DNA of 64,000 nt, from sequence record PP496436.1; one strand, 5' to 3'. Under the pieces are notes generated by a model. The model saw only the letters and a program-made list of their open reading frames with translations, was not told the DNA's origin and ran no database searches. A program made the translations under genes and the position numbers. Below are positions 1 to 64,000 of the stretch, piece after piece. Positions within the stretch are counted from its first letter, which is position 1, and the number at the start of each line of letters is the position of its first letter.

Positions 1-744
1 ATGTCATCCCCGTATGGAAAGACAAGTGGCGGGTCAGACCAACCCGCCACCGCAGGATTCACCGACGAACAGGTAATGGACAGTTTGTTCAACTCGTTCC
101 GGCCTGTTCCGGTCAAATACACGGTGGAAGTAATCTCGCCGATATGGCTGCGCACCGAACCGGCTCACCCCTGTCTAGTTCCATGCGTGCCCGTGATCCC
201 GGCGCAGCCAATGGTGGGCGAGTACGAGGAAGCCCCCACAAGCTCGCAGGCGGACGATGATGAGGATGACCCCGATGATGGCCGGTTCAAGCGGCTAGCG
301 CTTGCCTATCCGGGGCTGACGCGCTCGGAGCTGGAAGCCATTGAAGGTGAAATCGTTGACGTTTTGGATATCGATGAGGACTTCCGAGACGAGTTCCTAC
401 GTGACACCCAAGACATGGCGACCAGTATCCGGGAATTCCTCTTCAAGCAAATCGCGCCGATGGCCGTAGGTTCCAGTATTGCGTTCGACGAATTCAATCA
501 GGAACTGTCTGCTGTCCTCGGGGACAAGAACGCCACTTCCAATTTCTCCACCGTCAAGCAGATGCTGGAGGACGCCATGACCATGAAGACTTTCGAGTTC
601 CTGACCGAGCAGCTCAGCCTGTCGCCGGAAAGCTCGCGCCACGTTCTGTCGGTCTTCATGGCGAAGCGCATCTCCCCCGGAGGTAAGGGCCGAAACACGG
701 AGTCCTTGCTCAAGGATCTGCTTAACGCTACCAAAGGCGCATAA
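1..744 (+). CDS. Hypothetical acidic protein directly upstream of terL (position fits a small terminase; may be N-truncated by the window)
   Basis: 247-aa ORF whose stop lies 1 nt before the terL ATG; no diagnostic motif. Confidence 0.5.
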   Translation: MSSPYGKTSGGSDQPATAGFTDEQVMDSLFNSFRPVPVKYTVEVISPIWLRTEPAHPCLVPCVPVIPAQPMVGEYEEAPTSSQADDDEDDPDDGRFKRLALAYPGLTRSELEAIEGEIVDVLDIDEDFRDEFLRDTQDMATSIREFLFKQIAPMAVGSSIAFDEFNQELSAVLGDKNATSNFSTVKQMLEDAMTMKTFEFLTEQLSLSPESSRHVLSVFMAKRISPGGKGRNTESLLKDLLNATKGA

Positions 745-745
745 C

Positions 746-3127
746 ATGGCAGCCAAACCACCTGACAAGATCTCACGACGTAAGCTACAAGAACTTCTGG
801 ATCGGAAGGAGGATCAACTCAAGTCTGATCGCCGATCCAAGAAGATCATCACCAAGCTCACGTCGTTCGAGAAGGCGAAAGCCGAAGCCAGAGATATCAC
901 CAAGCCCTATCACAAGGAAGTGACTCTGGACGACATCATGGACCTTCGCGGAATGCTGGGCGGCAATCGCGCCATGGCCCCGTTGGAAGGTCAGTTCCTG
1001 ATGACACCGGAGGAAGAACAGATCTCGGAACTGGGACTGTCGGAAACGCTGGATGAGATTTTCTCCAGTGGTATCGGCTTGCCTCCCGACCTGAAGATCG
1101 ATGACCGGGATCTGAAAGCGCTGCCCAACGTATTCGAGTGGACTACCTCGAAGATGGGCGCGAAGATGAAGCCGTACGCCCGGCAATACGAAGTGATGAT
1201 CAAGTCCTGCTCTGAGTGGTGCCCACCGTGCACTAAGAAGCGCTGGCCGAAACACAAGATGGGTTTTGCGAAATCGTTCCACTACTCGCCCGCTCTCCCC
1301 GTGGATTTTGACGTAGCCAACATTGATGACTATGTTCAGCACTTGGAGAACGGGCGTTGTCCGTGTTGCAAGAAAAGAAAATCGGAGTTGGTGCGCAGCG
1401 GGCAGTTGCCTCTGGTCACCGAACTGGACATGTGTCTGGGTCAACGGGCGGGTAAGTCTGCAACGATCTATTCGCTGATCCCCTACCTCATTCACCGCTG
1501 GCTCAAGGTTCCTTCCCCGGTACAGGCGCTGGGACTGCTGGACAACACCCTGCTTTCTGGGGTAGTGGTTGCCCTGACCTACGCTAAAGCCACGTCCCTT
1601 CTCTGGCAGCCGATCCACAACGCTATCTCGAACACCGGCTGGTTCAAAGAGTACAACGCGCTGTTGAACCATTACCAAGAGTTCTACGGCGAGGAATTCT
1701 TCAAGCTGAAAGACTCGTTCGTGCAGTACGGCCATCGGAACATGATCTTCAGTCCCTCCGGCCCGAACAAGCGTACACTCCGGGGTGAGACCCGTATCTG
1801 GACCGGCACTGACGAAATCGGTTTCTTCTACCATGGCGATGACGGCGATGACAAGGAACGTGCATCGGCCAACGAGGTATATGTATCGCTGGGTAACTCC
1901 CTGTTCACGGTTAAGAAGGCAGCGGAAACTGCCTTACTGTCCGGCATGGATGGTATCCCGATGACTCTGATGGCGAACATCTCCTCGCCATCGAGCTACA
2001 AAGATAAGATCATGTCGCTGATCCGTGAGTTCGAGAACGAGCCTACCGTCGTGACCATGCACTTGCCTACCTGGGAGTTCAACCCCAAGACCAGCAAGGG
2101 TGACTTCAAGAAGGAATACGCGGCGGATCCCGTCAAGGCAGACCGTGACTTCGGGGCTAACCCGCCGATGTCCGAGAACCCCTACCTTCCTGACCTCGAA
2201 CCCATGAAGCGTCAGGTGCTCAAGTCCCAGCGCAACATGGTAGAGTACGAGTACAAGCTGATCAAGGCTACTAACGGTGCACCGCAGCGCTATGCCAAGA
2301 TCAAGCGACTCCGTGAGTTCATGGACAAGGTGCCGAAGCACGTGATGACCATCGACGCCGGGCACAGCAACAACTCCTTCGCCTTGACCGTTGGTTATCC
2401 TGAGATGTTCCGAGGGAAGCTTCGTCTGGTGTGCACGGGTGTGGTGGAAGTGGCACCGACACATGGCCAGAACACGATCAACTTCACCAAGATCGCCAAG
2501 GAAATGATCTACCCGCTGATCGAGCACTTCAACGTTGGTCTTGTGGTGACTGACCGCTGGAACTCTTTGAAGCTGCTGCATGACATCGAAGACGAGTACG
2601 GTATCTTCACGTTGCAGTACAGTCTGCGACCAGACGACTTCAACTTTATCTACGACTACTACATGGATGAAGACTTCGCGTACGCCCGTATTCCCGTGCC
2701 TGAGATTCCCATTGATCAGATAATGGACGTCGATATCGATGAGTATCCGAAGTGCTTCGGTCCCGGCAACAAGACCACGGGCAGGCCAATGCCTGTAGCG
2801 CACATGATCCATCAGTCGCAAACAGTTCAGGTGAATAGCCGGGGCAGTGTGGACAAAGGATTGGGTCTGACCGATGACATCTTCCGTGCGTTCAACTTGC
2901 TCACCTATGTCTGCGTGGATGAGGAGTACGTGGAAGAGTACATGCTGCTAACGGGTTCGGTCGCGGGTGAGAAGCGTGCCATTGGCGCAATGGCAAGAGG
3001 TGGCATAACTCCGGGTAGTCGGGGCAGTGGTGGCAAGGCCATGAGTACCTCCGTCGGTGCGGTCGCGGGGGCGAGCACAGCCTCCGGCAGCGGCGGGAAC
3101 GGTGTATTCAGCCGTACGTCCCGCTAA
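746..3127 (+). CDS. terL: Terminase large subunit
   Basis: Walker A-like GQRAGKS, Walker B-like WTGTDEIG, RNase H-like nuclease motifs TIDAGHSNNSFAL, VTDRWNS and TDDIFRA; lies upstream of a portal-like gene. Confidence 0.88.
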   Translation: MAAKPPDKISRRKLQELLDRKEDQLKSDRRSKKIITKLTSFEKAKAEARDITKPYHKEVTLDDIMDLRGMLGGNRAMAPLEGQFLMTPEEEQISELGLSETLDEIFSSGIGLPPDLKIDDRDLKALPNVFEWTTSKMGAKMKPYARQYEVMIKSCSEWCPPCTKKRWPKHKMGFAKSFHYSPALPVDFDVANIDDYVQHLENGRCPCCKKRKSELVRSGQLPLVTELDMCLGQRAGKSATIYSLIPYLIHRWLKVPSPVQALGLLDNTLLSGVVVALTYAKATSLLWQPIHNAISNTGWFKEYNALLNHYQEFYGEEFFKLKDSFVQYGHRNMIFSPSGPNKRTLRGETRIWTGTDEIGFFYHGDDGDDKERASANEVYVSLGNSLFTVKKAAETALLSGMDGIPMTLMANISSPSSYKDKIMSLIREFENEPTVVTMHLPTWEFNPKTSKGDFKKEYAADPVKADRDFGANPPMSENPYLPDLEPMKRQVLKSQRNMVEYEYKLIKATNGAPQRYAKIKRLREFMDKVPKHVMTIDAGHSNNSFALTVGYPEMFRGKLRLVCTGVVEVAPTHGQNTINFTKIAKEMIYPLIEHFNVGLVVTDRWNSLKLLHDIEDEYGIFTLQYSLRPDDFNFIYDYYMDEDFAYARIPVPEIPIDQIMDVDIDEYPKCFGPGNKTTGRPMPVAHMIHQSQTVQVNSRGSVDKGLGLTDDIFRAFNLLTYVCVDEEYVEEYMLLTGSVAGEKRAIGAMARGGITPGSRGSGGKAMSTSVGAVAGASTASGSGGNGVFSRTSR

Positions 3128-3180
3128 TTCAGACCCTAATTAAAGCCATTAAACGGATAACCCGAGTCGGGAGACCTGAA

Positions 3181-3408
3181 ATGCTGAACGTATTCGATTT
3201 GATCAAGAGTAAGATGCCTAACGTCCACATCGAAGAAGCCCGCGTGGCGGAGGAACGTGAGATGGCTACGGCAGGACTGAGCAACGATGACCCTCTGGTG
3301 TGCCCCGTGTGCAAAGAGCGGACCCAACCGATCATGGGAGGCAATAACGTACCCATGCTCATCTGTGAGAAAGACCGCGTAGCCATGCCTGTCCCTGAAG
3401 GGGTCTAA
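3181..3408 (+). CDS. Small Zn-ribbon-like protein between terminase and portal
   Basis: SD GGGAG; CPVC...ICEKD; stop 1 nt before the next ATG. Confidence 0.65.
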   Translation: MLNVFDLIKSKMPNVHIEEARVAEEREMATAGLSNDDPLVCPVCKERTQPIMGGNNVPMLICEKDRVAMPVPEGV

Positions 3409-3409
3409 C

Positions 3410-5224
3410 ATGATCCGAATGAACAACCGCATGCGGTTATCAGACAAGAATGGTCGCATGACGACCATCGCGTCACCGCAGAGCATGAGTGGCAGCATGG
3501 GTGCAGGGGGTCACCCCATGACTCGCGCCATGGGTGGCAACGCGTCCACCCGAGACAGTTTGCTTGACGGCATCCTGAAGCTCGACCCGGATGTCATGCG
3601 TCAGATCTACATGGACATGTACCTGTTTGATCCGACCATCGGCGGCGCCACTGACTTGCTGGCCCAGAGCCCTTGGTCGGATTACGATCTGGTAGACGCT
3701 GAGCCGGATCAACTGGACGTCTTCTACCGGTCGATGGAACTGCTGAACTACCGAGAGCTGATGCCGGAGTTCACCATCGACTACCTGACGTTGGGCGCCG
3801 CTGTAGGTACGCCGTTGTACAGCGTATCGGAAAAGGCATTCACCGACATCATCCCGCACTCCATTGCCAGTATTCAGGTTCAGGAAGTTCCGCTGTATTC
3901 CCAAGACCCTGTGCTGACGCTGCTGGTGCCGGAAGAGATGCGCACGTTCGCGACCAGTCAAGACCCGTATGTGGTCAAGATGCGGCAACGCATGACACCG
4001 AAGATGGTGGAAGCATTCCGAGCGCAGGAGGTTGCACTTGATCCGGTGACCACTCTGTACGTACCCCGCACTTCGTTCTCGACAGTGCAGCAAGGCGTAT
4101 CGCTGTACACCCGCTTGATCCCGATCTACTTGCTGGAACGTCTGCTGTACCGTGGCACGTTGACCGAGGCTACTCGCCGCCAGCGCTCTACGTTGCACAT
4201 TCAAGCCGGTGACGATCTGTGGAACCCGGACGACAACGAGCTGAACAGTCTGGTGCAGTTGTTCCTACAAGCCGAGCAAGATCCAGTATCGGCCATCGTC
4301 GCTACCCAGATGAACGTGCAGACTCAGGAGATTCGAGCTGCCGGTGACTTCTGGAAGTGGACGGATAACCTGGAGCAGTTCAACGACATCAAGCTGCGAG
4401 GCATGGGGATCAACGAATCCTACATGTCAGGTGATGTGACCTACGACAACCTGAGTACCAGTGTGACCATGTTCCAAGAGCAGCAGGACTCGCTCCGGGA
4501 AATGATGGTACGCAAGACGCTGTACACCAAGGTGTTCCCGGTCCTGTCGATCACCCACGACTTCCGCCGCAAGGAAGAGTCGCGGCATGCTCGCCGCGAG
4601 ATGGCTACGGCCAAGGCTGCGCAGAAGCGTACCCTGAACGATTCGTTCGCGTTCCAGGTGAATGACAAAGCATCGCTGGTCATCCCCAAGGTGGTATGGC
4701 ACAAGAAGCTGCGTTCCATGTACACCGAAGGTTCGTTCGATATCCTTGACAAGCTAGCGGAAGCAGGTCTACCGGTTACCCTCCGGGCGTGGGCTGCTGC
4801 TGGGGGTTACGACCTGGACAGCGCTATGCAGGCCATGGCCGATGATGCCAAACTTCGGAAACAGGTGTCAGACTTCAAAGCCGAGAACGGTATCGATGCC
4901 GGTACGGAAAACGACTTCAACCTCGACGGGGATACCGAGCTGTCGATGGTCAGGTCCGCATCCGCATTGCTGGATAAGGCAATGGGTGGCCGGGGTATGA
5001 AGCCACTGGGTCTGCTGGGCCGTGAGTTCAGCGAGGCGGATTCCGAAGTGGTACGCCATGATCACTCTGGCAAACGCAAGTGGGTTCCTGACCAGCACCG
5101 TGCCAAGCGGGAGGAGAACGATAAGGCGATGAAGGCGTTGAAGCAGGCCTCTGATCCGGACTTCCGTGCCAAGACGATTGCCGCCGTTAACCGTAGACAA
5201 GGCGCGAGAAAGACTCGCGGCTGA
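3410..5224 (+). CDS. Probable portal protein
   Basis: 604 aa following terL; portal-like helical core (KLRGMGINESYMSGDVTYDN...). Confidence 0.7.
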   Translation: MIRMNNRMRLSDKNGRMTTIASPQSMSGSMGAGGHPMTRAMGGNASTRDSLLDGILKLDPDVMRQIYMDMYLFDPTIGGATDLLAQSPWSDYDLVDAEPDQLDVFYRSMELLNYRELMPEFTIDYLTLGAAVGTPLYSVSEKAFTDIIPHSIASIQVQEVPLYSQDPVLTLLVPEEMRTFATSQDPYVVKMRQRMTPKMVEAFRAQEVALDPVTTLYVPRTSFSTVQQGVSLYTRLIPIYLLERLLYRGTLTEATRRQRSTLHIQAGDDLWNPDDNELNSLVQLFLQAEQDPVSAIVATQMNVQTQEIRAAGDFWKWTDNLEQFNDIKLRGMGINESYMSGDVTYDNLSTSVTMFQEQQDSLREMMVRKTLYTKVFPVLSITHDFRRKEESRHARREMATAKAAQKRTLNDSFAFQVNDKASLVIPKVVWHKKLRSMYTEGSFDILDKLAEAGLPVTLRAWAAAGGYDLDSAMQAMADDAKLRKQVSDFKAENGIDAGTENDFNLDGDTELSMVRSASALLDKAMGGRGMKPLGLLGREFSEADSEVVRHDHSGKRKWVPDQHRAKREENDKAMKALKQASDPDFRAKTIAAVNRRQGARKTRG

Positions 5225-5249
5225 CATTTATTTTCCATGGAGAGCAAGA

Positions 5250-6683
5250 ATGAAAAACAATCCACAAGTCACGCGCCTTTCCGCCTTGGCTGCTGCTGGT
5301 ATCAACGTCAAGTCAGGTTCTCCGGTTGATGTCGTGCACCAGCACACTCGCACTCTGGGCAACAACATCGACAAGTTGAGCACGCCTCGTCAGTGGGCCA
5401 TTGCTCATCTGATGAACGAAGCGGCCGACCTGCTGGTTGTAGAAACTGGCAGCCTTCAAGACGACTACATCGACTACTTCAAAGGTGCACTGGAGAAGTT
5501 CGGTGTGTCCTCCCCGGCGGAACTGACCCAAGAGAAGGCTTCCGAGTTCTTCAACTGGATCAGTGACAACTGGAAGAAGGGCGAAGGCCCGAAAGCCGAA
5601 GCTAGCGTGGAAGTTGAGACTGCCAGCCAATTCTCCTTCGTCAAGGTAAGCCAGAACGGTAACACCTACCGGCTGGAGGCCTCGGACACCGGCAACTTCA
5701 AATCCGTCATGATCTGGAAGGGTGGCGTGTGGACGAAGCCAGGTCCGGACGAAGCGTTCAAGGAAAAGGAACCTCACCGCATGCTGGGCGCGCTGCGCAC
5801 CCCTAGCGGCTCGGAGCTGGCTACCCTCAACCTGCCGGAAACTCCGGTGGCAAGCATGGAAGAGATGGCCGAGCTGTTCGGCGCCATGGGTATCGAAGAG
5901 AGCGAGATCCGTCGCTTCTACGGTGGTGGCCCAGAGTGGAATGATCGCAGCGTCTACGACGGCAACATCCCGAGCGTATCCCCAGCTAATCTGGGCGTGA
6001 GCCCAACTTACGCCTACACCGACATGCACCCGCTGCGTGCCTATGAGGCGGAAGACACCATCCGTATCAATGGTCTGGATGCCACGTTGCAATCCATTGA
6101 CAACGGACAGGCCGTGTTCACAGTTGACGGCGTAGATACCACCACGGTGCCGCTGGACAACATCGTGGTCGCTGAAGGTGAAGCCTCGGTAGTAGCCACC
6201 GCCATGGTATCTCATCGCGTACTGGTCACTGCTGGTCACGAAGACCTGACTCAGTACAAGTCGCTGCGTCACGACTTCGAGACTGTTACCGCGAACCACC
6301 AAGAGCTGTCGCAAGTCAAGGTCGGCCCAGCACTGCAAACCCTCGCCAAGGCGGGTAACCGTCGCGCTCTGGTACTGGCCCACGCCGGTGTGCAGCGTAT
6401 CAACGAAGGTCATGCACTGCTCAAAGCCTCCATCGGCTACGGCAAGGAAGCGGCGACCGCCAGTGTCATCACAGAGCTGGCCGATCTGAACAACCTGTGT
6501 GGCAAGGATCAGGTGTCGGCACAAGACGTGATCGACTCCGCGCCGGTGGTCACTCATCTGAAGCAGGGCGAGTTCAAGGCCGACATGCCGGACGTGGTTG
6601 ACTCTTCGGACTTCGAGCTGAACGATCCGCAAGCCGAACAGGCGTCCACGCGCAAGAGCCGCTTCCCAAGCCGCAAGCGCTAA
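5250..6683 (+). CDS. Putative head/prohead core or scaffold protein
   Basis: ATG 5250 after GGAGAG; head-module position; recurrent x-T-A motifs. Confidence 0.5.
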   Translation: MKNNPQVTRLSALAAAGINVKSGSPVDVVHQHTRTLGNNIDKLSTPRQWAIAHLMNEAADLLVVETGSLQDDYIDYFKGALEKFGVSSPAELTQEKASEFFNWISDNWKKGEGPKAEASVEVETASQFSFVKVSQNGNTYRLEASDTGNFKSVMIWKGGVWTKPGPDEAFKEKEPHRMLGALRTPSGSELATLNLPETPVASMEEMAELFGAMGIEESEIRRFYGGGPEWNDRSVYDGNIPSVSPANLGVSPTYAYTDMHPLRAYEAEDTIRINGLDATLQSIDNGQAVFTVDGVDTTTVPLDNIVVAEGEASVVATAMVSHRVLVTAGHEDLTQYKSLRHDFETVTANHQELSQVKVGPALQTLAKAGNRRALVLAHAGVQRINEGHALLKASIGYGKEAATASVITELADLNNLCGKDQVSAQDVIDSAPVVTHLKQGEFKADMPDVVDSSDFELNDPQAEQASTRKSRFPSRKR

Positions 6684-6730
6684 TCATCTGGACAGGGGGA
6701 TCGCAAGGTCCCCTCATCAGGAACTTGACT

Positions 6731-8767
6731 ATGACTATCAAGAGTGCTACGTTTGCGGAAGCTGAATCGCAAGCTCAAGGCCTAGCCAACTCCATGGGAT
6801 GGCCGGGTGAGGTAATGGACAACGGTGACGGCACTGTCACTCTGTCGCCACCCGACGCATGGGATGAGGAAGAGAACCCCGGCAAGGTGGCAGCGTCCAA
6901 GCTGACCGGTAACAAGGACTGTCACGTCTTCGCCAGTATGGCGGTACCCAGTGAAGGCGAGTGGATGGCTGTCGTCATTCAAGGTACCCCAGCGCTGGTA
7001 CTCATCGACCAAGGATCTGGTGAAGGCTGGTTGACCCTTCAGGCCCCCGCGGACTTCGATGTTCCGGAGAGCGTGCTGATTCCTTTCCAACAACGCTTGA
7101 CCCAAACGGAAACTGCTTCAATGGACCTTGAACAAGACGTAGAACTGGCAGCAGGGAAGAAAAAATCGGAAGTGGACCAACTTATCGAACTGCGACAGGA
7201 ATACGATAAGCTTCAATTCTCAAAGTCGAAATTGAGCGTACACGGTAAGAACCCTACCAGCTCTCGTATCATCTCAGCGAAGAAAGGGTTGATAGAACGG
7301 GAGAAGGAATTCAAGGACAAGTTGAAGAAATTGGTCCCGTCGGGTCGTATTCCTACCATGGAGAGTTTGCAGAATCGTAAGATGCGGGAATCGGGAATTA
7401 AACCTCCGACCAAAGCTGAGAAGGATTCGGCCAGTGAGCGTCGGATGTTGAAGAGTGAAAAAGACAGGCAGACGAGAGTAGCTACTACAGTAAAGAAACA
7501 CGGAGTAACTGAATCGGAAGCCAATACCTTGCACCGGGGCAAATACCCTAAGTCCTATTATAAGGATGAACGGGACCTGGATGAGATCAGTCATAAGTTG
7601 AAAAATCCTAGGCTTACGGATGAGCAAGAAGCTAAGTTGGAGAAAGAGTTGAAAGACTTGCGCACGAAGTTCAAGGAAAAGAAGAAGAAATACGATGCCG
7701 TCCTCAAGGAAGGGCGGGAGGAATCTTCGGTTCAGCCGGATACCCGTACGCAGGTTCTGGCTAACGTCTCCAGCGACCCGGCCACTCCTGCGTATCAGGA
7801 AGCATCTATCACGGGAGTTACACCAGAAGGCCACATCTCAGTAGCATTCGCTGACGGCGATATCGGTGTGTACCAAGGTAAGTTCGACCCTGCTGGTCTG
7901 ATGCCAATCGCGGAAGCGGCAGGCGTTGAAGTTGCCAGCTTCAGACACCACACCATGGTTCTGGCCAACGTTGGCACTGCGGCAGCACCTGAATACGCCG
8001 AAGCAGAGGTGATTGGTTCCACCGAGGAAGGCCATCTGGAAGTCGCGTTCGCCGATGGTGACGTGGGCATCTACCGTTCCTTGTTCCACCCTACCGGTAT
8101 CTTGCCGCTGGGTGTGACTGCCGAGACGGCCAGTGTGCTCATCGAGGTGGCCGCACGTACGGCAATGACCCCGGAGCAGAAGCTCAAGCGTGCACAGGAC
8201 CTGCTCAAGCTGCGTACGCTGCACGACAAGTACGAGACCAACACCGACGCCCTGAAAGGCAAGAAAGGTCCGGAGAACAAAGCCAAGCGGGACAAGAACA
8301 ACGAGGACAAGGCCAAGCTCCGTGCCAAGCTGGACAAGATGGGTGTCACATCCCTGCCGAGCAAAGCTCACCTGCAGCGTACCATCAAGCAGCACAGCGA
8401 TCTGCCGACCCGTATGCGTGCATCGGACAAGAAGCCTGCTGCTAAGGTACCAACGAATAAGGCAGCACGGGACGCGGCCAAGAAGAAGTATGCGCCTGCT
8501 AAAGAGGACAAAGGATTAGACATGCGGATTAAGGCTCCGGGGTATGCTGAAAGGAATTTCGGCCCTGCTGCCATGAAACGAAAAGAGGAAAGAAAGTCTT
8601 TGCCCAAAGCTACTCAGGACAAGATCAAGAAGTTGGAAGCAAAGATAGAAGAGACGCTTACGGACATCCATAAGGGTTCCATCAGTAAAAAGGACGTTCA
8701 GACTGCCCGCGACCAAGTTAAGGCTTGGAAAGAGCAAGTCAAAGAACTTTCTACCCCGGCTAAGTAA
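6731..8767 (+). CDS. Modular Lys-rich putative internal head protein with two tandem 68-aa modules (VLAN...P.Y...G...V.FADGD)
   Basis: ATG 6731 after AGGA; duplicated segments start at 7754 and 7958 (204 nt apart); highly basic coiled segments. Confidence 0.6.
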   Translation: MTIKSATFAEAESQAQGLANSMGWPGEVMDNGDGTVTLSPPDAWDEEENPGKVAASKLTGNKDCHVFASMAVPSEGEWMAVVIQGTPALVLIDQGSGEGWLTLQAPADFDVPESVLIPFQQRLTQTETASMDLEQDVELAAGKKKSEVDQLIELRQEYDKLQFSKSKLSVHGKNPTSSRIISAKKGLIEREKEFKDKLKKLVPSGRIPTMESLQNRKMRESGIKPPTKAEKDSASERRMLKSEKDRQTRVATTVKKHGVTESEANTLHRGKYPKSYYKDERDLDEISHKLKNPRLTDEQEAKLEKELKDLRTKFKEKKKKYDAVLKEGREESSVQPDTRTQVLANVSSDPATPAYQEASITGVTPEGHISVAFADGDIGVYQGKFDPAGLMPIAEAAGVEVASFRHHTMVLANVGTAAAPEYAEAEVIGSTEEGHLEVAFADGDVGIYRSLFHPTGILPLGVTAETASVLIEVAARTAMTPEQKLKRAQDLLKLRTLHDKYETNTDALKGKKGPENKAKRDKNNEDKAKLRAKLDKMGVTSLPSKAHLQRTIKQHSDLPTRMRASDKKPAAKVPTNKAARDAAKKKYAPAKEDKGLDMRIKAPGYAERNFGPAAMKRKEERKSLPKATQDKIKKLEAKIEETLTDIHKGSISKKDVQTARDQVKAWKEQVKELSTPAK

Positions 8768-8789
8768 CCACACCTGACTGGAGCATGAC

Positions 8790-9548
8790 ATGAACGTGTT
8801 TGAAATGATTGCCCAGCAGAACGCCGCGATGAAACCCATCGACGTGCACAAGCTGGTTAAAGGCAAGGATGTAGATCCAAAGCTCAAGGAGATGACCACG
8901 GCCAAAGTCGGTATGCCCGGCTTGGCCCAGGCCATTACGTTCGCGGAGTGGTTGCCGTTCGCGGCCAAGACGTATCACTGCTCGCCGGATCCGAAGGATT
9001 ACATTCTGGTCCCGAACATCGTGATGCCATCGGAGATCCCCAACCGGAATGGCGTGGGCTTCCCCTTGCAGCAACTGGTACGCTTCAACCCCGAGACTGG
9101 TTGCCAAGGATTCCGTACGGCAGTCGGCAAGGGTACGTACGCTGATCACCAGAACAACACCGTTGCTCCACTGGCGAAAGGCGTGATCGTGGATTCGTTC
9201 ATGCGACCACTGGAAGGCTTCAAGGGTGGCGTGTGGAAGTTGCTGTTCCTCTTGGCGTACGACCGGTCCAAAGACCAAGCGCTCACCAACGCCATCTTGG
9301 CAGGCACTCGTACCAACTACAGCATGGGCGCGTACCTGACCAAGTACACGTGCTCGATCTGTGGCCGGGACCGGGGCCAGTGTGTGCACTTGAGCGCGCA
9401 GAAAGGTTCGGTGAACTTCCGCAAGGTAGGGAACCAGCTGGCGTACTCGCAGGCATACGAACCGATTTTCTTCGAGACGTCCTCGGTAGAAGATCCGGCA
9501 TTCGTATCGTCGATTACTGGCGCTGACCACCTGCTTATCACTCGGTAA
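8790..9548 (+). CDS. Putative prohead maturation protease
   Basis: 252 aa in head module; DHQN and YSMGA motifs followed by CSICG...C.H resemble phage prohead serine proteases; SD GGAG. Confidence 0.55.
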   Translation: MNVFEMIAQQNAAMKPIDVHKLVKGKDVDPKLKEMTTAKVGMPGLAQAITFAEWLPFAAKTYHCSPDPKDYILVPNIVMPSEIPNRNGVGFPLQQLVRFNPETGCQGFRTAVGKGTYADHQNNTVAPLAKGVIVDSFMRPLEGFKGGVWKLLFLLAYDRSKDQALTNAILAGTRTNYSMGAYLTKYTCSICGRDRGQCVHLSAQKGSVNFRKVGNQLAYSQAYEPIFFETSSVEDPAFVSSITGADHLLITR

Positions 9549-9580
9549 GCAGGAACTCCGTAAGAAGTAGAGGTAACATC

Positions 9581-9739
9581 ATGGGTATCACTACCATTCT
9601 CCTGATCGTGTTGATAGTTCTGCTCGTCTGCGGCTTGCCCGTGTTCCCGTACTCCGCAGGTTGGGGCTACGGTCCATCTGGGCTGATCACGGTGATCGTC
9701 GTGATCCTGCTGATCCTCGTCTTGACCGGACGAATGTGA
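9581..9739 (+). CDS. DUF3309-like 52-aa two-helix membrane protein (absent from ORF track)
   Basis: MGITTILLIVLIVLLVCGLPVFPYSAGWGYGPSGLITVIVVILLILVLTGRM; SD GAGGT; the LP..PYS.GWGYGPSG signature matches DUF3309 as recalled. Confidence 0.8.
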   Translation: MGITTILLIVLIVLLVCGLPVFPYSAGWGYGPSGLITVIVVILLILVLTGRM

Positions 9740-9744
9740 CAACC

Positions 9745-9777
9745 GCCCGCTCTGGCAAACGCTGGGGCGGGCTTTTT
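9745..9777 (+). terminator. Intrinsic terminator
   Basis: GCCCGCTCTGGC-AAAC-GCTGGGGCGGGC stem (G-U pairs) followed by TTTTT. Confidence 0.8.
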
Positions 9778-9825
9778 CGTATCTGCTAATTACAAAACAT
9801 GGATAAATAAATTGGAAGATGGGAC

Positions 9826-11037
9826 ATGATCAAATTCGTGGAGATATCCGCACCTAGTTCGGACTTCGCCAAGACCCTCAAGAAAGGCATACGGGTCGTG
9901 GTCAACATGGGATCTACTAAGGAACCGTCCTATTGGATGGCGACTGTAGCAAAGAACAATGCAGCGAAGGGCACCGTCAACCTGAACTTCGATGATGGAG
10001 ACGTGGCCGAGTACAAAGCTATCAAGTCCAAGGTGGGTATTGTCGGGATCGGAGTTGCCAAAGTCCGCAAGACTGAAATCCCATTGTCTCAGGTTGGCAA
10101 GTGGCTTACTAGTGAGGAAACTACATCACAGTCCTCCTACCTTTCTGACCCTGTCCAGAAGTTTTTAGCTAAGTGGGTAGACTCCTTTGATAAGGACGGG
10201 GCCAATCCTTCAAATAAGAAATACTTGTTAAAGACAATGAAGGACTTATTACCTAACATACCCGAAGAGTATAGAAAACATACGGGTATCCTTTTCCGAG
10301 GGGTTAGGCTACCAGTAGAGGCTGTAACTTCTATTCTCGCGGGTTCTCGACTAAAATTTAAAGATGAATTCATTTCGTATTCCTCCGATAGAGATGCTGC
10401 TGTAAAATTTGCGGCCTATGTAGACTATGATAAAGGAAAAGAACAAATAGGGATAGTAATAAAAGAGGCTAGTAACTCTGTTGCGGTTAATATCTTTGAG
10501 GTATGGGATAACATCTCGTCAAAGTACAAAGATATACATTCTCAATCATTTGTAGACGAGGAAAAAGAAGTAGTACTTCAAAACTCCAACCTGGGACTAG
10601 CTACTTCACAGATTGATATGCTACTTATATCTAAAGGTAAAATAAAATCATTAGGGAAGCAGGAGCCTCCCGGCTGGAATAAGTTTCTTAAATCAAGTGG
10701 AATACTTAAAGACATATATTGCATTCCCAACACTAAAGATAATATTAAGGGTGTACAAGAAGTCCTTAGTTTGAACACGACAACTCTTATGAATCCGCAG
10801 AAGGTGTCGGCTGTACTAACCAAACTAGGATTTCCTAAATCTAACGGGGAAACATTTAGGACGTTGTACCTTCCTGACCTAGAGCTTTCTATAAAAGCGT
10901 CTATGGTTCCTCAAGGAATACTGTTCGAGACTGGTAAGGGCTGGCGATTTGCCAAGTTTGAGTATAAACAGGTAGGGATAGCAGAGGATGAAGCATCCGC
11001 TATCAATTTATTTAATAGGATAGCCAAACAAAGATAA
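9826..11037 (+). CDS. Tudor/SH3-like module fused to an R-S-E class ADP-ribosyltransferase-like domain
   Basis: aa13-94 closely similar to the module at 11700-11945; downstream LFRG...ISYSSD...EEKEVVL catalytic motif order; AT-rich from about 10108. Confidence 0.7.
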   Translation: MIKFVEISAPSSDFAKTLKKGIRVVVNMGSTKEPSYWMATVAKNNAAKGTVNLNFDDGDVAEYKAIKSKVGIVGIGVAKVRKTEIPLSQVGKWLTSEETTSQSSYLSDPVQKFLAKWVDSFDKDGANPSNKKYLLKTMKDLLPNIPEEYRKHTGILFRGVRLPVEAVTSILAGSRLKFKDEFISYSSDRDAAVKFAAYVDYDKGKEQIGIVIKEASNSVAVNIFEVWDNISSKYKDIHSQSFVDEEKEVVLQNSNLGLATSQIDMLLISKGKIKSLGKQEPPGWNKFLKSSGILKDIYCIPNTKDNIKGVQEVLSLNTTTLMNPQKVSAVLTKLGFPKSNGETFRTLYLPDLELSIKASMVPQGILFETGKGWRFAKFEYKQVGIAEDEASAINLFNRIAKQR

Positions 11038-11040
11038 TAG

Positions 11041-11070
11041 TTGCACGGGCTGTTTTGGGTGTGCTATAAT
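11041..11070 (+). promoter_or_regulatory. sigma70-type early promoter
   Basis: TTGCAC-18bp-TATAAT with extended -10 TG. Confidence 0.8.
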
Positions 11071-11123
11071 AGCACCATGGCACTATTCAAGCGCCGCCCA
11101 CTATCCCAATGAGGAAAGCAACC

Positions 11124-12833
11124 ATGACCAGATTGACCCTAGCAACCGTTAACGCCGAGATCGCAAAGTCCGGGGGCAAAGAAACTCTGGTCAAGGGTAA
11201 GGGCTACTTCTACTGGATTGGTGGCCGTGCCGACGCTGATCCTCAAATCTGGACTTCCATTTACGTTGCTGCGCTAAACCAGATGACGCTGGCCCAGTGG
11301 CTGGAAGACTGGAAGCGCAATGACGACCAATACAACAAACCTACTCCCGACAAGGAAACCCGCAAAATGGCTATCAGACACGTTCAGACCCTCGCAGCTC
11401 CTGCTCGTCCAAAACCGCCTACCGGTGCAAAAGCAGGTGGCGGCAAGTCAATCGAAGAGAGAATCGAATGGAATGAAGGTAGGATCAAGGAGGCTACTGC
11501 GGAACTGAAAGCCACCAAAGATCCGAAAGCTATTGACAAGATCAAAAAGCAGATTGATATCTACAAGGGTAACATCGCCGGTTTCAAGAAAAGGCTGAAC
11601 CCGGAAAAGAAACCAGCACCGGCCAAAGGTCCTAGCGGTGCTGCTGCCAAGAAGCGTACCACTGCTACTGCTGCACAGGAGACTGCGTCCCCGGCTACCG
11701 ACTTCGCCAAGTCGTTGAAGAAGGGCGTTCGTGTACTGGTCAATCTCGGCAACACCAAAGAGCCGTCCTACTTCCTCGGCGCCATCACCAAGAACAACGC
11801 CAGCAAGGGTTCGGTCAACGTGCTGTTCGATGACGGCGACGTTGCAGAGGTCCGTGCGATCAAATCCAAGGTCGGCATCGTGGGTATCGCCATCGACAAG
11901 GTACGCAAGTCGGAAGTGCCAGCTGATCAGATCAGCAAGTGGCTGGCTGGTGCGGCACCAGCGACCAAGACCCCCGCCAAGCCTAACGAGCTGAAGAAGT
12001 CGCTGGATATCCTCGGTCCGAAGAAGGACTCCAAGGTGCCCTCCAAGCCCGTGAGTAAGGACACCGAAGTACAAGATATGTATGGTCAGCTGGTGGACAA
12101 GATGACAGCTATCTTGAAAGCCAAGAAGAAGTACAGCCCAGCGTTGGATAAGGCAATTGATGACTACGCCAAGCTGCCTACGTCAACCAGCAAGGCCAAG
12201 AAGATCGAAGCTTTGCAGGCAGCTATCGGACTCGCTGATTCTCAGCTGGGTAAGTCCAAACCGTTCAGCCCAGCGGAAGCCCGGAAGGTCATCGGTGCTA
12301 TCCCCGGCTGGAAGTCATCCAACGTGAAGAACAAAGCGTCAGCCACGTTCACCAAAGATTACCCGAACGGTGTCACCGCTACTGCTTACGTCTTCCCACA
12401 ATATGTGTCGTTCCAATACCCGCAAGGTGAGAATGATCACATCAGCGACTTGTCCAAGATCGCAGCTTACATAAAGCAGATCGACGATGATCAAGCAGTA
12501 ACACCCGACCAAGGTAAAGCACTGGATGATCTGGCCAAGGCATTGAAGGGCTGGCCGAACAAGGTCCTCCCACGGGATGCCGACGAAGACAACTTCCTGC
12601 TGCGCGGGTTTGAAGATGATGATCTCCCGGCTGATGTGGAGCCAACTGCTGACGCCATCGAAGCGCACGCAATCTCGATCTTCAAGAAGATGAAAAGTGT
12701 TGACAACTTCAAGAAGAGCAAGATGTACCACGGCGACAACACATACTCCTTCTCGGCTGGCGGCACCGTGGGCTACGTGTACTTCGATGAAGATGGCGTC
12801 GGCATGGTCCGGGCAACACCGTTCGAAGAGTAA
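11124..12833 (+). CDS. Modular Lys-rich protein containing the Tudor/SH3-like module; possible internal start at 11367
   Basis: SD GAGGA before ATG 11124; module DFAKSLKKGVRVLVNLG...FDDGD...KWL at 11700-11945. Confidence 0.7.
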   Translation: MTRLTLATVNAEIAKSGGKETLVKGKGYFYWIGGRADADPQIWTSIYVAALNQMTLAQWLEDWKRNDDQYNKPTPDKETRKMAIRHVQTLAAPARPKPPTGAKAGGGKSIEERIEWNEGRIKEATAELKATKDPKAIDKIKKQIDIYKGNIAGFKKRLNPEKKPAPAKGPSGAAAKKRTTATAAQETASPATDFAKSLKKGVRVLVNLGNTKEPSYFLGAITKNNASKGSVNVLFDDGDVAEVRAIKSKVGIVGIAIDKVRKSEVPADQISKWLAGAAPATKTPAKPNELKKSLDILGPKKDSKVPSKPVSKDTEVQDMYGQLVDKMTAILKAKKKYSPALDKAIDDYAKLPTSTSKAKKIEALQAAIGLADSQLGKSKPFSPAEARKVIGAIPGWKSSNVKNKASATFTKDYPNGVTATAYVFPQYVSFQYPQGENDHISDLSKIAAYIKQIDDDQAVTPDQGKALDDLAKALKGWPNKVLPRDADEDNFLLRGFEDDDLPADVEPTADAIEAHAISIFKKMKSVDNFKKSKMYHGDNTYSFSAGGTVGYVYFDEDGVGMVRATPFEE

Positions 12834-12844
12834 GCTGTAAATGA

Positions 12845-12974
12845 TCCATGTATCGGAGGTACCGGGGCTAGAGTCATAGCTGGTTCCGGGAGTCACCCTA
12901 AGAGGTGTTGTGCTGAGGATTTCACCCTCTTAGGTTTCGTCCGCGCTTTCCTTACCGATTGCGCGGACTTTTTT
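12845..12974 (+). ncRNA. Candidate structured small RNA ending in an intrinsic terminator
   Basis: Follows a CTGTAAATGA motif; 11-bp stem 12897-12934; terminator GTCCGCGC/GCGCGGAC-T6 at 12939-12974; no credible ORF. Confidence 0.35.
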
Positions 12975-13000
12975 ATCTGCAAAATATATTCGAAAATAAG

Positions 13001-13030
13001 TTGTACACAATGATGCCCACGTGCTATACT
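13001..13030 (+). promoter_or_regulatory. sigma70-type early promoter
   Basis: TTGTAC-18bp-TATACT, extended -10 TG, AT-rich UP region. Confidence 0.75.
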
Positions 13031-13101
13031 GGAATCACGGGGGCGTGATGCCCCACCAATACCGGCCCGAACGGCCACCACTGTCCCGAGAGGAATGCAC
13101 C

Positions 13102-13419
13102 ATGCCAGCCATGAAGCCAAAGACCACCCCAAGCGAACGCGACGTCCAGATTGCAATAAGCCAACTGGAAAATTTGAAGCTGGTAGCGATGGGTGAGATG
13201 GATCCGGTATATCGCGATGATCTGCAGTCGTGGTTGGCCGACTGGTATCCAGACTTTTCGTGGAACCCTAACCAGTCAAGCGTTCAGATTCAAGCGATGG
13301 TTAACCTTCCAGAGTTCGCTGACGTCGAATTAAATCTTAACCGTCGGTATGATGTGGACTTCTACAAAGAGTTGGCTGACGGCGTAGCAGAGTCCTGTGA
13401 CTACCAACTCTCGCGTTGA
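13102..13419 (+). CDS. Hypothetical early protein
   Basis: Conserved leader CTGTCCC-GAGAGGA before ATG 13102. Confidence 0.65.
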   Translation: MPAMKPKTTPSERDVQIAISQLENLKLVAMGEMDPVYRDDLQSWLADWYPDFSWNPNQSSVQIQAMVNLPEFADVELNLNRRYDVDFYKELADGVAESCDYQLSR

Positions 13420-13462
13420 CTCCCCGTTGTCCAATCAACCCTATCCCAAAGAGGAATGCACC

Positions 13463-13936
13463 ATGACTTTCAAGTTCGCTCCAGAGTTCGACGTTGCCAG
13501 CCGCACTTACCGTATCGAGTCTGACTTCGCTACCAAGGTGTTGACTTTCATTGAAACACTGTGGGGACTGCCGGGCGCTGGTGGTACGCCGATCATGGAA
13601 CGTTCCATTCAGATGTCCATGCAGAAGACCGAAAGCCACGAGATTCGTGTTACTAACTACTTCCAAGACAGCACGCTGCTGAAGACTGTCGTGGCCGTCC
13701 GTGCTTTCATGGACATGCGAGATGCGCCTAGCGCCGTGACCAATCACGTGTTCGTAGACGGGTTTGTCCCGAGCGAATCGTGGGGCTCAGACATCATGAT
13801 GACCTTCAACTCGATCATCATGGACGCCAACAAGTGGATGCGGGTAGCCGCTGAGATTGGTGTGGATCAGAGCATCCACTTGAATGAACTCCAGATGGAC
13901 ATGCAGGACAAGATGAACAAGGCCACTGGGCTCTGA
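13463..13936 (+). CDS. Hypothetical early protein
   Basis: Conserved leader CTATCCC-AAAGAGGA before ATG 13463. Confidence 0.7.
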   Translation: MTFKFAPEFDVASRTYRIESDFATKVLTFIETLWGLPGAGGTPIMERSIQMSMQKTESHEIRVTNYFQDSTLLKTVVAVRAFMDMRDAPSAVTNHVFVDGFVPSESWGSDIMMTFNSIIMDANKWMRVAAEIGVDQSIHLNELQMDMQDKMNKATGL

Positions 13937-13995
13937 TCCACAACCGGGACCGCAAGGTCCCACCCCAACCTAATATCCCAAAGAGGAACGCAACA

Positions 13996-14484
13996 ATGAA
14001 CAAGCACAATCTCGCAACTGGTTCCCTGATCCTTCTCGTCACCGGCTTTCTGATGGCAGGTGTTGTAACTCAAGCAAGCGCCGCAATGATCGCTCCCCCG
14101 GTCCTCCAGACGAATGGTAATGGTCCGGCACCGTCCGCCAACTTCGCCCGCAACGAAGAGATGTTCTGCAAGAAGCTGGGCCGCGTGTCGTATACCGCCG
14201 CTCAGATGCGTGAAGCTGAAGCCACACAGGAAGAGACCACGGCTGCGGTAAGCATGATGACCACCACGCTGCGTCCAGACACCCGTGAGATGATGATGTA
14301 CTCCGTTGTCAACGCGGTGTACGAAGATGCTGCAAAGCTCACGCCAGAAGAGATATCGTTGAATTTGTTCTCTAATTGTATGGGACGCGTTGATCCCGCA
14401 ACCACGTACACTCAGAACGGACGCCCACCGGTACAGCAAGCACCGACAGCGGTTTCCACTACGCCCAGACCAATCACCCATTAA
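13996..14484 (+). CDS. Secreted/periplasmic hypothetical protein
   Basis: Signal-peptide-like N-terminus ending ASA; two Cys; conserved leader. Confidence 0.65.
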   Translation: MNKHNLATGSLILLVTGFLMAGVVTQASAAMIAPPVLQTNGNGPAPSANFARNEEMFCKKLGRVSYTAAQMREAEATQEETTAAVSMMTTTLRPDTREMMMYSVVNAVYEDAAKLTPEEISLNLFSNCMGRVDPATTYTQNGRPPVQQAPTAVSTTPRPITH

Positions 14485-14513
14485 CCCACGCTGACCGCGT
14501 AAGGTAGACTACC

Positions 14514-14822
14514 GTGAAAGACAAAATCGCCCTCGTAATTTTTGCTGTGTATCTGATGTTCGTGCCCATCGCGCAGGCAGCAGACACCAACGTTATCGGC
14601 ACTCAATACGAAACGTGGGAGAAAGGCGTAGCCGCTTGCCTACGTACCCAGGTGGTTGGTGGGTACGGATGTGACAACGGCGATGGCGTCAAGCTGTTCT
14701 CCCAGTACGTGCAAGCGATCTTGGATAGTAACGGTAGGGAATCCTACAAGAGTCGAGTGGTCGCACTCGACTACCGAGGTGATGGCGCGATCATCATTCA
14801 TTACGTGTTCACCCGCAAGTAA
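14514..14822 (+). CDS. Secreted small protein, paralogue of 18975..19331
   Basis: Signal peptide ending AQA; G.YE...GV..C and G.GC motifs shared with the paralogue. Confidence 0.65.
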   Translation: MKDKIALVIFAVYLMFVPIAQAADTNVIGTQYETWEKGVAACLRTQVVGGYGCDNGDGVKLFSQYVQAILDSNGRESYKSRVVALDYRGDGAIIIHYVFTRK

Positions 14823-14826
14823 CGTC

Positions 14827-14860
14827 AAGCCCGCCCGGATAGCCCCGAGGTGGGCTTTTT
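14827..14860 (+). terminator. Intrinsic terminator (near-identical to 29681..29710)
   Basis: AGCCCGCC...GGTGGGCT followed by a T-run. Confidence 0.75.
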
Positions 14861-14901
14861 CGTTTCCGGCGCACCATCGATGCTGGGATATCGGCATCGC
14901 A

Positions 14902-14923
14902 CCGCCTGCGTGATCCTACGCGG
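14902..14923. repeat. Exact 22-nt direct repeat, copy 1 (copy 2 at 55467..55488)
   Basis: CCGCCTGCGTGATCCTACGCGG read at both positions. Confidence 0.9.
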
Positions 14924-15090
14924 TTGGGTACACTGCCAGTCGGGCACTGATCAACGTGGCTAAGGGCTAATTTAATCGGTAAATGATTGACAGTCCCACC
15001 AAGAACCATCCTACCTAAATGCATCTTGCAGGTAAGCACCGCCATTAATTCAAGGGGTCTGCGGCCCCACCGTTTCGGAGCACAAACAGA

Positions 15091-16269
15091 ATGACGAAGA
15101 AGATTGGTACAGCACTGGCCGCACTGGTGTGCATGTTGACACTACAAGGTCAGGCCCATGCCGACTACGACACCAAGGCTTGCAACGTGTCGTTCACGGA
15201 AGAGCAGGAACGAATACTGGGGAGTGCCCATCAGGTAGGTTCCCCGGTTAACTTCGGAGTGACTCTCCAAGCCATCGCGTGGAAAGAGTCCTTTGTCGGG
15301 GACAAGGTAGTTCGCGCTAACCCAACCGACGGGCGTTACGGTTCTTACGGCATCACCCACGTGCAGCTCTCGACGGGCGCATGGATGCTGGACCAGAAGC
15401 CTACCAAACCATTCCGAACAGGTCTCCGCAACGATCTAGTAACAGACGACAGCTATGCGCTACAGTTCGCCGCTGCCTACCTGGTGCACACGGAAACCAT
15501 CGCCAAGAAGATCACCCGTGACGGTAACCGCCAATGGCGAGCCACGGTGGCGTCTTACAACGGATCAGGTGCCCAAGCGCGCCGCTACGTGGAAGACGTT
15601 GCCGACAAAGTATCCTACCTTAAATCATGTGGGTTGACCAAGACCATGAAACGAATCAGTACGCCGCTGGTTGCTGCAGACAGCACCGCCAAGAAGTCCG
15701 CCAAGGAAAAGCTGAAGGATAGGCTGGCGGAAAAGCGTGTGGCTACGGCAGTGGCCGAGACCAAATCCAAGCGCCCCAACACCAAGTCTCGCAAAGTGGC
15801 GGATGAACCCGTCAAGGTGAAGCGTGCCCGTGACGTACTGGCCGCCGCCGGTGCACTCCCGCGCAAGTCTCCGAAGTCAGTCCTTCGCAATGCGGATCCG
15901 CTGACCAAAGAGTACATCCAGAAGAAGACGATGGACATCTACGAGCGTGCACTCAAGCGGGCCAAAGGTGATCCTACCGTAATCGCATGGGCCAAGGGGT
16001 TGGCGGTCAAGCACATCAAAGACCCACTGGATCAACAGTTCATGTTCTCAGTGCACACACTGGCAGCATGCTGTGTTGCCGGTGGGCAGACGAAGTTTCA
16101 AGCCGATCTGGACTTCCTCAACTTGATGCTGGCAACCTATCTGAACCCGAGCGTGGCACTGGTGTTCAAGAACGGCAAGTTCGACGCCGCACTGGTCAGT
16201 AAGGAAGAAGCCGCCGAGCGTATGCACAACGAAGACGGAATCAGCGTCATCTACAGCGTTATCGTATAA
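15091..16269 (+). CDS. Exported SLT-family lytic transglycosylase with basic linker and extra C-terminal domain
   Basis: Signal peptide ending AHA; AIAWKES (catalytic Glu), SYGITHVQ and ASYNG motifs. Confidence 0.75.
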   Translation: MTKKIGTALAALVCMLTLQGQAHADYDTKACNVSFTEEQERILGSAHQVGSPVNFGVTLQAIAWKESFVGDKVVRANPTDGRYGSYGITHVQLSTGAWMLDQKPTKPFRTGLRNDLVTDDSYALQFAAAYLVHTETIAKKITRDGNRQWRATVASYNGSGAQARRYVEDVADKVSYLKSCGLTKTMKRISTPLVAADSTAKKSAKEKLKDRLAEKRVATAVAETKSKRPNTKSRKVADEPVKVKRARDVLAAAGALPRKSPKSVLRNADPLTKEYIQKKTMDIYERALKRAKGDPTVIAWAKGLAVKHIKDPLDQQFMFSVHTLAACCVAGGQTKFQADLDFLNLMLATYLNPSVALVFKNGKFDAALVSKEEAAERMHNEDGISVIYSVIV

Positions 16270-16279
16270 GGAGAGCATC

Positions 16280-16450
16280 ATGGCAAGTTCCAATAAGAAA
16301 GACAAGTACCAAGACATTGACGTGGAACTTGCCATTCTCACCACGGTAAAGACGGTAACGACGGGTAAGCAGCTGACGGACAAAGTGCGAGAGGCGTTCC
16401 CTGACCTCTCTGCCGAACAACTCAAACGTTGCCTGAACAAGTTCTGCTGA
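16280..16450 (+). CDS. 56-aa hypothetical protein (absent from ORF track)
   Basis: SD AGGAG; MASSNKKDKY...KRCLNKFC. Confidence 0.55.
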   Translation: MASSNKKDKYQDIDVELAILTTVKTVTTGKQLTDKVREAFPDLSAEQLKRCLNKFC

Positions 16451-16462
16451 GAATATCCTATT

Positions 16463-16735
16463 ATGACTCCTATCCCTGCTAATCAGGTAACTGCACATTG
16501 CACGTGCAACCGTGACTGGATCTTCAGGCATACCAGCCACGCCCCAGATGGTGATCCGTTGGGCGGCAAGCTTACCTGCTACACGTGTGGGTTGACCACA
16601 AGGTTTGACTACTCCTTCCGGGAGTCAAGGCGTATAATATGGAAGCATGAGAGCCTTGGCAACGGTGTATGGCCGATACCTGATGATGTGTGGGTGGAAT
16701 TGCAAAAGATGAATGCCCAGCGCGGGAAGAAGTAA
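16463..16735 (+). CDS. Small Cys-containing hypothetical protein
   Basis: CTC and CYTC motifs; fills the gap in the gene run. Confidence 0.5.
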   Translation: MTPIPANQVTAHCTCNRDWIFRHTSHAPDGDPLGGKLTCYTCGLTTRFDYSFRESRRIIWKHESLGNGVWPIPDDVWVELQKMNAQRGKK

Positions 16736-16760
16736 CTACCCTAATCCGAGATACCCTACC

Positions 16761-17741
16761 ATGAAATACATCATCTTCGACGTGACGGTGAGCAAAGGGG
16801 TAAAGAAGAAGGTTCCTGTGATCTTCGATGAGTTCCTTGTGCACGCGGATGTCGCCCGTAAGCTTCAAGACGTATCCAAGCCGCTGAAGCTGCGCCCGGC
16901 CACGGCAGGCTTTATCGACTTCGATGTCAAGCAGACGTACGGGAAGTCTACGTCATTGGGTATCGGTATCGGCATTGATGATTGCGAGATCATCGAGCGT
17001 ATGTATCTCACCAAGGGATATCAGAGCCCGGAAATGGATGATTTGATATCCAGTCTGGTCAGCAAAGCGGAAGCGGTCGCCAGTAAGATGGTAGGTAAGG
17101 TAGCCAACGACAACGGCCCGTTGATTTGCCCGGTATGCACGCGCCCAGACAATCGTCCGCATGAAGGTTGGCACACTATCTACAACTGCCACTTCGACTG
17201 CATCGAAGGTTATGAAGCACTGGCGGAAGGCCAACCGCTCGCGCCACCAGCCAGCGTACCCAATCTCATGGCTGCCGCACGGCAAGCTCTTGACCAGTCC
17301 CGTGCGGCGAAGCAAGAGCCTACGCTGGCCCATGCGTTCACCCATACCTGCCAACTACCCAGCGTGGTGCCGAACGTCCAGATGGACACACGCACCGCCA
17401 AGCCGCTGCTATTCACATGCCAGCGAGCCGTCCAGGCGCTCATTGCAGCGCGTCCGGCCAGCCCCCTATTCAAACGGGCGCACTGGCACTCCAAACAAGC
17501 CCTGATGGCTTCACAGCGCTTCACACAAGCATACCTGTTCCATGCGTACCAGCTCGCGGCGATGTCGGCGTGGGAGGATAACGCGGAGAAGATCGAGTGC
17601 ATGACCTTGATCAACTTGGTGCAGACCATGGACCCGCACAATGAATTACGTGACAAGGTTTTCACGGTAAATACTCAACATGGAACAGTGACTACTCACT
17701 CTCTATCCCAAGCTAAATCCTTTGCTAGCAGGCAGGTTTAA
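16761..17741 (+). CDS. Hypothetical multi-domain protein
   Basis: MKYIIFD... start; internal CPVC...CHFDC cluster. Confidence 0.6.
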   Translation: MKYIIFDVTVSKGVKKKVPVIFDEFLVHADVARKLQDVSKPLKLRPATAGFIDFDVKQTYGKSTSLGIGIGIDDCEIIERMYLTKGYQSPEMDDLISSLVSKAEAVASKMVGKVANDNGPLICPVCTRPDNRPHEGWHTIYNCHFDCIEGYEALAEGQPLAPPASVPNLMAAARQALDQSRAAKQEPTLAHAFTHTCQLPSVVPNVQMDTRTAKPLLFTCQRAVQALIAARPASPLFKRAHWHSKQALMASQRFTQAYLFHAYQLAAMSAWEDNAEKIECMTLINLVQTMDPHNELRDKVFTVNTQHGTVTTHSLSQAKSFASRQV

Positions 17742-17742
17742 A

Positions 17743-18945
17743 ATGACCACCAAGACAATGCTGTTGAACAACGTCACCGCCATCGATGTAGGCTTCCTGA
17801 CCGCCCAAGGCGTGTTCGGGGCCAGCGTACGCCCTTCGTTCCTTATCACCGGCGAGATGTCCGAGGACGAACAGGTGGTTGTGGATTTCTCCACGATCAA
17901 GAAGTCCATCAAGGAACTGATCGACCACAAAGAGCTGGGCATCGATCACAAGACCATCGTCATCGGTCCAGCGTTTCCAAAACCTGAAGATGACGATAAC
18001 TTCACCGTCACTATGGGCGGTCCTGTGGGTGGTTCCGTTCGCATGACTGCCCCGGAAGACGCTTTCGTGTTCTTGTCCGAACGTTGCCCCAACGCACTCA
18101 GCGAAGACTGGAACACCAAGGGTAAGCTGCTGTCCGATTGCGTTGTAGTAGATCGTCACGGCGGGCTGGTATCCCCAGAGCGCTTCGTCATTCCGTTGGT
18201 GCAAGAACTGCTGAGCCGCGAACTGCCAAAGCTCTTCCCCACGTTGACCGACATCAAGGTGTTCTACAGCAAAGACGTCACAGCGCCGTTGCAGCCTAGC
18301 CACATCCGTGTGGGATCCCTGTTCAAAGGCGAAGATCACAATCCGATGATGGACACGCTGGTGGAAGACAACATCCGCCTCACCTACTCCCACGGTCTGC
18401 CCCGCTCCACTAGCTGGGGCTGCCAGAACATCCTGCACGGCCACGTCAGCGTCGTGACACTGGCTATGCCTCATTCCCGCTCCGACCATACACAGGCTAT
18501 CCTGCTGGACATTCGCCATGATCTGGCGGGTAAGTATCTGGTGGCCGAGCGTGACGTAATCCCAGCGGATGATGAACCGTCTGTACTGGACGACGAAGAT
18601 GCCGTATTGGAAGGCACCGACGAAGATCAGGACGCTAACTCCGACGATCTGATGGACGCACATACCATGTCTGAAGACGATGCGCCGGACGAAGTTGACG
18701 ACGTAGCTATCCAAGGTACGAACATCGGGTTCGAGTCCATGTCTCGCGGCTCGTTCAGCCTGTTCCTGCCACACGGCAGCACCCAGATCAAAGTGATGCC
18801 GACGGACACCACCGTTGAAAACATCGCCCAGTACATCTGGGACACTCACGTCCAGCCCGCCATCGAAGCCTACGAACTGACCGACGTATCCATGTACGTC
18901 TCGGAAGGCTTGGACAAAGGCGCATTCATCCGTCAGCAGGTATGA
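17743..18945 (+). CDS. Two-domain QueD/6-pyruvoyltetrahydropterin synthase-like (T-fold) protein
   Basis: DFSTIKK..IDHK, YSHGL...GCQNILHGH and DTTVENIA motifs; acidic insertion. Confidence 0.75.
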   Translation: MTTKTMLLNNVTAIDVGFLTAQGVFGASVRPSFLITGEMSEDEQVVVDFSTIKKSIKELIDHKELGIDHKTIVIGPAFPKPEDDDNFTVTMGGPVGGSVRMTAPEDAFVFLSERCPNALSEDWNTKGKLLSDCVVVDRHGGLVSPERFVIPLVQELLSRELPKLFPTLTDIKVFYSKDVTAPLQPSHIRVGSLFKGEDHNPMMDTLVEDNIRLTYSHGLPRSTSWGCQNILHGHVSVVTLAMPHSRSDHTQAILLDIRHDLAGKYLVAERDVIPADDEPSVLDDEDAVLEGTDEDQDANSDDLMDAHTMSEDDAPDEVDDVAIQGTNIGFESMSRGSFSLFLPHGSTQIKVMPTDTTVENIAQYIWDTHVQPAIEAYELTDVSMYVSEGLDKGAFIRQQV

Positions 18946-18974
18946 GCATGCTTGCACAACTCCGAGGTAACACC

Positions 18975-19331
18975 ATGATCAAGTTGGCGCTGGCCCTGCT
19001 GATGACAATGGGGGCCATGTACGGCCTTCCGATGGCACAAGCTTCCGAACCGTTACAAGGTAAGTACGAAGGTTATCAGTTCGGTGTTACTCGGTGCGAC
19101 GCCCGCAACATGTCTGATCTCGGTCAGGGTTGCATCATGCGTGAGAGCATGTTTGAAGCGCGTGCCTTCAACTGGTCCGACTGGATCGTTCGGCTGACCC
19201 AGAACCGAACGGCTATCGTCACCGACATCCGGTATCAAGACGGTAAGTCTGGCGCTGATCCTTTCATCAACGTCTATTACATCTACGACCCGCACGCTCG
19301 GTACGATGAGTTGGCACCCAAGAAGGAGTAG
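18975..19331 (+). CDS. Secreted small protein, paralogue of 14514..14822
   Basis: SD GAGGT; signal peptide ending AQA; conserved Cys pair. Confidence 0.65.
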   Translation: MIKLALALLMTMGAMYGLPMAQASEPLQGKYEGYQFGVTRCDARNMSDLGQGCIMRESMFEARAFNWSDWIVRLTQNRTAIVTDIRYQDGKSGADPFINVYYIYDPHARYDELAPKKE

Positions 19332-19335
19332 TACC

Positions 19336-19908
19336 ATGATCATCTTTCCGCCGGGACTGGACGTAACCCAACGAGACAGCGCCGAGTGCGCCTATAATCG
19401 TCTGATGTTGCAGCTGGACTTAATGGAAGACGACAACGATCATACGCTCGAAATGGAGCAGATGCTGGCCGAACACCGTCAGCAATTGGAACTGTGGATC
19501 TGCATGTTCATGGAGAAGATTGCACTGGGGTTGCACTCCAGCCCGGTGTGGCAAGAGGCCGCAGTGCTGAACATGCAACAGATCCAATCCATCCTCGACA
19601 TTATGGTCGTCTTGGTTGGTAGCCTTGATCCCAAGGAGAAGATGGAGGGTGAGTTCCCGGAACGGCGGGCAAGATCATTAGCGTTGGCGCAAGCCTTTGA
19701 GAAACAACGCCGGTACAAGAACTACTTCGTTAGCACGGTAGAAAGTTTCTTTTGCTCATTGTTCCTAGCCGTATACCGATACAACTGGCCTTACGTGGGC
19801 AAGCTATCTCCCGAAGACGTTCGACTGGAACATCTGCTGGAAGAAGGGAAACGCTACGTACGTGCGTTGGAGATCAATCAAAGTCAGATGAATAATGCTC
19901 GGGTCTGA
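19336..19908 (+). CDS. Hypothetical protein
   Basis: SD AGGAG; 190-aa helical ORF. Confidence 0.6.
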   Translation: MIIFPPGLDVTQRDSAECAYNRLMLQLDLMEDDNDHTLEMEQMLAEHRQQLELWICMFMEKIALGLHSSPVWQEAAVLNMQQIQSILDIMVVLVGSLDPKEKMEGEFPERRARSLALAQAFEKQRRYKNYFVSTVESFFCSLFLAVYRYNWPYVGKLSPEDVRLEHLLEEGKRYVRALEINQSQMNNARV

Positions 19909-20009
19909 CTGTACTTTTCTACCTTTTCCTCCCGACTTACTACCCCTTGGGCAAGCTAATTCCAAGCATGTCCAACGAAATATATAACCTGCTTTAGGAG
20001 TGCTACCAG

Positions 20010-22874
20010 ATGTATGTAATCCGCCGAGACGGAAGTCGTTCCTTGTTCCAGAGCGAAAAAATCCGGGCTGCTATTGAACGAGCCTTCTTCGCGGTACACG
20101 GTCGCGACGCTGATATTCCCACACAGACTGGCCGTGTCACTCAGGCAGTTGAGGCTGGCTTGTCCAGTCAAGAATCTGTCCACATCGAAGTCATTCAGGA
20201 AGGTGTACTTGCTGCACTTATCGCTGAAGGCCACCCCCGCGTCGAGCATGCATACCGCGTGTACCGAGACGCCCGCACTGCACAGCGTGAGCTGCCCCAG
20301 GCTTACACTGATGAGAACGGTACTGCTATCAGCATCCCGGCTCTCACCGACATCCTCGCCCGCGTATCCTTCCGCCTGCCCTACGACGTGACGGTCCACT
20401 TGGACCTGGTGGCCGTAGCGCGCTCGGCGTTCCTGCAGATGTTCAACGGGATCAAGGCCGCTGACGTGCACAACGCACTGATCTTGGCGACCCGTGCGTT
20501 CATCGAGCGAGCGCCAGAGTACAGCAATCTGGCAGCGCAACTGCTGCTGGCTCAGACCGCCCGCGAAGTGTGGGATCTTGACGCCACCACGTACCCCACT
20601 GCCGAGACCTACGCCAAGTGCTACAAGCAGGAGACGGTAAGGTTGCTGCTCATCGGCGTGAAGGACGGCATCTACGACCCTACGCTGACCACCAGTGGCA
20701 AACGCGGCTTTGACCTTGAGCTGCTCCGAGCGGCAATCAAGCCGGAACGCGACCTGCAGTTCGACTACTTGGGTTTGCAGACCCTGTACGACCGCTACTT
20801 CATTCGCCGCGCCGGTGAAGGCGTTCGTATCGAAATGCCGCAGACGTTCTTCATGCGCGTGGCAATGGGCCTGGCGATCCTCGAAAGCGATCCGACATCC
20901 TCGGCGCTTGAGTTCTACGACGTGTTGTCCACGTTCGACTACATGGCCTCGACCCCGACCCTGTTCAACGCAGGCACCACCCACAGCCAGATGTCGAGTT
21001 GCTACTTGACCACTGTGCCGGACGACCTGCTGGGCATCTACGGTGCCATCCAAGACAACGCCATGCTGTCCAAGTACGCTGGCGGTCTGGGCAACGACTG
21101 GACGCCGGTGCGTGCACTGGGAAGCCTGATCAAAGGCACCAACGGCAGATCGCAGGGCGTGGTTCCGTTCCTCAAGGTGGTCAACGATACCGCTGTCGCC
21201 GTGAACCAAGGCGGCAAGCGCAAGGGTGCCGTATGTGCCTACCTTGAAACGTGGCACATGGATATCGAAGAGTTCACCGAGCTGCGCAAGAACACAGGTG
21301 ATGATCGCCGTCGTACCCACGACATGAACACCGCCAACTGGGTTCCTGACCTGTTCATGGATCGCCAGATGAAGGACATGGACTGGACCTTGTTCACTCC
21401 GTCGGAATGCCCTGATCTGCATGAGCTGTACGGGGAAGAGTTCAAAGCCCGCTACGAGTTCTACGAAGCCGAAGCTGCCGCCGGTCGTATCCAGACCTTC
21501 AAGACCGTGCGCGCCAAGGACTTGTACCGCAAGATTCTGTCCATGATCTTCGAAACCGGCCACCCATGGATCACGTTCAAAGATCCATGCAACATCCGTA
21601 GCCCGCAGAGCCACGTCGGCGTCGTGCACAGCTCCAACCTGTGTACCGAGATTACCCTGAACACGAAGTCCTCCGCGCCTGAACTCAAGGACGGCGAGAC
21701 GGCCGTGTGTAACTTGGGTTCGATCAACCTGCCGCGCCACTTGAAATACGTGGGCGCGGGACTGGACATCGACCACGAGAAGCTGAAACGCACCGTTACT
21801 CTGGCCGTGCGTATGCTGGACAACGTGATCGACATCAACTTCTACCCGACCAAGGAAGCGAAGAACAGCAACATGCGCCACCGTCCGATCGGTCTGGGTG
21901 TCATGGGCTTCCAAGACGTGTTGTACGCCAACAGCGTCGGATATGACAGCCCCCACGCCGAGTTCTGGGCGGGGTACTTCCAGCGTTCCATTGCTCTGTA
22001 CGCCATCAACGCATCGGCTGACCTGGCCCAACTGCGCGGCGCGTACGAATCGTTCCAAGGTTCGGACTGGTCGATTGGTGTTCTTCCAGTGCACACGTTC
22101 CAAACCCAGATCGATATCCGTCGGCGTCAGGGCTTCAAGGTTGATGCTGCACAGAAAGCCCAAGATCTGGCTGACACCATCGGCAAGACCAAGATCAACG
22201 GCAAGACGCTGGCCGATCTGGAAAGCTACTTGGCGAACAAGGTCACCCATGGTATGCGTAACAGCAACGTGATGGCGATTGCGCCGACGGCCACCATCTC
22301 TAACATCGTCGGCGTGACTCAGAGCATCGAGCCTACGTACGAGCAGGTGTTCGTCAAGGACAACCTGAGCGGCAAGTTCACCGTGATCAACCGCTTCTTG
22401 GTTGAGCAGCTGCGTAACTGCGGTCTGTGGGACTCGGACATGCTCGACCAGCTCAAGATGAACAACGGATCCATTCAGGGCATCCCTGAAATCCCGGAAG
22501 GCATCAAGGACGTGTATCGCACTGCGTTCGAGTACGAGCCTGAGGTGCTGATCAACTGCGCCATCCAGCGTCAGATCCCAATCGATCAGGCACAGTCGCT
22601 CAACCTGTACATGGCGAACCCGTCGGGCAAGAAGCTGGCGAACACGTACGACTACGGCTTCGAGACTGGTTTGAAGACCACGTATTACCTCCGCGCCAAA
22701 GCCGCATCGTCCATTGAGAAGTCCACCAGTCGTACCGGCGGCGAACTGAACAGCGTAAAGAACGCTGCTAAGGTAGAAGCCCCCGTTGCTCCTCCAATGC
22801 CGGAAGCTGAAGGTGCTGCTTGCTTCCTGCGTCCAGGTGATCCGGGCTTCGCAGAGTGCGAAAGCTGCCAGTAG
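20010..22874 (+). CDS. nrdA: Class Ia ribonucleotide reductase alpha subunit
   Basis: N-terminal ATP cone (VIRRDG), STPTLFN, SSNLCTEI, APTATIS, TTYYLR and C-terminal CESC redox pair. Confidence 0.97.
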   Translation: MYVIRRDGSRSLFQSEKIRAAIERAFFAVHGRDADIPTQTGRVTQAVEAGLSSQESVHIEVIQEGVLAALIAEGHPRVEHAYRVYRDARTAQRELPQAYTDENGTAISIPALTDILARVSFRLPYDVTVHLDLVAVARSAFLQMFNGIKAADVHNALILATRAFIERAPEYSNLAAQLLLAQTAREVWDLDATTYPTAETYAKCYKQETVRLLLIGVKDGIYDPTLTTSGKRGFDLELLRAAIKPERDLQFDYLGLQTLYDRYFIRRAGEGVRIEMPQTFFMRVAMGLAILESDPTSSALEFYDVLSTFDYMASTPTLFNAGTTHSQMSSCYLTTVPDDLLGIYGAIQDNAMLSKYAGGLGNDWTPVRALGSLIKGTNGRSQGVVPFLKVVNDTAVAVNQGGKRKGAVCAYLETWHMDIEEFTELRKNTGDDRRRTHDMNTANWVPDLFMDRQMKDMDWTLFTPSECPDLHELYGEEFKARYEFYEAEAAAGRIQTFKTVRAKDLYRKILSMIFETGHPWITFKDPCNIRSPQSHVGVVHSSNLCTEITLNTKSSAPELKDGETAVCNLGSINLPRHLKYVGAGLDIDHEKLKRTVTLAVRMLDNVIDINFYPTKEAKNSNMRHRPIGLGVMGFQDVLYANSVGYDSPHAEFWAGYFQRSIALYAINASADLAQLRGAYESFQGSDWSIGVLPVHTFQTQIDIRRRQGFKVDAAQKAQDLADTIGKTKINGKTLADLESYLANKVTHGMRNSNVMAIAPTATISNIVGVTQSIEPTYEQVFVKDNLSGKFTVINRFLVEQLRNCGLWDSDMLDQLKMNNGSIQGIPEIPEGIKDVYRTAFEYEPEVLINCAIQRQIPIDQAQSLNLYMANPSGKKLANTYDYGFETGLKTTYYLRAKAASSIEKSTSRTGGELNSVKNAAKVEAPVAPPMPEAEGAACFLRPGDPGFAECESCQ

Positions 22875-22898
22875 TCTGATCCAGCTGTAATGTAAATG

Positions 22899-22930
22899 AT
22901 AGGGCGGGCAGGCAACTGTTTCCGCCCTAT
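22899..22930 (+). promoter_or_regulatory. GCAA-loop hairpin between nrdA and the pseudo-nrdB (terminator or processing element)
   Basis: ATAGGGCGG/CCGCCCTAT outer stem plus CAG-GCAA-CTG. Confidence 0.55.
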
Positions 22931-22958
22931 TTCATCTGTTGCACATGGGGCTTACCTT

Positions 22959-23744
22959 ATGAGTGCTGTACCTAATCGTGTGTCCCTAGTGGACAAGCGC
23001 ATCTTCAACGGAAAGGCTGATGTCAACGCCTTGCTACCGCTTCGGTATCCGTGGGCCTATGACGCCTACGTGAACGCGAACAAGAACCACTGGCTTCCCG
23101 GCGACATCCATCTTGATCTGGATCGGGTCAGCCACAAGCATCAAGCGTATTGGCCTGCTGTAAGCAACTTCCTGATCAGCGTAGCCCAGCGCGCCGAGAT
23201 CGATCGCCAGCACATGCTCTTCGTATACCGGGCCACCACGGCGCCCGAGGTTCGTCAGCGCTTCCTCCGTATGGGTCAGGAAGACACCATCGCCATCATG
23301 CTGGCACAAGACATGGGGCTGGCACTGGAAGACTTCATCCCGTCTCCAGAGGTGGTGTTGTACAAGACGGAGAAAGCCTACCTGGCCGGGCTCATGGAAC
23401 TGATCGAGCGTAAGCTCTTGTCCGTGGCCGAAGGCAAGTACATCCTCGAAGAAGTACCGGGGGTGCACCAGAATATACGCAAAGCAGTTGAGAACATCCA
23501 CCGCGACGTGGACTCTCAGTTGGACTTCCTGTTCACCCTGCTGCGCACCTTCCTTGGCGAATGCGAGGTCAGCTCCTACCGGGGTTGCAACACGCAAGCG
23601 TTCTGGCAGAGCAGCAACCAGTACCACGCCCACCTGAACTCGATTGTTCTGAACGTTCTGACGGGGGCGCCGGTTACCCCTACGCCGTATCAGACACAGG
23701 TGGTCGCAGACAACCAAACCAAAGACACACTGACCTGGGACTGA
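22959..23744 (+). CDS. Degenerate NrdB-like protein lacking di-iron ligands and radical Tyr
   Basis: Keeps PLRYPWA, NHWLP, PEVRQ.FLR and C-terminal LTWD; EEAxHxxxY becomes EDTIAIMLA and RDESxH becomes RDVDSQ. Confidence 0.75.
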   Translation: MSAVPNRVSLVDKRIFNGKADVNALLPLRYPWAYDAYVNANKNHWLPGDIHLDLDRVSHKHQAYWPAVSNFLISVAQRAEIDRQHMLFVYRATTAPEVRQRFLRMGQEDTIAIMLAQDMGLALEDFIPSPEVVLYKTEKAYLAGLMELIERKLLSVAEGKYILEEVPGVHQNIRKAVENIHRDVDSQLDFLFTLLRTFLGECEVSSYRGCNTQAFWQSSNQYHAHLNSIVLNVLTGAPVTPTPYQTQVVADNQTKDTLTWD

Positions 23745-23746
23745 CT

Positions 23747-24721
23747 ATGACCGTTCTTACTCACGTAAACCCGCACGAACATGAGTGGGCGTTGGAAAAG
23801 ACCTTGGCGTCAAACTCGAACCATTGGTTGCCCCAAGAGATTGGACTGTCCACCGACATCCTGCAATGGAAGACCGGACAGTTGAGCGACGACGAGATGC
23901 GCATGGTCAAGCGTAATCTAGGGTTCTTCTCCACCGCTGATTCGCTGGCCGCGAACAACATCATTCTCGGCACCATACGCCACATCAAGAACAGGAACTG
24001 TCGCCACTACCTGTTCCGACAAGCGTATGAAGAGGCATTCCACACGGAGTCCTACGCGTACGTGATCGAGAGCCTTGGCTTGGATCAGGGTGAGATCTTC
24101 AATGCGTACAACGAGATCGAGTCGATCCGGGCCAAAGACGAATTCCTTCTTCCGTACATCGAGGTGCTGACTGATCCGGCGTTCCAAGCGGACACCATCG
24201 AGAACGTCCAGATCCTGCTCAAGTCGCTGTTCGCATTCGCGTGCATCATGGAAGGTCTGTTCTTCTACGTCGGCTTCGTCCAGATGCTGTCGCTGGGCCG
24301 TCGCAACAAGTTGCCCGGTTCCTCGCAAGAGTTCCAGTACATCCTGCGCGACGAGAGCGGCCACTGCAACTTCGGTATCGACCTGATCAACACGATCAAG
24401 CGCGAGTACCCCGGCGTGTGGACTGCGGAACTCCAGAAGGAGTGCACCGACATGTTGCGCACCGGCGTTGACCTGGAGCAAGCCTACGCGGTAGACACTC
24501 TGCCCAACGGTGTGCTGGGTCTGAACGCGGACAACACACGCCAGTACCTGGAGTTCATCGCGGACCGCCGCTGCATTCAGGTGGAGCTGCCGGTACAGTA
24601 CAATCAGAACGACAACCCGTTCCCGTGGATGTCGGAGATGGTTGACTTGAACAACGAGGAGAACTTCTTCGAGAAGAAGGTGCTTGCGTACCAGCAAGCC
24701 GCCGGACTGGAGTGGGACTAA
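23747..24721 (+). CDS. nrdB: Class Ia ribonucleotide reductase beta subunit
   Basis: NHWLP, FSTADS, EEAFHTESY, MEGLFF, RDESGH and C-terminal YQQAAGLEWD. Confidence 0.96.
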   Translation: MTVLTHVNPHEHEWALEKTLASNSNHWLPQEIGLSTDILQWKTGQLSDDEMRMVKRNLGFFSTADSLAANNIILGTIRHIKNRNCRHYLFRQAYEEAFHTESYAYVIESLGLDQGEIFNAYNEIESIRAKDEFLLPYIEVLTDPAFQADTIENVQILLKSLFAFACIMEGLFFYVGFVQMLSLGRRNKLPGSSQEFQYILRDESGHCNFGIDLINTIKREYPGVWTAELQKECTDMLRTGVDLEQAYAVDTLPNGVLGLNADNTRQYLEFIADRRCIQVELPVQYNQNDNPFPWMSEMVDLNNEENFFEKKVLAYQQAAGLEWD

Positions 24722-24722
24722 C

Positions 24723-24824
24723 ATGATCTATACGTGTCCGAAGTGTAACCGGTTGCATTCAGATGGGACAAGCAACTTCGAGCTAGTCGTTCTGTGCCGG
24801 TATTGCAACCCACTGAAGGGGTAA
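24723..24824 (+). CDS. 33-aa CxxC-CxxC microprotein (absent from ORF track)
   Basis: MIYTCPKCNRLHSDGTSNFELVVLCRYCNPLKG; ATG 1 nt after the nrdB stop; GGAG upstream. Confidence 0.55.
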   Translation: MIYTCPKCNRLHSDGTSNFELVVLCRYCNPLKG

Positions 24825-24835
24825 TACGGTCCGGT

Positions 24836-24869
24836 AAATAGGGGAGTGAGCAATCGCTTCCCTATTTTT
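24836..24869 (+). terminator. Intrinsic terminator of the RNR operon
   Basis: AAATAGGGGAGTGA-GCAA-TCGCTTCCCTATTT followed by more T. Confidence 0.8.
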
Positions 24870-24885
24870 ATGTCTGGAGTCTTCT

Positions 24886-25398
24886 ATGAAGCGGCCAGTG
24901 TGGGTCACTTTGACCGGTAAGACCAAGAAGCACAACGTCCCCTACCTGATTGATCAGCGCTACGTGCGTGAGTGGCTGCACTGGGGACTGAAGATGCAGC
25001 CAACGCAGTTTCCACCTCCATCGGACACGCTGGTAGGTTCCCACTCCGCTTCGTGGAAGTTCTGGGACATTCGCAAGTTCTACCTGTGGAGCGTTACGTG
25101 CACCTGCATCTACACCGGTGAAGTGCACCACCTTGGCGGCGGTTCATGGCTGACCAAATCTCAAGCGAAAGTCCTGCAAGATGATGGTATCGAGCTGGGT
25201 ATCTTGTTGAACACCATTCCACAGTGGGCGGTGGAATGGGCCTGCTCAAGCCTTGGTGCTTCGTACAGGACCTATTCGCATTCCGCAATCCCTTCCCTCA
25301 ACGGGAGAAGAACAAATGAATGCCAAACCCACCCCAAAGATTCGGCGCAAGGTATACGCCGAGCTGGCGGTCCCCAAGGAAGAGCCGGGGCAGAATAA
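24886..25398 (+). CDS. Hypothetical protein
   Basis: SD GGAG; Trp-rich 170 aa; overlaps the next ORF. Confidence 0.5.
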   Translation: MKRPVWVTLTGKTKKHNVPYLIDQRYVREWLHWGLKMQPTQFPPPSDTLVGSHSASWKFWDIRKFYLWSVTCTCIYTGEVHHLGGGSWLTKSQAKVLQDDGIELGILLNTIPQWAVEWACSSLGASYRTYSHSAIPSLNGRRTNECQTHPKDSAQGIRRAGGPQGRAGAE

Positions 25399-25645
25399 AG
25401 CCAAGATCCGTTTCGCTGTCGGGGATAGCGTGACTCAAGGTTACGTGGAGCGGCATACGGATAAGATGTATGCCAACTTTGAAGCTCTAGTTCAAGCGGT
25501 CAAGCTCGATATCAAGACCACTCCCGAAGTTTCTGATCTGCGGAGTGAAATCGACGACATCATGGAAGAAGCTCACGCCAAGGTTATTGACGTGCTGGTC
25601 CGTGAAGGCATCATCGAGCGTCCGACCCTACCCCACTACGATTAG
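25316..25645 (+). CDS. Hypothetical protein
   Basis: SD GGGAG before ATG 25316. Confidence 0.55.
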   Translation: MNAKPTPKIRRKVYAELAVPKEEPGQNKAKIRFAVGDSVTQGYVERHTDKMYANFEALVQAVKLDIKTTPEVSDLRSEIDDIMEEAHAKVIDVLVREGIIERPTLPHYD

Positions 25646-25652
25646 GTGATTT

Positions 25653-25952
25653 ATGCCGGACTGCTTTGTAGTACATGCCGAAGCGATGTACGAAGCCCCT
25701 GTACCCATCAAGGTGTTCCGGCGCAAGTACAAAGCCAAACTCTTCATCAAAGAACTACGCGCGTATCATGCGCAGCGTCCCGTCTTACCCTCCACGTTCA
25801 ACGAGTTAGGTGTGGGGTATCCCGAAAGCATCTACGCCGCGCACATGGATGCGTACCACATGGATCACATGGACTGGTCTAGTTCCCATCCGGCGGGTAT
25901 GGCCGGAGAAGGCGCTGACGACTTCACATTCACCCAATTACCTTTGGAATAG
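25653..25952 (+). CDS. Hypothetical protein
   Basis: SD AGGTG; 99 aa. Confidence 0.55.
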   Translation: MPDCFVVHAEAMYEAPVPIKVFRRKYKAKLFIKELRAYHAQRPVLPSTFNELGVGYPESIYAAHMDAYHMDHMDWSSSHPAGMAGEGADDFTFTQLPLE

Positions 25953-25955
25953 AAA

Positions 25956-27110
25956 ATGAACGATGATCTGAAAATCACAGAGGTTAACTCTGTGAAGGAA
26001 TACGATGAACACGTGGAAGAGCTGCTGCTGACCTTGTTGGGGCTGGGTTCTTCCACTACTCGCAACGACCAAGGTACTCGCAAGCTCGGCGCCACATCCA
26101 TCAGCTTCAACCTGCTGTCGATGTATCCCTCGATCCCGATGACCACGCTGCGCCCGATCTCGTGGACCAGTATCCTCGGCGAGATGCTGGGTTTCATCCG
26201 TGGCGAGACCAACGTGCAAGCGTTCAAGGGCCTTGGCACCAACGTCTGGAACGCCAATGCCAAGGAGCCCGCGTGGAAGAACGACTTGCTGGCGCCGAAC
26301 GAAGGTGACCTCGGGCCGATCTACGGCAAGCAGTGGCGCAAGTGGGAAGATATCAAGCTGGCGGATTATGGACGTGATCTGTCCAAGCTAGGCTACACAC
26401 AGGTGGGCTGGCTGCATGACGGATCGAGTTGGGAGACTGTAGGCTCGCCGAATCCCGGTGTATGGCGTCGGGAGGTTGACCAGCTGATGGACGCCTTGAA
26501 CCGTATTAAGTCCAATCCTAACGATCGTCGCGCTGTCATCTCGGCGTGGAATCCCGGTGACATGGATTTCATGGCTCTGCCGCCGTGCCACGTGATGATG
26601 CAGCTGACCACGGTGCCTTACGCCCAGCACAAGTACGGCACCTACACAGATGGTGCCAGCGACTTCGAGATCGACTTCAACGAGAAGTACCCGGAGCAGG
26701 TAGTATCGGATACTGTCGAGCCGAATAGCAGCGGAGAGACTGTTCCCCGGTACGCGCTCAATCTGGTCGTGACTCAGCGCAGCCAAGACACCCTGCTCGG
26801 TCGGGCGTATAACATTCCGGCGTATGCCACTCTGCTTCGCCTGTTCGCTCACCTGCTGGAAATGGCGCCGGGTAATCTGGAGTTCAACGTCGGCGACCAG
26901 CATTTGTACAGCAACCATGAAAAGGCGGCTGACGAGATTACTGACCGCGAAAGTCTGGACAAGGATGAAGAAGGCGAAAAGCTATTCCAACTCTCTATCG
27001 TCGGCGTGGACAAGTTCAAAGATCTGGACACCCTCACCGCCGACAACTTCATTCTGACCCATCAGGTTACACATGACAAGCTGGAGTCCGACACCAAGAT
27101 GACGGTGTAG
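25956..27110 (+). CDS. thyA: Thymidylate synthase
   Basis: GPIYGKQWR, RRAVISAWNP, ALPPCH, QRSQD..LG, YNI (dUMP-specifying Asn) and GDQHLYSNH. Confidence 0.93.
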   Translation: MNDDLKITEVNSVKEYDEHVEELLLTLLGLGSSTTRNDQGTRKLGATSISFNLLSMYPSIPMTTLRPISWTSILGEMLGFIRGETNVQAFKGLGTNVWNANAKEPAWKNDLLAPNEGDLGPIYGKQWRKWEDIKLADYGRDLSKLGYTQVGWLHDGSSWETVGSPNPGVWRREVDQLMDALNRIKSNPNDRRAVISAWNPGDMDFMALPPCHVMMQLTTVPYAQHKYGTYTDGASDFEIDFNEKYPEQVVSDTVEPNSSGETVPRYALNLVVTQRSQDTLLGRAYNIPAYATLLRLFAHLLEMAPGNLEFNVGDQHLYSNHEKAADEITDRESLDKDEEGEKLFQLSIVGVDKFKDLDTLTADNFILTHQVTHDKLESDTKMTV

Positions 27111-27124
27111 ACCTAGGAGGTTAC

Positions 27125-27349
27125 GTGGAAGAATACATAACGGTTGACGGGGTACGAATTACCTTACCCACTTCGAGCCCAACCCGATCACTTCTTGATG
27201 ACTACGAAGAAGAGTACAAACTGCTTGAGTACAAGCTCCACGAATCGATAAATACAGACACAACTATGTGGCAGGAAGACTTTGCTCGTATGAAATACTT
27301 GCGGTCAGAATTGGAAGCCATGTCTATCACGCCTGAGAAGAAGGAATAA
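27125..27349 (+). CDS. Hypothetical protein
   Basis: SD AGGAGG, GTG start. Confidence 0.6.
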   Translation: MEEYITVDGVRITLPTSSPTRSLLDDYEEEYKLLEYKLHESINTDTTMWQEDFARMKYLRSELEAMSITPEKKE

Positions 27350-27351
27350 CC

Positions 27352-28119
27352 ATGAGCACCAACGCACCAATCAATTCCCGCACACTCAACCTGAAACCTC
27401 GCTCCGTTCAAGTCTATGACCTGATCTTAGACGAGTCAGTGGATAACCGCTCGCTGCCCGAACAGATGCACAGTGTGATCGAAGAAATATTCAGCTGGAC
27501 GCTCCACGAAGAGGGTACGGTGGGTGATAGCTCCAACGAAGAACGTAAGGGTGGCACGGTCATCGACACCGAATACCTTACCAAGGCAACCATCGTCGCT
27601 GTCATCTACGACCCGAGCATTCGCGTCGCCTACCTGGTTGGGCAGGAACGTCGGGATGAAATGATCTCCGGCTCTTTCCCCGGCAAGCCGATGAACCCTG
27701 ACTTCTACCTGAGTACCGACGCTCAGGAATGGACGTCGGCCTTTTTCAACATCAACGGCAACTGTCTGAAAGACCTGACCGAAGATACGTTGTTCGGCTG
27801 GTTCGCCAACGCCATCGAGCGCGGCAAGTCTGACGGCACCAGTGATACCTATAACAAGCTGGGTATCGTGCAACCCGGCCTGCAAGGCATCAAGAAGGGC
27901 ATTCCGTTGATGTCCCTGATCGAGGCGGGTATCCTTCCGCACACTGCGTACTGGTCCGATCCTCAGGCTCCTGAATACGTCAAGTGGCTTGAGCGCCAAG
28001 GCCGGGTCGCTAAGCTCTGCGCACACGCCGACGCCATTGCGGCAGACGGCGCGGCTGCTCTGCTCGACGAGAAGCGCGAGTATGAAACTATCAACCAGAA
28101 AGAAGAGAAGGAGTCCTGA
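27352..28119 (+). CDS. Hypothetical protein
   Basis: SD AAGGA; 255 aa. Confidence 0.65.
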   Translation: MSTNAPINSRTLNLKPRSVQVYDLILDESVDNRSLPEQMHSVIEEIFSWTLHEEGTVGDSSNEERKGGTVIDTEYLTKATIVAVIYDPSIRVAYLVGQERRDEMISGSFPGKPMNPDFYLSTDAQEWTSAFFNINGNCLKDLTEDTLFGWFANAIERGKSDGTSDTYNKLGIVQPGLQGIKKGIPLMSLIEAGILPHTAYWSDPQAPEYVKWLERQGRVAKLCAHADAIAADGAAALLDEKREYETINQKEEKES

Positions 28120-28121
28120 TC

Positions 28122-29198
28122 ATGCAACAGTCATCTGGTCGTCAAGAGTTGTTCCTGACCCGCCCGGAAGAAGTGCGGGTCCATTACATCGCCAACGGTG
28201 AGTCAGTAGACGACGCCATGGTCGAAGTCCGGAAGATGTACCCCGGCATTCGGTCCCCGGACTACTGGGTCAACCCCGGCGAAGACGCCACAGTCATTCT
28301 GATCTACATGCGTAGTGGTCAGGTAATTGTGGTGGACAACGAACACCTGCCGCGCTTCGTCATTCAGGTTCCGCTGCGCGCAGACGGGTGCTTCGCCGTA
28401 TCCCCGGATCATATCAACGGTATCGTCGAAGACCACGGAATCATGTTCGGTGCCTTCGAGAACAACACCGTCGCCAGCCTCAAGGTTAAGGGTACGGCGT
28501 TCCGAGTCCAAGGTGAATCCGGGTGCATTGACCCGGCTGCATTCCGACATGACCTAGGTGAAACTTATGCCATCGAGAATGCCAAGGACAAGATGTATGC
28601 GCTGGAAGGTTATGCACTGGCGCGTATGCTTGGTCTGGCTGGGTTGACCACGGTTGATACCACTACCGAGTATCAGACGGGCTTCACGTTCGACGGCAAG
28701 CAACAGATCATGTTCCCGGACTATGCTCACCGCGAGCCAGACGGCGGCGTGGACACGGATGAAGTGGAAGAAGGTGTAGAGGCTAGCACCACCCGTGTAG
28801 ACGAACTACTCGAAGGTTTGGTCAGTGGCGAACCCTACAAGGAGCATGACTACTACATTCTGGCACTTGATCTTCTCACTCGCGCTGCCGAGAAGTGCTG
28901 GAATGAAACCGTGGAGAACGGTGGTGACCGCATGACCAGCGCCATTGTGTTTCCCGGCGTGCACGATACGCTGCGGATGCGCGACATGGGGACTTACCTG
29001 CTGGACATCAATGCCAAGGTGCAAGGGGTAACGGAAAACAAGGCCATGTTCTTCCAGTGCACGATGCCCGGCGTCCATGGAGTTAACCTTGTCCTGATGA
29101 ACAAGGAGATCGGTGCGACGATGTACCCAGGCGATGACGGTTACTTCCAGTTGCCTCGGAACTTCCCGGTGAACAACTACTTCGTCGATCTGACGTAA
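28122..29198 (+). CDS. Protein with a Phage_gp49_66-like domain plus an additional C-terminal region
   Basis: GESGCIDP.AF..DLGE.YA.ENAKDKMYALEGY.LA motif as recalled for that family. Confidence 0.6.
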   Translation: MQQSSGRQELFLTRPEEVRVHYIANGESVDDAMVEVRKMYPGIRSPDYWVNPGEDATVILIYMRSGQVIVVDNEHLPRFVIQVPLRADGCFAVSPDHINGIVEDHGIMFGAFENNTVASLKVKGTAFRVQGESGCIDPAAFRHDLGETYAIENAKDKMYALEGYALARMLGLAGLTTVDTTTEYQTGFTFDGKQQIMFPDYAHREPDGGVDTDEVEEGVEASTTRVDELLEGLVSGEPYKEHDYYILALDLLTRAAEKCWNETVENGGDRMTSAIVFPGVHDTLRMRDMGTYLLDINAKVQGVTENKAMFFQCTMPGVHGVNLVLMNKEIGATMYPGDDGYFQLPRNFPVNNYFVDLT

Positions 29199-29257
29199 TA
29201 GGCCTGTTTTAGCTACTTCCAAGTATCGAACGAATAGTTTTGCACTTGGAGGTAGTT

Positions 29258-29668
29258 ATGAAAAGCCGGGTAGGGATTCCGGTCGGGGAAACCTTGGTTT
29301 TCGAAGATAGGACCAATGCCAACAACCTTGGTCAGCTCTATAAGATCACTGTTAAGAACGTGGTGTTCCATCACATTCAAGGTGAACTCGCCCGGACCGT
29401 CGAATTGTGTATGGAGATCGTGGATGGGAAAGGTGTTGTCGCTCGGCAACAGACTTTCTTCACCCAGCAGAACAGCCCCTTACCTTGCGGTAAGCTTTCA
29501 CTCACCGTCGGGATGGTCAGCAAGTCAAGAGTCAGCAAGTCTATGGTAATCCTGGCCTGCATTCACCCGCACTGGATGAAAGTGTACCCGGAGAACCAAA
29601 GCTTCCCGCTCACCACGCGGGACGTGATCAACCATGAGCCTGAGTTGAAAGCCCAAGCATGTGTATAA
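29258..29668 (+). CDS. Hypothetical protein
   Basis: SD GGAGGT. Confidence 0.6.
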   Translation: MKSRVGIPVGETLVFEDRTNANNLGQLYKITVKNVVFHHIQGELARTVELCMEIVDGKGVVARQQTFFTQQNSPLPCGKLSLTVGMVSKSRVSKSMVILACIHPHWMKVYPENQSFPLTTRDVINHEPELKAQACV

Positions 29669-29680
29669 GCAGCGCCCCAC

Positions 29681-29710
29681 GCCCGCCCCGGTAGCCCCGA
29701 GGTGGGCTTT
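29681..29710 (+). terminator. Terminator-like hairpin (shares 19 nt with 14827..14860)
   Basis: GCCCGCC...GGTGGGC followed by TTT. Confidence 0.6.
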
Positions 29711-29749
29711 CCCGTTTTAGGGTCTTGGAAAATATTTTATACTGCCCAC

Positions 29750-29778
29750 TTGACACTATTAAATATATCTGACATAAT
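29750..29778 (+). promoter_or_regulatory. Strong sigma70-type early promoter
   Basis: TTGACA-17bp-CATAAT, extended -10 TG, AT-rich UP element. Confidence 0.8.
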
Positions 29779-29868
29779 GGTGCCATGTTGGGGATTTATG
29801 GGCTGGTAAACAATGATGCCAGCAACCCCCACCATCACTACTACCGATGTCCTTTAGGAGATGCACCG

Positions 29869-31758
29869 ATGTCCAATACTTCCAAGGTTACCGCGCTGTC
29901 CACCTTCAAGATTTCCAAACTGACCCAATCGATTTTGGATATCCTGAAGAAAGATGGCTCGATGTCGCTCAGCGAATACGGCGAGCTGCCGTTGCAGGTG
30001 GGTTTGGCAACCGAGGTATTGCTTCACGCTGATTGCCCCGCCAATACAGTGTTCAGCATCAAGGGCCGTTCCGTCGGTCGCTACGTTGAACTGACTCATC
30101 TCGATGTGGCCGACAAGATCAAGCCGGACCCACTCGCCAGCATCGGTGCCACCAGCGCCGCCCAGGTACCCGCAGCATTCGACGGCGAAATCAAACTGAT
30201 GTATCTCGCCATCCCGACCACCACCGAAATGGACGCAGACGGCCTGCTCGAATATGTCGAAGAGATGATCGACACCATTCGCGAATCGCTCGTTTCCGAA
30301 GGCTATTCCCCCGAGGAGCGTGAGACGCTGATCGGCGTGCACAAAGAATTCGTCGAGCATACCAGTGAAGTGCACGTGTTCATCGATCTGGACATCCTCG
30401 AAGACACGAAGTACAGCGTCACTCTCGATGAGTACTTCGAAGCTGATGCCTACGAGAAGTTCGACAGCGACGAGTACGACGAGAAGTATCGCTTGCCGGA
30501 ACTGCTGCGCGGCCTGCCAGACGACGTCATGCTGCAACTGGCGGCGAAGCTCGACATCAAGAAGGGCACCACCAAGAAGTCGAAGCTGACCACTGCCAGC
30601 ATCACCGAGGCCATCCTCAAGCTCGACACCGAAGTCGTCAAAGCGGCCATCTCCGAGCTGATCGATCCGGCTGCTGTCGAAACCACGGAAGGCGCCGACG
30701 CCGACTTGGCCGAGACCCTCAGCGGCTTGACGGCCAAGCAACTGCGTGAGGTGGCAGATCACATGGAGCTGGAAGTCGGCAAGAAGGACAAGTCCGAAGC
30801 CATCACCGCGCTGATCCTCGCCGAAGAAGAAGGCGACGTGATCGATGCGCTGGACGCACTGGGCTTGCTGGAAGATGAAACCCCGGAAGGCGGCGGTGTT
30901 TCCGAGGAAGAATCGTTGGAGGACATCCTGAAAGGTCTGGACGACGCCGACGTTCGTGCCACGGCCAAAGCGTTGAAGCTGACCGTGCCGAAGAAGACAA
31001 CGCTGGAAGGTGTTATCGCCCTGTTGCTGGAAGAGGATGCGAACGACGTAGCGGAAGCGCTGGTTGATCTGGGCTTCGTCGAAGCGGAGGAAGAAGAGGA
31101 AGTCGAAACCCCACCGGCTGACGACGAGGAAGAGGAGCAGGAAGAAGAGGAAGAAGAACTAGACACCGTCGATCTGGAGAACGCACTGGCCGAGCTAGAC
31201 GTTGACCAGATGACCGTCGTTATCGAAACGCTGGAGCTGGAGCTGCCGAAGAAGCCGACACTGGCAACCCTGACCAAGGTGATCATGGACTCCGTGACCG
31301 ACGCCGAAACGCTGGAAGCGGCAACCGACGCCGTGGCAGAGGAAGCTGGCGAGGGTGAGGAAGGTGAGTCGCTGGAAACGCTGTACAGCGTGCTGGTCGA
31401 TCTGAAGGCAACCCGTGGCAATGCGGCAACCCGCAAGGAAGCGCTGGCCGAGATGTCGGAAACCGACTTGACCGAAGCCAAGCGCAAAGACGTGGTCGCC
31501 CTGTTCGCCATCGCCGAGATGACCGAGCTGGATGAAGACGCTCAGGAGCTGATCGCTCGACTGGCCGGTGAAGAGTCGGAGCTGAACGAGACCGTGCTGG
31601 GCTACTTCACCAAGGTTTTCGCCAAGCTGATCGCTGACGACGCCCCGGAAGAAGAGGAAACCCCGGAGCCAGCCAAAGCGCCAGTGAAGGGAAAAGCCAA
31701 CGCAGCCAAACCGGCGGGCAAGGGTCCAACCACCCGCAAGCCAGCCAGCAAGAAGTAA
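29869..31758 (+). CDS. Very acidic protein with four tandem helix-extended-helix (Rho-N/SAP-like) repeats and a basic tail
   Basis: SD AGGAG; repeats L.GL....L...A..L.L....K......I..IL; poly-Glu linkers. Confidence 0.7.
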   Translation: MSNTSKVTALSTFKISKLTQSILDILKKDGSMSLSEYGELPLQVGLATEVLLHADCPANTVFSIKGRSVGRYVELTHLDVADKIKPDPLASIGATSAAQVPAAFDGEIKLMYLAIPTTTEMDADGLLEYVEEMIDTIRESLVSEGYSPEERETLIGVHKEFVEHTSEVHVFIDLDILEDTKYSVTLDEYFEADAYEKFDSDEYDEKYRLPELLRGLPDDVMLQLAAKLDIKKGTTKKSKLTTASITEAILKLDTEVVKAAISELIDPAAVETTEGADADLAETLSGLTAKQLREVADHMELEVGKKDKSEAITALILAEEEGDVIDALDALGLLEDETPEGGGVSEEESLEDILKGLDDADVRATAKALKLTVPKKTTLEGVIALLLEEDANDVAEALVDLGFVEAEEEEEVETPPADDEEEEQEEEEEELDTVDLENALAELDVDQMTVVIETLELELPKKPTLATLTKVIMDSVTDAETLEAATDAVAEEAGEGEEGESLETLYSVLVDLKATRGNAATRKEALAEMSETDLTEAKRKDVVALFAIAEMTELDEDAQELIARLAGEESELNETVLGYFTKVFAKLIADDAPEEEETPEPAKAPVKGKANAAKPAGKGPTTRKPASKK

Positions 31759-31778
31759 CTGACTGACCCGCTGCAACG

Positions 31779-31805
31779 TGCCCCGGTTTCGACTGGGGCA
31801 TTTTT
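31779..31805 (+). terminator. Intrinsic terminator
   Basis: TGCCCCGG-T-TTCG-A-CTGGGGCA followed by TTTTT. Confidence 0.85.
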
Positions 31806-31839
31806 CTCTCAAGCCCAACTGTCCCATTGAGGTGTCACC

Positions 31840-32076
31840 ATGCCAATGTCATTCCCAGATATGCAGTCCCTGATCAACCGTGCCGAACAACGAGGCTTCC
31901 GTCGCCCGCTCAAAGCGGAAACCGAAGAGGAGTTCCGCAACGCGCTGGCAGACCACATGCTTCACATCGACCGTGTGGAATCCGCTGAGATCCGTTCGGG
32001 CAAGGGCTGGGATAAGCAAGACCCCCGCGCCATGCTGTCGGCCATGGGACTCGATCTCAAGGGACTGGGGCTGTGA
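31840..32076 (+). CDS. Hypothetical protein
   Basis: Conserved leader CTGTCCC-ATTGAGG. Confidence 0.65.
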   Translation: MPMSFPDMQSLINRAEQRGFRRPLKAETEEEFRNALADHMLHIDRVESAEIRSGKGWDKQDPRAMLSAMGLDLKGLGL

Positions 32077-32366
32077 TCCGGGCGCTGCTGGTGCTGGCAT
32101 TGGCTGGCGTACTGGCGGGCTGTGCGGGCAACCAATACGAGCCGTCGCAGGCGGACGTATACGGGGATTGCCGGACCCAAACCATACCAACGGTGGGTCA
32201 CGGGCGTTATGAAGCGCCTGCGACGGCTCAGGAGCCCGTGGGCGGCGTGTACCATGACCCGGAACTGGTCGCCATGCGCCCCAGCTTCGGCACGTCCGAG
32301 ACCGTGCGGCGTGTCCTGCCACTGATCCGCATCTTGATCGGTCCGACTTCCGACATCTATTTTTGA
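32073..32366 (+). CDS. Putative lipoprotein
   Basis: Hydrophobic N-terminus with lipobox LAGC; GTGA overlap with the previous stop. Confidence 0.65.
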   Translation: MIRALLVLALAGVLAGCAGNQYEPSQADVYGDCRTQTIPTVGHGRYEAPATAQEPVGGVYHDPELVAMRPSFGTSETVRRVLPLIRILIGPTSDIYF

Positions 32367-32374
32367 GGTGACAC

Positions 32375-33397
32375 ATGAACAACAATTCTGAATCTTTCGC
32401 TTTCGTGGAAGGCGGTGCAGACGAGCTGGCTAGGCTGATCAACCAAGAGATCGCGGAATGCCAGTCCATGGGTGCTGATGAAGGTTCATTCGCCATTCAT
32501 ATGGCGGGGCGTTATCAGGTACAGATTCGTGTCACCCGCGAATACGACAACAAGCTCGACACTCTGATGCCGGGTGTGGCAGTCCCCGCGTCGGACGAAG
32601 CCGAAGAATCGGATGACGACGACGATCTCGAAGAAGATGACGATGCGGACAACGAGGAAGAGCTGGCCGCATTCATCAAGGACGATGAAGACCGGGAGGA
32701 ACATGAAGAGGAGGACGCGTTCGACCGGGAAGTGCACGACGAGATCATGGCCGGTCAGGCCAGTCGGAACGTGGAAGAGCTGCGCACACCGCTGCTGGAA
32801 CTGTCCATGCTCAGTCTTGCGGTACTCAAAAGGCAGCTCAATCGCACTGGAGTCGTAGCAGACTTCTTCACCCTCATGGGCAAGGAAGACCGTGTGGATG
32901 CAATTCTTGACTCCTACACGTCCGAGCAGATTACCGCAGCACTCGAAGCCGTCGGGCTGACTAAACCTCACCCGGATCGTGATGTAGAAGAACTGTTCGG
33001 GGAGACGGACGATTTGGCGGCTGGAATCCAGAGCGAGGAAGAACTGGAGCGTCTGGAGGAAGCCCAGTACAAAGAGTTCCCTTCGGATGAAGTGGAGGCC
33101 GATGATCAGACCGACTTCGAACGCCACGACCCGGACCGTGCTCTGGTCACCAGTGTCACCCGCACCAAAGAGCGGTGTGTCCAGTTGGCTAAGCTATCCC
33201 GTGAAGACCTACTTCGACTGATCGAACTGATCGAACAAGGCGAGGGTCAGACAGGTATCGTCACAACGGCGGGCACGCATATCTCCACACTCATCGATCA
33301 CCTGGTGGACTACTACACCCACGCTCAGGTGCAGTCTGCGGCTAAGGAACTGGGCATCAAACTGGCGTCGGCCAAAGTACAGGATCCCGAGCTGTGA
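32375..33397 (+). CDS. Acidic hypothetical protein with HeH-like segments
   Basis: SD GAGGT; Asp/Glu tracts; LSMLSLAVLKR and LAKLSREDLL segments. Confidence 0.6.
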   Translation: MNNNSESFAFVEGGADELARLINQEIAECQSMGADEGSFAIHMAGRYQVQIRVTREYDNKLDTLMPGVAVPASDEAEESDDDDDLEEDDDADNEEELAAFIKDDEDREEHEEEDAFDREVHDEIMAGQASRNVEELRTPLLELSMLSLAVLKRQLNRTGVVADFFTLMGKEDRVDAILDSYTSEQITAALEAVGLTKPHPDRDVEELFGETDDLAAGIQSEEELERLEEAQYKEFPSDEVEADDQTDFERHDPDRALVTSVTRTKERCVQLAKLSREDLLRLIELIEQGEGQTGIVTTAGTHISTLIDHLVDYYTHAQVQSAAKELGIKLASAKVQDPEL

Positions 33398-33942
33398 ACA
33401 GTGCAGGGAAGCAACTCATACGGACGATCACTCTGATCGAGATACGTAGAAGCCGAGAGTACCAGCTGATCAAGAAAGCTTATGGTGCTCAAGTGGCCCA
33501 ACGCAGTCAGGTACCGTTGACCAATCATATCGACGAGGGTTTGCAGGTGTTATACGATCTGCATGCGGACCCGCACACCATGAAAGCTTTCTGCTTGCAT
33601 CCGTTGCTGCAAGATTACGACATGCTGGAGCTGCACTGGCGCAAGCTGGCAGGTGACCGACTGGTTAGCCGAGAAGCTCTAGTTTTGGCAATGGAGTACC
33701 GGCGAGCTGCCAACACGTATCTGTGCAGACCAGAAACCGATGGGTATTCGTTGGAGGACGCTCAGCAGGCTATCGGGATGTTGCTCCCCGAGGTGAAACA
33801 GATGCTGATTGCGGACAAGCGACAGAATCAAAAGGACTTCCTCATTCATCACGCTGAGACCCATCCGCGTCGGGAACAACTCACCGTCTACTTCAAACGC
33901 TGGCTGCTCATCTTGGAGGGACCACCCAATGGAAAGCCCTGA
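33394..33942 (+). CDS. Divergent Mesh1/SpoT-hydrolase-like HD-fold protein (HD replaced by HP)
   Basis: Q...VPLTNH, AFCLHPLLQD, LIADKRQN.KD and YFKRW occur in the order of small alarmone hydrolase motifs. Confidence 0.5.
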   Translation: MNSAGKQLIRTITLIEIRRSREYQLIKKAYGAQVAQRSQVPLTNHIDEGLQVLYDLHADPHTMKAFCLHPLLQDYDMLELHWRKLAGDRLVSREALVLAMEYRRAANTYLCRPETDGYSLEDAQQAIGMLLPEVKQMLIADKRQNQKDFLIHHAETHPRREQLTVYFKRWLLILEGPPNGKP

Positions 33943-34132
33943 CCCTATCTTCCCGGACGGCATGCCCACCACGCCGGAAGGTTGGGACTGCTACATCCTG
34001 ATGCTTCGGATGTTGATGACCCGACAGGAGGTGGCAATGGAAAAGGAGATGAAGGCACTGCGCCGCCATCGGGCATTAACATATGCCGAAGAACCGATGT
34101 TCCCCGTATACGACCCTGCCGATCACTATTGA
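33929..34132 (+). CDS. Hypothetical protein
   Basis: SD GGAGG before ATG 33929. Confidence 0.5.
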   Translation: MESPDPIFPDGMPTTPEGWDCYILMLRMLMTRQEVAMEKEMKALRRHRALTYAEEPMFPVYDPADHY

Positions 34133-34141
34133 TCGAACCTG

Positions 34142-34173
34142 AACCCGCCGGTCCCAAGCCGTGCGGGTTTTTT
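34142..34173 (+). terminator. Intrinsic terminator
   Basis: AACCCGC...GCGGGTT followed by TTTT. Confidence 0.75.
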
Positions 34174-34225
34174 CATCTCCAGCGTCCGGTAAATGAGATG
34201 TATAAATCCACACTGGAGTCAACAC

Positions 34226-34420
34226 ATGAGAAGCCCTTGGCGTTTCTTTGGTGCTTTATTTTTCACCTTCTGTTTTTTCATCTTTTCTATGGGCATGGGA
34301 TCTGCTATTACCACCGTAGACGCAAGCTACCCCAAACTGGTGGGCATTATCTTGGGTGCCTTCCTGACAATCCTGACTGCCATCTTGTGGCAGTACTTCC
34401 GCGATGGGGAGGACCTCTGA
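34226..34420 (+). CDS. Small two-TM membrane protein
   Basis: SD GGAG; two hydrophobic segments. Confidence 0.6.
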   Translation: MRSPWRFFGALFFTFCFFIFSMGMGSAITTVDASYPKLVGIILGAFLTILTAILWQYFRDGEDL

Positions 34421-34611
34421 TGAATCGTCTTCTATTCATCATCGCCGTCACGTGCGGCTATCCACTGTTCCTCAAGGCACTGGTGGAGTCAGATGGGACT
34501 GTCGTTCACGTACCTTTCCTTGTGATGCTGGCGATGCAGGTTGTTGTGTGCTGGCATGCGGGTACTTCTTATGACATGCTGTTCCCCGGAGGTAAAGTAC
34601 GTGGCCGTTAA
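34420..34611 (+). CDS. Small two-TM membrane protein
   Basis: TGATG overlap; MNRLLFIIAV...; two hydrophobic segments. Confidence 0.55.
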   Translation: MNRLLFIIAVTCGYPLFLKALVESDGTVVHVPFLVMLAMQVVVCWHAGTSYDMLFPGGKVRGR

Positions 34612-35671
34612 AGAGACCAGTGTCGTACATATCGGTGACTTGCACCTGAATAAGCTGGACCGTGTGTTCGGCGACAAGGCACTGGATTATCAGTTCGCCG
34701 AGATCAGGAAGCCGCTCGATTACGCCGTGGAGAAGGGAATCAAGCACGTCATCTTCCTCGGTGACATTTCCGACAAGCCACGCATGACAGAGGAAGCCTT
34801 GATCCGGCTGGTGCTCCTACTTCGAGAGTACACCGACAAGGGCCGCGTCCTCCATCTGATCAAGGGGAATCACGATGTCGAGAACAAGGAACGTCACTCG
34901 CTGCGCGGGCTGGAAGACCTGTGCAAAGCGGGCATGCTCCCCAATGTTCACATCTACACCGACCCCGCGCTGGTATGGATCGATGGCTGCCCGATCAACT
35001 TCGCCCCGTTCCCGTCCACAAGCGCGCAGGCGGACGCTTTGAACATCGGCCACTTCGATACCCCCGGCACCATCCGGGATAACGGCCACGTGGCGCCTGG
35101 GGACTTGCCGCCCGCACGGGATCAATGGGTGATTGGACACCTGCACACACCGCAGGAAGGGAACCGCAGGCACTATGCCGGTACCTTGTACCAACTCAGC
35201 CGGGCCGAGCAGCGGATCAAGAGCTTCACGGTCAGCCGTCTGAAGTACGACACCAAAGCCAAGGTGGGTAGCCGACTGACCGTACGCCACCAGCGCGTAC
35301 CTGTTACTCCCGAATTCCAGTTCGTCAACGTTGAGGTTGTTCGTCTGCGTGACCTCGAACAAGTGACGGACAACCCATTGCATCTGCACACGGTGTGGAT
35401 CAAGTCCAAGGTGGAACTCCCGGCCACGTGGTTGCAGCAACACCCCAACGTGATCGACCTGATCCCGTATAGCAACAAGAAGCAGCTCAAGGAACTCCAG
35501 AGTACGGGCATCGAGAAAGTTGACCTTGAGCTGGACAAGATGTTCGATCAATACGTTACCGATAAATTCACCCTGACTCCCCAAGAGTTGAAATTCGCTC
35601 AGTACACGGTGAACAGGTACCATGGTCAGATTACAAAGAGTACCCTATCTGGTATTCCATCAGAAGGTTAA
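34601..35671 (+). CDS. Mre11/SbcD (T4 gp47-like) metallophosphoesterase nuclease
   Basis: GDLH, GDISD, GNHD, GHF and GHLH motifs; GTG start after GGAGGT. Confidence 0.88.
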   Translation: MAVKETSVVHIGDLHLNKLDRVFGDKALDYQFAEIRKPLDYAVEKGIKHVIFLGDISDKPRMTEEALIRLVLLLREYTDKGRVLHLIKGNHDVENKERHSLRGLEDLCKAGMLPNVHIYTDPALVWIDGCPINFAPFPSTSAQADALNIGHFDTPGTIRDNGHVAPGDLPPARDQWVIGHLHTPQEGNRRHYAGTLYQLSRAEQRIKSFTVSRLKYDTKAKVGSRLTVRHQRVPVTPEFQFVNVEVVRLRDLEQVTDNPLHLHTVWIKSKVELPATWLQQHPNVIDLIPYSNKKQLKELQSTGIEKVDLELDKMFDQYVTDKFTLTPQELKFAQYTVNRYHGQITKSTLSGIPSEG

Positions 35672-35799
35672 AGCTTGCAAGATACAGCGTCCGGTTCCAA
35701 TGGGCCGGGAGTACATCAACAAGAAAGGTGAGGTTGTTGGACTGGCTGAATACCATCGCCATGACAGACCCATCTACTACATACCAATAGAGGTTAGCG

Positions 35800-36381
35800 A
35801 TGAACAGAACAGTAGTCAAGCTCGGGATTCGGGCGCTCAAGCTGCGAGAGACGTATACGTCGAATGACTGGCACGTCTCGTTCGACTTGAAACTCGCTAA
35901 AGATTTCCTTGATAAGCAGGCTACGGAAACCTACATCAAGCTGGCGCAGTCCGTAGAAGGTTGCTACTTCCTCGACGTAGCGGAAGACGGGAACCCTATC
36001 AAGCAGGTTGATCCGGTGTACGTCGAGCTTAGTCTGGCGATTAAGTCTACAGCAATCATTCCGTTCGCCAAGGCACTGATGGCTACGGAAGGTAATCTGT
36101 TCAGTGGGATACTGGCCGAGCTTCAGAACATGGGGTTGATTGCGTTCGGGATGGTACAGATCCCTGATCCGCAGTTCCTCATCACCCGGCCCACTCTGGA
36201 TGAAGCTGACGTACCGGAAGGTAAGTTGTACTTGCTTCAAGGTCACGGAACTAAGCTGTACAAGAAGCTCAGTATCGCTACCACGATCCTTGTAGACGAA
36301 CAGGGGAATCCAATAGGCTTCGCGGAACCCGTTCATGTAAAATGGCCTGCTCAACTACTTGAGGTGCACTTCGATGACTGA
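35800..36381 (+). CDS. Hypothetical protein
   Basis: SD GAGGT. Confidence 0.6.
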   Translation: MNRTVVKLGIRALKLRETYTSNDWHVSFDLKLAKDFLDKQATETYIKLAQSVEGCYFLDVAEDGNPIKQVDPVYVELSLAIKSTAIIPFAKALMATEGNLFSGILAELQNMGLIAFGMVQIPDPQFLITRPTLDEADVPEGKLYLLQGHGTKLYKKLSIATTILVDEQGNPIGFAEPVHVKWPAQLLEVHFDD

Positions 36382-37354
36382 GACATGGGACCAACGCCGC
36401 CGACGAATCATGGCGGAGATCAATGCGGAAGAATCTGCCAAAGAGCAGGACCGCCAGAAGGTAACCGTCAAGCATACGAAGTGGTTACCGCCAGCAGGTA
36501 TGGTTCGGGGTAATCTGGCCAATCATACATTGGCGCCACAACCGTTCAACCCGCAGGCCAACGTGCACAAGCTGATCCATGTCTTGACCCATGCCAAGGA
36601 AGATATCAAGCGTTCGGATCGACTGGTCACTCTGTTCCTCCCCGGCGACAACAAGACCAGGATGCTGGATCGTGATGCAGCACTTAACTGCCTTCGTAGT
36701 AACGAAGAAGGTTTCCCTTTTGTGCGCGGGCTGGTAAGCAGTTCCCCCGAGTTCGAGATTGACTTCGCGGCCCTTCGCCTTGATGAGGCTAGTCATCAAG
36801 CTGCGTATGATAAAGGCGTGATCACTCCCGTGTACCATCTCAGCCTACGGGAAAAGGCTAGTGTGTCGGCATATTCTATCTACTCCGATGAGGATGTGAT
36901 CACACCGTCGGTCGAGATTATCTACTGCATGGCTCGCTGCGTGTCGGCGATGTTCCGCAAGATCGTGGAACCGATCCTGACCGTGGATATGAAAACCCTG
37001 ATGCTGGCTATCAATGCTTTCACGGATGAGTTCAACAGGCTGATAACCCATCGGTACATGCAAGGCTGGTCAGCACGCTATGAACTAAGAGGGTATGAGA
37101 TTGTCATTCGACTAGTGCACGAAAAGGCATTCAAGTCGTACACGCTTAATCTGGCATTCGAACGGTCCGGTGTGCTGCTCCATCTGGTCACGCCCAACGA
37201 TATCCTAACGGTCAACACCTACCGGCTGTTGCTGGCGCTGCTCTATCCAGAGGTAAAGATGCCAGCAATCCTGCGCCGAGATCAAACCACGGCGGGCGTC
37301 ATGCCCTACTACTTCAACATCTTGCCCAGCGCCGGTTTCGAGCTGGATCTGTAA
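36374..37354 (+). CDS. Hypothetical protein
   Basis: SD GAGGT; 326 aa. Confidence 0.6.
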   Translation: MTETWDQRRRRIMAEINAEESAKEQDRQKVTVKHTKWLPPAGMVRGNLANHTLAPQPFNPQANVHKLIHVLTHAKEDIKRSDRLVTLFLPGDNKTRMLDRDAALNCLRSNEEGFPFVRGLVSSSPEFEIDFAALRLDEASHQAAYDKGVITPVYHLSLREKASVSAYSIYSDEDVITPSVEIIYCMARCVSAMFRKIVEPILTVDMKTLMLAINAFTDEFNRLITHRYMQGWSARYELRGYEIVIRLVHEKAFKSYTLNLAFERSGVLLHLVTPNDILTVNTYRLLLALLYPEVKMPAILRRDQTTAGVMPYYFNILPSAGFELDL

Positions 37355-37400
37355 ATAACCAGCAGCAAGCTTACACACCTACCGAATAAGGATCAGACAG

Positions 37401-38603
37401 ATGGCTCGCAGTAGCGAAGTAACCGTACCCAAGAAAGCAACGATCAAGGAGCGCCAGCTCGATCTCAAGTACCGCCCGTGGCAGTGGTCTGACGTCGTTG
37501 GGCATGCACCCGTTCTCAACGAACTTAAGACCATCGTCAAGAATTCAGGCAAGCAGTTGCCAGCGGTACTGGGGTTCTTCGGCGAGTCCGGTCGCGGTAA
37601 GACCACACTGGCCCGCATGATGGCGACCTACCTGAACTGTGCGACAGATGACGCGTGTGGTGAGTGTGAGTCGTGCACCTTGATGATCGACAACCGGCAT
37701 CCTGACTACAAAGAAATAAACATGGCCGAGATCGGCACTGACGAAGTGGGCGCCATCGTCAACAATGCCAACTTCAAGCCTCGGTTCAAAACCCGCATCA
37801 TCTTCCTTGACGAAATCCACAAGATCAAGTCTCAGGCCGCGATGGATAAGCTTCTCAAGCCGATGGAAGAACCGCCGGTTGGCACCATGTGGATCATCGC
37901 GACCAACCTGCCGGAAAAGATCCCGAATAACAAAGCGGTGATCGGTCGTGCACTGTCCCTCTGGCTGAATGCCCCGACGCCGGAAGAAATCTCCAAGCGC
38001 TTGCTGGCGATTGCCAAGCTGGAGAAGGTGGAGTGGATCACCAGCGAGATGACCAACACGCTGGCGCAGAACTGCAACGCTCAGGTACGTAACTCGGTCA
38101 AGTCGCTGGAACGTCTGATCAACGCTGGTACGGAGTTCTTCTCCAATGACCGCAAAGCCAAGCGCACCGGGAAGATCGATAAGAAGTCGCTGGATGTCAT
38201 GCTCAGCAGCATCACGTCTGCGGGTATCGGTGAGGACGCCGAGGTCAACCAGCTGGCATCCGATCTGTTGCTGGCGTTGTACACCAGTGATCCGGGCAAG
38301 GCCATGGTCGCCATCATGTCCTGCAAGGATCAGGTAAAGCTGGTCAACTCCATGATGTACCTGAACCAGTACGTGATGGCCGTGCAGTTCACGCAGCGCT
38401 GCCCCGGCATCTGGCATTCGGACACCAACAAGGCGTTCGCGTCGCTGGTCAAGAAAGCCTGCAAGGGCAACATCCCGGCAAACGAGCTGGGCATGCTGCA
38501 TAAGGCAATCATCGATCTGCGTATGGCAGTGGTCAGCGGCAACGTAGACGCCACCCAGCACATGATCGCCGGTTGCATGAACCTTATGCTTCCACCGGAG
38601 TAA
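37401..38603 (+). CDS. dnaX: DNA polymerase III gamma/tau-like clamp loader subunit
   Basis: KYRP..W.DVVG, GESGRGKT, C....CG.C.SC Zn module, LDEIH and LLKPMEEPP. Confidence 0.88.
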   Translation: MARSSEVTVPKKATIKERQLDLKYRPWQWSDVVGHAPVLNELKTIVKNSGKQLPAVLGFFGESGRGKTTLARMMATYLNCATDDACGECESCTLMIDNRHPDYKEINMAEIGTDEVGAIVNNANFKPRFKTRIIFLDEIHKIKSQAAMDKLLKPMEEPPVGTMWIIATNLPEKIPNNKAVIGRALSLWLNAPTPEEISKRLLAIAKLEKVEWITSEMTNTLAQNCNAQVRNSVKSLERLINAGTEFFSNDRKAKRTGKIDKKSLDVMLSSITSAGIGEDAEVNQLASDLLLALYTSDPGKAMVAIMSCKDQVKLVNSMMYLNQYVMAVQFTQRCPGIWHSDTNKAFASLVKKACKGNIPANELGMLHKAIIDLRMAVVSGNVDATQHMIAGCMNLMLPPE

Positions 38604-38607
38604 GGCC

Positions 38608-39111
38608 ATGATCGCCGCGCTGCATGTAAGTAAAGACGGGACTACTGAGATCCCAAAGGATGACGATGACTTAGGTTTGCTAAATCTTCGGCATATTCAT
38701 CCGAAGAAAACAGGCCGAAGCGTTGCATTCAATATCTCACGGGCCGCGAATTATTTCTGGGTTAACCTCCTACCGGCAAGGCATAACGATCCGGGATTGA
38801 TCCCCCGGTTGACCGAATGCCTGCGTTGCCGCTTGCACGACATGCAGACGTACCGCTGGCTGTCGGGGTTCAAGGTTCACGTCTTCGATAGCTATCGCGT
38901 CAAGCGGCATGGACCTCTGCGTGCTGACATCGAGTTCACCTGTTCGACAACGGGGTTGACGGTCACTAAGTCTTTCTTCGCCAGCACCGGGCGGCTGTTG
39001 AACTCTGTGGCGGCTCACGCAATCGCCCGAGGCTACACCGTGATCGAATTCAGCCGGGACTACGAACTAGACCGGCATTACGTCCACCTCAACTTGATCG
39101 GGGAATTGTAA
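38608..39111 (+). CDS. Hypothetical protein
   Basis: 167 aa in a contiguous gene run. Confidence 0.55.
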   Translation: MIAALHVSKDGTTEIPKDDDDLGLLNLRHIHPKKTGRSVAFNISRAANYFWVNLLPARHNDPGLIPRLTECLRCRLHDMQTYRWLSGFKVHVFDSYRVKRHGPLRADIEFTCSTTGLTVTKSFFASTGRLLNSVAAHAIARGYTVIEFSRDYELDRHYVHLNLIGEL

Positions 39112-39563
39112 TGGCAGATGAATTGAAACGGGAGATGGTGCCAGCGTATAAGTTCGACACGCTGGTGGCTCACTCCCAAGCGCAGGAAGAGATGATCGCC
39201 AAGCTGACGGCGCGAAACAACCACCTGGAGCTGTACGCTCGTAACGACGTGTGGCACTGGCAGAAGGACGGTGGCAACTTCCTCGAAAGCTTGACGTGCC
39301 CCGTCGTGATCGACCCCGCTGACCTGCGGGCATTCCTGCTTGAGAACAATAACGCTGCCCGCTTGAAGAATGTCGCTGACCAGTTCGAAGCGTTTCTGGC
39401 AGATGAGAAGCTCAAAAAGGACGACCTTCAGGAACAGCTGACTCGTATGGCAACTCTGGCCAACACTTTGGTGGAGTCAGGTGCTGGATGCGACCACCCG
39501 CACTTCTTGGAGTTGATGGACGCCATCGAATTCACCCTCACTGGAAAGGTAACGCCAGTATGA
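39111..39563 (+). CDS. Hypothetical protein
   Basis: TAATG overlap; coiled segments. Confidence 0.6.
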   Translation: MADELKREMVPAYKFDTLVAHSQAQEEMIAKLTARNNHLELYARNDVWHWQKDGGNFLESLTCPVVIDPADLRAFLLENNNAARLKNVADQFEAFLADEKLKKDDLQEQLTRMATLANTLVESGAGCDHPHFLELMDAIEFTLTGKVTPV

Positions 39564-39763
39564 GCAACCAGACGATCTTTGAAGCTGCACAGAACTCAGC
39601 GGCCCAGCATCAACGTAACCGCCCGGCGCCAGACTCCAAGCTGGATCGTGTTCGGCAGGCTATGAGTTGGTGGAACGGTCAGACGCCGGATGTGCGTCAG
39701 GTTATGCGAGCGCACTCCAATCTTATCACATCTACCGATGTGACCAACTTCTACTGGGGCTAG
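39560..39763 (+). CDS. Hypothetical protein
   Basis: ATGA overlap; SD AAGG. Confidence 0.5.
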   Translation: MSNQTIFEAAQNSAAQHQRNRPAPDSKLDRVRQAMSWWNGQTPDVRQVMRAHSNLITSTDVTNFYWG

Positions 39764-39765
39764 CC

Positions 39766-40113
39766 ATGGACAGGTCAGCACGAGACGCGTACCTAACTTA
39801 CGCGGAGAAAGGGGAAACGCTTAAGGTTCACATTATCCACAAACCGATACCGGGTGAACCTGATTTCTACAAGCAGAGCCGTTCCATTGAGGCCTTCGCT
39901 TCACGTAACGGGCCGACGGATAAACGGTATGATACCTTCTGGTACTATCGGCAGTGGAAAGCAGACTTCGAAGGCGGTGAGAAGTTCAGAAGAGGTTGCT
40001 ACGAGATTGACCCCGGCCCCCTTCCCGAAGTGCATCATTCCTCCGTGTGGGAGTTCTACACTTCCATCGGCTGGGACCACAGGGCTAAGAAATTCGTTGA
40101 GGCCGCAGCATGA
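39766..40113 (+). CDS. Hypothetical protein, tandem paralogue of 40110..40502
   Basis: Shared VH...P..., ..RQ...DF and LP...H....EF...I.WD motifs. Confidence 0.6.
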   Translation: MDRSARDAYLTYAEKGETLKVHIIHKPIPGEPDFYKQSRSIEAFASRNGPTDKRYDTFWYYRQWKADFEGGEKFRRGCYEIDPGPLPEVHHSSVWEFYTSIGWDHRAKKFVEAAA

Positions 40114-40502
40114 ACCGGCCTTACTACGTAACCAAGTTCGAAGACGGGGAGCCCAAAGAGGTTCACGTGGTGCCCGTTCCGTTGGCTCCCGGCGACCTGG
40201 GATTCCGTAAGCAGATCCACTTCTTCGATGAGTTCAAGCTAGCCAATGCACCGGGGCGTCGTCCAGGTAGTACGCAATGGTGGCGTCGGCAGATGGAGGA
40301 TGACTTTCTCTCTTCGGACCGGGACCGTTGGCGTAGTCAGGAGATCTCCAAGCAGGAAGTTACTGACCTTCCCACGATCACCCACGCTGGTCTGTATGAG
40401 TTCTTCCTGCACATCCAGTGGGACTACGGCTCGCGAGAATTCAAAGGCGACCGACCTCAATCAACAGTGATCCTATCGGACTCTTGGGGTCGTAACTACT
40501 AA
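40110..40502 (+). CDS. Hypothetical protein, tandem paralogue of 39766..40113
   Basis: Same shared motifs; ATGA overlap. Confidence 0.6.
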   Translation: MNRPYYVTKFEDGEPKEVHVVPVPLAPGDLGFRKQIHFFDEFKLANAPGRRPGSTQWWRRQMEDDFLSSDRDRWRSQEISKQEVTDLPTITHAGLYEFFLHIQWDYGSREFKGDRPQSTVILSDSWGRNY

Positions 40503-40512
40503 AGGAAGATGT

Positions 40513-40974
40513 ATGACCATAAAGATTGGGGAATTCGAGATACGATCCAACCAATGGGTGTGCCATCCGGAGACGTGTAACCACGACAGCCACCCCGCCT
40601 ACATGATCACCTACCGAGGTAAGTCGTATCGAAACGCTGACTCGGAGGAAGAGGCTCGGAAGCTCATAGATTCCGACATCGCGAACGGGGCTGACAAGGT
40701 GTTGGACAGCCTATTCCATAAAGGTGAGTCTGTCTACCCGCAGGAGGACCTCAAAGGGTTCGTATGGGAGTCAGTAGCCCCACCGGATTCCACGCATCTG
40801 AAACCGACTCCACTATCCTTCTACGAGCAGGAGGTGGTTAGTCTGCTAGCTGACGCGTGGAACAAGTTCATCTTGCTCCCGGAGGAACACCCCAACGACC
40901 GGGAGACTTTCTGCAACCGGATTAATGAACTCCAGAACATGGTCATGTGCCGTCCTGTGCGGCGAACCAGATGA
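40513..40974 (+). CDS. Hypothetical protein
   Basis: SD AAGGA. Confidence 0.55.
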   Translation: MTIKIGEFEIRSNQWVCHPETCNHDSHPAYMITYRGKSYRNADSEEEARKLIDSDIANGADKVLDSLFHKGESVYPQEDLKGFVWESVAPPDSTHLKPTPLSFYEQEVVSLLADAWNKFILLPEEHPNDRETFCNRINELQNMVMCRPVRRTR

Positions 40975-40987
40975 GTAAGGAAGACGT

Positions 40988-41548
40988 ATGAAGATCAGCA
41001 TCATTGCAGCAATGGGTAAGAACCGCGTCATCGGCAAGGACAACACGCTACCGTGGCACGTACCCGCCGACCTGAAACGCTTCAAGGATCTGACCATGGG
41101 CAAGCCAGTGGTCATGGGGCGTAACACCTGGGATTCCCTGCCGGACAAGGTACGTCCACTTCCCGGCCGTCTCAACATCATCCTGTCCAACACCCTCCCG
41201 GCGGGCACAGACGTTCATGGCACGGTAGTGTGTCCCAACTTTTCAGGTGTACTTCGATACCTGCAGTTAATACAGGAAAAGTATCACTCAATGCAAGTTG
41301 ACCCTGAGATCCTATATGCGTGGAACCTGTCCGAAGTGTTCATCATCGGGGGTGCTCAGGTATACAGCCATCTACTGGAATACGATCTGGTGGACAAGAT
41401 GTACTTGACGTTCGTGGAACAGGACGTGCCTGACGGTGACGCTTTCTTCCCTGAGTTCAACCGGATGGACTGGTGCGTCACGGAGTCCGATGTGGACTAC
41501 TCTGACCGCACCCTGTTCAAGGTGTTCGAACGCCGGGGCGAGCGATGA
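40988..41548 (+). CDS. folA: Dihydrofolate reductase
   Basis: IIAAMG.NRVIG.DN.LPW..P.DL..FK..T, VMGR.TW.S, RPLPGR.NI, IIGG..VY and GDAFFP. Confidence 0.95.
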   Translation: MKISIIAAMGKNRVIGKDNTLPWHVPADLKRFKDLTMGKPVVMGRNTWDSLPDKVRPLPGRLNIILSNTLPAGTDVHGTVVCPNFSGVLRYLQLIQEKYHSMQVDPEILYAWNLSEVFIIGGAQVYSHLLEYDLVDKMYLTFVEQDVPDGDAFFPEFNRMDWCVTESDVDYSDRTLFKVFERRGER

Positions 41549-41859
41549 ACAAGGAGATCCTTGACCGTATTCTGGCACAGACTTCCATGTTCCAGCATTC
41601 CCAAGAGATGGATAGGTTGAACGCCACCATCGAGCACAACGATCTGAAGTTCCTGTTCAACTTCAAGACCAAGGAACTCAAGGTTGTCAACGAGGACGAA
41701 CTGGGCTACATCTTCGCCAGCCGTAAGCATTCATGGCTCGTCTTGCACAGTTTCCCAGAATACCTGAGGCTGCTACGGGACCACGGCAAGTTCGAAACCA
41801 TCTGGATGGTGATAAAGCCTATCCTTGACCGTTATCCACCACCGCCACCTAAGAGTTAA
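41545..41859 (+). CDS. Hypothetical protein
   Basis: ATGA overlap with folA. Confidence 0.55.
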   Translation: MNKEILDRILAQTSMFQHSQEMDRLNATIEHNDLKFLFNFKTKELKVVNEDELGYIFASRKHSWLVLHSFPEYLRLLRDHGKFETIWMVIKPILDRYPPPPPKS

Positions 41860-41863
41860 CCTC

Positions 41864-42427
41864 ATGATCAACGACTGGATCATCACCCACTCTGGCAAGC
41901 GCTTCGAACTGGCCGACCCCAAGCCGGAGATGGTGTGCATAGAAGACATTGCCATCGCGCTGTCCCGGCAGACGCGCTTCAACGGTCACTGCACTATGTT
42001 CTACTCCGTGGCCTATCATTCCTACCTGATTGCCAAGCAGTTGCCCGACCGTCTGAAGCTGGAAGGTTTGTTGCATGATGCGGCGGAAGCCTATATCGGC
42101 GATATCAGCAGTCCGCTCAAGAAGATCATCAAAGCGCACTGGCCGGGATTCAAGGCATTCGAAACCCGTATCGAGGAAGTTATCTTCGAAGCACTGGGCG
42201 TACAGTTGACCAACGATCCTCTCATCAAGGAAGCCGACCTTCGCATACTGGCGAACGAGCATGATCTCTTGATGCCGCAGACGGAACACGAATGGTCGAT
42301 GTTGAAGGGGGTCGTACCCTTCGAGGGGATCCACTTCGACGACCCGTGTGACACACCTGGTCATATGGAAGAGATGACCCGGAAGTTTATGAGCGCCTTT
42401 CACGTGTACAAAGGGAACCGGGGATAA
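41864..42427 (+). CDS. HD-domain phosphohydrolase (YfbR/YfdR-like deoxynucleotidase)
   Basis: IEDIA.ALS...RFNGH, YSVA.HS, LLHDAAEAY.GD..SPLK and KEAD. Confidence 0.85.
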   Translation: MINDWIITHSGKRFELADPKPEMVCIEDIAIALSRQTRFNGHCTMFYSVAYHSYLIAKQLPDRLKLEGLLHDAAEAYIGDISSPLKKIIKAHWPGFKAFETRIEEVIFEALGVQLTNDPLIKEADLRILANEHDLLMPQTEHEWSMLKGVVPFEGIHFDDPCDTPGHMEEMTRKFMSAFHVYKGNRG

Positions 42428-42636
42428 TGTGGCGCAAGATCCTAGTCGTGATAGGCCTGCTGCTGGTTATGAGCGGGCTTGTCTACGCCAACACCGTCTT
42501 CGGTGGAGCGTCCAGTATCAGAACCGTGATAGTCTCCCTACTGTTCACCCTCGGTGCAGTTCTCGCTATCCTTACCACGGAAAAGGTATGGATGGCCATT
42601 GACAAGAGTAAGGATACGCGTAATGGGAAAAGCTAA
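42427..42636 (+). CDS. Small two-TM membrane protein
   Basis: TAATG overlap; two hydrophobic segments. Confidence 0.6.
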   Translation: MWRKILVVIGLLLVMSGLVYANTVFGGASSIRTVIVSLLFTLGAVLAILTTEKVWMAIDKSKDTRNGKS

Positions 42637-42817
42637 GTGGGTTATCTGTTCGATTGGGGTTCTGGTAGTTTGTCTCATCCTGTACCTTGTTCACGTGAAG
42701 GTTGACCTTGACACGAATAGAGGTCAAGTGGCTAGCTTGTTCTTCCTGATAGCTATAGCCCTGACCCTTATCTCCACGTTGAAGGCACTGGAACTGGTTG
42801 ACGAAATGCGCCGGTAA
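42623..42817 (+). CDS. Small two-TM membrane protein
   Basis: SD AAGGA; MGKAKWVICS... Confidence 0.55.
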   Translation: MGKAKWVICSIGVLVVCLILYLVHVKVDLDTNRGQVASLFFLIAIALTLISTLKALELVDEMRR

Positions 42818-42851
42818 ATAAGCCGTATATGATTCATCTTAGGATAGTGCC

Positions 42852-45317
42852 GTGAACACTCTTCATTCGCTCGAACTCAACAACGTCATCTACATCGAGG
42901 AAGCCACGCTCGATCTGGATTACGAAGGCATCACTTGGATCACCGGTAAGAACCTGAACGCCAAGCTCAAAGGCCGGAACAACGGTGCGGGCAAATCTCT
43001 GCTCGTATCTCCACTGGCCCAGCTGATGGCTAACAGCCTGCCGACGCAGGAAAAGGGTCAGCGGTCTTCCAAGAACGCCTTCTACCAAAACGGCACTTCG
43101 ACCATCCTGACTCAGACCGTCAAAGGAATCACCTATCGTTCCACGAAGTCCATGGCCAAGAACAAGGTGTCGTGGACCGTGGCGCAGAAGAACGGTGCCG
43201 GTAAGTTCGTAGACATGGAATTCGCAACCCCAAGCAAGGCGGAAGCTTTCGCGTTGGGGCTTTGTGCGTTGTCCAATGAAGAAGTGTTCAGCACGGTATA
43301 CCTGGATAGTCGTAAGCCCTTCGTGATGGTCACCGGCACGCCGACCGAGCGCTTCAACTACATCTCCAACTTGTTCCGGTTGGAAGATTACGACCGCATT
43401 CGTCAGATGGCACTGGACGACTTGGCCGCAGTCAACAAGCAAGAGGTGGAACTGACCACCCTGCGTGAGACGTACGAAGGCACCGTCGTCAACCCTACTG
43501 ATCTGCGCAAGTGGAAGAAGCTGCATACCCGCAAGCTGGCGGAAGCAACGGCAGCACGTGCAGAAGCCGACGTCCTACGCTCCCACGTGGACGCTATTAA
43601 GGTGTACCTCAAGTACAAGGACGACATCGAACTGCTCGACGTTGACCTGAAAGCGTTGAAGCGCCAGTGGGCCAGTCACACGAAGCAGAAGCGTGCGTAC
43701 GAAGACTATCAGTCTATCATGGCTGAGGGCAAGACCGCCAAACGCTCGCTAGAAAAGCTGGAGCGCAAGGAAGGTGAGTTCCTCATTCGTCTGAAGGAAC
43801 TGTGCAACCGGGTGTCCGTTCCCTTCTCGTTGAAGGATGATCCGCAGGAGGTCATGAACGCACTGGTCAAGGTGTTGGACACTGCCCACAACCTGATGTG
43901 CGATCAGGAAGAACTGGTAGAGACGCTGGACACCGAGCGACTGACCCTTGAAGATGGATATATCAAAGTGCAGGACGCCGACAAGGCTCTGCGCATTGCC
44001 AAGCGCAAGCTGAAAGGTAAGCCTACGCAGAAAGAGGTGTATGGCGAGCAACGGGTGACAGAGCATCGTATCGTGGAGCTGCGCAAGCATCTCGATGCCC
44101 ACAACGATGGCAAGTGCACCACCTGCGGCCACTCGTACCCGGCCCGTAAAGCCAAGAAGGACCTGCGGGTGCTGGAGGATCGACTGGCCGAACTGGATCT
44201 GTTGGCACGTCAGCACGACAAGTACGAGAAGGCAAGTAAGGAACGCGACAAACTGTACGAAGGTACCGCCAAGAAGCTAGACTCTGAACTAGACAAGCTG
44301 GTTGAGAGTCTGGTAGTGGCTCAGAGTGTACTGAACAAGATGAAGGATGAGCTGGCCGCTTCCGGCTGGGAATCCTTTGCAGTCGCCGCAGATACAGTCA
44401 ACGCCGACTGGCAGGACGACTGGGAAGACATTGCCAAGGACAAGTCCGCACTGACCAAGCAGGCACGTGCTGCGCGTAAGGCGGTCAAGGTGGAGAAGCC
44501 TTCCACGGACCGCAAGCTGAAAGATACATTGATCCGTGCCGACAAGGTGCAGGACCACGCTGAACTCATTCGCTCCGGTGCGTCAATCGCCCAAGAGTAC
44601 GAGGTGTCCGGCAAACCAATCTCCAGTATCCTGCGTAGCCTTGAGCGCGGCGTCAAACTGGCTGAGAACAGAGTAGCCAGTGCCAGCGTCAACGCGGGTA
44701 AATACGAAACGAAAGTGATGGAAGGTCAGCGCACCATCCGTCAGCTCGCCAAGGTCAAGCACCGCATCCGTGAACTCCGTGAGAACGTAAAGTTCAAGCG
44801 CAGTTATGAAGCGGTGGCAGACGCCTATGGCAAGAACGGGGTGAAGATGTCCCACGTGGATATCCTCTGCCAACGTATCAGCTCCAACCTGAACAAGTAC
44901 TCCCATCTGTTGTTCCCGGAGAAATTCGAGTTCCAGATCGTGGTTGCCCCAAACACCTTCGACGTACTGGTCAAGCGCCCTACAGGTGAAGGACCAGCCA
45001 AGGTGTCGGACGCGTTGCACTTGTCCGGATCGGAAGGTCGTTCGTTCCAGCTGCTATGGCTGATCTCCGTGTTGCCGTTCCTGCCCGCCGAGCGTAGGTA
45101 CAACGTAGCCATCCTCGACGAGATGGAAGCGACCATGGATGAACCGAGCCGAGAGCTGATGATCCGTGACTTCCTGCCGGTGTTGAACAAGATAATTCCG
45201 CACATCGTCTTCATTAGCCCCAACTCTGACAACACACCGGGTCACAACTATCGTCATCTGGAAGTGGTCAAGAAGGGTAAAACTTCCACCGTACACCTTA
45301 TCAACGAGGTAGCCTAA
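42852..45317 (+). CDS. Rad50/SbcC (T4 gp46-like) SMC-family ATPase
   Basis: Walker A NGAGKS, long coiled coils, CTTC zinc hook, LSGSE signature and Walker B ILDEME. Confidence 0.92.
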   Translation: MNTLHSLELNNVIYIEEATLDLDYEGITWITGKNLNAKLKGRNNGAGKSLLVSPLAQLMANSLPTQEKGQRSSKNAFYQNGTSTILTQTVKGITYRSTKSMAKNKVSWTVAQKNGAGKFVDMEFATPSKAEAFALGLCALSNEEVFSTVYLDSRKPFVMVTGTPTERFNYISNLFRLEDYDRIRQMALDDLAAVNKQEVELTTLRETYEGTVVNPTDLRKWKKLHTRKLAEATAARAEADVLRSHVDAIKVYLKYKDDIELLDVDLKALKRQWASHTKQKRAYEDYQSIMAEGKTAKRSLEKLERKEGEFLIRLKELCNRVSVPFSLKDDPQEVMNALVKVLDTAHNLMCDQEELVETLDTERLTLEDGYIKVQDADKALRIAKRKLKGKPTQKEVYGEQRVTEHRIVELRKHLDAHNDGKCTTCGHSYPARKAKKDLRVLEDRLAELDLLARQHDKYEKASKERDKLYEGTAKKLDSELDKLVESLVVAQSVLNKMKDELAASGWESFAVAADTVNADWQDDWEDIAKDKSALTKQARAARKAVKVEKPSTDRKLKDTLIRADKVQDHAELIRSGASIAQEYEVSGKPISSILRSLERGVKLAENRVASASVNAGKYETKVMEGQRTIRQLAKVKHRIRELRENVKFKRSYEAVADAYGKNGVKMSHVDILCQRISSNLNKYSHLLFPEKFEFQIVVAPNTFDVLVKRPTGEGPAKVSDALHLSGSEGRSFQLLWLISVLPFLPAERRYNVAILDEMEATMDEPSRELMIRDFLPVLNKIIPHIVFISPNSDNTPGHNYRHLEVVKKGKTSTVHLINEVA

Positions 45318-45318
45318 T

Positions 45319-45615
45319 ATGGCCCACCCCAAAGCAACAAAACCTGATCCACGGTTAGTGGATGATCTGGCCCGTCACCTGATCGCATTTTCACGGGAAC
45401 ACAAGAACCCGGTGCGCTTGGTCGGCAACCTTCACGGACGTAACTTCGTGTGGACACCGGGTGGCACCCTGTTCTGGATACAGACCCCCGGAGCTACTAT
45501 GCCGCGAGGGGAGTCCAAGCTGATCGTGGACGGGGATACACTAGACGGCGGTATGCGTATGAAGGTCTGTAAGGACGGGCACGCCACCGTGAATCAGGAG
45601 CCTCCTCATGGCTAG
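45319..45615 (+). CDS. Hypothetical protein
   Basis: SD GAGGT. Confidence 0.55.
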   Translation: MAHPKATKPDPRLVDDLARHLIAFSREHKNPVRLVGNLHGRNFVWTPGGTLFWIQTPGATMPRGESKLIVDGDTLDGGMRMKVCKDGHATVNQEPPHG

Positions 45616-45764
45616 ACATCGCGGTCGTGCACAACCTGAACCCCGGCGTCCGGCGTCCCCCAAGATGAGTGAACTGCTCACCTTGAGCTATGCACGTCCG
45701 GGCAACATCACCCTCATCTGTCGCTTCCGTGAGATCTTCGGCATGAACTACAAGGAGGTCAAAG

Positions 45765-46208
45765 ATGACCAACGCAAACGTTGAAGCTCCAGACGGGTGC
45801 GGTGTCCTCCTTTTGGATGTCACCAGTCCAGACTTCGTCAAGTTTATGAGCTGCGGCCTGCGCTTCCTGCGTGAAGCCCGCCAGATCACATTCCCCACCC
45901 AAAAGCTGTGGGACCAGTTCTGCTTAGGGGAAGGCCGTCCCTTCACTCCGTGGGTGTCGTGGTTGCCGGAACCAATGGCCGAGATTCAGAAACTGGTCAC
46001 GGGTAAGGTGGTAGCCACTGGCATCTTCGATACCCGGTCCTTCATCGAGGTACGTAAAGTCCCCGGCCTGAAGGATACCTGGATGCGCGTCATGTACGCT
46101 GAGAGCAAAGCCCGGACGTTCAACAGCCGGATCGAGGCACTGCGTGAATGCGGCACCAAACGGGACGACTGGTGGGATGAGGTTGTTGTCGGCTGGAAGG
46201 AGGCGTAA
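45765..46208 (+). CDS. Hypothetical protein
   Basis: SD AGGAGG. Confidence 0.6.
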   Translation: MTNANVEAPDGCGVLLLDVTSPDFVKFMSCGLRFLREARQITFPTQKLWDQFCLGEGRPFTPWVSWLPEPMAEIQKLVTGKVVATGIFDTRSFIEVRKVPGLKDTWMRVMYAESKARTFNSRIEALRECGTKRDDWWDEVVVGWKEA

Positions 46209-46210
46209 CC

Positions 46211-46741
46211 ATGGCTAAGGGAAAGACTGTCAAGTTCTACTTGGCCACCTCGTACGAGCTGCATGCTTCCGCCGAGTTGTACGTGAATTGGATCGAGAAC
46301 AACTCGGATACCCAGCTCAAGAACACAGCGCGCTGGATCTGGGATGAAAACGACACCGACCACGTGGCGCAGAAAGCCAAGATGGACTTCGAGGACATCG
46401 ACAAGGCAGATGCCCTGATCGCCTTCTGGCCGTTCGGCAAAGGAACCAGCGCCGAGATTGCCTACGCGTACGCCAAGGGTTTGCAGATCATCATGTACAT
46501 CCCGGAGGACTTCTACGACGAAGGGAAGATTGCGTGCATGCCGGTCGGCCTTGGTATCCCGCTGGAATACGCCGAATGGCATACAGGTGACGGTGGGCCG
46601 GATGAAAGCTCAGAGCCATGGGCGTCCGCTCGGTACCACCCCTGCCACTACAGCAAGAAACTTCTACCCACCGAGCCAGTGATCGTCCACAACCTTAAAG
46701 GGCTGTCGTTCGCTCTAACGCTCCTTACCAAGAGACAGTAG
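46211..46741 (+). CDS. Nucleoside 2-deoxyribosyltransferase-like (NDT/RCL family) N-glycosidase
   Basis: FYLAT, D...ID.AD.LIA and GTSAEIAYAYAKG (catalytic Tyr/Glu positions). Confidence 0.75.
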   Translation: MAKGKTVKFYLATSYELHASAELYVNWIENNSDTQLKNTARWIWDENDTDHVAQKAKMDFEDIDKADALIAFWPFGKGTSAEIAYAYAKGLQIIMYIPEDFYDEGKIACMPVGLGIPLEYAEWHTGDGGPDESSEPWASARYHPCHYSKKLLPTEPVIVHNLKGLSFALTLLTKRQ

Positions 46742-46743
46742 CC

Positions 46744-47214
46744 ATGACCACCCGAGTCCGGCCACAAGGTACAGACATTCCGTTGTCCATTCGCTTCGGC
46801 GTGCGGGCAACCCTCTTGATGAACAACGTTGCGGCCGCTCTGGTTAAGTACCGCAACAATGTCGTAGCTCTAGCCTTCGCCGGACTACTCGCGACATGTA
46901 CTTACCTTTATCTTGATAACAGCTGCATGCGCCGCTGGGAAGGTGTACCGGTACAGACCCGCTGGGCATGGGGTGAGTGCCAAGTAAAGGTAGATGAGCT
47001 GTGGCGTGAAGAAGGGTTCGCCGTCAACTACCTGAAAAGCAAGTTTGCACGGGACGGATTCTTCATCCTGTCCAGTAGTGCCATCTACTCCGAGGAATTT
47101 CAAGAGCTGGATGTGCACAGCCGGGGAAAACACCTGGCACCCGATGTAACCCCGGAACACTCACCTACCGATAAACCCGCAAAGGAACAACCCCATGCTT
47201 CTTCAAAACATTGA
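46744..47214 (+). CDS. Membrane-anchored hypothetical protein
   Basis: Hydrophobic stretch VVALAFAGLLATCTYLYL. Confidence 0.5.
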   Translation: MTTRVRPQGTDIPLSIRFGVRATLLMNNVAAALVKYRNNVVALAFAGLLATCTYLYLDNSCMRRWEGVPVQTRWAWGECQVKVDELWREEGFAVNYLKSKFARDGFFILSSSAIYSEEFQELDVHSRGKHLAPDVTPEHSPTDKPAKEQPHASSKH

Positions 47215-48307
47215 TAGCATTCACGAACAGATGGGCGAGACTGCTGAATCTCGCGTTCAACACCTGATCACAATGCTGACCATGCAGAATGCCAACAACG
47301 ACATCCAGCACAATCCGCTCTGGGCGCACTTCGATAACTCGGTTCGTGCTGACTATCGCATGGCTCTGATAGAACTGGGTGAAGTGTGGGATCACCTGCC
47401 GTCCGGTCAATGGTGGAAGAAAGGCGACCAGACCGAAGCATTCCTCGACCTGGAACAACGGGATCAAGCGGCGCTGGAGATCGTGGATGCGATGCACTTC
47501 GCTCTGAGCCACACCCTCCGCACCTACATCGACGATCCAGACCATACTGTGATGTCCGAGATCATTCCCGACATCGCCTCGTTGATCGCGAGCGTCAGCA
47601 TGCAGTCGTCGGTCGTATACGAAGACTTCCTGCGCGGTGACTTCACCGTTGAGCAGATCATGGGTGAGTTCAACTCTCTGATCGACACGGCCATCATCAA
47701 CTCCAACTTCGAGGTGTTCCCGCTGGACTCGGCTACCGTGCCGTCCAACCTGCTGAGTACTGGCCCGCACCAGAGCTTCACCAACTTCTGGTCGAGCGTG
47801 TTCCTCGCACTGCATCTGCTGGACTACAGCTTCGAGCAGGTCGTCGCGCTGTACGTCACCAAGAACCGGCTCAACACCTTCCGCGTGAAAAACGGTTACA
47901 CCAAGAAGGCAGGTGAAGACCGTTACATCAAGCTGGCGTACGACGGCGGTTCTGAGACTGCCCCGGTCGAAGACAACCATCACGTCCCGGCCATGGCCCG
48001 GTCGGCGGCAGAGGCTACTGCACTGCGCGGCAGCGACTTGACGATGGAGATCGACAATGCCATCATCGCGATGTACCGTAACCGTCTCGGTCAGGTGTGG
48101 GGTGTAATCGACGCTATCGCCAGTAGCAGCGAGGAAGAAGGGGAGTCCCGTATTACTCTGGAAAATCAAACTGCATTTCCTGCGCATTGGTTGCTGCCGG
48201 TCGGTGGCTGGAGCCTGGTTAGCACCAACGAAGGCTTGGCGTATCACAACACTGATAAGGAAGAGACTGTGTTGTACCAAGGCGTGCATCCGCACTTCGC
48301 CAAGTAA
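47195..48307 (+). CDS. Dimeric all-alpha dUTPase (dUTPase_2 family) with C-terminal extension
   Basis: ELGE, QWWKK, LEIVDAMHF.LS and Y..KN.LN.FR..NGY motifs. Confidence 0.8.
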   Translation: MLLQNIDSIHEQMGETAESRVQHLITMLTMQNANNDIQHNPLWAHFDNSVRADYRMALIELGEVWDHLPSGQWWKKGDQTEAFLDLEQRDQAALEIVDAMHFALSHTLRTYIDDPDHTVMSEIIPDIASLIASVSMQSSVVYEDFLRGDFTVEQIMGEFNSLIDTAIINSNFEVFPLDSATVPSNLLSTGPHQSFTNFWSSVFLALHLLDYSFEQVVALYVTKNRLNTFRVKNGYTKKAGEDRYIKLAYDGGSETAPVEDNHHVPAMARSAAEATALRGSDLTMEIDNAIIAMYRNRLGQVWGVIDAIASSSEEEGESRITLENQTAFPAHWLLPVGGWSLVSTNEGLAYHNTDKEETVLYQGVHPHFAK

Positions 48308-48333
48308 GCTCTGATCCACCGAAGCGGCAAAGG

Positions 48334-48381
48334 AACCCCGTGTAAAACTATCTGTCAAATGGTAGTTGCACGGGGTTTTTT
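48334..48381 (+). terminator. Intrinsic terminator overlapping the -35 box of the next promoter
   Basis: AACCCCGTG...CACGGGGTT followed by TTTT. Confidence 0.75.
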
Positions 48382-48394
48382 CGTGTGCTATAAT
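48366..48394 (+). promoter_or_regulatory. sigma70-type early promoter
   Basis: TTGCAC-17bp-TATAAT with extended -10 TG; closely matches the 11041 promoter. Confidence 0.85.
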
Positions 48395-48461
48395 GGCACC
48401 ATGGCACCAGCCATACCCGGAAACATTGAACTTCCGGCCACTGTCCCAAGAGGAACGCACC

Positions 48462-48932
48462 ATGAAACAATCAGATATGGAAGTAACCGGCACCACTCCA
48501 GCCGTGGACGGCTATCAGGTTGAAGTTAACGATACCAAGCACGGTTTCCACTTTCGTCTGCGCCACATTCCCACTGGCCGGGTAACGCACTGGGCAGGTT
48601 ACCAGAGCATCGTCATGCTGGACGATATCGCCGCGACCACCGGCTACTATGGCGGTGCCGGTGAAGATCTGGTCCCCCGTTCCGCTGCAGACATCCTGCG
48701 TCAGTTCGCTGTGCAAGACGTCACCATCAAGTTCGGCGATGAGTTCACCGAAGCAGGTGACGAGCTGGCAAACAGTGCACTGGACTCTGACGGTGTGGAT
48801 CAGGAGTTCACGGAAAAGATGGCGAGCGTACTGTCCGGGTCCGGCGCGGTGCTGGAGAACATGTCTGACGATGACTTCGCCGCTGGCATGAAGGCTTTCG
48901 ACGCGGCTACTCCGCTGACGAAGAAGAACTGA
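48462..48932 (+). CDS. Hypothetical early protein
   Basis: Conserved leader CCACTGTCCC-AAGAGGA. Confidence 0.7.
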   Translation: MKQSDMEVTGTTPAVDGYQVEVNDTKHGFHFRLRHIPTGRVTHWAGYQSIVMLDDIAATTGYYGGAGEDLVPRSAADILRQFAVQDVTIKFGDEFTEAGDELANSALDSDGVDQEFTEKMASVLSGSGAVLENMSDDDFAAGMKAFDAATPLTKKN

Positions 48933-48985
48933 TACCCACTGGGGACCGCAAGGTCCCCAACCCCTACCCCGAAGAGGATTGCATC

Positions 48986-50182
48986 ATGGCCCGAGTCAAC
49001 ACTGCCCGCTACGCTTCCCAACTACAGAATCTGGAAGGCGTCACCATCCAGATCATTCCATTGGGTGAAGCAGGGGATAAAGCCCCCGTCAGTCCGATGA
49101 TGGACGCTTACTTCTGGACCCGCAAGCTTCCAGACAACGCCACGCTGCGCCAGTTGATCAACCGCATTCGTACTTCGTCTGGTCACGTCAAACAAGGCGA
49201 CGAAGCACAGGGCGCACCAGGTCATGTGTTGTTGGTCGGTAAGCACAACTGCCAGCTTCAGGTGTTCACGGCCAAAGGGTCGCCGTTAACCAAGAAGGAA
49301 ATGTCGGTCGCCACTATCACCATGGGGCAGCTTCGCAAGCAGACTGTCCCGGCCAAGCCTACCCAGTCCCAGAAGCTGGACAAGTATCAAGGCAAGGTCG
49401 TTCGTAAGGATCACGTCGCGTCGGCCAAAGGATCGATGGAACAGATAAAGAAAGACGATCCAGAGCTGTATGCAGCAGCGACCGGCAAGACGTTCGATCC
49501 GGCTAAAGCCCAGACTGCCGCGAAAGCTTCGACGATGGACGCTATCACCGGCATGCTTGCCCAGTTCTCGAACAAGCCCCGCAAGGGTGAGAAGAAAGCG
49601 GACACGCTGCCGACCGATCCCAAAGAAGCCGTGCAGTTCCTTCTGCAGCACTGGCACAATACCGGTGGCCCCAAAGAAGTGAGCACCACGGTGTCGAAGG
49701 AAGGTGCCCAGTTCGTCGATGACATGTACAACAGCTCGTATCCCGAGATGATGCAAGACGTAGGCCACCCGCCTACTGAATACCTTCTCAAGTTCTGGGA
49801 AGTGAACCGCTACCGCTTCGGCATCGGCCACCCGGTTAAGATTCCACCCGCTGATCTGCCGGTCAAGTCCACGATGACGGGTAAGGTGTTGTGGCTGGGT
49901 GGTAAGCAGAAGAGCGTGATCAAGAAAGTCGTATCGCGTCAACTGCCGGGTCGTCCAGAGGGTGAGCGTACCGAGTTCGCCATAACGGTGTCGGGTGAAG
50001 AAGTGCAAACCCGTCATCTGATCAAGCACAAGGGCGACTCGTACCAGATCAATGATTTGGCAATCATCTCGGATGGCATCCTTCGTCCTGAGACGTCGGC
50101 GGTCACCCCGAAGCCCGGCTCGACCAAACCGAAGAAGCCAGCACTGGAAGTCAAAGCCAAGAAGAAAGGTAAGACGAAATGA
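48986..50182 (+). CDS. Basic hypothetical early protein
   Basis: Hairpin plus leader cassette upstream; Lys-rich. Confidence 0.7.
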   Translation: MARVNTARYASQLQNLEGVTIQIIPLGEAGDKAPVSPMMDAYFWTRKLPDNATLRQLINRIRTSSGHVKQGDEAQGAPGHVLLVGKHNCQLQVFTAKGSPLTKKEMSVATITMGQLRKQTVPAKPTQSQKLDKYQGKVVRKDHVASAKGSMEQIKKDDPELYAAATGKTFDPAKAQTAAKASTMDAITGMLAQFSNKPRKGEKKADTLPTDPKEAVQFLLQHWHNTGGPKEVSTTVSKEGAQFVDDMYNSSYPEMMQDVGHPPTEYLLKFWEVNRYRFGIGHPVKIPPADLPVKSTMTGKVLWLGGKQKSVIKKVVSRQLPGRPEGERTEFAITVSGEEVQTRHLIKHKGDSYQINDLAIISDGILRPETSAVTPKPGSTKPKKPALEVKAKKKGKTK

Positions 50183-50424
50183 GTCGGCTCAAGACGATGT
50201 ATGGTAACGTCAAGGTGTGGGGCATGTTCATTCTGGCTATCCTCCTCGCCGTGATCGCCGCCGTCATATGGCTGATTGGTGCCGGTATGGTGCTAGTAGG
50301 ACGCGCAGGCGGGGTTTTGCAGCGCATCGGTGCCGGAAGTTGGGGCGCGAGCGCTGATGCCAGTGAGCACAGCCTCAGCATATACAACCGCATCCGGCCT
50401 AAGAAGCCGAACGACCCGTCCTGA
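50179..50424 (+). CDS. Small membrane protein
   Basis: ATGA overlap; long hydrophobic segment. Confidence 0.55.
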   Translation: MSRLKTMYGNVKVWGMFILAILLAVIAAVIWLIGAGMVLVGRAGGVLQRIGAGSWGASADASEHSLSIYNRIRPKKPNDPS

Positions 50425-50482
50425 CCCCATCCACGCAGACACCGGTAAATGAGCCGGTGTCCTACCGCTTATCGAGGTAACC

Positions 50483-50806
50483 ATGAGTACGCCAGACACT
50501 GACCAAACCACTGCGGATGTCGAGGCAGTTGTTGTTCGACTTGAACGTGGGAATGATAAAGACGGCAACCCCGTTCATTACTTCCTGACGTACCGAGGCA
50601 AAGATGTTCCGATGGGTGAACGTGAGGTTCGCACCACGGCCAACATCAAGCACGCCTTCCGCTTCAACACGGAAGAAGAGGCAATCGCTGCCACGCAGTC
50701 GGAAGGCTTCCAGCAGTTGGTCGCCAAGATCAACCGGTCCGGCCCCGGTGTCACCAACGTGACAACGCCGAAGATGAGCATTCGTTACGCTCTGCTTCCT
50801 GAATAA
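50483..50806 (+). CDS. Hypothetical protein
   Basis: SD GAGGT. Confidence 0.65.
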   Translation: MSTPDTDQTTADVEAVVVRLERGNDKDGNPVHYFLTYRGKDVPMGEREVRTTANIKHAFRFNTEEEAIAATQSEGFQQLVAKINRSGPGVTNVTTPKMSIRYALLPE

Positions 50807-50856
50807 CCAAACCCAATCTCATTCGCAACATCTCAAGTCCCAATAGGAGTTACACC

Positions 50857-52509
50857 ATGACCGCTCCAACACGATTCGTAGCAGCAGAAGCAAAACTGTA
50901 CGTCGGCAACAAGGCTGACAACATCCGCATCCATCTTGCAGGTAAGACGGCCCTGATCCAAGGCTGGAAGAACGACAAGGAAGACACCGAAGTCGCCAGC
51001 TACGATTTCAAGACCGCCAAGGAATTGATCGAGCTGATCCAGTCGGCCCGCAACGAGGTCAATGCCCCTGACGGCCAGATCCGAGTAGTCAGCGATGAGG
51101 CCAGCATCCTCGTCATCTCTCTGGACACGGAAGCAGAATTGATCCAGAGCTTCGGCAAGTCGGGCGCTAAGATGCTGGATGCGCTGACCGTTATCGCCAA
51201 GTCCGAAGAAGAGCAGGGTGAAGCGGCTCGCGGTCAACTGGCAGACAAGCTGGCCGCTGCACTGGCCGTTAAACCTGAGAAAGACGATGCTCCTGTGGAA
51301 ACCGTAGCAGGCAAGCTGAGCACTGCACCGGCCACCGGCACTGATCTTGTCGGCACTCCGCTCAACTCCCCGGTACAAGGTGCCGGTATTGAGCTGAAAC
51401 AGGAAGCTGATGCACAGGGCGACGAACTCGGTCTGGTCGAAACCATGGAAGAACAATTCCAGCACCCAGGTCTGGTGCATCGCTTCGGCTTCCCGGCTGG
51501 CATCACTCTGGGTGGCGCAATTGACGTGACCCTGCCAGACGGTAGCGTTACCGAGCACTACACCTTCTCGGACATGGACGGTGACCCCGCTGACGACAGC
51601 GCTGAAGGTACCGTGTTCGTCGAAGTGCGTACCTACGCCCCTGCCGATGATGATGAGAATGAAGACGATCGCATCTCGCTGGAACTGCCGACCATCACCG
51701 CGATCAATCGTCTGCTCAACCTGATCGAGACGTACGGCGACGAACTGAAGTTCAACATGGTGTCTTTGCTGTCGCTGGATGTGCCCGCTCTGGAACTGGA
51801 GTATCGCTACGCCCCAGACAAAGGCAAGCTGACCAGCAAGATCCGTGTCGAGTTCGCCGAGGCATTCATCGCAGACCTTAGTGCCATCGCGGTGCCGACG
51901 TACACCCCGTTCGATCTGCGTATGCACGGCGAGTTCAGCTACGAAGACTTCGCCCACGTAACCAGCAACTACGCAGCCTCGTTGAGCGCTCGCTGCCGCA
52001 ACTCTTCCCCGGCGGCTGTCCTGACTGGCAAGATCGAACTGATCGGCTGGGCCAGCCTCACGGATGATGCAGGGGAGTCTTCTACCCTGATGTTCGACGG
52101 TGCATCCGCCAGCAACTCCCAAGGCGATGAAGTGACCATGCAGGTAGCAGTGGCCCAACTGCTCGCCGCCGACAAGATCACTTTCTTCCCCGACACCCGC
52201 TTGATGAAGATCGCCAAAGCGTCCAGCAATAAGGACAAGGCATTCGGACCGGAAGCTCTGACTGGTATCTGGGTCAAGCTTAACGGCAAGGATGAAGGGA
52301 TCATTTACACCACCAAAGGATTGGGCACCCTGCTCAACAATTTCCATCAGACCCAAGTGGCCGCAGTCACCGAGGAAGTTAAGAAGGTGAACGAACTGGT
52401 CGATACCGAACTCAGCATCGTCTTGAGCGAGCTGATGGTTGATCTGCCGCAGGATGCCCCTGAAAAGAAAATCAAGACGGTGGCAACCAAGCCTCGCATC
52501 ATTAAGTAA
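50857..52509 (+). CDS. Large hypothetical protein
   Basis: SD AGGAG with leader variant; 550 aa; genome-typical codon usage. Confidence 0.7.
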   Translation: MTAPTRFVAAEAKLYVGNKADNIRIHLAGKTALIQGWKNDKEDTEVASYDFKTAKELIELIQSARNEVNAPDGQIRVVSDEASILVISLDTEAELIQSFGKSGAKMLDALTVIAKSEEEQGEAARGQLADKLAAALAVKPEKDDAPVETVAGKLSTAPATGTDLVGTPLNSPVQGAGIELKQEADAQGDELGLVETMEEQFQHPGLVHRFGFPAGITLGGAIDVTLPDGSVTEHYTFSDMDGDPADDSAEGTVFVEVRTYAPADDDENEDDRISLELPTITAINRLLNLIETYGDELKFNMVSLLSLDVPALELEYRYAPDKGKLTSKIRVEFAEAFIADLSAIAVPTYTPFDLRMHGEFSYEDFAHVTSNYAASLSARCRNSSPAAVLTGKIELIGWASLTDDAGESSTLMFDGASASNSQGDEVTMQVAVAQLLAADKITFFPDTRLMKIAKASSNKDKAFGPEALTGIWVKLNGKDEGIIYTTKGLGTLLNNFHQTQVAAVTEEVKKVNELVDTELSIVLSELMVDLPQDAPEKKIKTVATKPRIIK

Positions 52510-52567
52510 TTCAAGCAAGGACAATCAGGCCATGGATGGCACTCACGGACAACGCAGGGTTAGTAAA

Positions 52568-53320
52568 ATGAAGGTTTCTACGAAACGACGTATTCTCTAC
52601 TGGGCACCATCGGTACTGGTTCTGCTGGCGTCAATGTCACTGGTCGGTCTCGCTGCCCACGCCAACACCGCGCGAGCTGATGAGATGGCGCCACCTATGA
52701 ACTCTGAAGTTCACCGGGCAGCAATGTCGGTACAAGCGGCGCAGGGGTTCAATGGTAATGCCAGCCCACTGACGCTGGATCGCCAGGCCTATCCGTCGGA
52801 CGTCAAAGCCAAGATGGACGAAGTGATGCGTCAGTGTCCAGTGGACGGCTCGCTGAAACAGGTGCGACTGTTCCGCTATTCGGAAGGTGAAGTCCCCTCC
52901 CCGAGTATGTTCGACGCCATCTGTAGTTTGCTGGTTCTGCCACCCGACGTGTACCACAAGACTGATCCGATGCAGTGGCGCAAGTTCACGCAGAAGGTTA
53001 CCCCGGTCAGCGCCGAGATCCTGATCGAAGTGGATTCGAGCAAGCCTCAGGATGAGAAGGCGCGCTTCCTGTTTCAGCAGGTGCTGAACAATCCCGACTG
53101 GTTCCAACTGGTCGAAGTGAAAACCATGAAGGTGAAGGGCACTGCGCTGGAGCGTACGGTGATCTTCCAGATCCAGCAATCGGTAGGTGTGTATTACGAC
53201 ATGCTGGCGGCGTACGTTAGCCAACAAGGTAAGCCTGTCGTCGAACCCATCCCGACTATCCAGAGCGGGAGCCGCAGCACGGACAACCGACCCATCACCA
53301 TGTTGACCGAACAGAAGTAA
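52568..53320 (+). CDS. Secreted or membrane-anchored hypothetical protein
   Basis: Basic then hydrophobic N-terminus; alternative start at 52532. Confidence 0.6.
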   Translation: MKVSTKRRILYWAPSVLVLLASMSLVGLAAHANTARADEMAPPMNSEVHRAAMSVQAAQGFNGNASPLTLDRQAYPSDVKAKMDEVMRQCPVDGSLKQVRLFRYSEGEVPSPSMFDAICSLLVLPPDVYHKTDPMQWRKFTQKVTPVSAEILIEVDSSKPQDEKARFLFQQVLNNPDWFQLVEVKTMKVKGTALERTVIFQIQQSVGVYYDMLAAYVSQQGKPVVEPIPTIQSGSRSTDNRPITMLTEQK

Positions 53321-53355
53321 CCTGAAACACCCACTGTCCCAATGAGGTATCTACC

Positions 53356-53718
53356 GTGAATAAGTTTACCGATTTCAAAAAGGAAGGCCAGATAGTACGT
53401 ATGCTCCCCGACTGGCCTGCTAAGCCTGCGTTCGTTCGTCTAAAGGAAAGACCGGATACAGATGATCTAATCCCTGTTGACTTCTCCTGTACACTGATGT
53501 CACTGCCTAAGTCTTTCACCCTCCCGATTGTGACTGAAGATGGTAGCCACCACGTACTACGAACGGGCATCAAGGCCTACGCTCGCATCGCCGCTTTCAT
53601 TCAGATGAGTGGCCCCTTCAAGGGTAAGGATGTGGGCTTCCGTGCGCAGGCTGATCAAGCCCGTGCTTTCAAGCTGGCCGACCTGGTACAGCGCAACATG
53701 ATCAAGTACGGGAAATAA
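53356..53718 (+). CDS. Hypothetical protein
   Basis: Conserved leader CCACTGTCCC-AATGAGG; GTG start. Confidence 0.65.
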   Translation: MNKFTDFKKEGQIVRMLPDWPAKPAFVRLKERPDTDDLIPVDFSCTLMSLPKSFTLPIVTEDGSHHVLRTGIKAYARIAAFIQMSGPFKGKDVGFRAQADQARAFKLADLVQRNMIKYGK

Positions 53719-53721
53719 GAC

Positions 53722-54753
53722 ATGCGCAATCAAGACATGGACAAAGTGGAACTGCACGTAGCAGTGACCGATGAGATTCAAGGTGCTTTCACCGACGGCA
53801 CAAAAGATTACCGGGGTTGCACACGCGAACGTATCGAAGATACCCGTGCCCTGATCAAACGGTCTTACGTGTCGCTGCGTGAGGTTGGTTACTGGCTGGT
53901 CAAAGCGTTCGGTGTGGAGACTGCCCATGACAAGAAGGAGCGTGTCTACCGCTTCACCGAGGAAGCTCTGGAGCTGGGGCAAGCCACGGGACTGACAAAG
54001 GAAGAAGCACTGGCGCTGGTGGACTACGTATTCGAACGTGAAGTGGGTGAGATCAAGCAGGAGGTAGGCGGTGTGATGACCACTCTTGCGGCACTGTGCT
54101 TCGCCCACGAGATCGATCACCACGAATGCGGGCGCATCGAGCTGGACCGCGTGCAAGATCCAGTCGTGCTGGAAAAGATCAGGATCAAGCAAGCCAACAA
54201 GAAGATCCGCAGTCCGCTGCCGGGCATCGTGAAAGAAGAGTGTCAAGCGGAACCGGCACTCAAAGGTTTCGACCCTGTGTGTTCCTGCAAGGAATGTGAG
54301 GTTATTCGATACGGCCATCGACACCCTAAGCCGCAGAAACAAGCGGTGTCCTACGTGGAAGACGTGATCGACAAGTTGAAAGCCGATCAGGTGGCTGGGC
54401 ATACCGGGGTTACTGTGGTGGTCGTCCGCACCCTGATGGCGATTAACCGGATCAGGGAAGCCATGGAAGATAAGGGCACCGTGTGCGTCGTAAGAAAGAT
54501 GGGGGACTTTGAAGGAGCAATGGGCAGTGTTGAAGGGTTAAGGGAAGGAGAGCAACTGTACATTGTAGGCACCAAGGGTATACTGTGTGCCGGATGGTCA
54601 CTGATCACCCCCTTCGATGTTCGCGTGTACAGCACCTGCCCGCTAGGGGATGACCACTACGTCCAGCTGAGGGCGCGCTGGTTCAAAGACGGAGTGCGGA
54701 CACTTCCGGTCTACCACTATGTTCCGGGCCGCACAGACAATCCCGGACTGTAG
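53722..54753 (+). CDS. MazG-like all-alpha NTP pyrophosphatase domain plus C-terminal domain
   Basis: ER..RF.EEALEL.Q...QEVGGV..TLAAL motif. Confidence 0.6.
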   Translation: MRNQDMDKVELHVAVTDEIQGAFTDGTKDYRGCTRERIEDTRALIKRSYVSLREVGYWLVKAFGVETAHDKKERVYRFTEEALELGQATGLTKEEALALVDYVFEREVGEIKQEVGGVMTTLAALCFAHEIDHHECGRIELDRVQDPVVLEKIRIKQANKKIRSPLPGIVKEECQAEPALKGFDPVCSCKECEVIRYGHRHPKPQKQAVSYVEDVIDKLKADQVAGHTGVTVVVVRTLMAINRIREAMEDKGTVCVVRKMGDFEGAMGSVEGLREGEQLYIVGTKGILCAGWSLITPFDVRVYSTCPLGDDHYVQLRARWFKDGVRTLPVYHYVPGRTDNPGL

Positions 54754-54808
54754 TTCTTAATTACAGCGGTCCACTACGGGCTTTATACAATCCGATGGAG
54801 ATAAGATC

Positions 54809-55327
54809 ATGGCTTCGAAAAAGCGTGGCAACACCCCCGTTGCAGAATCCACTGGCGCGGGTACGCCGGTCACCGAAAACGAAAAGACTTCACCTAACCT
54901 GATTCAGACCCAGATTCCTTCGGCTGAGTCCGGTGCGGAGAAGATCGCTGAGTCCGATGTTGCGCCGACCGGTGAACCCGTTCAAGAGCGACACGAAGGC
55001 CAGCACGAAGATTCGATCAGCTCGGAACAAGTTGGTGATCTGGCTTCCATCATGGGCAACGGAGACACCGCCAAGCAAGACGCCCCAGTGGAACAGGATC
55101 AGTCCGAGGACACCCAATCGGAACCGCGTCAAGAAGCTACCGAAGCCGGTATCGCACTGGCCGACAAGATCTCGGAACTGGAAACCAACGGTGACACCGC
55201 TGAAGAGCTGCGCCACAAAGTCAGCGGCGAAGGTGGCATCATGGATCAGTTGAACAAGCTGGCTGAAGGTAGCGAGCGTGAAGAGCTGACCCAGCGTGCA
55301 CAAGCAATTCTGGTTAACCGCGTCTAA
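54809..55327 (+). CDS. Acidic low-complexity hypothetical protein
   Basis: SD GGAG; followed by a terminator. Confidence 0.65.
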   Translation: MASKKRGNTPVAESTGAGTPVTENEKTSPNLIQTQIPSAESGAEKIAESDVAPTGEPVQERHEGQHEDSISSEQVGDLASIMGNGDTAKQDAPVEQDQSEDTQSEPRQEATEAGIALADKISELETNGDTAEELRHKVSGEGGIMDQLNKLAEGSEREELTQRAQAILVNRV

Positions 55328-55340
55328 ATCTTCGGCGCGC

Positions 55341-55384
55341 AAAAAAACCCCACTCGCGTACATCACGGGTGGGGTTTTGTTTTA
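55341..55384. terminator. Bidirectional intrinsic terminator between convergent units
   Basis: A7-CCCCACTCG...CGGGTGGGG-TTTTGTTTT. Confidence 0.85.
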
Positions 55385-55466
55385 TCTACAGTACGGCTTC
55401 GCAGGCTAGCGTGTGGGCGCGTTGGCTATCCCAGCCCGGTCGATATGGCCCCCAACCGGGATAAAC

Positions 55467-55488
55467 CCGCCTGCGTGATCCTACGCGG
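55467..55488. repeat. Exact 22-nt direct repeat, copy 2 (overlaps the endolysin stop codon)
   Basis: CCGCCTGCGTGATCCTACGCGG. Confidence 0.9.
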
Positions 55489-56155
55489 CCAGTGCGGCAG
55501 CAGCGATATCCCACAAACGCTTCCGGTCGTCCGCGCCGATCTGCCCACCGTTGATAGCCTGGGTCACATCGAAGAAGCGCCCGGCGTCGGCCAGCTTGTT
55601 GCAGTTGTTCTCATCCCAGTAGTCGGCAGCTGCCATGAAGCCTGCTTCGGGCAACGCCAGCAGATCAGGGTTGTTGATCAGCGGAATACCCAGCTTGTTC
55701 TGCAACTTGAGGTATTCCGCCTTACCGGTACGCATGATCGGACAGCGGCCTCGATACTTCCACCCATCACCACTCGCCTCGTCACCGTTACCCATGCGGT
55801 TCGCATAGCAGTTGTTGGCGATGGCCTGAGGTTTGCGCGCCAGCTTGATCGCCAGTGCGTTAGGTGCAACGCGTACTTGCCCTTTGTCGTTGGTGATCTT
55901 GACGCGCTTGCCCTTAGCGTCTACCAACCCATAGCGAGTCGGCCAGGTGTTTGCCAATCCGTCGGCGCTGTAGTTCAAGCCTTCCTCGAACTTGGCAAGG
56001 TCACCCGACTCATGGTCGATCTGGCCGAGGAACATCGCCATGCGTTGCTTGTTAAGGCTAATCATGTACTTGTCCATGGCAGCTTGCAGTGGCTTAAGGT
56101 AAGCCATGGGCGCCGACGGGAAAATTTTCTTGAATTGCAATTCAGTAAGCAGCAT
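55481..56155 (-). CDS. GH19-family endolysin
   Basis: AMFLGQIDHES, EEGLNYS, YANRMGNG....GDGWKYRGR and TQAINGG; start MLLTE at 56155 after GGAG. Confidence 0.88.
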   Translation of the reverse strand: MLLTELQFKKIFPSAPMAYLKPLQAAMDKYMISLNKQRMAMFLGQIDHESGDLAKFEEGLNYSADGLANTWPTRYGLVDAKGKRVKITNDKGQVRVAPNALAIKLARKPQAIANNCYANRMGNGDEASGDGWKYRGRCPIMRTGKAEYLKLQNKLGIPLINNPDLLALPEAGFMAAADYWDENNCNKLADAGRFFDVTQAINGGQIGADDRKRLWDIAAAALAA

Positions 56156-56483
56156 GGGGTACATCTCCATTGTTCAGGGTAGACAACATTGCCTGCCAGT
56201 CTCCGGTATTGGGCATTCCATCTTCATGGAACCGAAGCGGCACGACGGGGTGAATGGATAAGGCGTGGTCACGCATCCGCAGCAGAATGGCGTCGATGGC
56301 GGTGTCAATGGACTCACCTCGATACTCCATTCGTTGAAGTATCTCTTCCCGGAACATGCGGAACTGCTCTGGCGGGAAGTTGTAGTTCAGGCATTGAGCG
56401 TGAATGTCAGCCTTGTTCTTCTGGTAGTACGTGACCATCGCGGTAACCCGAGGACATCTGGGTGTGTTGCTCGTTTTGCTCAT
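56142..56483 (-). CDS. Hypothetical protein co-transcribed upstream of the endolysin
   Basis: SD GGAGAGGGAG; overlaps the endolysin start; no TM segment. Confidence 0.6.
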   Translation of the reverse strand: MSKTSNTPRCPRVTAMVTYYQKNKADIHAQCLNYNFPPEQFRMFREEILQRMEYRGESIDTAIDAILLRMRDHALSIHPVVPLRFHEDGMPNTGDWQAMLSTLNNGDVPHAAY

Positions 56484-56616
56484 TGCTCCCTCTCCATGAG
56501 GTGTATTAAGTGAGTGCCCGGACAGATTAGTAATTATTTTAATGGCACTATGAATTACGCAACTTGCAGGCTGTAAATAGCCGTAAAATACAACCACCAA
56601 TAGCAAGGACCTTAAC

Positions 56617-57294
56617 ATGGGCTCTATTCTCTACACCCACCGTCAGATCGTCAACACTCCCAATCTCCGTAAAGAGGCTCGCGAAAGCAAGAACTTTAAG
56701 GAGTACAGCAAGACCGTTGCGAAGAAGTCCAAGCGACTGCCAATCCCGGTCCTGTACGTAGACGGCACCCCGAACACCGAGCAGATCAGCCGCTTGCTGA
56801 ATGACCGCTTGATCTTTCTGGTGTGCCTGTTTCCGCCGAACGCCAGCATCGAAAAGCTGACTGAGCTGTCCAAGGTGTTCAGCAGCCAGCCGTGGTATCT
56901 GAACATCAACAAGATCAAGGTGTATCAGCTGGACGGCTGCATGGTGACCCGTACCAACCAGACCACCAAGGAAACCACCGAGGTGTTCGACTTCCGTACT
57001 GCGCAGATGTACGCCGTGCAAGAGATCGACAAACTGCTCAACACGCAGGAAGGCCAGATTCTGGCGGCAGCGCAATGCCGTATCGTACCGGAAGGTCAGC
57101 CAGACACGTGGAAGACCGGGGCTAAGGGTTTTACTACCAGCCTTCAAGGTGTGCCAGCTGATCAGCAAACCAGCCTGGGCATCGGGGGGAAGTCGGCGGC
57201 TGAGATCATGGCCGGGCAGAAGCCGATTCGTGGCGCTGACGGCAAGTTCATCTCGATGGACGAAGCTGGGTTCAAGAAGGAGGGAGGGGAATGA
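56617..57294 (+). CDS. Hypothetical protein
   Basis: SD AAGGA; divergent from the lysis unit. Confidence 0.7.
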   Translation: MGSILYTHRQIVNTPNLRKEARESKNFKEYSKTVAKKSKRLPIPVLYVDGTPNTEQISRLLNDRLIFLVCLFPPNASIEKLTELSKVFSSQPWYLNINKIKVYQLDGCMVTRTNQTTKETTEVFDFRTAQMYAVQEIDKLLNTQEGQILAAAQCRIVPEGQPDTWKTGAKGFTTSLQGVPADQQTSLGIGGKSAAEIMAGQKPIRGADGKFISMDEAGFKKEGGE

Positions 57295-57686
57295 GCCTGA
57301 GTTACCGTCCCGGACTTACCCAAGCGCTCAACCTGCTGGACACTTACCCGGCGGACCGTGACCCACTGGAGGTGCTTACCGAGTACCGCCAGATGCTGGT
57401 CAAGGAACTGGACGACAACCTGCCGACCCTGAAAGAGGTACAGGAATGGATGACGTTAGCTTTGTATAAGAGCAAGGGTGTATTCCATCCAGAGCAATTT
57501 CGCATCCGTGCGCTCGAAGAGCTGAATATGGTTTTGGAATACGACCTTGAAAAGGTTACCACTGATTTCAAGATCGCCTTGGTAAATAAACGGCGTAGGG
57601 TATGGTTGACCTTGAGTCCTATGGCTGTTCCTCCGCCTGACATCAAGTTCCAGCTTTATATCTCAGCTATCAATGTAGAGGAATGA
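57291..57686 (+). CDS. Hypothetical protein
   Basis: ATGA overlap. Confidence 0.6.
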   Translation: MSLSYRPGLTQALNLLDTYPADRDPLEVLTEYRQMLVKELDDNLPTLKEVQEWMTLALYKSKGVFHPEQFRIRALEELNMVLEYDLEKVTTDFKIALVNKRRRVWLTLSPMAVPPPDIKFQLYISAINVEE

Positions 57687-58630
57687 CCATGGCCTTAGCA
57701 GCCAAGAAAAAGATCCGCCTGAAACGGCGGGATCGGGACAAGGCGGAGCAGCCACAGGTCGAGTCCACCAAGGCCTCGGTGCGCAACATAGTTGGCATCT
57801 GCAACCACAACCCGTATCAGGTAGGCCAGTTGTTGCCCAGTGAGCCTGCGGTTATGGGAATGGACGGGAAGATCACGGGTGCACGTCGCGCCCAATACCT
57901 GTTCGTGCCCTATGTCGCCACTCTACTCCAGTTCCGGGATGTGGTGCTGGCGTTCAAAGGCACCGTGATCGTCTTCGATGATCCGGTCAAGCTGGACCAC
58001 GTGCTTCAGATTGGTAACGTGCTGGACATCGTTACCAAGAATCACAGCTACCAATACACCTTCGGGCCACTGACCTCTGCCAAGTTGGTAGCCGCAGACG
58101 AGCCCCGCCGCCCAATTATGATCGATCAGGAACGGGTCAACGTTCTGCCGAACATGATCAATGCGGTGCAGGGCAGTATCGCTCAAGTTATTATGGAAGC
58201 CACGCAGAGCCTGATCCCGACCGTCAAGTCGGATGTGCTCAAGACCATCTTCTCGTGGATCAGCGAGTCCGACTTGACCCCGGATCTGCTGTTGCAGGAA
58301 CTGGAAAGGTTGAACGTGGAGGATCCTGAGGTTATGATGGCGCCGTTGCTGGCGTTCCTTGGCACCGAGCAGGGTCAGAAGACATGCAAAGCTTTCTCAA
58401 TGGTGGCAGATTACAAGGCCAAAGGCAAAAGCGTCCCTTATCCGAAGATCGAAAAGGCGACCGGTGTTCCGTCATTCGATCTGCAGTTCGCCATTCGCTA
58501 CATCCGCCGGACAACCTCTGTGCGTCGGCCAGGTATGACGTTGAGTCAGATCCATGCGGCGCGTAAACTCAAATCCAACAATGATGTTCTGGGCGGGATC
58601 GATGATCCCGAGGACGAAGAAGATGTTTGA
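57683..58630 (+). CDS. Hypothetical protein, possible C-terminal HTH
   Basis: SD GAGGA; YPKIEKATGVP segment. Confidence 0.6.
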   Translation: MTMALAAKKKIRLKRRDRDKAEQPQVESTKASVRNIVGICNHNPYQVGQLLPSEPAVMGMDGKITGARRAQYLFVPYVATLLQFRDVVLAFKGTVIVFDDPVKLDHVLQIGNVLDIVTKNHSYQYTFGPLTSAKLVAADEPRRPIMIDQERVNVLPNMINAVQGSIAQVIMEATQSLIPTVKSDVLKTIFSWISESDLTPDLLLQELERLNVEDPEVMMAPLLAFLGTEQGQKTCKAFSMVADYKAKGKSVPYPKIEKATGVPSFDLQFAIRYIRRTTSVRRPGMTLSQIHAARKLKSNNDVLGGIDDPEDEEDV

Positions 58631-59537
58631 AACAATCATGCGAGGGGGCTTTGCCTCCTTCATCTACATCGCGATCATCGTGTTCGTTATCGTCTGGGTG
58701 GTCAACTCGATCTATCGGCAAAAGAAAATTGCCCAGATCCGGCAGCACGAACGGCAAGTCAAGCAGACGGAGCAGGACCGCAAGGATGTCATCTCCGACG
58801 CCGAAGATGCACGCCCTATCGAATACGTGACAGAGGACACGGGGATGTCGGTTCCCAACTTCTTCCTGTCCAAGTTCATCGAAGAGCTGGCGCTGGTCAC
58901 CAGTGCGTCGGTACGCAGGCTCAGTCCGGTGGCCGGTGCGGAAAGTCTGGAGGACTTGCGAGTTGAGTTCTCCCGGCTGCAAGCGTTGCTTCACCTGCAG
59001 TTCGAACAAGTCGTTGGTCCCGTGCTTGAAGAAGAGATGCGCTCCACGTACGAACGGATTGAATCTGCGCTGAATGACGCCAAGGCGAAGGGTATGGTGC
59101 GGGGTGAACGTGAGTTCGGTAGCCTGCCGCATACGCAGCCACCCCGTGAGTATCGCACCTACACCAATGAACGCCTGGGTATCCGTGTGCACAGCACCAT
59201 GTCGGACATCGAGGTTGCGGAAGCAGTAAAGTGGGCGGAAGGATTGGTCATCTCGCCTGCTTCGGAAGCTGCCCGAGCGGACATGTTCAGAGAGATATTG
59301 CAAAAGGGCCAAGTGAACGAGGTAAAGGTAGAGCTGATCAACGGTCCGGAGCCCCAGATGTACCGCCATCGGTTCGAAGGCTTGAACGTAACCACTACGC
59401 TGCCCCGTGAAGAGGTGGCCGCTGTGGTAAAACCCTATCTGGGGATGGCGGTCACCGAGTCGGTACTGGAAGAGATTAAGTTCATCCTCCAGCAGAAGAC
59501 CAGTGACGCAGTAATCGTCGATACAGACGCTACGTAA
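58623..59537 (+). CDS. Membrane-anchored hypothetical protein
   Basis: N-terminal TM segment FIYIAIIVFVIVWVV. Confidence 0.65.
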   Translation: MFETIMRGGFASFIYIAIIVFVIVWVVNSIYRQKKIAQIRQHERQVKQTEQDRKDVISDAEDARPIEYVTEDTGMSVPNFFLSKFIEELALVTSASVRRLSPVAGAESLEDLRVEFSRLQALLHLQFEQVVGPVLEEEMRSTYERIESALNDAKAKGMVRGEREFGSLPHTQPPREYRTYTNERLGIRVHSTMSDIEVAEAVKWAEGLVISPASEAARADMFREILQKGQVNEVKVELINGPEPQMYRHRFEGLNVTTTLPREEVAAVVKPYLGMAVTESVLEEIKFILQQKTSDAVIVDTDAT

Positions 59538-59542
59538 TACTC

Positions 59543-59571
59543 AGGGTGTTCCTTTCTGGAACACCCTTTTT
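59543..59571 (+). terminator. Intrinsic terminator
   Basis: AGGGTGTTCC-TTTCT-GGAACACCCT followed by TTTT. Confidence 0.85.
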
Positions 59572-59586
59572 CATTTGGAGATCGTA

Positions 59587-59823
59587 ATGGCTAAAGCAAC
59601 CTGCTACGGAATCTGCCCACAATGCGGCAGCGATGTCACCAAGGTGAACTTCCGCGATGACACCATGACCTGTTTAGGTGGGCACCAGTGCACCTTCGAG
59701 CGTATGATCAGTCTGGTGGGTGTGGTGGACGAACCACCTACGGAAGAACTGATCAAGTTGGCCCGAGAGGCTTACGTGTTGCAACCACTCTCGCACTACG
59801 AACGGAGTCATCGTCGGGATTGA
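59587..59823 (+). CDS. Small Zn-ribbon-like protein
   Basis: CPQCG...C..GHQC; SD GGAG. Confidence 0.6.
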   Translation: MAKATCYGICPQCGSDVTKVNFRDDTMTCLGGHQCTFERMISLVGVVDEPPTEELIKLAREAYVLQPLSHYERSHRRD

Positions 59824-59885
59824 CAGCTCTGGTAAATGATGTCATACTAGTGGCAACGCCACGTACTGCGCGGGAGCAGTGAGCC

Positions 59886-60284
59886 ATGAGCAAGCAACGC
59901 ACCACCAAGAAGCAACGAGAGGAACAGCAAGCCCGGCAGCGGGAGGAAGCCCGGTTGAAGAAGGAGCGGGATCACGCATTCCGTCCTCTCTTCGGGACCG
60001 GTGGCTCCGGGCGCAGAACTCCGAATCGGGTGCCGACGCTGGAGACTCCAGTGTACGCCAAAGACAGCAAGCACGTACCTTCGTTGATCACGGCCAAACC
60101 GTTCAACAAGCAGGTGCCGGTCCAGTACGATGAAGAGATGTCGGTACGGGAAGCTGCGGCGCAAGTCGAGATCGCACACAAGCGTAAGCGGGTCGCGGTC
60201 GTCTGCCACAAGTCCGGCTATCAGTACGTCGGTGAAGTGGAAGATCCGAAAACTTTCGGTAAGAAATCTCAAGCACTGGAGTAG
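59886..60284 (+). CDS. Basic hypothetical protein
   Basis: Follows a GTAAATGA motif; C-terminal HKSGYQY. Confidence 0.65.
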   Translation: MSKQRTTKKQREEQQARQREEARLKKERDHAFRPLFGTGGSGRRTPNRVPTLETPVYAKDSKHVPSLITAKPFNKQVPVQYDEEMSVREAAAQVEIAHKRKRVAVVCHKSGYQYVGEVEDPKTFGKKSQALE

Positions 60285-60285
60285 G

Positions 60286-60447
60286 ATGATGGACAATGAC
60301 GACACGCCGCTGTGCCCTAACAGAGAGTGCCAGCACAAGACTTACGAACCGCACACCTGCCCGTACAAGGACAGTGTGAATGACGATACAGAGTCCCTGT
60401 GCCATTGCTGTGAGAACTGCAAACAACAATGTGCGGAGGACATCTGA
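60286..60447 (+). CDS. 53-aa Cys-rich metal-binding microprotein
   Basis: 8 Cys: CPNREC, HTCPY, CHCCENCKQQC. Confidence 0.6.
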   Translation: MMDNDDTPLCPNRECQHKTYEPHTCPYKDSVNDDTESLCHCCENCKQQCAEDI

Positions 60448-60851
60448 TGCTAGAAGTTCTTATGTGGGTCGTGGGAATAGTCGCATCTGTTTGCGCGTTC
60501 CCTTTCGTGTTCATCTGGACCCACGACCTGCTTGTCAAGCCCGCGACAAACAATAGAACCATCGACGGAGGGCATAGCTGTCCGTACGCGAACATGACGG
60601 ATGAAGAGTTGTACGACTTCGAAGCAGATTCCTTTCATGGTATCAAGCCAGAGAATCGTACATGGCCGACACTGGCAGCTTTCCTGATGTACCAAGACCG
60701 TAAGTCTATGGTGACGACGGCGCCGCTGGAAGGCGAACTGCTTTATCCAGAACTGGAAGTCTTGGAACAAGATACAGTTATTGCTACTGACGCCTGGCTT
60801 AGATCACGAGGTATAGGCCGGGGCAGACCTGATCCCAAGCGGTTACGTTAA
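60447..60851 (+). CDS. Membrane-anchored hypothetical protein
   Basis: TGATG overlap; N-terminal TM segment. Confidence 0.55.
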   Translation: MLEVLMWVVGIVASVCAFPFVFIWTHDLLVKPATNNRTIDGGHSCPYANMTDEELYDFEADSFHGIKPENRTWPTLAAFLMYQDRKSMVTTAPLEGELLYPELEVLEQDTVIATDAWLRSRGIGRGRPDPKRLR

Positions 60852-60883
60852 CCTTCTACACGCTGTCCCGAAAGGAGATAAAC

Positions 60884-61360
60884 ATGAGTAAGATTGAGGA
60901 TGACATGCGACTGGCTCAAGAACTGGCCGAGGTAGTAGCGTCAGTTCCTTCCAGCTGCGAAAGAGTGGTTGTCATAGTACCCGACCCCTATGAAGCTCTG
61001 GGTAAGTCCAATGTACTTCTGGACACCGTAGACAGACTAAGGAATGCGGGTATCGTGGTGGACGTGATGAGTCCCGGAGATATCCGTAGTCTGGAGGGGC
61101 TGGAAGATAACCCTTGGGATAGTGTTCATTTTCCGATGGATTTCTCCGCTATGGAAGAACGGGTAGGCCGGTCGAGGTTCTTCGACTCCTTTCAGGACGT
61201 ATCGGGTACAGAGACGGGTACGAACCGAGGGCAGTTCAGGCTTACGCCGACCGCCCGCATAACACCGCATCCGTTGAAAGCTCTGGACTACATCCAGAAG
61301 GGCAGCGGCAAACTTTCCAAGGGCATGAAGATCATGCTGAAAAAGCAAAGGGGTTGGTAA
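60884..61360 (+). CDS. Hypothetical protein
   Basis: Leader CTGTCCC-GAAAGGAG. Confidence 0.65.
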   Translation: MSKIEDDMRLAQELAEVVASVPSSCERVVVIVPDPYEALGKSNVLLDTVDRLRNAGIVVDVMSPGDIRSLEGLEDNPWDSVHFPMDFSAMEERVGRSRFFDSFQDVSGTETGTNRGQFRLTPTARITPHPLKALDYIQKGSGKLSKGMKIMLKKQRGW

Positions 61361-61361
61361 C

Positions 61362-62381
61362 ATGACAGATGAAACGTTGGATACGTACGGTGACCTGCTG
61401 GTCGAAAACGCCACCAAGATCGTAGCTGACTTCTTGGAGAACGTGATCACTCCGGTTACACTGGCGTTGGAGAAAGACTACCCGGCCAAGTTCAAAATCC
61501 TCAAGACCAGGCTGGCTCAAATGGCGGGCAGCGCAATGAGCCTCCCCGTAGCCGTTGTGGCAATGCGTAACCTTCCGTTCTACGTGTTGCTGAGTTCACC
61601 GCGTCAGGTCAGTCACATCATCACTCTTGCCAAAGCCATGATGCCCGAAGGATTGCCGTTGAAGGCTCTAGGGGCCAAGTACCACGAAGACGTTATTACC
61701 GCTCTGACTAGGGTACTGGTTGAACGTGGTGTAGGTGACATGTTTCTCGGCAATCGAATAGCTGATCTGCCCAAGTCGCCGGTGACGGAAACCGAGCGGA
61801 AGGAAGATCCATTCGCCAACGTAGATCACGACTCCGATCACGTGCACGAATTGAGCGAGATGCTGTCCCCGGCGGGCGCCCCGTGGTATATCTCTAACGA
61901 CCGGATCAAAGCCGACCGTAAGGACGCAGGCGGTGCGATGGACGCCGCTATGGTGATGGTTAGCGAGCGCCACGCCAAACGCCACCTGGTCGAGCTGGTG
62001 AACGCTGCGCTGCTATTCAAGCCGCCGGTCAAACATCCGTACCCTATCTCGGAGTATTCAGCCGAGGATTGGTGGGTAAAAGAGATTGAGGGGATTGCGT
62101 CTTCACTGGTGCCGCTTACTTCAGATCAATACCGCGCCATCCACATTGCCCGTAACTTCGCCCGTCTGGTGTTCGACACAATCGAGGCACCGAGCGAAGA
62201 CGATGTGGTGTATCAGTACCGTTCGCGATGGAAAGCGGAAGACTCTTGGAGCGAATGGCATACCACGACGAAGGCTAGCTTCGACACTATTAAGGTCACG
62301 TGGGGTCACATGACTGACCGTTACGAGTTCCGTCTTTTGCGAGTTATCCCGGAGGTGTCAGATGTACCGCAGCGCAGTTAA
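61362..62381 (+). CDS. Hypothetical multi-domain protein
   Basis: 339 aa; stop and start adjacent. Confidence 0.65.
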   Translation: MTDETLDTYGDLLVENATKIVADFLENVITPVTLALEKDYPAKFKILKTRLAQMAGSAMSLPVAVVAMRNLPFYVLLSSPRQVSHIITLAKAMMPEGLPLKALGAKYHEDVITALTRVLVERGVGDMFLGNRIADLPKSPVTETERKEDPFANVDHDSDHVHELSEMLSPAGAPWYISNDRIKADRKDAGGAMDAAMVMVSERHAKRHLVELVNAALLFKPPVKHPYPISEYSAEDWWVKEIEGIASSLVPLTSDQYRAIHIARNFARLVFDTIEAPSEDDVVYQYRSRWKAEDSWSEWHTTTKASFDTIKVTWGHMTDRYEFRLLRVIPEVSDVPQRS

Positions 62382-62532
62382 GTATAAAGACCACGGGTAT
62401 CTTGCGCCGGGTAGCCGTGCGTTCGAACTCTACCACGACAAGTCCGACAAAGGTCACAAGTTGCTGGATCAGCACATGGCCGAGGTGGATGCCGCGTGGC
62501 GCAAACTGGAGGGGCGCAAGAATGGAAAGTAA
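62362..62532 (+). CDS. 56-aa hypothetical protein (absent from ORF track)
   Basis: SD GGAGGT; MYRSAVKYKDHG...RKNGK. Confidence 0.55.
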   Translation: MYRSAVKYKDHGYLAPGSRAFELYHDKSDKGHKLLDQHMAEVDAAWRKLEGRKNGK

Positions 62533-62974
62533 ATGGGTACGGGTCAAGTCCAGCCTGCTCACTTCATTGATGGTCATTCTGATTATCTCCGGGTACTACA
62601 TGTTCACGGTCGGCCAGCACCGAAGCGAAAAGGTAATGCGTTACGCCTCAATGGTGGACACCAGCGCAGACTCCAGTCGTCACAAGTCCAACTACTCGTA
62701 CAACACGTCTGGTTACTTCCGCGACGAAGAGACCAACGCGTTCTTTCGCGACGACATCTCGGACAGGCTGTACCGGCAGTTCGAAGCTGGAGGCAACAAG
62801 CCTATCCGCATGAGCTGGCCTTACAGCATCGACAAGCGCGAGCAGACCAGTTCAGGTGTCTTCTACATGATGGGTGGCGTGATGTCAGAGGTAATTGCGC
62901 TCATTATCCTCATCCATCTGACCATAGTGGCGTGGGCACGACACATGCGGGAGCGCAAATCTGATGTGGATTGA
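62522..62974 (+). CDS. Two-TM membrane protein with periplasmic loop
   Basis: N- and C-terminal hydrophobic helices. Confidence 0.6.
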   Translation: MESKWVRVKSSLLTSLMVILIISGYYMFTVGQHRSEKVMRYASMVDTSADSSRHKSNYSYNTSGYFRDEETNAFFRDDISDRLYRQFEAGGNKPIRMSWPYSIDKREQTSSGVFYMMGGVMSEVIALIILIHLTIVAWARHMRERKSDVD

Positions 62975-63347
62975 TTACGTCTGGGGTTACAAGCTGTTTG
63001 GTGGCCTGTACGAAACAGTGCGGGTCAAGTTCCAAAGCGAAGAGATGGACAAACTGGATAACGTCTTCCTCAGTGAAACGGATGCCCGTAAAGCAGTCGA
63101 GACGTTGAACTACAAACGCATTCAAGGTGCCGTTACCTACTTGCACGCTCTCAACAAACTCGACACCGAATCGGTGCAGGGTGAGCAGGCTGTGTACAAC
63201 GTTACTGCAGGGTATGGCGAACCCGACGCGTGTATAGACGGTTACGAAGATAGGTTGCTGCTCAGAACCAAGACGGCATGCCTGATTCGCTTTGACCGCC
63301 GCATCACTCAGAACCCACGCAACATCTCATTTCCGGCGATCCTATGA
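62964..63347 (+). CDS. Hypothetical protein
   Basis: SD GGGAG. Confidence 0.55.
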   Translation: MWIDYVWGYKLFGGLYETVRVKFQSEEMDKLDNVFLSETDARKAVETLNYKRIQGAVTYLHALNKLDTESVQGEQAVYNVTAGYGEPDACIDGYEDRLLLRTKTACLIRFDRRITQNPRNISFPAIL

Positions 63348-63895
63348 ACATCAAAGAATTCAAGCGACCGGCTGACCACATCTGGCGTGGTCATCCCATC
63401 ACCAAAGAGCAATTCAGGATCATTATCGACATAGCTCTTTCCAGAAACAGTCTGGAGAGTTACGATAGCCTACGCGGGGACGTAGACTCCGAAGAGAAGT
63501 TCAATGCTGCGGTGGAAGAGGCGTTGGAAGCCAATGGGTGTCCGGTCCCTGAAGGTCAGGGTGAGTGGACTCTGGAAATTCCACCAGAGGTACTGGAAGC
63601 TCACGCCAACGCAGACTGTCAGGACCGTCGTTGGTTATCCGATCAGCACAAGGAGAACGGTAACTACGGCAGTATCTGTTACGTTTGTAAAACAGAATTC
63701 GTCGGCAGTAAGAACCGAAATGCGTGTAAGCTCTGCCACGATATGCTTCGTGAGATGAAGCAGCGTCGGGACTTCGAGTTCCATGCCAAGGAGAACTTGG
63801 GTCTTAGCATTCACCGCCTTGCCACTGGCGACTATCAATCATTCGGTGCCCAGATGGCGTGGGACACATGGCAATATCTGAGGGCTCAGCAATGA
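63344..63895 (+). CDS. Hypothetical protein with C-terminal CxxC...CxxC
   Basis: CYVC...CKLC; ATGA overlaps at both ends. Confidence 0.6.
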   Translation: MNIKEFKRPADHIWRGHPITKEQFRIIIDIALSRNSLESYDSLRGDVDSEEKFNAAVEEALEANGCPVPEGQGEWTLEIPPEVLEAHANADCQDRRWLSDQHKENGNYGSICYVCKTEFVGSKNRNACKLCHDMLREMKQRRDFEFHAKENLGLSIHRLATGDYQSFGAQMAWDTWQYLRAQQ

Positions 63896-64000
63896 CCGAC
63901 AACAAAGATCCAGTAGTTGAAGACCGTGACTATCAACAACCTGTCAACGTCGGCACTGTAGGTCACGTTGATAACCGGAACAGAGTAGGTATCCTCGGTG
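63892..64000 (+). CDS. Partial ORF with an EF-Tu G1-like peptide (runs off the window)
   Basis: MTDNKDPVVEDRDYQQPVNVGTVGHVDNRNRVGILG; ATGA overlap. Confidence 0.5.
   Translation, partial: MTDNKDPVVEDRDYQQPVNVGTVGHVDNRNRVGILG

Follow-up and report, generated by a model that had tools for sequence, protein, structure and literature searches.

Several described phage systems offer comparisons for the proteins considered here. MuF head proteins, including SPP1 gp7 and Mu F, combine a constant N-terminal domain with many unrelated C-terminal enzymatic domains, are encoded beside portal and morphogenesis genes, and have been proposed to deliver effectors from the head into the host (PMC5512222, PMC9503650). 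Polyvalent proteins carry two or more disparate effector domains on one polypeptide that is delivered with the DNA (Iyer et al. 2017, PMC5512222). In the T4 capsid targeting system, which involves the internal proteins, Alt and the gp21 prohead protease, the proteins start with a short leader that terminates in a Glu-containing site, the capsid protein likewise has its own N-terminal propeptide site, and the cargo is variable and fast-evolving. The prohead proteases of giant phages and of T4 cleave on the C-terminal side of Glu, freeing internal and ejected proteins of their N-terminal propeptides (PMC10052503). In phiKZ and SPN3US, the ejection or inner-body proteins form paralogous sets in which the prohead protease cleaves behind A-x-E, frequently at multiple sites, and the mature C-terminal part remains in the head (PMC10052503).

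The window analyzed here covers the initial 64 kb of the 201-kb genome of Pseudomonas phage vB_PpuM-Illi-2, a jumbo myovirus with Pseudomonas putida as its host. Its portal and capsid protein place Illi-2 together with PaBG-type phages and the Vibrio phages GR7B and GR11A; the only paper found on the Illi-2 phage group in the literature searched was the isolation report. Three genes close to the portal and protease genes, g6, g9, and g10, encode proteins that share a small module, and g6 lies between the portal and protease genes, inside that block. The features of this region are as follows.

5250..6683, plus strand: g5 (Illi2_00005), 3' of the portal gene, with a phrog_28651 match at aa 95-138
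5466..5627, plus strand: N-terminal helical pro-domain of g5 (aa 73-126), which terminates in V-E-V-E-T-A-S (E-T-A-S at nt 5616-5627)
6731..8767, plus strand: g6 (Illi2_00006), in which an acidic N-terminal domain and a basic coiled region precede two tandem modules and a basic C-terminal region
7109..7120, plus strand: first E-T-A-S motif of g6 (aa 127-130), at the exact border of the conserved N-terminal domain and the variable region
7745..7915, plus strand: g6 module R1 (aa 339-395), HMM domain iE 1.3e-30, 15.2 bits with the external-only HMM
7928..7939, plus strand: E-V-A-S motif of g6 (aa 400-403), between R1 and R2
7949..8113, plus strand: g6 module R2 (aa 407-461), HMM domain iE 2.3e-31, 25.6 bits with the external-only HMM, BLASTP against g9 E 1e-8
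8123..8134, plus strand: second E-T-A-S motif of g6 (aa 465-468), directly after R2
8790..9548, plus strand: head maturation (prohead) protease, annotated so in the record, phrog_18299 E 5.9e-62
9745..9772, plus strand: terminator-like hairpin, a 12-bp stem followed by a T run, which closes the portal-g5-g6-protease-g8 block and is conserved in Lauda
9826..11037, plus strand: g9 (Illi2_00009), with a 12-aa leader (V-E-I-S-A at nt 9838-9852), the module, and a low-GC payload
9862..10107, plus strand: g9 module (aa 13-94), modeled by AlphaFold2 as a five-stranded barrel with a C-terminal helix; best Foldseek matches are Tudor domains
10165..10581, plus strand: g9 payload domain with conserved R (FRG), S (SYSS), and E-x-E (EKE), ART-like by motif alone
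10801..10998, plus strand: small domain at the C-terminus of g9, with homology to an insert in g10 of the sister phage Pori-4 (jackhmmer E 8.2e-25, P0008 aa 374-439)
11041..11070, plus strand: sigma-70-like promoter, TTGCAC-N17-TGCTATAAT, with a conserved 5' leader, upstream of g10
11124..12833, plus strand: g10 (Illi2_00010), with a conserved N-terminal domain (phrog_9154, E 9.4e-18), a variable linker, E-T-A-S, the module, a variable middle, and a conserved C-terminal domain
11679..11690, plus strand: E-T-A-S motif of g10; the module begins 4 residues later
11700..11945, plus strand: g10 module (aa 193-274), BLASTP against g9 E 1e-45, HMM iE 3.5e-30

The initial annotation had recognized one module used four times, and all four copies lie where it placed them, in frame with the annotated genes. 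Its literal consensus pattern, whose stated positions in g6 correspond to aa 342 and aa 410, is exact in R2 only, and the other copies depart from it by one-residue indels. The g9 and g10 copies are closely alike, as had been noted, with 57 of 86 residues identical (66%). The two g6 repeats share 48% identity (E 3e-16), and R2 is 30% identical to the g9 module over 61 aa and matches the g10 module at E 2e-7. An HMM derived from 46 foreign members of the family, with every sequence from the Illi-2 phage group left out, still recovers both g6 repeats; the best of 2000 shuffled g6 sequences reached 7.8 bits. This similarity is far above chance, and by that measure the four copies are homologous. 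The g6 repeats share just the ~55-aa barrel core with g9 and g10, whose modules have an additional helix. The g6 barrels are acidic (pI 4.2-4.5) and the cargo-type modules of g9 and g10, helix included, are basic (pI 9.7-9.9), which makes a poor fit with a single common ligand.

A search of the 64-kb window found no further copies, so the original count of four copies in three proteins is correct there; the whole genome has seven copies in six proteins, the additional ones being in Illi2_00124, Illi2_00137, and Illi2_00144. Calling the carriers head-region proteins suits g6, g9, and g10 but not the family, half of whose six genes map to other parts of the genome, at a distance from the head genes. 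These three are found amid replication genes, such as ligase and Nudix genes. Illi2_00124 is part of a baseplate block, as are GR11A_00120/121, and Illi2_00144 adjoins neck genes. In both Illi-2 and GR11A, module genes occupy a location between baseplate genes and the ligase gene, which is also the position in T4 of alt, whose product is packaged in the head.

The initial guess of a Tudor-like fold holds up. An AlphaFold2 model of the g9 module, made from a 49-sequence alignment, has a pLDDT of 83 with 71 residues at 90 or above, and places strands at residues 23-27, 36-45, 50-55, 60-64, and 71-76 and a helix at 87-93. The best Foldseek matches in the PDB are the Tudor domains of SMN, SETDB1, TDRD1, SGF29, and PHF1 (probability 0.99-1.0), with TM-scores of up to 0.67 by target length and E-values that are weak (0.057-0.2) because the domain is small. 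Sequence-profile matches in the PDB are nearly all Tudor domains (E 0.008-2), and the window proteins match the Pfam family BAHCC1-like_Tudor at E 0.0014-0.004, or 17-19 bits, under its gathering cut-off of 28 bits. Among 60 family members, Pfam assigns Tudor_5 to 11 (best E 8.5e-7), BAHCC1-Tudor to six, Tudor_3 to three (best E 3e-6), and Agenet to two. Residues Y36, F55, D56, D57, and G58 are conserved in at least 90% of sequences, at positions that correspond to cage residues in the matched Tudor domains. On profile and model evidence, the module is best placed within the Tudor (SH3-like barrel) superfamily, as a branch specific to phages.

A profile search returned 99 matches, including ~50 foreign protein clusters in which one N-terminal module is followed by unrelated C-termini; beyond the sister phages, the carriers include dozens of uncultured phages. 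Most foreign members carry a single payload. Partner domains recognized by Pfam are SprT-like, SNF2, BRCT, and zinc-ribbon domains, and the family also includes LRR domains and a domain with R-S-E motifs. The proposal that the module is attached to different payloads is borne out by interchangeable partner domains among nine sister phages and the foreign clusters, and the payloads of homologues do vary, with unrelated C-termini across the family. The domain layout of g6 and its mosaic variation emerge from a comparison of six sister phages, the mosaic structure of g10 from an alignment of six orthologues, and the flanks of both genes have been swapped between phages whose portals are at least 97% identical. 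The g6 flanking fragments have a pI of 9.2-10.1 and 20-26% K+R, in agreement with their earlier description as basic coiled segments. As far as sequence comparison goes, the module is a mobile cassette whose partner domains can be exchanged.

The common layout is a leader or longer propeptide, a Glu-containing motif, the barrel, a short helix (E-I-P..I.K-W-L), a Lys/Arg/Pro-rich linker, and an exchangeable C-terminal domain. Most family members have a hydrophobic leader of 10-35 aa right before the module. Three proteins, P0015, P0026, and P0078, begin straight at the module, which indicates that the module, not the leader, is the constant element; P0015 (from L022) is the positional counterpart of g10 and begins exactly at the module start. 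Contig L015 encodes a module-free neighbor protein with a similar start, MKY[IV]KV.

The g9 cassette occurs in four of nine sister phages as a cleanly bounded indel, with the terminator on one side and the g10 promoter on the other, and its payload has a GC content of 0.39 against 0.55 for the genome. This payload had been called an ART domain. The motifs behind that assignment persist in an 11-sequence alignment, where every sequence keeps the R of Y/F-R-G and the S of S-W/Y-T/S and nearly every one the E of E-x-E-V/I, but such a pattern does not by itself make a protein an ART, and no ART profile matches it, either in Pfam (E up to 5) or in the PDB. It shows no similarity to T4 Alt, its relatives in a large database are without any Pfam domain, and a single-sequence AlphaFold model is unusable (pLDDT 34). 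The payload domain is linked by jackhmmer to P0028 and P0031, and domains of this type also occur without the module. Both g9 and g10 comprise several small domains, none matching an identified effector. The sigma-70-like promoter before g10 belongs to a class with only four sites in the 201-kb genome. The remaining three lie ahead of g11 and of genes at 48.4 kb and 185.6 kb, and the promoters of g10 and g11 are strong; the 5' leader of the g10 and g11 promoters is common to the other two sites. This promoter class looks like that of early genes, which counts against reading the products as head proteins.

A second line of evidence comes from the motif E-T-A-S, which occurs five times in real genes of the genome: in the capsid protein, in g5, twice in g6, and in g10. 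In the major capsid protein it lies at aa 67-70, at the propeptide boundary. The motif had first been noticed in g5, g6, and g10; on that premise, finding it anywhere in the 362-aa capsid protein has a probability of ~0.007. All Illi-2 module proteins have E-[TVI]-x-x 5-12 residues before the first barrel strand, in the form x-E-T/V/I-A/S-S/A, and the g6-like protein P0026 has A-E-T-A-A at the place of the second g6 motif. No module is detectable in g5, yet its pro-domain aligns to the N-termini of the module proteins P0059 (E 9e-9) and GR11A_00025 (E 3e-8), and both alignments stop at the motif; in L021, a g5 homologue adjoins a g6-like gene. The capsid site of the Vibrio phage GR11A is Q-E-E-A-V, with L-E-E-A-A in its module proteins, and the GR7B module proteins have I-E-E-A-G and K-E-E-A-G. 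Judging from these sites, the motif changes in step in the capsid and module proteins of the Vibrio relatives. Only about one-quarter of the foreign members have Glu at the leader position, which counts against reading the family as processed head proteins. The motif shared with the capsid protein and the matching Vibrio change suggest that the E-T-A-S proteins are processed by the prohead protease, as head-internal proteins would be, and make head association of the module proteins plausible. The prohead protease, which presumably acts on these sites, has no Pfam family at E ≤0.1 and no PDB sequence match that would place it in the gp21 or phiKZ gp175 family, so that cutting after Glu is an analogy.

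We put the probability at about one-half that the module proteins are internal head proteins, built into the prohead, trimmed by its protease, and probably ejected with the DNA, with the barrel as a common cargo anchor. The module would form the constant N-terminal part of a multidomain family whose members are incorporated into the prohead and trimmed there at the Glu motif. The trimmed proteins would stay inside the head and probably leave it together with the DNA, and the barrel may anchor the cargo on a shared internal ligand, whether core protein, shell interior, or DNA. With its two acidic barrels within basic coiled segments, g6 is a candidate prohead core or scaffold-like protein, and g9, g10, and the three genes outside the window would be cargo-type members.

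The packaging step itself could depend on another part of these proteins. It is possible, if somewhat unlikely, that the leader or propeptide is the head-targeting signal, as in T4, and that the barrel, with the basic linker, tethers or aims the payload after ejection, with DNA or a host protein, for example RNA polymerase, as the target. The leaders found in most members fit this idea, as do the g5 pro-domain and motif without a module and the module-free L015 neighbor, although the three leaderless proteins speak against it. A tether would suit the identifiable payloads, which are DNA-associated (SprT-like, BRCT, SNF2), and the basic module and helix of the cargo type, with the K/R-rich linker behind them. 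The g6 barrels are acidic, however, and the conserved F-D-D-G-D loop is also acidic and ill-suited to DNA contact. The interaction domains of CarD and Mfd are Tudor-like barrels that bind RNA polymerase, but neither domain is among the Pfam or Foldseek matches listed. A different role in processing, with the barrel as a docking exosite that presents the cleavage site to the prohead protease or orders the processing and anchors no cargo, appears very improbable. The near-fixed spacing between motif and barrel and the additional motifs after each g6 barrel would be explained, but the capsid protein and g5 have the motif without a barrel, and leaderless members offer nothing to cleave.

The module proteins might instead never enter the virion and be early or middle gene products for host takeover, with a Tudor-like domain for protein binding in common; the E-T-A-S motif and the proximity to the protease would then be functionally meaningless. 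The promoter class and shared 5' leader before g10 and g11, the terminator that parts g9 and g10 from the portal-protease block, and the three module genes amid replication genes all favor this reading. We nevertheless judge it improbable, since all five E-T-A-S motifs fall in the capsid protein, g5, g6, or g10, with the capsid site at the propeptide boundary, and since the motif shifts in step in the Vibrio relatives. The position of g6 within the portal-protease block and of other module genes in baseplate blocks or beside neck genes argues in the same direction.

Within the reading as internal head proteins, a more specific role can be offered tentatively, although we think it rather unlikely to be right as it stands: The barrel would be a previously unrecognized folded adaptor for head loading and retention in a jumbo-phage lineage. 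Any domain fused behind it would assemble into the prohead on a core of the g6 type, be released by the protease, and leave the head together with the DNA. If this is true, the barrel would be a natural programmable protein-packaging tag, beside or in place of a peptide targeting sequence.

Compared with known systems, the Illi-2 proteins resemble the MuF proteins in pairing a constant N-terminal part with unrelated C-termini and in the position of their genes. No MuF domain is matched by Pfam in g5, g6, g9, or g10, nor is it among the families listed for the 60 family members. The constant part in Illi-2 is instead a ~60-80-aa Tudor-like barrel, with several paralogues per genome and a putative protease site before the barrel. 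The T4 arrangement of a protease site shared by the capsid protein and N-terminal leaders has a counterpart in Illi-2 at the level of sequence. In T4, however, the tag is a ~10-residue peptide, not a folded domain, Alt is without a detectable module, and several of the module proteins are without any leader. The phages phiKZ and SPN3US belong to a different lineage, and no mention of a Tudor-like domain in their internal proteins was found in the literature searched.

The eukaryotic Tudor, Agenet, and hybrid-Tudor domains (SMN, SETDB1, KDM4A, PHF1/19/20, and 53BP1) have the same five-stranded barrel as the phage module, with an aromatic residue in strand 2 and the F/Y-D-D-G signature around the turn between strands 3 and 4. 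The phage module differs from them in its apparently incomplete aromatic cage, extra C-terminal helix, basic linker, and viral context. Also among the Foldseek matches are the SH3-like translocation-signal domains of the TraI relaxase (PDB 4l0j, 5n8o), small barrels that mark a protein for transfer with DNA; the likeness is at the fold level only, with 10-12% identity, and TraI serves type IV secretion rather than a phage head. The pairing of each module copy with a different partner domain, usually just behind a motif that also marks the maturation site of the capsid protein, speaks for a family of internal head proteins that are processed by a protease and carry exchangeable cargo.

The Tudor-like module of Pseudomonas phage vB_PpuM-Illi-2 is real, and the observation is stronger than originally stated. 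The initial annotation had placed four copies in three neighboring genes of the head region, two in tandem in Illi2_00006 (g6; copies R1 and R2) and one each in Illi2_00009 (g9) and Illi2_00010 (g10), and all four are found in frame at the coordinates assigned to them. The g9 and g10 modules are identical at 57 of 86 residues (E 1e-45), R1 and R2 share 48% identity (E 3e-16), and alignments of R2 spanning 61 residues give 28-30% identity to the other two modules, at E 1e-8 for g9 and 2e-7 for g10. In a test free of circularity, an HMM built from 46 foreign family members alone scores R1 at 15.2 bits and R2 at 25.6 bits; among 2000 shuffled versions of g6, the top score is 7.8 bits. The literal sequence pattern used to describe the copies is exact in one of them, but the others depart from it by one-residue indels.

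There is no fifth copy within the 64-kb window. Searching the phage's own genome adds three copies outside it, giving seven copies in six proteins. Illi2_00137 and Illi2_00144 sit on either side of the NAD-dependent ligase gene, and Illi2_00124, detected with a broader family HMM, adjoins the baseplate hub. The module is not confined to the head-gene region. In Illi2_00005 (g5), the module is undetected even by the broad HMM; a single BLAST alignment, which hinted at the first strand only, was rejected.

The window matches positions 1-64000 of the Illi-2 record (PP496436.1) exactly. Together with eight close relatives, all of them jumbo myoviruses of P. putida from Estonia, Illi-2 makes up cluster G3 of the CEPEST collection (PMC7616413). 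Its genome has a total length of 201,178 bp, and the genes of interest are all labeled hypothetical in the PP496436.1 record. The local gene order is as follows.

Features around the module genes of the window
746-3127, large terminase
3410-5224, portal
5250-6683, g5
6731-8767, g6
8790-9548, head maturation protease (phrog_18299, E 5.9e-62)
between the protease gene and the hairpin at 9745-9772, 52-aa membrane peptide
9745-9772, terminator-like hairpin
9826-11037, g9
11041-11070, promoter-like site
11124-12833, g10

The major capsid protein gene, Illi2_00158, is far from g5-g10, at 138.8-139.8 kb. Long antisense ORFs lie over real genes throughout this 55% GC genome, e.g., 5313-6632, 17725-18957, and 19956-22250, all on the minus strand. 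They are a pitfall for automatic annotation: A greedy ORF caller chose two such artifacts over Illi2_00144 and the capsid gene.

The Tudor-like fold, originally a guess, is supported by structure prediction and by profile searches with the wider family. For the window proteins themselves, Pfam returns only sub-threshold Tudor matches (BAHCC1-like Tudor, E 0.0014-0.004). A word-indexed search with g9 residues 1-105 finds nothing beyond the nine sister phages. Reaching the wider family took an exhaustive search of 1.84 billion representative proteins, in which a profile made from the four copies has 99 matches; about 50 of these are proteins of 150-700 aa with a single full-length module near the N terminus. 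When 60 family members were scanned individually, Pfam reported Tudor_5 in 11 (best E 8.5e-7), BAHCC1-Tudor in 6, Tudor_3 in 3, and Agenet in 2. A 49-sequence profile run against PDB sequences retrieves almost exclusively Tudor domains (KDM4A, PHF19/20, ARID4, 53BP1), with weak E-values. AlphaFold2 applied to g9 residues 1-109 with the 49-sequence alignment predicts a five-stranded barrel followed by a helix (pLDDT 83); the single-sequence prediction of full g9 was unusable (pLDDT 34). The Tudor domains of SMN, TDRD1, SETDB1, SGF29, and PHF1 hold the top Foldseek ranks (probability 0.99-1.0, E 0.06-0.2), and SH3-like domains of the relaxase TraI are also among the matches. In a viral structure library, paralogues from GR7B and GR11A, two Vibrio phages, are the only significant matches. 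The Tudor-like fold is thus well supported, with the module family as a viral side branch of the superfamily that no curated model captures.

A second class among the 99 matches consists of giant tandem-repeat proteins with Tudor/Agenet-like repeats. These giants (P0010 and others) are 1000-7600 aa long and carry up to 19 tandem repeats (GDAVEANFKGKGRWFKGKV..DGTVDVRYDDGDTEE) that match the core of the phage module. The idea that such short profile matches are low-complexity noise was ruled out by P0010, which consists of 19 tandem Tudor/Agenet-like repeats. The giants appear to be cellular Tudor/Agenet-like arrays and are distant relatives outside the phage module family.

Payload variation, i.e., variation in the partner domain fused behind the module, is abundant among homologs, both as mosaics in the sister phages and as a range of foreign partners. 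The nine sister phages have portals that are at least 97% identical, and g9 is present in four of them (Illi-2, SKa-4, Amme-1, and Pori-4) and absent from five (Lauda, Aura, Peetri, KoPa-5, and Voja-6). It forms a clean cassette bounded by the terminator and the g10 promoter. The g9 payload (10108-11037) has 39% GC, compared with 55% for the genome, and the sequences most closely related to it are from AT-rich marine metagenomes, which suggests that it was acquired recently and fused to a resident copy of the module. The g6 and g10 orthologs are mosaic, with the modules and their immediate flanks kept and the segments beyond replaced or deleted. Part of the g9 C terminus (10801-10998) matches an insert in g10 of the sister phage Pori-4, and small domains seem to shuffle among g9- and g10-type genes. 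The conserved C-terminal domain of g10 (12261-12833) contains a small unit (..YPNG.TA...FP..V.F.YPQGE.D...D.S.I..YI..ID) that is duplicated in the variable middle of g10 in Peetri, another sister phage (L004).

Farther afield, the partners of the module include SprT-like, BRCT, and SNF2 helicase domains, leucine-rich repeats, zinc ribbons, and many unknown domains, as well as a domain in which an R, an S, and E-x-E are conserved. In a more distant relative, a g5 homolog is followed by a g6-like protein that begins directly with a single module; in another, the protein at the g10 position begins exactly where the g10 module region starts and has a different C terminus. No module is found around the portal gene of PaBG. 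The architecture and the variation proposed in the modular cargo idea are both supported by these comparisons. In the product of Illi2_00144 (125973-127136), a gene immediately upstream of the neck and connector genes, a very acidic stretch of ~130 aa, rich in D and E, precedes a zinc ribbon (CPRCG...CKRCG).

The contigs that carry foreign members are mostly 1-5 kb. One long contig of 79 kb, L015, has two module genes among unannotated genes that are possibly structural. At 8972-14318 of this marine contig, the two module genes alternate with genes sharing other repeated N termini (MSYTLRHNRTVAGDITLD...), and a 201-aa protein encoded there has a similar MKYIKV start with the module absent. The stretch looks like a paralogous gene array, possibly virion-associated, in an uncultured phage.

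The payload of g9 had been labeled an ADP-ribosyltransferase (ART) domain. When g9 and ten foreign payloads are aligned, the conserved positions include the R in F/Y-R-G, the S in S-W/Y-T/S, and an E in E-x-E, and their order is that expected for R-S-E ADP-ribosyltransferases. The database searches, however, gave no such link: The 11 payload sequences match no ART family in Pfam at E up to 5, the payload profile finds no ART in the PDB and neither annotated relatives nor an ART link in a large protein database, and the payload shows no similarity to Alt taken from the T4 record. The domain with the R-S-E motif is also found without the module. The ART label is a reasonable guess for this payload rather than an established assignment.

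Circumstantial support for a link between the module proteins and the head comes from a short motif, E-T-A-S, which recurs at domain boundaries of g5, g6, and g10. In g5 it takes the form V-E-V-E-T-A-S. In g6, one copy closes the N-terminal domain and a second comes directly after R2, with E-V-A-S after R1; in g10, the motif stands four residues ahead of the module region. Across all six-frame ORFs of at least 50 aa in the 201-kb genome there are six occurrences, i.e., one in g5, two in g6, one in g10, one in the major capsid protein, and a sixth in a non-coding frame. In the capsid protein, the motif (residues 67-70) closes an N-terminal segment that lies ahead of the conserved shell domain. 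Close variants lie at a similar distance before the barrel in the other module proteins: K-Q-E-I-E-T-S-A in Illi2_00124, V-E-I-S-A in g9, M-E-V-G in Illi2_00144, and A-E-I-V in Illi2_00137. The capsid protein and portal of GR11A are 53% and 51% identical to those of Illi-2, and there the equivalent capsid site reads Q-E-E-A-V and the module proteins carry L-E-E-A-A and T-E-E-T-A-G; those of GR7B carry I-E-E-A-G and K-E-E-A-G. The motifs of capsid and module proteins thus change in step.

In T4 and in the phiKZ/SPN3US group, prohead proteases cleave on the C-terminal side of Glu and strip N-terminal propeptides from the capsid protein and from proteins that are internal or ejected, often cutting at more than one site (PMC10052503). 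With such Glu-cutting proteases known, the shared motif and its covariation with the capsid site mark the module proteins as putative prohead-protease substrates. In this scheme, g5, g6, g10, and probably the other module proteins would be cut by the protease encoded between them, which would place them in the interior of the prohead. The protease itself has no relative in Pfam or the PDB, so its class and specificity are inferred. Residues 73-126 of g5 (window 5466-5627) form a helical pro-domain of ~50 aa (Y.DYF...LEKFGV.SP.EL....A.EFF) that ends in E-T-A-S and is common to the N termini of module proteins in GR11A and the metagenomic protein P0059. This pro-domain acts as a second mobile element, distinct from the barrel.

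The promoter of g10 is a point against loading by the module: It belongs to what looks like an early gene class. Sites of the form TTG(C/T)AC-N17-GTGCTATA(A/C)T number only four in the 201-kb genome.

Sigma-70-like sites and the genes behind them
11041-11070, g10
13002-13030, g11
48366-48394, 156-aa gene at 48462
PP496436.1 185552-185581, Illi2_00216

All four are followed by a conserved 5' leader ending CCACT(A/G)TCCC..GAGGAA before the start codon, and the g10 and g11 promoters are near the sigma-70 consensus. From sequence, this four-member class looks like strong, host-type promoters, possibly of early genes. The genes g12 and g13 have a ribosome-binding context in common with the genes behind these promoters. 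The regions preceding the capsid, sheath, portal, and module genes were also searched for a late-promoter motif in common; they share none, and the sigma-70-like class of four is all that was found.

The weakest point is the proposal that the module itself would load the cargo. It is the only constant element of the family, and g6 resembles a core or scaffold protein in its basic coiled segments, its several putative sites of cleavage, and its place between the portal and protease genes; its two barrels could pair with the cargo or share the cargo's ligand. A shared ligand is harder to reconcile with the charge of the barrels, which are acidic in g6 and basic in the cargo proteins. By analogy with T4, the targeting peptide could instead be the short hydrophobic leader found in most family members, and g5, with a pro-domain and no barrel, fits that alternative. 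Several members are entirely leaderless, however, which favors the module as the loader. The barrel might also serve after ejection, when it and its linker would tether the payload to DNA or a host factor; this fits the recognizable payloads, which are DNA-associated, and the K/R-rich linker that follows the barrel.

Known routes by which phages load effectors into the head use a short peptide (T4), the MuF domain, or giant polyvalent proteins. If the barrel does act as a loading tag, a lineage that spans jumbo phages of P. putida, phages of Vibrio, and numerous uncultured marine phages would have a different solution, in which a small Tudor-like barrel and an adjacent protease site are placed on many payloads and swapped among near-identical phages. 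The Tudor superfamily would gain a new viral branch, and injected effectors could be found in metagenomes by a simple sequence rule. The system would also provide a candidate cleavage motif for an unstudied prohead protease, and a tag for packaging foreign proteins in a jumbo phage of a biotechnology host. Two comparative-genomics surveys and the top-ranked literature on the topic make no mention of a Tudor-like domain in phage internal or ejection proteins; even without the head link, there appears to be no earlier description of such a family, Tudor-like, multi-copy, and joined to varied enzymatic partners.

In function, the module proteins come closest to three known groups: MuF-domain head proteins whose C-terminal effectors are polymorphic, the internal proteins and Alt that make up the T4 targeting-sequence system, and giant-phage ejection proteins that bear propeptides. 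The Illi-2 module proteins differ from the first in lacking a MuF domain and from the second in that the module is absent from T4 Alt and its neighbors. In T4 (NC_000866 122742-127208, L019), alt lies between baseplate genes and the DNA ligase gene. Module genes of Illi-2 (PP496436.1 102501-127136) and of the Vibrio phage GR11A (L017 and L018) adjoin the baseplate hub genes and flank the ligase gene, and these neighborhoods may represent conserved synteny of injected-protein genes across distant myoviruses.

Follow-up and report, generated by a model that had tools for sequence, protein, structure and literature searches.

The head-morphogenesis gene cluster of a large Pseudomonas phage contains a gene whose codon usage changes partway through a single reading frame, and the locus raises the question of what the foreign-looking part encodes, where it came from and how its product might come to act on the host. 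The window, that is, the whole stretch of 64,000 nucleotides analysed here, corresponds by megablast to bases 1-64000 of the 201-kb genome of Pseudomonas phage vB_PpuM-Illi-2 (PP496436.1). Illi-2, a lytic jumbo myovirus that infects Pseudomonas putida, comes from the CEPEST collection and belongs to genus cluster G3, for which genomes, morphology and host range have been described (10.1101/2024.03.26.586772). The gene order is terminase large subunit, portal, gp5, gp6, head maturation protease, gp8 (52 residues, DUF3309), gp9 and gp10, and the genes that matter most in what follows are these:

6731 to 8767, plus strand: gp6, 678 residues, with a weak internal copy of the module described below.
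8790 to 9548, plus strand: head maturation protease (phrog_18299, E 5.9e-62), which marks the head-morphogenesis neighbourhood; its comparison with PDB sequences gave no match.
9826 to 11037, plus strand: gp9 (Illi2_00009), 403 residues, an intact open reading frame annotated as 'hypothetical protein'.
11124 to 12833, plus strand: gp10, 569 residues, present in all nine sister phages (9/9), with the paralogous module in an internal position.

The gp9 protein is a chimera, made of a Tudor-like module, a domain resembling ADP-ribosyltransferases (ARTs) and a C-terminal domain. Everything behind the module (the payload, codons 95-403) had been read in the initial annotation as a single ART unit; it divides instead into the ART domain and a further 118 residues.

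9841 to 10107, plus strand: Tudor/SH3-like beta-barrel module, residues 6-94, ending in KWL; GC3 0.65; a paralogue of a gp10 segment and, weakly, of one in gp6.
10129 to 10656, plus strand: ADP-ribosyltransferase-like domain, residues 102-277, the region common to the distant relatives P0002, P0003, P0004 and phiM12 gp124 (see below); GC3 0.36.
10681 to 11034, plus strand: C-terminal domain, residues 286-403 (118 residues); GC3 0.36, as AT-rich as the ART domain; its structural model is of low confidence.

The abrupt switch to A/T-ending codons that had first drawn attention to the gene was borne out by a GC and codon scan. GC3 falls from 0.649 in codons 1-94 to 0.361 in codons 95-403, and total GC from 0.507 to 0.391. 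With a GC3 of 0.673 +/- 0.055 (minimum 0.541) in the 80 other annotated genes of the window, the payload stands at z = -5.7, and GC3 was never below 0.547 in 412 in-frame windows of 309 codons taken from other genes. It is the sole place in the whole 64 kb where a 300-bp stretch lies below 45% GC, and the 930-bp window of lowest GC in the 64 kb starts at 10111. The two parts of the payload are equal in this respect (GC3 0.361 in the ART domain and 0.364 in the C-terminal domain).

The junction had been placed exactly at the end of the module, a placement that holds by homology and is left wide by composition. The maximum-likelihood change-point in GC3 is at codon 140 (nt 10246), its 2-lnL support interval runs over codons 82-161 (nt 10072-10309) and includes codon 94 (delta lnL 1.83), and codons 95-140 have an in-between GC3 of 0.52; from composition alone, the junction is fixed only to about 120 nt each way. 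In seven of nine comparisons the DNA likeness of gp9 to its gp10 paralogue extends as far as 10106, and in the other two as far as 10117; the likeness to the ART homologues sets in at about residue 102. On sequence comparison it is homology, not composition, that pins the seam to the module end. The motif positions first given were all right: KWL (residues 92-94) ends at 10107, the Arg codon is at 10297, SYS at 10375 and EKE at 10561.

Two further copies of the module lie in the same gene cluster:

7958 to 8116, plus strand: module copy in gp6, internal and weak.
11688 to 11945, plus strand: module copy in gp10, residues 189-274, internal, with 55-66% identity to gp9 residues 6-94.

An AlphaFold (AF2) model of the module is a five-stranded barrel with a core pLDDT of about 70; Foldseek searches with it returned mostly Tudor domains (E 0.1-0.5), and Tudor HMMs were matched below threshold by three of five module copies (best E 9.7e-4). 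Outside the genus the module was found only in the Vibrio phages GR11A and GR7B, in GR11A in three proteins. The Vibrio phage copies likewise end in KWL, and one of the GR11A proteins has an SprT-like metallopeptidase behind the module (E 8.5e-7, above the Pfam cut-off). In gp10 and gp6 the module lies inside the protein and is no N-terminal tag, so that a role in targeting is not obvious. Nor does the idea of a payload swapped onto a recent local copy of the module agree with the data: the gp9 module has a DNA identity of only 68-70% to each of the resident gp10 modules and is native in composition. It is therefore no recent duplicate of local origin and no part of the AT-rich import.

Comparison of the nine sister phages delimits the variable unit:

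9745 to 9780, plus strand: intrinsic terminator after gp8, with a 12-bp stem (nine G-C pairs) and a T-run; just upstream of the cassette and conserved in the phages that have no gp9.
9787 to 11035, plus strand: indel cassette of 1249 bp, consisting of an AT-rich leader of 39 nt and the whole of gp9.
11038 to 11110, plus strand: promoter-like element and conserved leader before gp10 (GTTGCAC, 15 nt, TGCTATAAT); the cassette ends one base before it.

A second copy of the promoter-like element lies at 48363-48450, before gp59; a search of the gp9 leader for a sigma-70-type promoter gave none that was recognisable. The cassette is present in four of the nine phages (Illi-2, SKa-4, Amme-1 and Pori-4, with gp9 identity of 98-99%) and absent from Aura, Lauda, Voja-6, KoPa-5 and Peetri, which have about 24 bp in its place. 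This distribution agrees with the view of gp9 as a variable, foreign-looking addition, with the amendment that the unit present or absent among orthologous loci is the whole gene with its module, and not the payload alone. Illi-2, SKa-4 and Aura have been placed in one species cluster (10.1101/2024.03.26.586772), and Aura has no gp9; the occurrence of the gene is thus out of step with phylogeny, a sign of exchange or of repeated loss. 'Recently acquired', as the initial annotation had it, is a reasonable description of the 3' two-thirds of the gene. The gene must either have been assembled as a chimera in some other phage, one with a similar G+C, or have been resident for longer and had its 3' part replaced. 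Other variable inserts of the head cluster were checked for the same AT-richness, and the gp10 inserts of Pori-4 and Peetri turned out to have a GC of 0.47-0.63.

What the AT-rich part encodes is indicated by its few relatives and by its predicted fold. The three elements of an R-S-E ART lie at the following positions:

10294 to 10302, plus strand: F157-R158-G159, with Arg and Gly invariant in all relatives; on a predicted beta-strand.
10375 to 10383, plus strand: S184-Y-S186, the S-x-S/T motif, with S184 invariant; at the end of a strand that is followed by a helix.
10561 to 10569, plus strand: E246-K-E248, the [E/Q]-x-E motif, with E248 invariant; at the start of a predicted strand.

Beyond the orthologue cluster, a full HMMER search over 1.84 billion representatives yielded only three distant proteins, P0002 (341 residues, E 3.7e-19), P0003 (246 residues, E 6.4e-7) and P0004 (226 residues, E 5.3e-4), all of which align to gp9 residues 102-277 with about 27-28% identity. 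From P0002, tblastn led to a 167-residue protein of the Sinorhizobium phages phiM12, phiM7, phiM19 and phiN3 (E 0.01-0.03). The five-lineage alignment, made up of gp9, P0002, P0003, P0004 and phiM12 gp124 (23-27% identity), has just eight invariant columns, R158, G159, S184 and E248 among them, and the first position of [E/Q]-x-E is Glu in four lineages and Gln in one; the family is tiny, and these conservation statistics rest on five lineages. Among the four carrier phages gp9 has 13 variable residues, none of them at the motifs, and the ART part, with a dN/dS of about 0.2, is judged from these comparisons to be under purifying selection.

None of the Pfam, NCBIfam, PHROG or PADLOC families matched gp9 above threshold, and the gp9 profile found nothing below E 0.15 among PDB sequences. 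A word-seeded protein search returned nothing but orthologues when started from gp9, and nothing but gp10 of the same genus when started from the module. The family patterns brought up no further relatives in IMG/VR, in JGI metagenome contigs or in GTDB genome contigs, and a tblastn search of phages with the ART part, its E limit set at 10, yielded nothing beyond chance matches in Streptococcus phages. In the homologues, sub-threshold Pfam matches were obtained to Exotox-A_cataly (E 0.044) and DRAT (E 0.092). Since no curated family reaches threshold, gp9 and its relatives point to a small new ART family.

The payload was also modelled with AF2, from an alignment of four sequences; mean pLDDT is 56, and about 60-76 in the ART core. 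In the model, R158 lies on a strand (61-69 in the numbering of the modelled piece), S184-S186 at the end of the strand 88-92, which is followed by a helix (95-103), and E246-E248 at the start of the strand 154-158. Foldseek matches in the PDB were almost all ARTs, with pertussis S1 the best (E 1.9e-3, probability 1.00) and, further, the TreX/TreTu Rhs toxins, KptA/Tpt1, cholera A1, PltA, Vis, Scabin, pierisin and CARDS; for this model, made from a shallow alignment, nothing in the PDB fell under E 1e-3 and TM was 0.25-0.41. In BFVD the best match was a protein of Sinorhizobium phage phiN3 (E 3.7e-7, TM 0.61, 21% identity), followed by proteins annotated as ModA, ModB, RNA polymerase-ADP-ribosyltransferase (Alt-type) and 'ADP-ribosylase', and by 'minor capsid protein' or 'head morphogenesis domain' proteins with ART-like parts. 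The Sinorhizobium phage family was thus reached twice independently, by the fold search from gp9 and by tblastn from P0002 (E 0.01).

For a comparison with T4, whose ModA, ModB and Alt had been named as examples of R-S-E ARTs, the proteins were taken from the T4 record by way of the accession given in PMC10468400. Aligned with hhalign, the family profile matched ModA over 101 columns with all three motifs in register (E 2.8e-5, at a probability of 74%, for which the usual bar is 90-95%), and ModB, where R and S fell in register, at 30%; against the catalytic region of Alt the probability was 1.9% and the aligned piece lay outside the motifs. The profile resembles ModA and, less closely, ModB, and not Alt; the proposed check against ART families gave a suggestive match to the ModA profile and nothing above threshold among the curated families. 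With R158, S184-x-S186 and E248 kept in distant relatives, and with the predicted fold and the ModA profile in agreement, the assignment made in the initial annotation stands: on sequence and modelling, the AT-rich part of gp9 is very probably an R-S-E ADP-ribosyltransferase, and the gp9-type enzymes so predicted form a small new family, nearest to ModA. In the ART superfamily the E-x-E form goes with arginine acceptors, and by analogy we infer from this form that the acceptor of gp9 would be arginine.

The C-terminal domain yielded less. Residues 330-386 (nt 10813-10983, 57 residues) resemble an insert in gp10 of Pori-4 (38% identity over 60 columns; E 1e-4, obtained in a small database), and beyond this piece the search for homologues of the domain found none. 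In five of the six pairs among the four carrier phages, the domain shows no synonymous and two to five non-synonymous differences.

How the enzyme might reach the host cell is a separate matter, on which the surroundings of the homologues bear most directly. P0002 lies directly after a protease that is 37.5% identical to that of Illi-2, and the TerL and portal encoded on its contig likewise resemble those of Illi-2 (35% and 32% identity); P0003 sits between TerL and portal. Three lineages (gp9, P0002 and P0003) hold the ART family within what is, by homology, the head-morphogenesis cluster. This synteny offers the best argument for a virion or prohead protein, and the argument is independent of the module: neither P0002 nor P0003 was found to contain it (module HMM; hhalign), and the module is thus not needed for a location in the head cluster. 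A MAFFT alignment had hinted at a module joined to the ART domain in P0002, a candidate that was ruled out by the module HMM and BLAST, which found nothing, and by hhalign (0.07%). The only link of the module to the capsid is its restriction, within the genus, to head-cluster proteins. These three lineages of the ART family have a G+C of 57%, 42% and 30%, a spread that makes an AT-rich member of this phage gene pool credible as donor.

From the position of the gene it is plausible that gp9 is packaged and injected from the virion. Against the account favoured below stand the strong terminator ahead of gp9, a leader with no recognisable promoter, and the lack of a profile match to Alt, the ART that T4 is known to package. 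Delivery 'via the shared module' and the role of a 'host-takeover or anti-defence' effector, both put forward in the initial annotation, are steps that we infer.

The account that we favour, and consider reasonably likely as a whole, is that of a three-part chimeric ART, encoded by an optional cassette, that ADP-ribosylates host proteins and is possibly packaged in the prohead. R158 and S184-x-S186 are predicted to hold NAD+, and E246-x-E248 to catalyse the transfer. The ART and C-terminal domains would have been acquired jointly from a gene pool much lower in G+C, probably that of another large phage of the same broad lineage, in which ART homologues lie among terminase, portal and protease genes. 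Both domains are linked in frame to a module whose composition is native, and the gene sits, as an optional cassette, with the gp8 terminator on one side and the gp10 promoter on the other. The enzyme would ADP-ribosylate host proteins and so redirect or disarm the cell, like T4 ModA, ModB and Alt, and gp9 may become part of the prohead core by way of the common module and enter the cell with the DNA.

The alternative that survives best keeps the enzyme and gives up the virion: gp9 would be an active ART made in the infected cell, and its place in the head cluster merely a permissive insertion site. We think this unlikely, if still to be taken seriously. It accords with profile matches to ModA (74%) and ModB (30%) and not to Alt (1.9%), with a cassette that fits precisely between the terminator of gp8 and the promoter element of gp10, as in a neutral landing site, and with the nature of the closest structural match, phiN3/phiM12 gp124, a stand-alone protein of 167 residues. 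A neutral site explains less well that in the gp9, P0002 and P0003 lineages the ART has independently come to lie among genes for terminase, portal and protease, or that gp9 carries a domain otherwise seen, in the genus, only in head-cluster proteins. A bolder reading makes the KWL-ended barrel a portable domain for incorporation into the prohead core in a lineage of large lytic phages, behind which enzymes are exchanged (an ART here; an SprT-like peptidase in GR11A), gp9 being the freshly recombined ART member; as a general statement this seems to us doubtful.

It is very improbable that the ART-like domain is catalytically dead, with gp9 a structural or core protein of the head and the conserved residues serving folding or binding. 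The exclusively non-synonymous differences of the C-terminal domain in five of six pairs (0 against 2-5) would suit such a protein, as would the five sister phages that do without the gene; the set of R, S-x-S and [E/Q]-x-E, however, is kept among lineages with less than 30% identity, a pattern characteristic of active ARTs, and the ART part appears to be under purifying selection. The least probable reading, in which the payload is no ART and its motifs and weak fold matches are chance in an AT-rich orphan, can draw on the uniformly negative searches of curated families and PDB sequences and on modest model confidence, but is countered by motifs that are invariant in homologues found without reference to them and stand in canonical order and secondary-structure positions, by two structure libraries that return ARTs almost exclusively, by the hhalign alignment of the three motifs with those of ModA and by the weak Pfam matches of the homologues (Exotox-A_cataly, E 0.044; DRAT, E 0.092), which also point to ARTs.

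To our knowledge, phage ADP-ribosyltransferases rank as classic enzymes of host takeover and have been worked out in detail almost solely in T4. As a predicted ART, gp9 defines a small unannotated family whose members lie in head-morphogenesis clusters of several large phages that are distantly related to one another. A ready comparison for the contribution of the enzyme to infection is provided by the nine natural sister phages, of which four carry gp9 and five do not, and the clean compositional seam within one reading frame makes the gene a clear case of in-frame domain exchange in the structural-gene clusters of phages. If the Tudor-like barrel were indeed an incorporation domain, it would be a new way for phages to load capsid cargo; as a portable domain, it would amount to a polymorphic system of ejection proteins, analogous to the MuF toxins and to the T-even phages' capsid-targeting sequence and based on a folded domain.

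Among known systems, the phiN3/phiM12 gp124 family (167 residues) shares with gp9 the alignment of R, S and E-x-E; unlike gp9, these proteins stand alone, with no module or C-terminal domain, and are encoded beside tail and baseplate genes. T4 ModA and ModB have a catalytic domain of the same size and the same motif order, but identity over the aligned part is 16-25%, and gp9 is twice as long, owing to its Tudor-like N-terminal module and its extra C-terminal domain. In T4, modA and modB lie between srd and modA.2-mrh, away from the head-morphogenesis genes (T4 record), whereas gp9 lies in the head cluster. T4 Alt is carried in the capsid and passes into the host along with the DNA (T4 record note). 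The likeness of gp9 to Alt is one of concept, that of a large ART protein, the packaging of gp9 being only proposed. Capsid targeting in T4 relies on a short cleaved peptide, unlike which gp9 has a folded beta-barrel of 90 residues. The internal proteins of the T-even phages combine a conserved capsid-targeting sequence with diverse cargo (PMC3012670); gp9 resembles them in having a conserved head-associated part and variable, horizontally exchanged parts, with a gene content that is polymorphic among close relatives, and differs in that the common part is an internal domain in two of the three resident proteins. MuF toxins carry an N-terminal head-morphogenesis domain, encoded next to the portal and terminase genes, and variable C-terminal toxins, 14% of them putative ARTs; their delivery with the DNA has been hypothesised, and they are found only in temperate phages (PMC5576092). 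The gp9 protein is without the MuF/SPP1 gp7 domain (its N-terminus has just a weak Tudor-like match in Pfam), is encoded by a lytic jumbo myovirus and is followed by no small immunity-like open reading frame; as with the MuF toxins, its gene lies near the portal gene, in the portal-protease cluster, and the cargo behind its module varies, from an ART in gp9 to an SprT-like peptidase in GR11A.

Three head-cluster genes around gp9, which encodes the ART-like protein, vary in length among the nine G3 phages, and gp6 of Illi-2 contains two stretches of moderately low GC:

5250-8767 and 11124-12833 of the window, and loci L002-L009 (the sister phages): length-polymorphic mosaics gp5, gp6 and gp10
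7100-7850 and 8450-8900: low-GC stretches in gp6 (GC 0.43-0.49)
10813-10983: 57-residue piece of the gp9 C-terminal domain, resembling residues 378-434 of Pori-4 gp10 (locus L007)

Across these phages gp5 ranges from 475 to 730 residues, gp6 from 464 to 734 and gp10 from 550 to 702, the middles being exchanged or inserted between conserved ends. The GC dip of both gp6 stretches is far milder than that of gp9. The 57-residue piece is 38% identical to part of the insert that sets Pori-4 gp10 apart from Amme-1 gp10, and is not AT-rich in Pori-4; it is a second shuffled piece. The KWL-ended Tudor-like module of gp9 also forms the N-terminus of a Vibrio phage protein, in which it precedes a SprT-like metallopeptidase domain (E 8.5e-7 in Pfam, over cut-off), and occurs in two more products of the same phage genome, namely 00019 and 00025:

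14111-15949, minus strand, Vibrio phage vB_VcorM_GR11A (MT366761.1; L017): GR11A_00024

Further features of the window are:

9581-9780: gp8 (Pfam DUF3309) and terminator
11038-11110: promoter-like element, copy 1, upstream of gp10
15091-16269: gp15 (weak SLT match, phrog_600)
48363-48450: promoter-like element, copy 2, upstream of gp59

The 52-residue DUF3309 protein gp8 (Pfam E 5.7e-18) is kept in all nine G3 phages, and its gene is immediately followed by a strong intrinsic terminator. Both gp10 and gp59 are preceded by a common element of about 70-90 nt, consisting of GTTGCAC, 15 nt and TGCTATAAT, then a conserved leader (GCACCATGGCAC ... CCACT.TCCCA), apparently a class of phage promoter that shares its 5' leader. 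The product of gp15 matches phrog_600 and, weakly and under the cut-off (E 0.0019), the SLT lytic transglycosylase domain, and may be a virion-associated murein hydrolase.

Elsewhere, a Sinorhizobium phage protein and its homologues in phiN3, phiM7 and phiM19 are apparently R-S-E ARTs that stand alone and lack annotation as such; their genes adjoin a tape-measure-like gene:

5935-6438, phiM12 (NC_027204; L018): gp124, 167 residues, annotated as hypothetical

T4 offers a precedent for duplicated N-terminal portions in the gene of a packaged ART, since its record describes alt.-1 and alt.-2 as an old duplication of the initial portion of alt:

1066-1451, T4 (NC_000866; L020): alt.-1 and alt.-2

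Follow-up and report, generated by a model that had tools for sequence, protein, structure and literature searches.

Gene organization of the RNR locus

The analyzed window, a stretch of 64,000 nucleotides of record PP496436.1, is derived from Pseudomonas phage vB_PpuM-Illi-2, a jumbo phage of Pseudomonas putida, and contains a cluster of class I ribonucleotide reductase (RNR) genes (Table 1). The large subunit gene, nrdA, is annotated as such in the record, and Pfam assigned ATP-cone, Ribonuc_red_lgN, and Ribonuc_red_lgC domains to it (E 6.5e-180). It is followed by ORF1, whose product, here referred to as beta-prime, was deposited as a hypothetical protein and for which no PHROG family was found, and then by nrdB, encoding an active-type small subunit (R2, beta). 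thyA is located 1.2 kb downstream in the window. In the Peetri phage, an HNH gene sits between nrdA and ORF1.

The original prediction, made from the letters of this window, described the first of two tandem R2-like ORFs as intact and translationally coupled to nrdB, and this description was accurate. ORF1 is open from 22959 to 23744, its stop codon is separated from the nrdB start codon by a gap of 2 nt (TGA-CT-ATG), and a Shine-Dalgarno-like GGGA sits within its final Trp-Asp codons. Folding of the 83-nt spacer between nrdA and ORF1 gave -31.3 kcal/mol (z = -3.0), and the hairpin in this spacer possibly serves as a terminator, an attenuator, or an RNA-stability element. Its ATAGGG...CCCTAT motif is found again in the terminator-like hairpin 3′ of nrdB, giving 2 occurrences in the window compared to 0.03 expected.

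Table 1. Features of the RNR cluster of phage vB_PpuM-Illi-2, with positions in the window
Feature	Position	Strand	Basis
nrdA, class I RNR large subunit, 954 aa, one ATP-cone	20010..22874	+	Pfam, record annotation
Hairpin in nrdA-ORF1 spacer, ATAGGG...CCCTAT followed by T-rich run	22899..22930	+	Folding
ORF1, predicted ligand-less R2 paralogue (beta-prime), 261 aa	22959..23744	+	hhalign, AF2, Foldseek, dN/dS
N-terminal arm and helix A of beta-prime, aa 7-45	22977..23093	+	Family alignment
Helix B-C loop motif, aa 90-100, Y-R-x-T-T-A-P-E-x-R-Q	23226..23258	+	Family alignment
Degenerate first E-x-x-H and radical site, aa 108-116 (Asp109, Ala112, Ala116)	23280..23306	+	hhalign, HMMER alignment to PDB R2
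Degenerate second E-x-x-H, aa 182-187, R-D-V-D-S-Q (Val184, Gln187; Asp183 kept)	23502..23519	+	hhalign
Disordered C-terminal tail ending L-T-W-D	23697..23741	+	pLDDT, conservation
Coupling junction: Trp-Asp codons with GGGA, TGA, 2 nt, nrdB ATG	23736..23749	+	Sequence
nrdB, active-type R2, 324 aa	23747..24721	+	Pfam, PDB match, ligand pattern
Terminator-like hairpin 3′ of nrdB, ATAGGG...CCCTAT	24836..24867	+	Motif shared with hairpin upstream of ORF1

ORF1 as a homologue of the RNR small subunit

nrdB was readily recognized by Pfam PF00268 (E 1e-78) and by its match to PDB entry 6y2n (E 4e-111). For ORF1, PF00268 matched aa 24-107 only, with a sub-threshold score of 21.8 bits (threshold 33.6), BLASTP against nrdB returned one 34-aa stretch and nothing more, and a phmmer search of PDB matched aa 6-111 to Chlamydia-type R2 (5e-12). 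When the ORF1 family was compared with true nrdB by profile-profile alignment (hhalign), the two were aligned over 324 columns with a probability of 100% and an E-value of 6.7e-68. The AF2 monomer model of ORF1 had a pLDDT of 83 and a pTM of 0.82, and its top PDB matches in Foldseek were Chlamydia NrdB (E 1e-7). The best 47 entries of this ranking, which include all 40 with E <= 0.001, were R2 structures with TMq up to 0.69, and R2lox structures came at ranks 48-50 (E ~1.5e-3). Judging from these profiles and the predicted model, ORF1 is homologous to the RNR small subunit over its full length and has an R2 fold; it is most closely related to bacterial and phage NrdB of the Chlamydia/Burkholderiales (beta-proteobacterial) type.

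Residues lost and retained in ORF1

The D-E-H-Y-E-E-H pattern of NrdB is complete, with six metal ligands plus the radical Tyr, and its tail likewise keeps the Tyr. ORF1 had been predicted to lack the E-x-x-H ligands, the radical Tyr, and apparently the Y356-equivalent, and hhalign supported all three losses. When the ligand columns were checked for residues that align intact, D65, E96, H99, E169, E203, and H206 of NrdB were found to correspond to A79, D109, A112, Lys/Leu, V184, and Q187 of ORF1; five of the six ligands are replaced, and the remaining Glu to Asp exchange is the sole conservative change. The radical Tyr (Y103 in NrdB) is Ala116 in ORF1, and the closest beta-prime relatives (P0001-P0011) have Ala, Val, Ile, Phe, or Arg in this column; the members in which a core Tyr survives are all more distant and of the orphan type. 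The tail Tyr of NrdB (Y315) aligns with Asn, and about 20 residues are deleted between the PFPW motif (T-P-Y in ORF1) and the final L-x-W-D. D183 is nearly invariant in the family alignment. By these alignments the product of ORF1 is catalytically inert, as a protein with no recognizable metal site, radical Tyr, or radical-transfer Tyr.

Ligand substitutions in a metal-free R2 are also the pattern of class Ie, which keeps a Tyr-derived radical and requires NrdI. NrdF of this class and ORF1 have in common the R2 fold and the replaced metal ligands, and a Lys is found at or beside one ligand position of ORF1, but this likeness is superficial. ORF1 has Ala in the radical Tyr column, both of its His ligands are gone, its tail Tyr segment is deleted, and no nrdI-like gene is present among the annotated features within 6 kb on either side of the RNR cluster. 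We consider it hardly credible that ORF1 is a metal-free, radical-bearing R2 of this kind.

The features that the first ORF was said to keep, i.e. an N-terminal arm absent from the second copy, N-H-W, and an alpha-binding-type tail, were all recovered in the alignment. NrdB has no N-terminal arm and a degenerate helix B-C loop. In beta-prime, K13, D21, N23, P27, Y37, and W45 are invariant in the arm and helix A, and Y90, P96, E97, and R99 are invariant in the B-C loop. N-H-W and an L-T-W-D end are retained in ORF1, and in an alignment of 23 family members W45 and W260 do not vary and L258 hardly varies. The tail, with an AF2 pLDDT below 50 at aa 247-261, looks like an alpha-binding motif minus the radical-transfer Tyr, and cellular nrdB of the same clade also end in L-x-W-D/E.

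Purifying selection and conserved gene order

Among GenBank phages, the gene was found only in the nine P. putida jumbo phages, and it is intact in all nine of them, with zero stops or frameshifts. dN/dS across these phages was 0.099 for ORF1, 0.105 for nrdA, and 0.035 for nrdB, and within ORF1 it was 0.066 for aa 1-111 and 0.158 for aa 112-240. Four distant metagenomic relatives have the same order of nrdA, beta-prime, and nrdB. In them, identity is 29-59% between beta-prime and ORF1 and 58-74% for nrdB, and the gap from beta-prime to nrdB is 2 nt in three (L010, L045, and L014) and 4 nt in one (L011). Beta-prime is thus found beside nrdB in five lineages, which probably share one ancestor; two of the four tandem contigs have further genes in common with the window phage.

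Given the Pfam score below threshold, the lack of a PHROG family, and the hypothetical protein label in the record, one might suspect ORF1 of being a duplicate in decay (a pseudogene) or an artefact of annotation. The dN/dS and co-occurrence comparisons across phages, which the original prediction had proposed as checks, speak against neutral decay, since the ORF is intact in 9 of 9 phages with a dN/dS of about 0.10, synteny persists down to about 30% identity, and AF2 predicts the fold with confidence. Because of dN/dS and the deep synteny we reject decay or artefact as extremely improbable. A split gene or homing-endonuclease remnant, considered in view of the HNH gene of Peetri, was also rejected; ORF1 is a complete R2 fold and is conserved at 30% identity.

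Arm and loop motifs kept in beta-prime and lost in the neighboring NrdB

The arm and the B-C loop were then compared between beta-prime, the nrdB beside it (partner nrdB), and nrdB with no such neighbor (solo nrdB). Earlier IMG/VR loci had been found by the arm pattern itself, and the test was redone on loci found through nrdA, a sample of solo viral nrdB that is independent of the arm and loop motifs (73 among the matches listed). Among these listed matches, 72 of 73 solo viral nrdB have the arm core (x-V-N-Q-L/I-V/L-P), and all 73 have the loop (x-E-C-R-Q). Beta-prime keeps the arm core residues D, N, and P in 24 of 24 cases and a loop of the P-E-x-R-Q type in 24 of 24 (one of them P-E-C-R-L). 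Partner nrdB have lost both the arm core and the loop in 5 of 5 cases.

Solo cellular nrdB (n = 38) keep both arm and loop, with 26.5 of 28 arm positions matching their own majority, and against the solo-nrdB majority beta-prime matches at 17-22 of 28 positions and partner nrdB at 4-8. Solo viral nrdB look weak in whole-arm identity (median 9/28) because the first half of the arm is divergent in a marine phage clade, although the core motif test is clean. Of 76 columns conserved at >=95% in 111 solo nrdB, 7 are altered in at least 4 of the 5 partner nrdB, and 6 of these 7 belong to either the arm/helix A or the B-C loop, indicating that relaxation in partner nrdB is specific rather than general. 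Since the five lineages probably come from one ancestor, the loss in 5 of 5 may represent few independent events. At the level of sequence, arm and loop motifs were lost only in the five nrdB with a ligand-less partner, an observation that is new here.

Proposed function of beta-prime and its orphan relatives

Three readings of the paralogue had been offered: a structural partner in a beta/beta-prime heterodimer, a dominant-negative inhibitor of host NrdA, and a specificity adaptor. The structural partner is the one favored by the comparative evidence, because beta-prime is tightly coupled to nrdB in five lineages, and because the arm and loop persist in the dead copy while only its active neighbor has lost them. 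We propose, with a probability of roughly 55%, that the ORF1 product is a non-catalytic beta-prime that pairs with NrdB, by analogy with yeast Rnr2-Rnr4. Through translational coupling, beta-prime and active NrdB would be made together and would form a mixed dimer, in which beta would carry the cofactor and the radical and beta-prime would supply the module missing from beta, made up of the N-terminal arm and the helix B-C loop. The second L-x-W-D tail, provided by beta-prime, could dock on the second NrdA protomer of alpha2. We infer this heterodimer and the binding of the tail to NrdA from the comparisons above, and any chaperone or cofactor-assembly role of beta-prime would have the same standing.

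The retained arm and presumed docking loop fit a homodimer of beta-prime equally well. Beta-prime, probably homodimeric, might work alone. It would be radical-dead and act as a competitor or regulator by occupying, with its L-x-W-D tails, the beta-tail site on NrdA of the phage or the host, thereby modulating or blocking the reduction of nucleotides; orphan copies might alternatively pair with host NrdB. Inhibition of class I RNR by C-terminal beta peptides is established, and in ORF1 the tail motif is kept though the radical-transfer Tyr segment next to it is deleted. The presence of both arm and B-C loop, as in a self-sufficient dimer, and the L-x-W-D/E end in cellular nrdB of the clade also agree with a competitor. 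Ligand-less R2 relatives are, moreover, found alone on phage-like contigs, neither nrdA nor nrdB being located within 5-8 kb of them, and sit next to thyA in jumbo-phage contigs; in L022, L023, L029, and L051, thyA is located 1-2 kb upstream of the orphan copy. At least some family members may thus act without a phage-encoded beta, and these orphans keep the NrdA- or host-directed inhibitor alive as a reading. It leaves unexplained, however, why arm and loop are lost in exactly those nrdB with a beta-prime neighbor, nor does it account for the fact that all lineages couple the translation of the supposed inhibitor to that of a subunit of the enzyme itself. We regard a competitor or regulator as a tentative alternative.

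The recurring association with thyA, downstream in the window and upstream of orphan copies, together with surface motifs that are strongly conserved despite the dead catalytic core, could also point to a scaffold outside RNR chemistry, e.g. an adaptor that ties RNR or thymidylate synthase into a phage dNTP-synthesis complex. The link to ThyA is nonetheless one of proximity within nucleotide-metabolism modules only, and the retained arm, tail, W45, and D183 are all R2-specific, the latter two lying in conserved R2 columns. We therefore find a scaffold of this type unlikely.

In a search of cellular genomes, the best 80 of at least 600 stretches were all ordinary single nrdB. Four long proteins of 630-660 aa (P0031, P0050, P0058, and P0126) were considered as natural beta-prime-beta fusions and rejected, each being an nrdB with an insert of about 300 aa at the E-x-x-H region that looks like an intein.

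Together with the beta/beta-prime pair proposed for the tandem lineages, the orphans point to a wider ligand-less R2 family in uncultured jumbo phages. We can tentatively imagine a broad and hitherto undescribed viral family that has no radical path but keeps the arm, the B-C loop, and L-x-W-D/E, that became an obligate NrdB partner in one lineage, and whose thyA-side orphans act on host RNR by pairing with NrdB or capping NrdA, with ORF1 as its first isolate-borne member. If this were true, an orphan ligand-less R2 would be a viral handle on the host dNTP supply. The annotation of ORF1 itself would be corrected from a hypothetical protein with no PHROG family to an R2 paralogue.

Comparison with known R2 systems

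To our knowledge, the small subunits of bacterial and phage class I RNR are treated as homodimers, and the only well-studied obligate beta/beta-prime RNR that we know of is the yeast enzyme. The closest solved structures to both ORF1 and nrdB are the class Ic R2c of Chlamydia trachomatis NrdB (1syy, 4d8f, and 4m1i) and 6y2n, which matched the N-terminal 110 aa of ORF1 with E-values of 5e-12 to 1e-9 and phage nrdB with 1e-106 to 4e-111. The N-terminal arm and the L-x-W-D tail are common to these proteins and ORF1, whereas R2c is catalytic and has a complete Mn/Fe site, of which ORF1 has none. Phage nrdB also differs from R2c, the Glu and Phe of R2c being Asp and Tyr in the phage protein. R2lox has an intact Mn/Fe site and a ligand-binding channel, unlike ORF1, which lost its ligands.

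Mixed dimers with half-site behavior, formed by E. coli beta and a C-terminally truncated beta-prime, are cited in PMC5154197. The likeness is in one protomer being unable to serve NrdA; the E. coli beta-prime is a truncation of the same gene that keeps the metal site and has no tail, and ORF1 is the reverse. In the apicomplexan R2_e2 clade, a divergent second R2 is found beside the canonical one and a heteromeric role has been discussed (PMC3824934), but that clade is eukaryotic and its iron ligands are largely conserved (PMC3824934), whereas ORF1 lost its own.

For yeast, PMC3824934, referring to Perlstein 2005 and Sommerhalter 2004, gives the active small subunit as a beta/beta-prime heterodimer in which Rnr4 has no diiron ligands. 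Like Rnr4 beside Rnr2, ORF1 is a full-length R2 paralogue without diiron residues, present together with an active R2 and under selection, and the same working principle is proposed for ORF1-NrdB as a presumed mixed dimer. The two pairs differ in having arisen independently. ORF1 falls in the NrdB clade of bacterial, Chlamydia/beta-proteobacterial type, its nearest relatives are bacterial and phage NrdB rather than yeast Rnr4, and the yeast chains 1jk0 and 1smq score far below bacterial-type matches in the PDB ranking for nrdB. Losses in ORF1 go far beyond those in Rnr4, with five of six ligands replaced, the sixth changed from Glu to Asp, and both the radical Tyr and the segment of the tail Tyr missing. 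ORF1 is moreover shorter by about 60 aa and translationally coupled in a phage operon, and the arm and loop motifs are divided between the two proteins of the phage pair.

In a published survey, duplicated RNR genes were not known in phages (PMC3653736), and in the literature we found no ligand-less R2 partner of phage or bacterial origin, the arrangement being so far known from yeast. If our proposal is true, the phage operon, whose partner nrdB has shed an otherwise near-universal arm/loop module, would be a clean system for asking what makes one dead protomer tolerable or useful in an asymmetrically working enzyme and what role the clade-specific N-terminal arm has. A phage operon with an inert beta-prime would then be an independent, simpler, and naturally minimized case of the yeast solution.

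The ORF1-nrdB locus

Positions 20010-24721 of the window were 100% identical to vB_PpuM-Illi-2 (PP496436.1), a 201 kb P. putida myovirus from Estonia; within the CEPEST collection this phage has been assigned to jumbo-phage cluster G3 (PMC7616413). ORF1 lies between nrdA and nrdB, the latter encoding the small subunit (R2) of class I ribonucleotide reductase (RNR). Sister records KoPa-5 and Voja-6 annotate an 849-nt ORF1 starting from an upstream ATG (window 22896-22958), and this 5′ extension overlaps the first of two hairpins; alignment with relatives supports the start at 22959. The two hairpins, which bracket the ORF1-nrdB pair, were the sole matches in 64 kb, with 0.03 expected by chance. 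In one sister phage only, Peetri, a free-standing HNH endonuclease gene was found within the nrdA-ORF1 spacer (PP496444.1 22545-23246; L002 4484-5185), and Peetri also has a longer nrdA (2916 nt). For a thymidylate synthase homologue, the protein encoded at 25956-27110 is unusually long and so carries insertions. The QueD-like domain may hint at 7-deazaguanine-type DNA modification; unusually poor DNA yield from these phages was noted in the source paper (PMC7616413).

Features of the RNR region in the window
Feature	Position	Remarks
400-aa protein, C-terminal 6-pyruvoyl-tetrahydropterin synthase (QueD-like) domain	17743-18945	upstream of RNR genes
nrdA	20010-22874	annotated in PP496436.1
Hairpin, ATAGGG...CCCTAT then T-rich sequence	22899-22930	between nrdA and ORF1; z = -3.0
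ORF1, "hypothetical protein"	22959-23744	annotated in PP496436.1
nrdB	23747-24721	annotated in PP496436.1
Similar hairpin, ATAGGG...CCCTAT then T-rich sequence	24838-24865	other side of ORF1-nrdB pair
Thymidylate synthase homologue	25956-27110	384 aa vs 266-position Pfam model

ORF1 is an R2 homologue lacking the catalytic residues

Direct comparison of ORF1 (261 aa) with known families gave a limited signal: the Pfam R2 match was below threshold and covered aa 24-107 only, and BLASTP against the neighbouring nrdB returned a single stretch of 34 residues. The first 110 residues matched Chlamydia-type R2 chains in the PDB with E values of 5e-12 to 1e-9, and the neighbouring nrdB matched the same chains at 1e-106 to 4e-111. 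PHROGs has no family for ORF1. Among 1.8 billion representative proteins there were 408 matches, the best being proteins of 270-350 aa that are ligand-less like ORF1. An alignment of 23 such relatives, compared with one of true nrdB by profile-profile search, matched over 324 columns (probability 100%, E 6.7e-68); the homology therefore spans the full length, at about 20% overall identity of ORF1 and its relatives to true nrdB. The AF2 model built with the alignment of relatives (pLDDT 83.1, pTM 0.82) was confident except for the last 15 residues, and its best PDB match was Chlamydia NrdB, followed by other R2 proteins; in the viral structure library it found ordinary R2 only.

According to the residue map taken from the profile-profile alignment, nrdB metal ligands D65, E96, H99, E203 and H206 correspond to A79, D109, A112, V184 and Q187 in ORF1, and E169 to Lys or Leu, with the register uncertain by one residue in the divergent C-terminal half. 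Radical Tyr Y103 is A116 and tail Tyr Y315 is Asn, and ORF1 lacks a stretch of about 20 residues that separates P-F-P-W (T-P-Y in ORF1) from the terminal L-x-W-D. In the window nrdB every ligand is present, as are Y103, the tail Tyr, the Trp of N-H-W and the Asp of R-D-E. The original prediction was thus correct in all its sequence statements. The same map contradicts a class Ie-like radical carrier.

Other R2 forms were met in these searches. Nine proteins of 430-740 aa from the 408-match set (P0014, P0020, P0063, P0088, P0089, P0094, P0111, P0123, P0151) contain an R2 domain that scores weakly and has the arm motif; it follows an N-terminal extension of 100-400 aa with no Pfam match. Four others (P0031, P0050, P0058, P0126) are nrdB split exactly at the first E-x-x-H region by an insert of about 300 aa that looks like an intein. 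A large phage clade in IMG/VR (L063-L132) has nrdB of 332-336 aa adjoining nrdA. In these nrdB the first ligand is Glu, the radical position lacks a Tyr (class Ic-like) and the C-terminus reads D-D-F in place of L-x-W-D; the match of the accompanying nrdA to the window NrdA starts around residue 130, past the ATP-cone.

ORF1 is maintained together with nrdB

The 786-nt ORF1 was present in all nine sister phages without stop or frameshift (DNA identity 92.7-100%). Nei-Gojobori dN/dS over the 36 pairs was 0.099 for whole ORF1, 0.105 for nrdA and 0.035 for nrdB; within ORF1 it was 0.066 for aa 1-111, 0.158 for aa 112-240 and 0.055 for the tail (aa 241-261). Four distant relatives (P0003, 59% identity; P0004, 31%; P0154, 30%; P0005, 30%) each have a complete nrdB directly downstream, 58-74% identical to that of the window, after a gap of 2 nt in three and 4 nt in one, and nrdA upstream wherever the contig extends that far; two of these contigs have further genes in common with the window phage. 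A pseudogene in neutral decay, an outcome that would have undone the original prediction, is contradicted by this dN/dS and excluded by the intact frame in 9/9 phages and synteny down to 30% identity.

The arm and B-C loop are kept in the inert copy and lost from its neighbour

Cellular nrdB of this clade has a conserved N-terminal arm, ending in the W-A-W of helix A, and a T-A-P-E-C-R-Q motif between helices B and C, both of which are kept by ORF1 and its relatives (hereafter beta-prime). At 17-22 of the 28 arm positions, five tandem beta-prime proteins carry the residue of the solo-nrdB majority, without gaps, whereas their partner nrdB do so at 4-8 and have 4-12 residues deleted. For a viral comparison independent of the arm pattern, 73 solo nrdB were located by way of the adjacent nrdA: the arm core was kept in 72 and the loop motif in 73, compared with 24 and 24 of 24 beta-prime proteins, and none of the five partner nrdB for either. 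In 111 solo nrdB, 76 alignment columns are conserved at 95% or more; only seven of these differ in four or all five of the partners, six of them in the arm/helix A or B-C loop, and therefore the active subunit lost one specific module. This module is near-universal in the rest of the clade and is kept by the inert neighbour. The five tandem lineages probably form one phage group, so that the motif losses may be few events.

A self-sufficient dead dimer, competing for or regulating phage or host NrdA, would also fit a beta-prime that keeps both arm and loop, as well as the occurrence of stand-alone ligand-less relatives; we consider it possible but rather unlikely. Such orphans, with arm, loop and L-x-W-D/E tail, were found in IMG/VR jumbo contigs L022, L023, L028, L029, L042 and L044 (205-323 kb), and also in contigs L047, L049 and L051. 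None has nrdA or nrdB within 5-8 kb, and the core Tyr is retained in some. thyA is often 1-2 kb away (upstream in L022, L023, L029 and L051), long ThyA homologues accompany the orphan genes, and NAMPT and NUDIX genes (L023) or a NUDIX gene (L022) lie nearby. A scaffold tied to thymidylate synthase, a reading whose sole basis is this proximity, seems improbable.

A proposed beta/beta-prime heterodimer and known systems

The most economical reading is that ORF1 and NrdB act in one complex as a beta/beta-prime heterodimer, to which we give a probability of roughly 0.55. In class I alpha2beta2 complexes a single alpha/beta pair is engaged at any one moment. Beta would bear the metal-radical cofactor and radical path, and beta-prime would contribute the module of arm and loop, and would offer the alpha2 dimer a second tail end; we infer the heterodimer, the binding of the tail to NrdA and any part played in assembling the cofactor.

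Our literature search found no such protein described in phages or bacteria, and duplicated RNR genes were not known from phage genomes in a survey of phage RNR (PMC3653736). Among GenBank phages the ORF1 gene occurred in these nine isolates only; the best 80 matches in representative bacterial genomes, and the 80 IMG/VR nrdA loci examined, among the matches listed, had an ordinary single nrdB only. In yeast RNR, inert Rnr4 stands beside Rnr2 (PMC3824934). On the heterodimer reading ORF1 would work in the same way as Rnr4; however, Rnr4 is not its relative. ORF1 belongs to a clade of bacterial and phage NrdB, among whose members are Chlamydia R2c and beta-proteobacterial NrdB.
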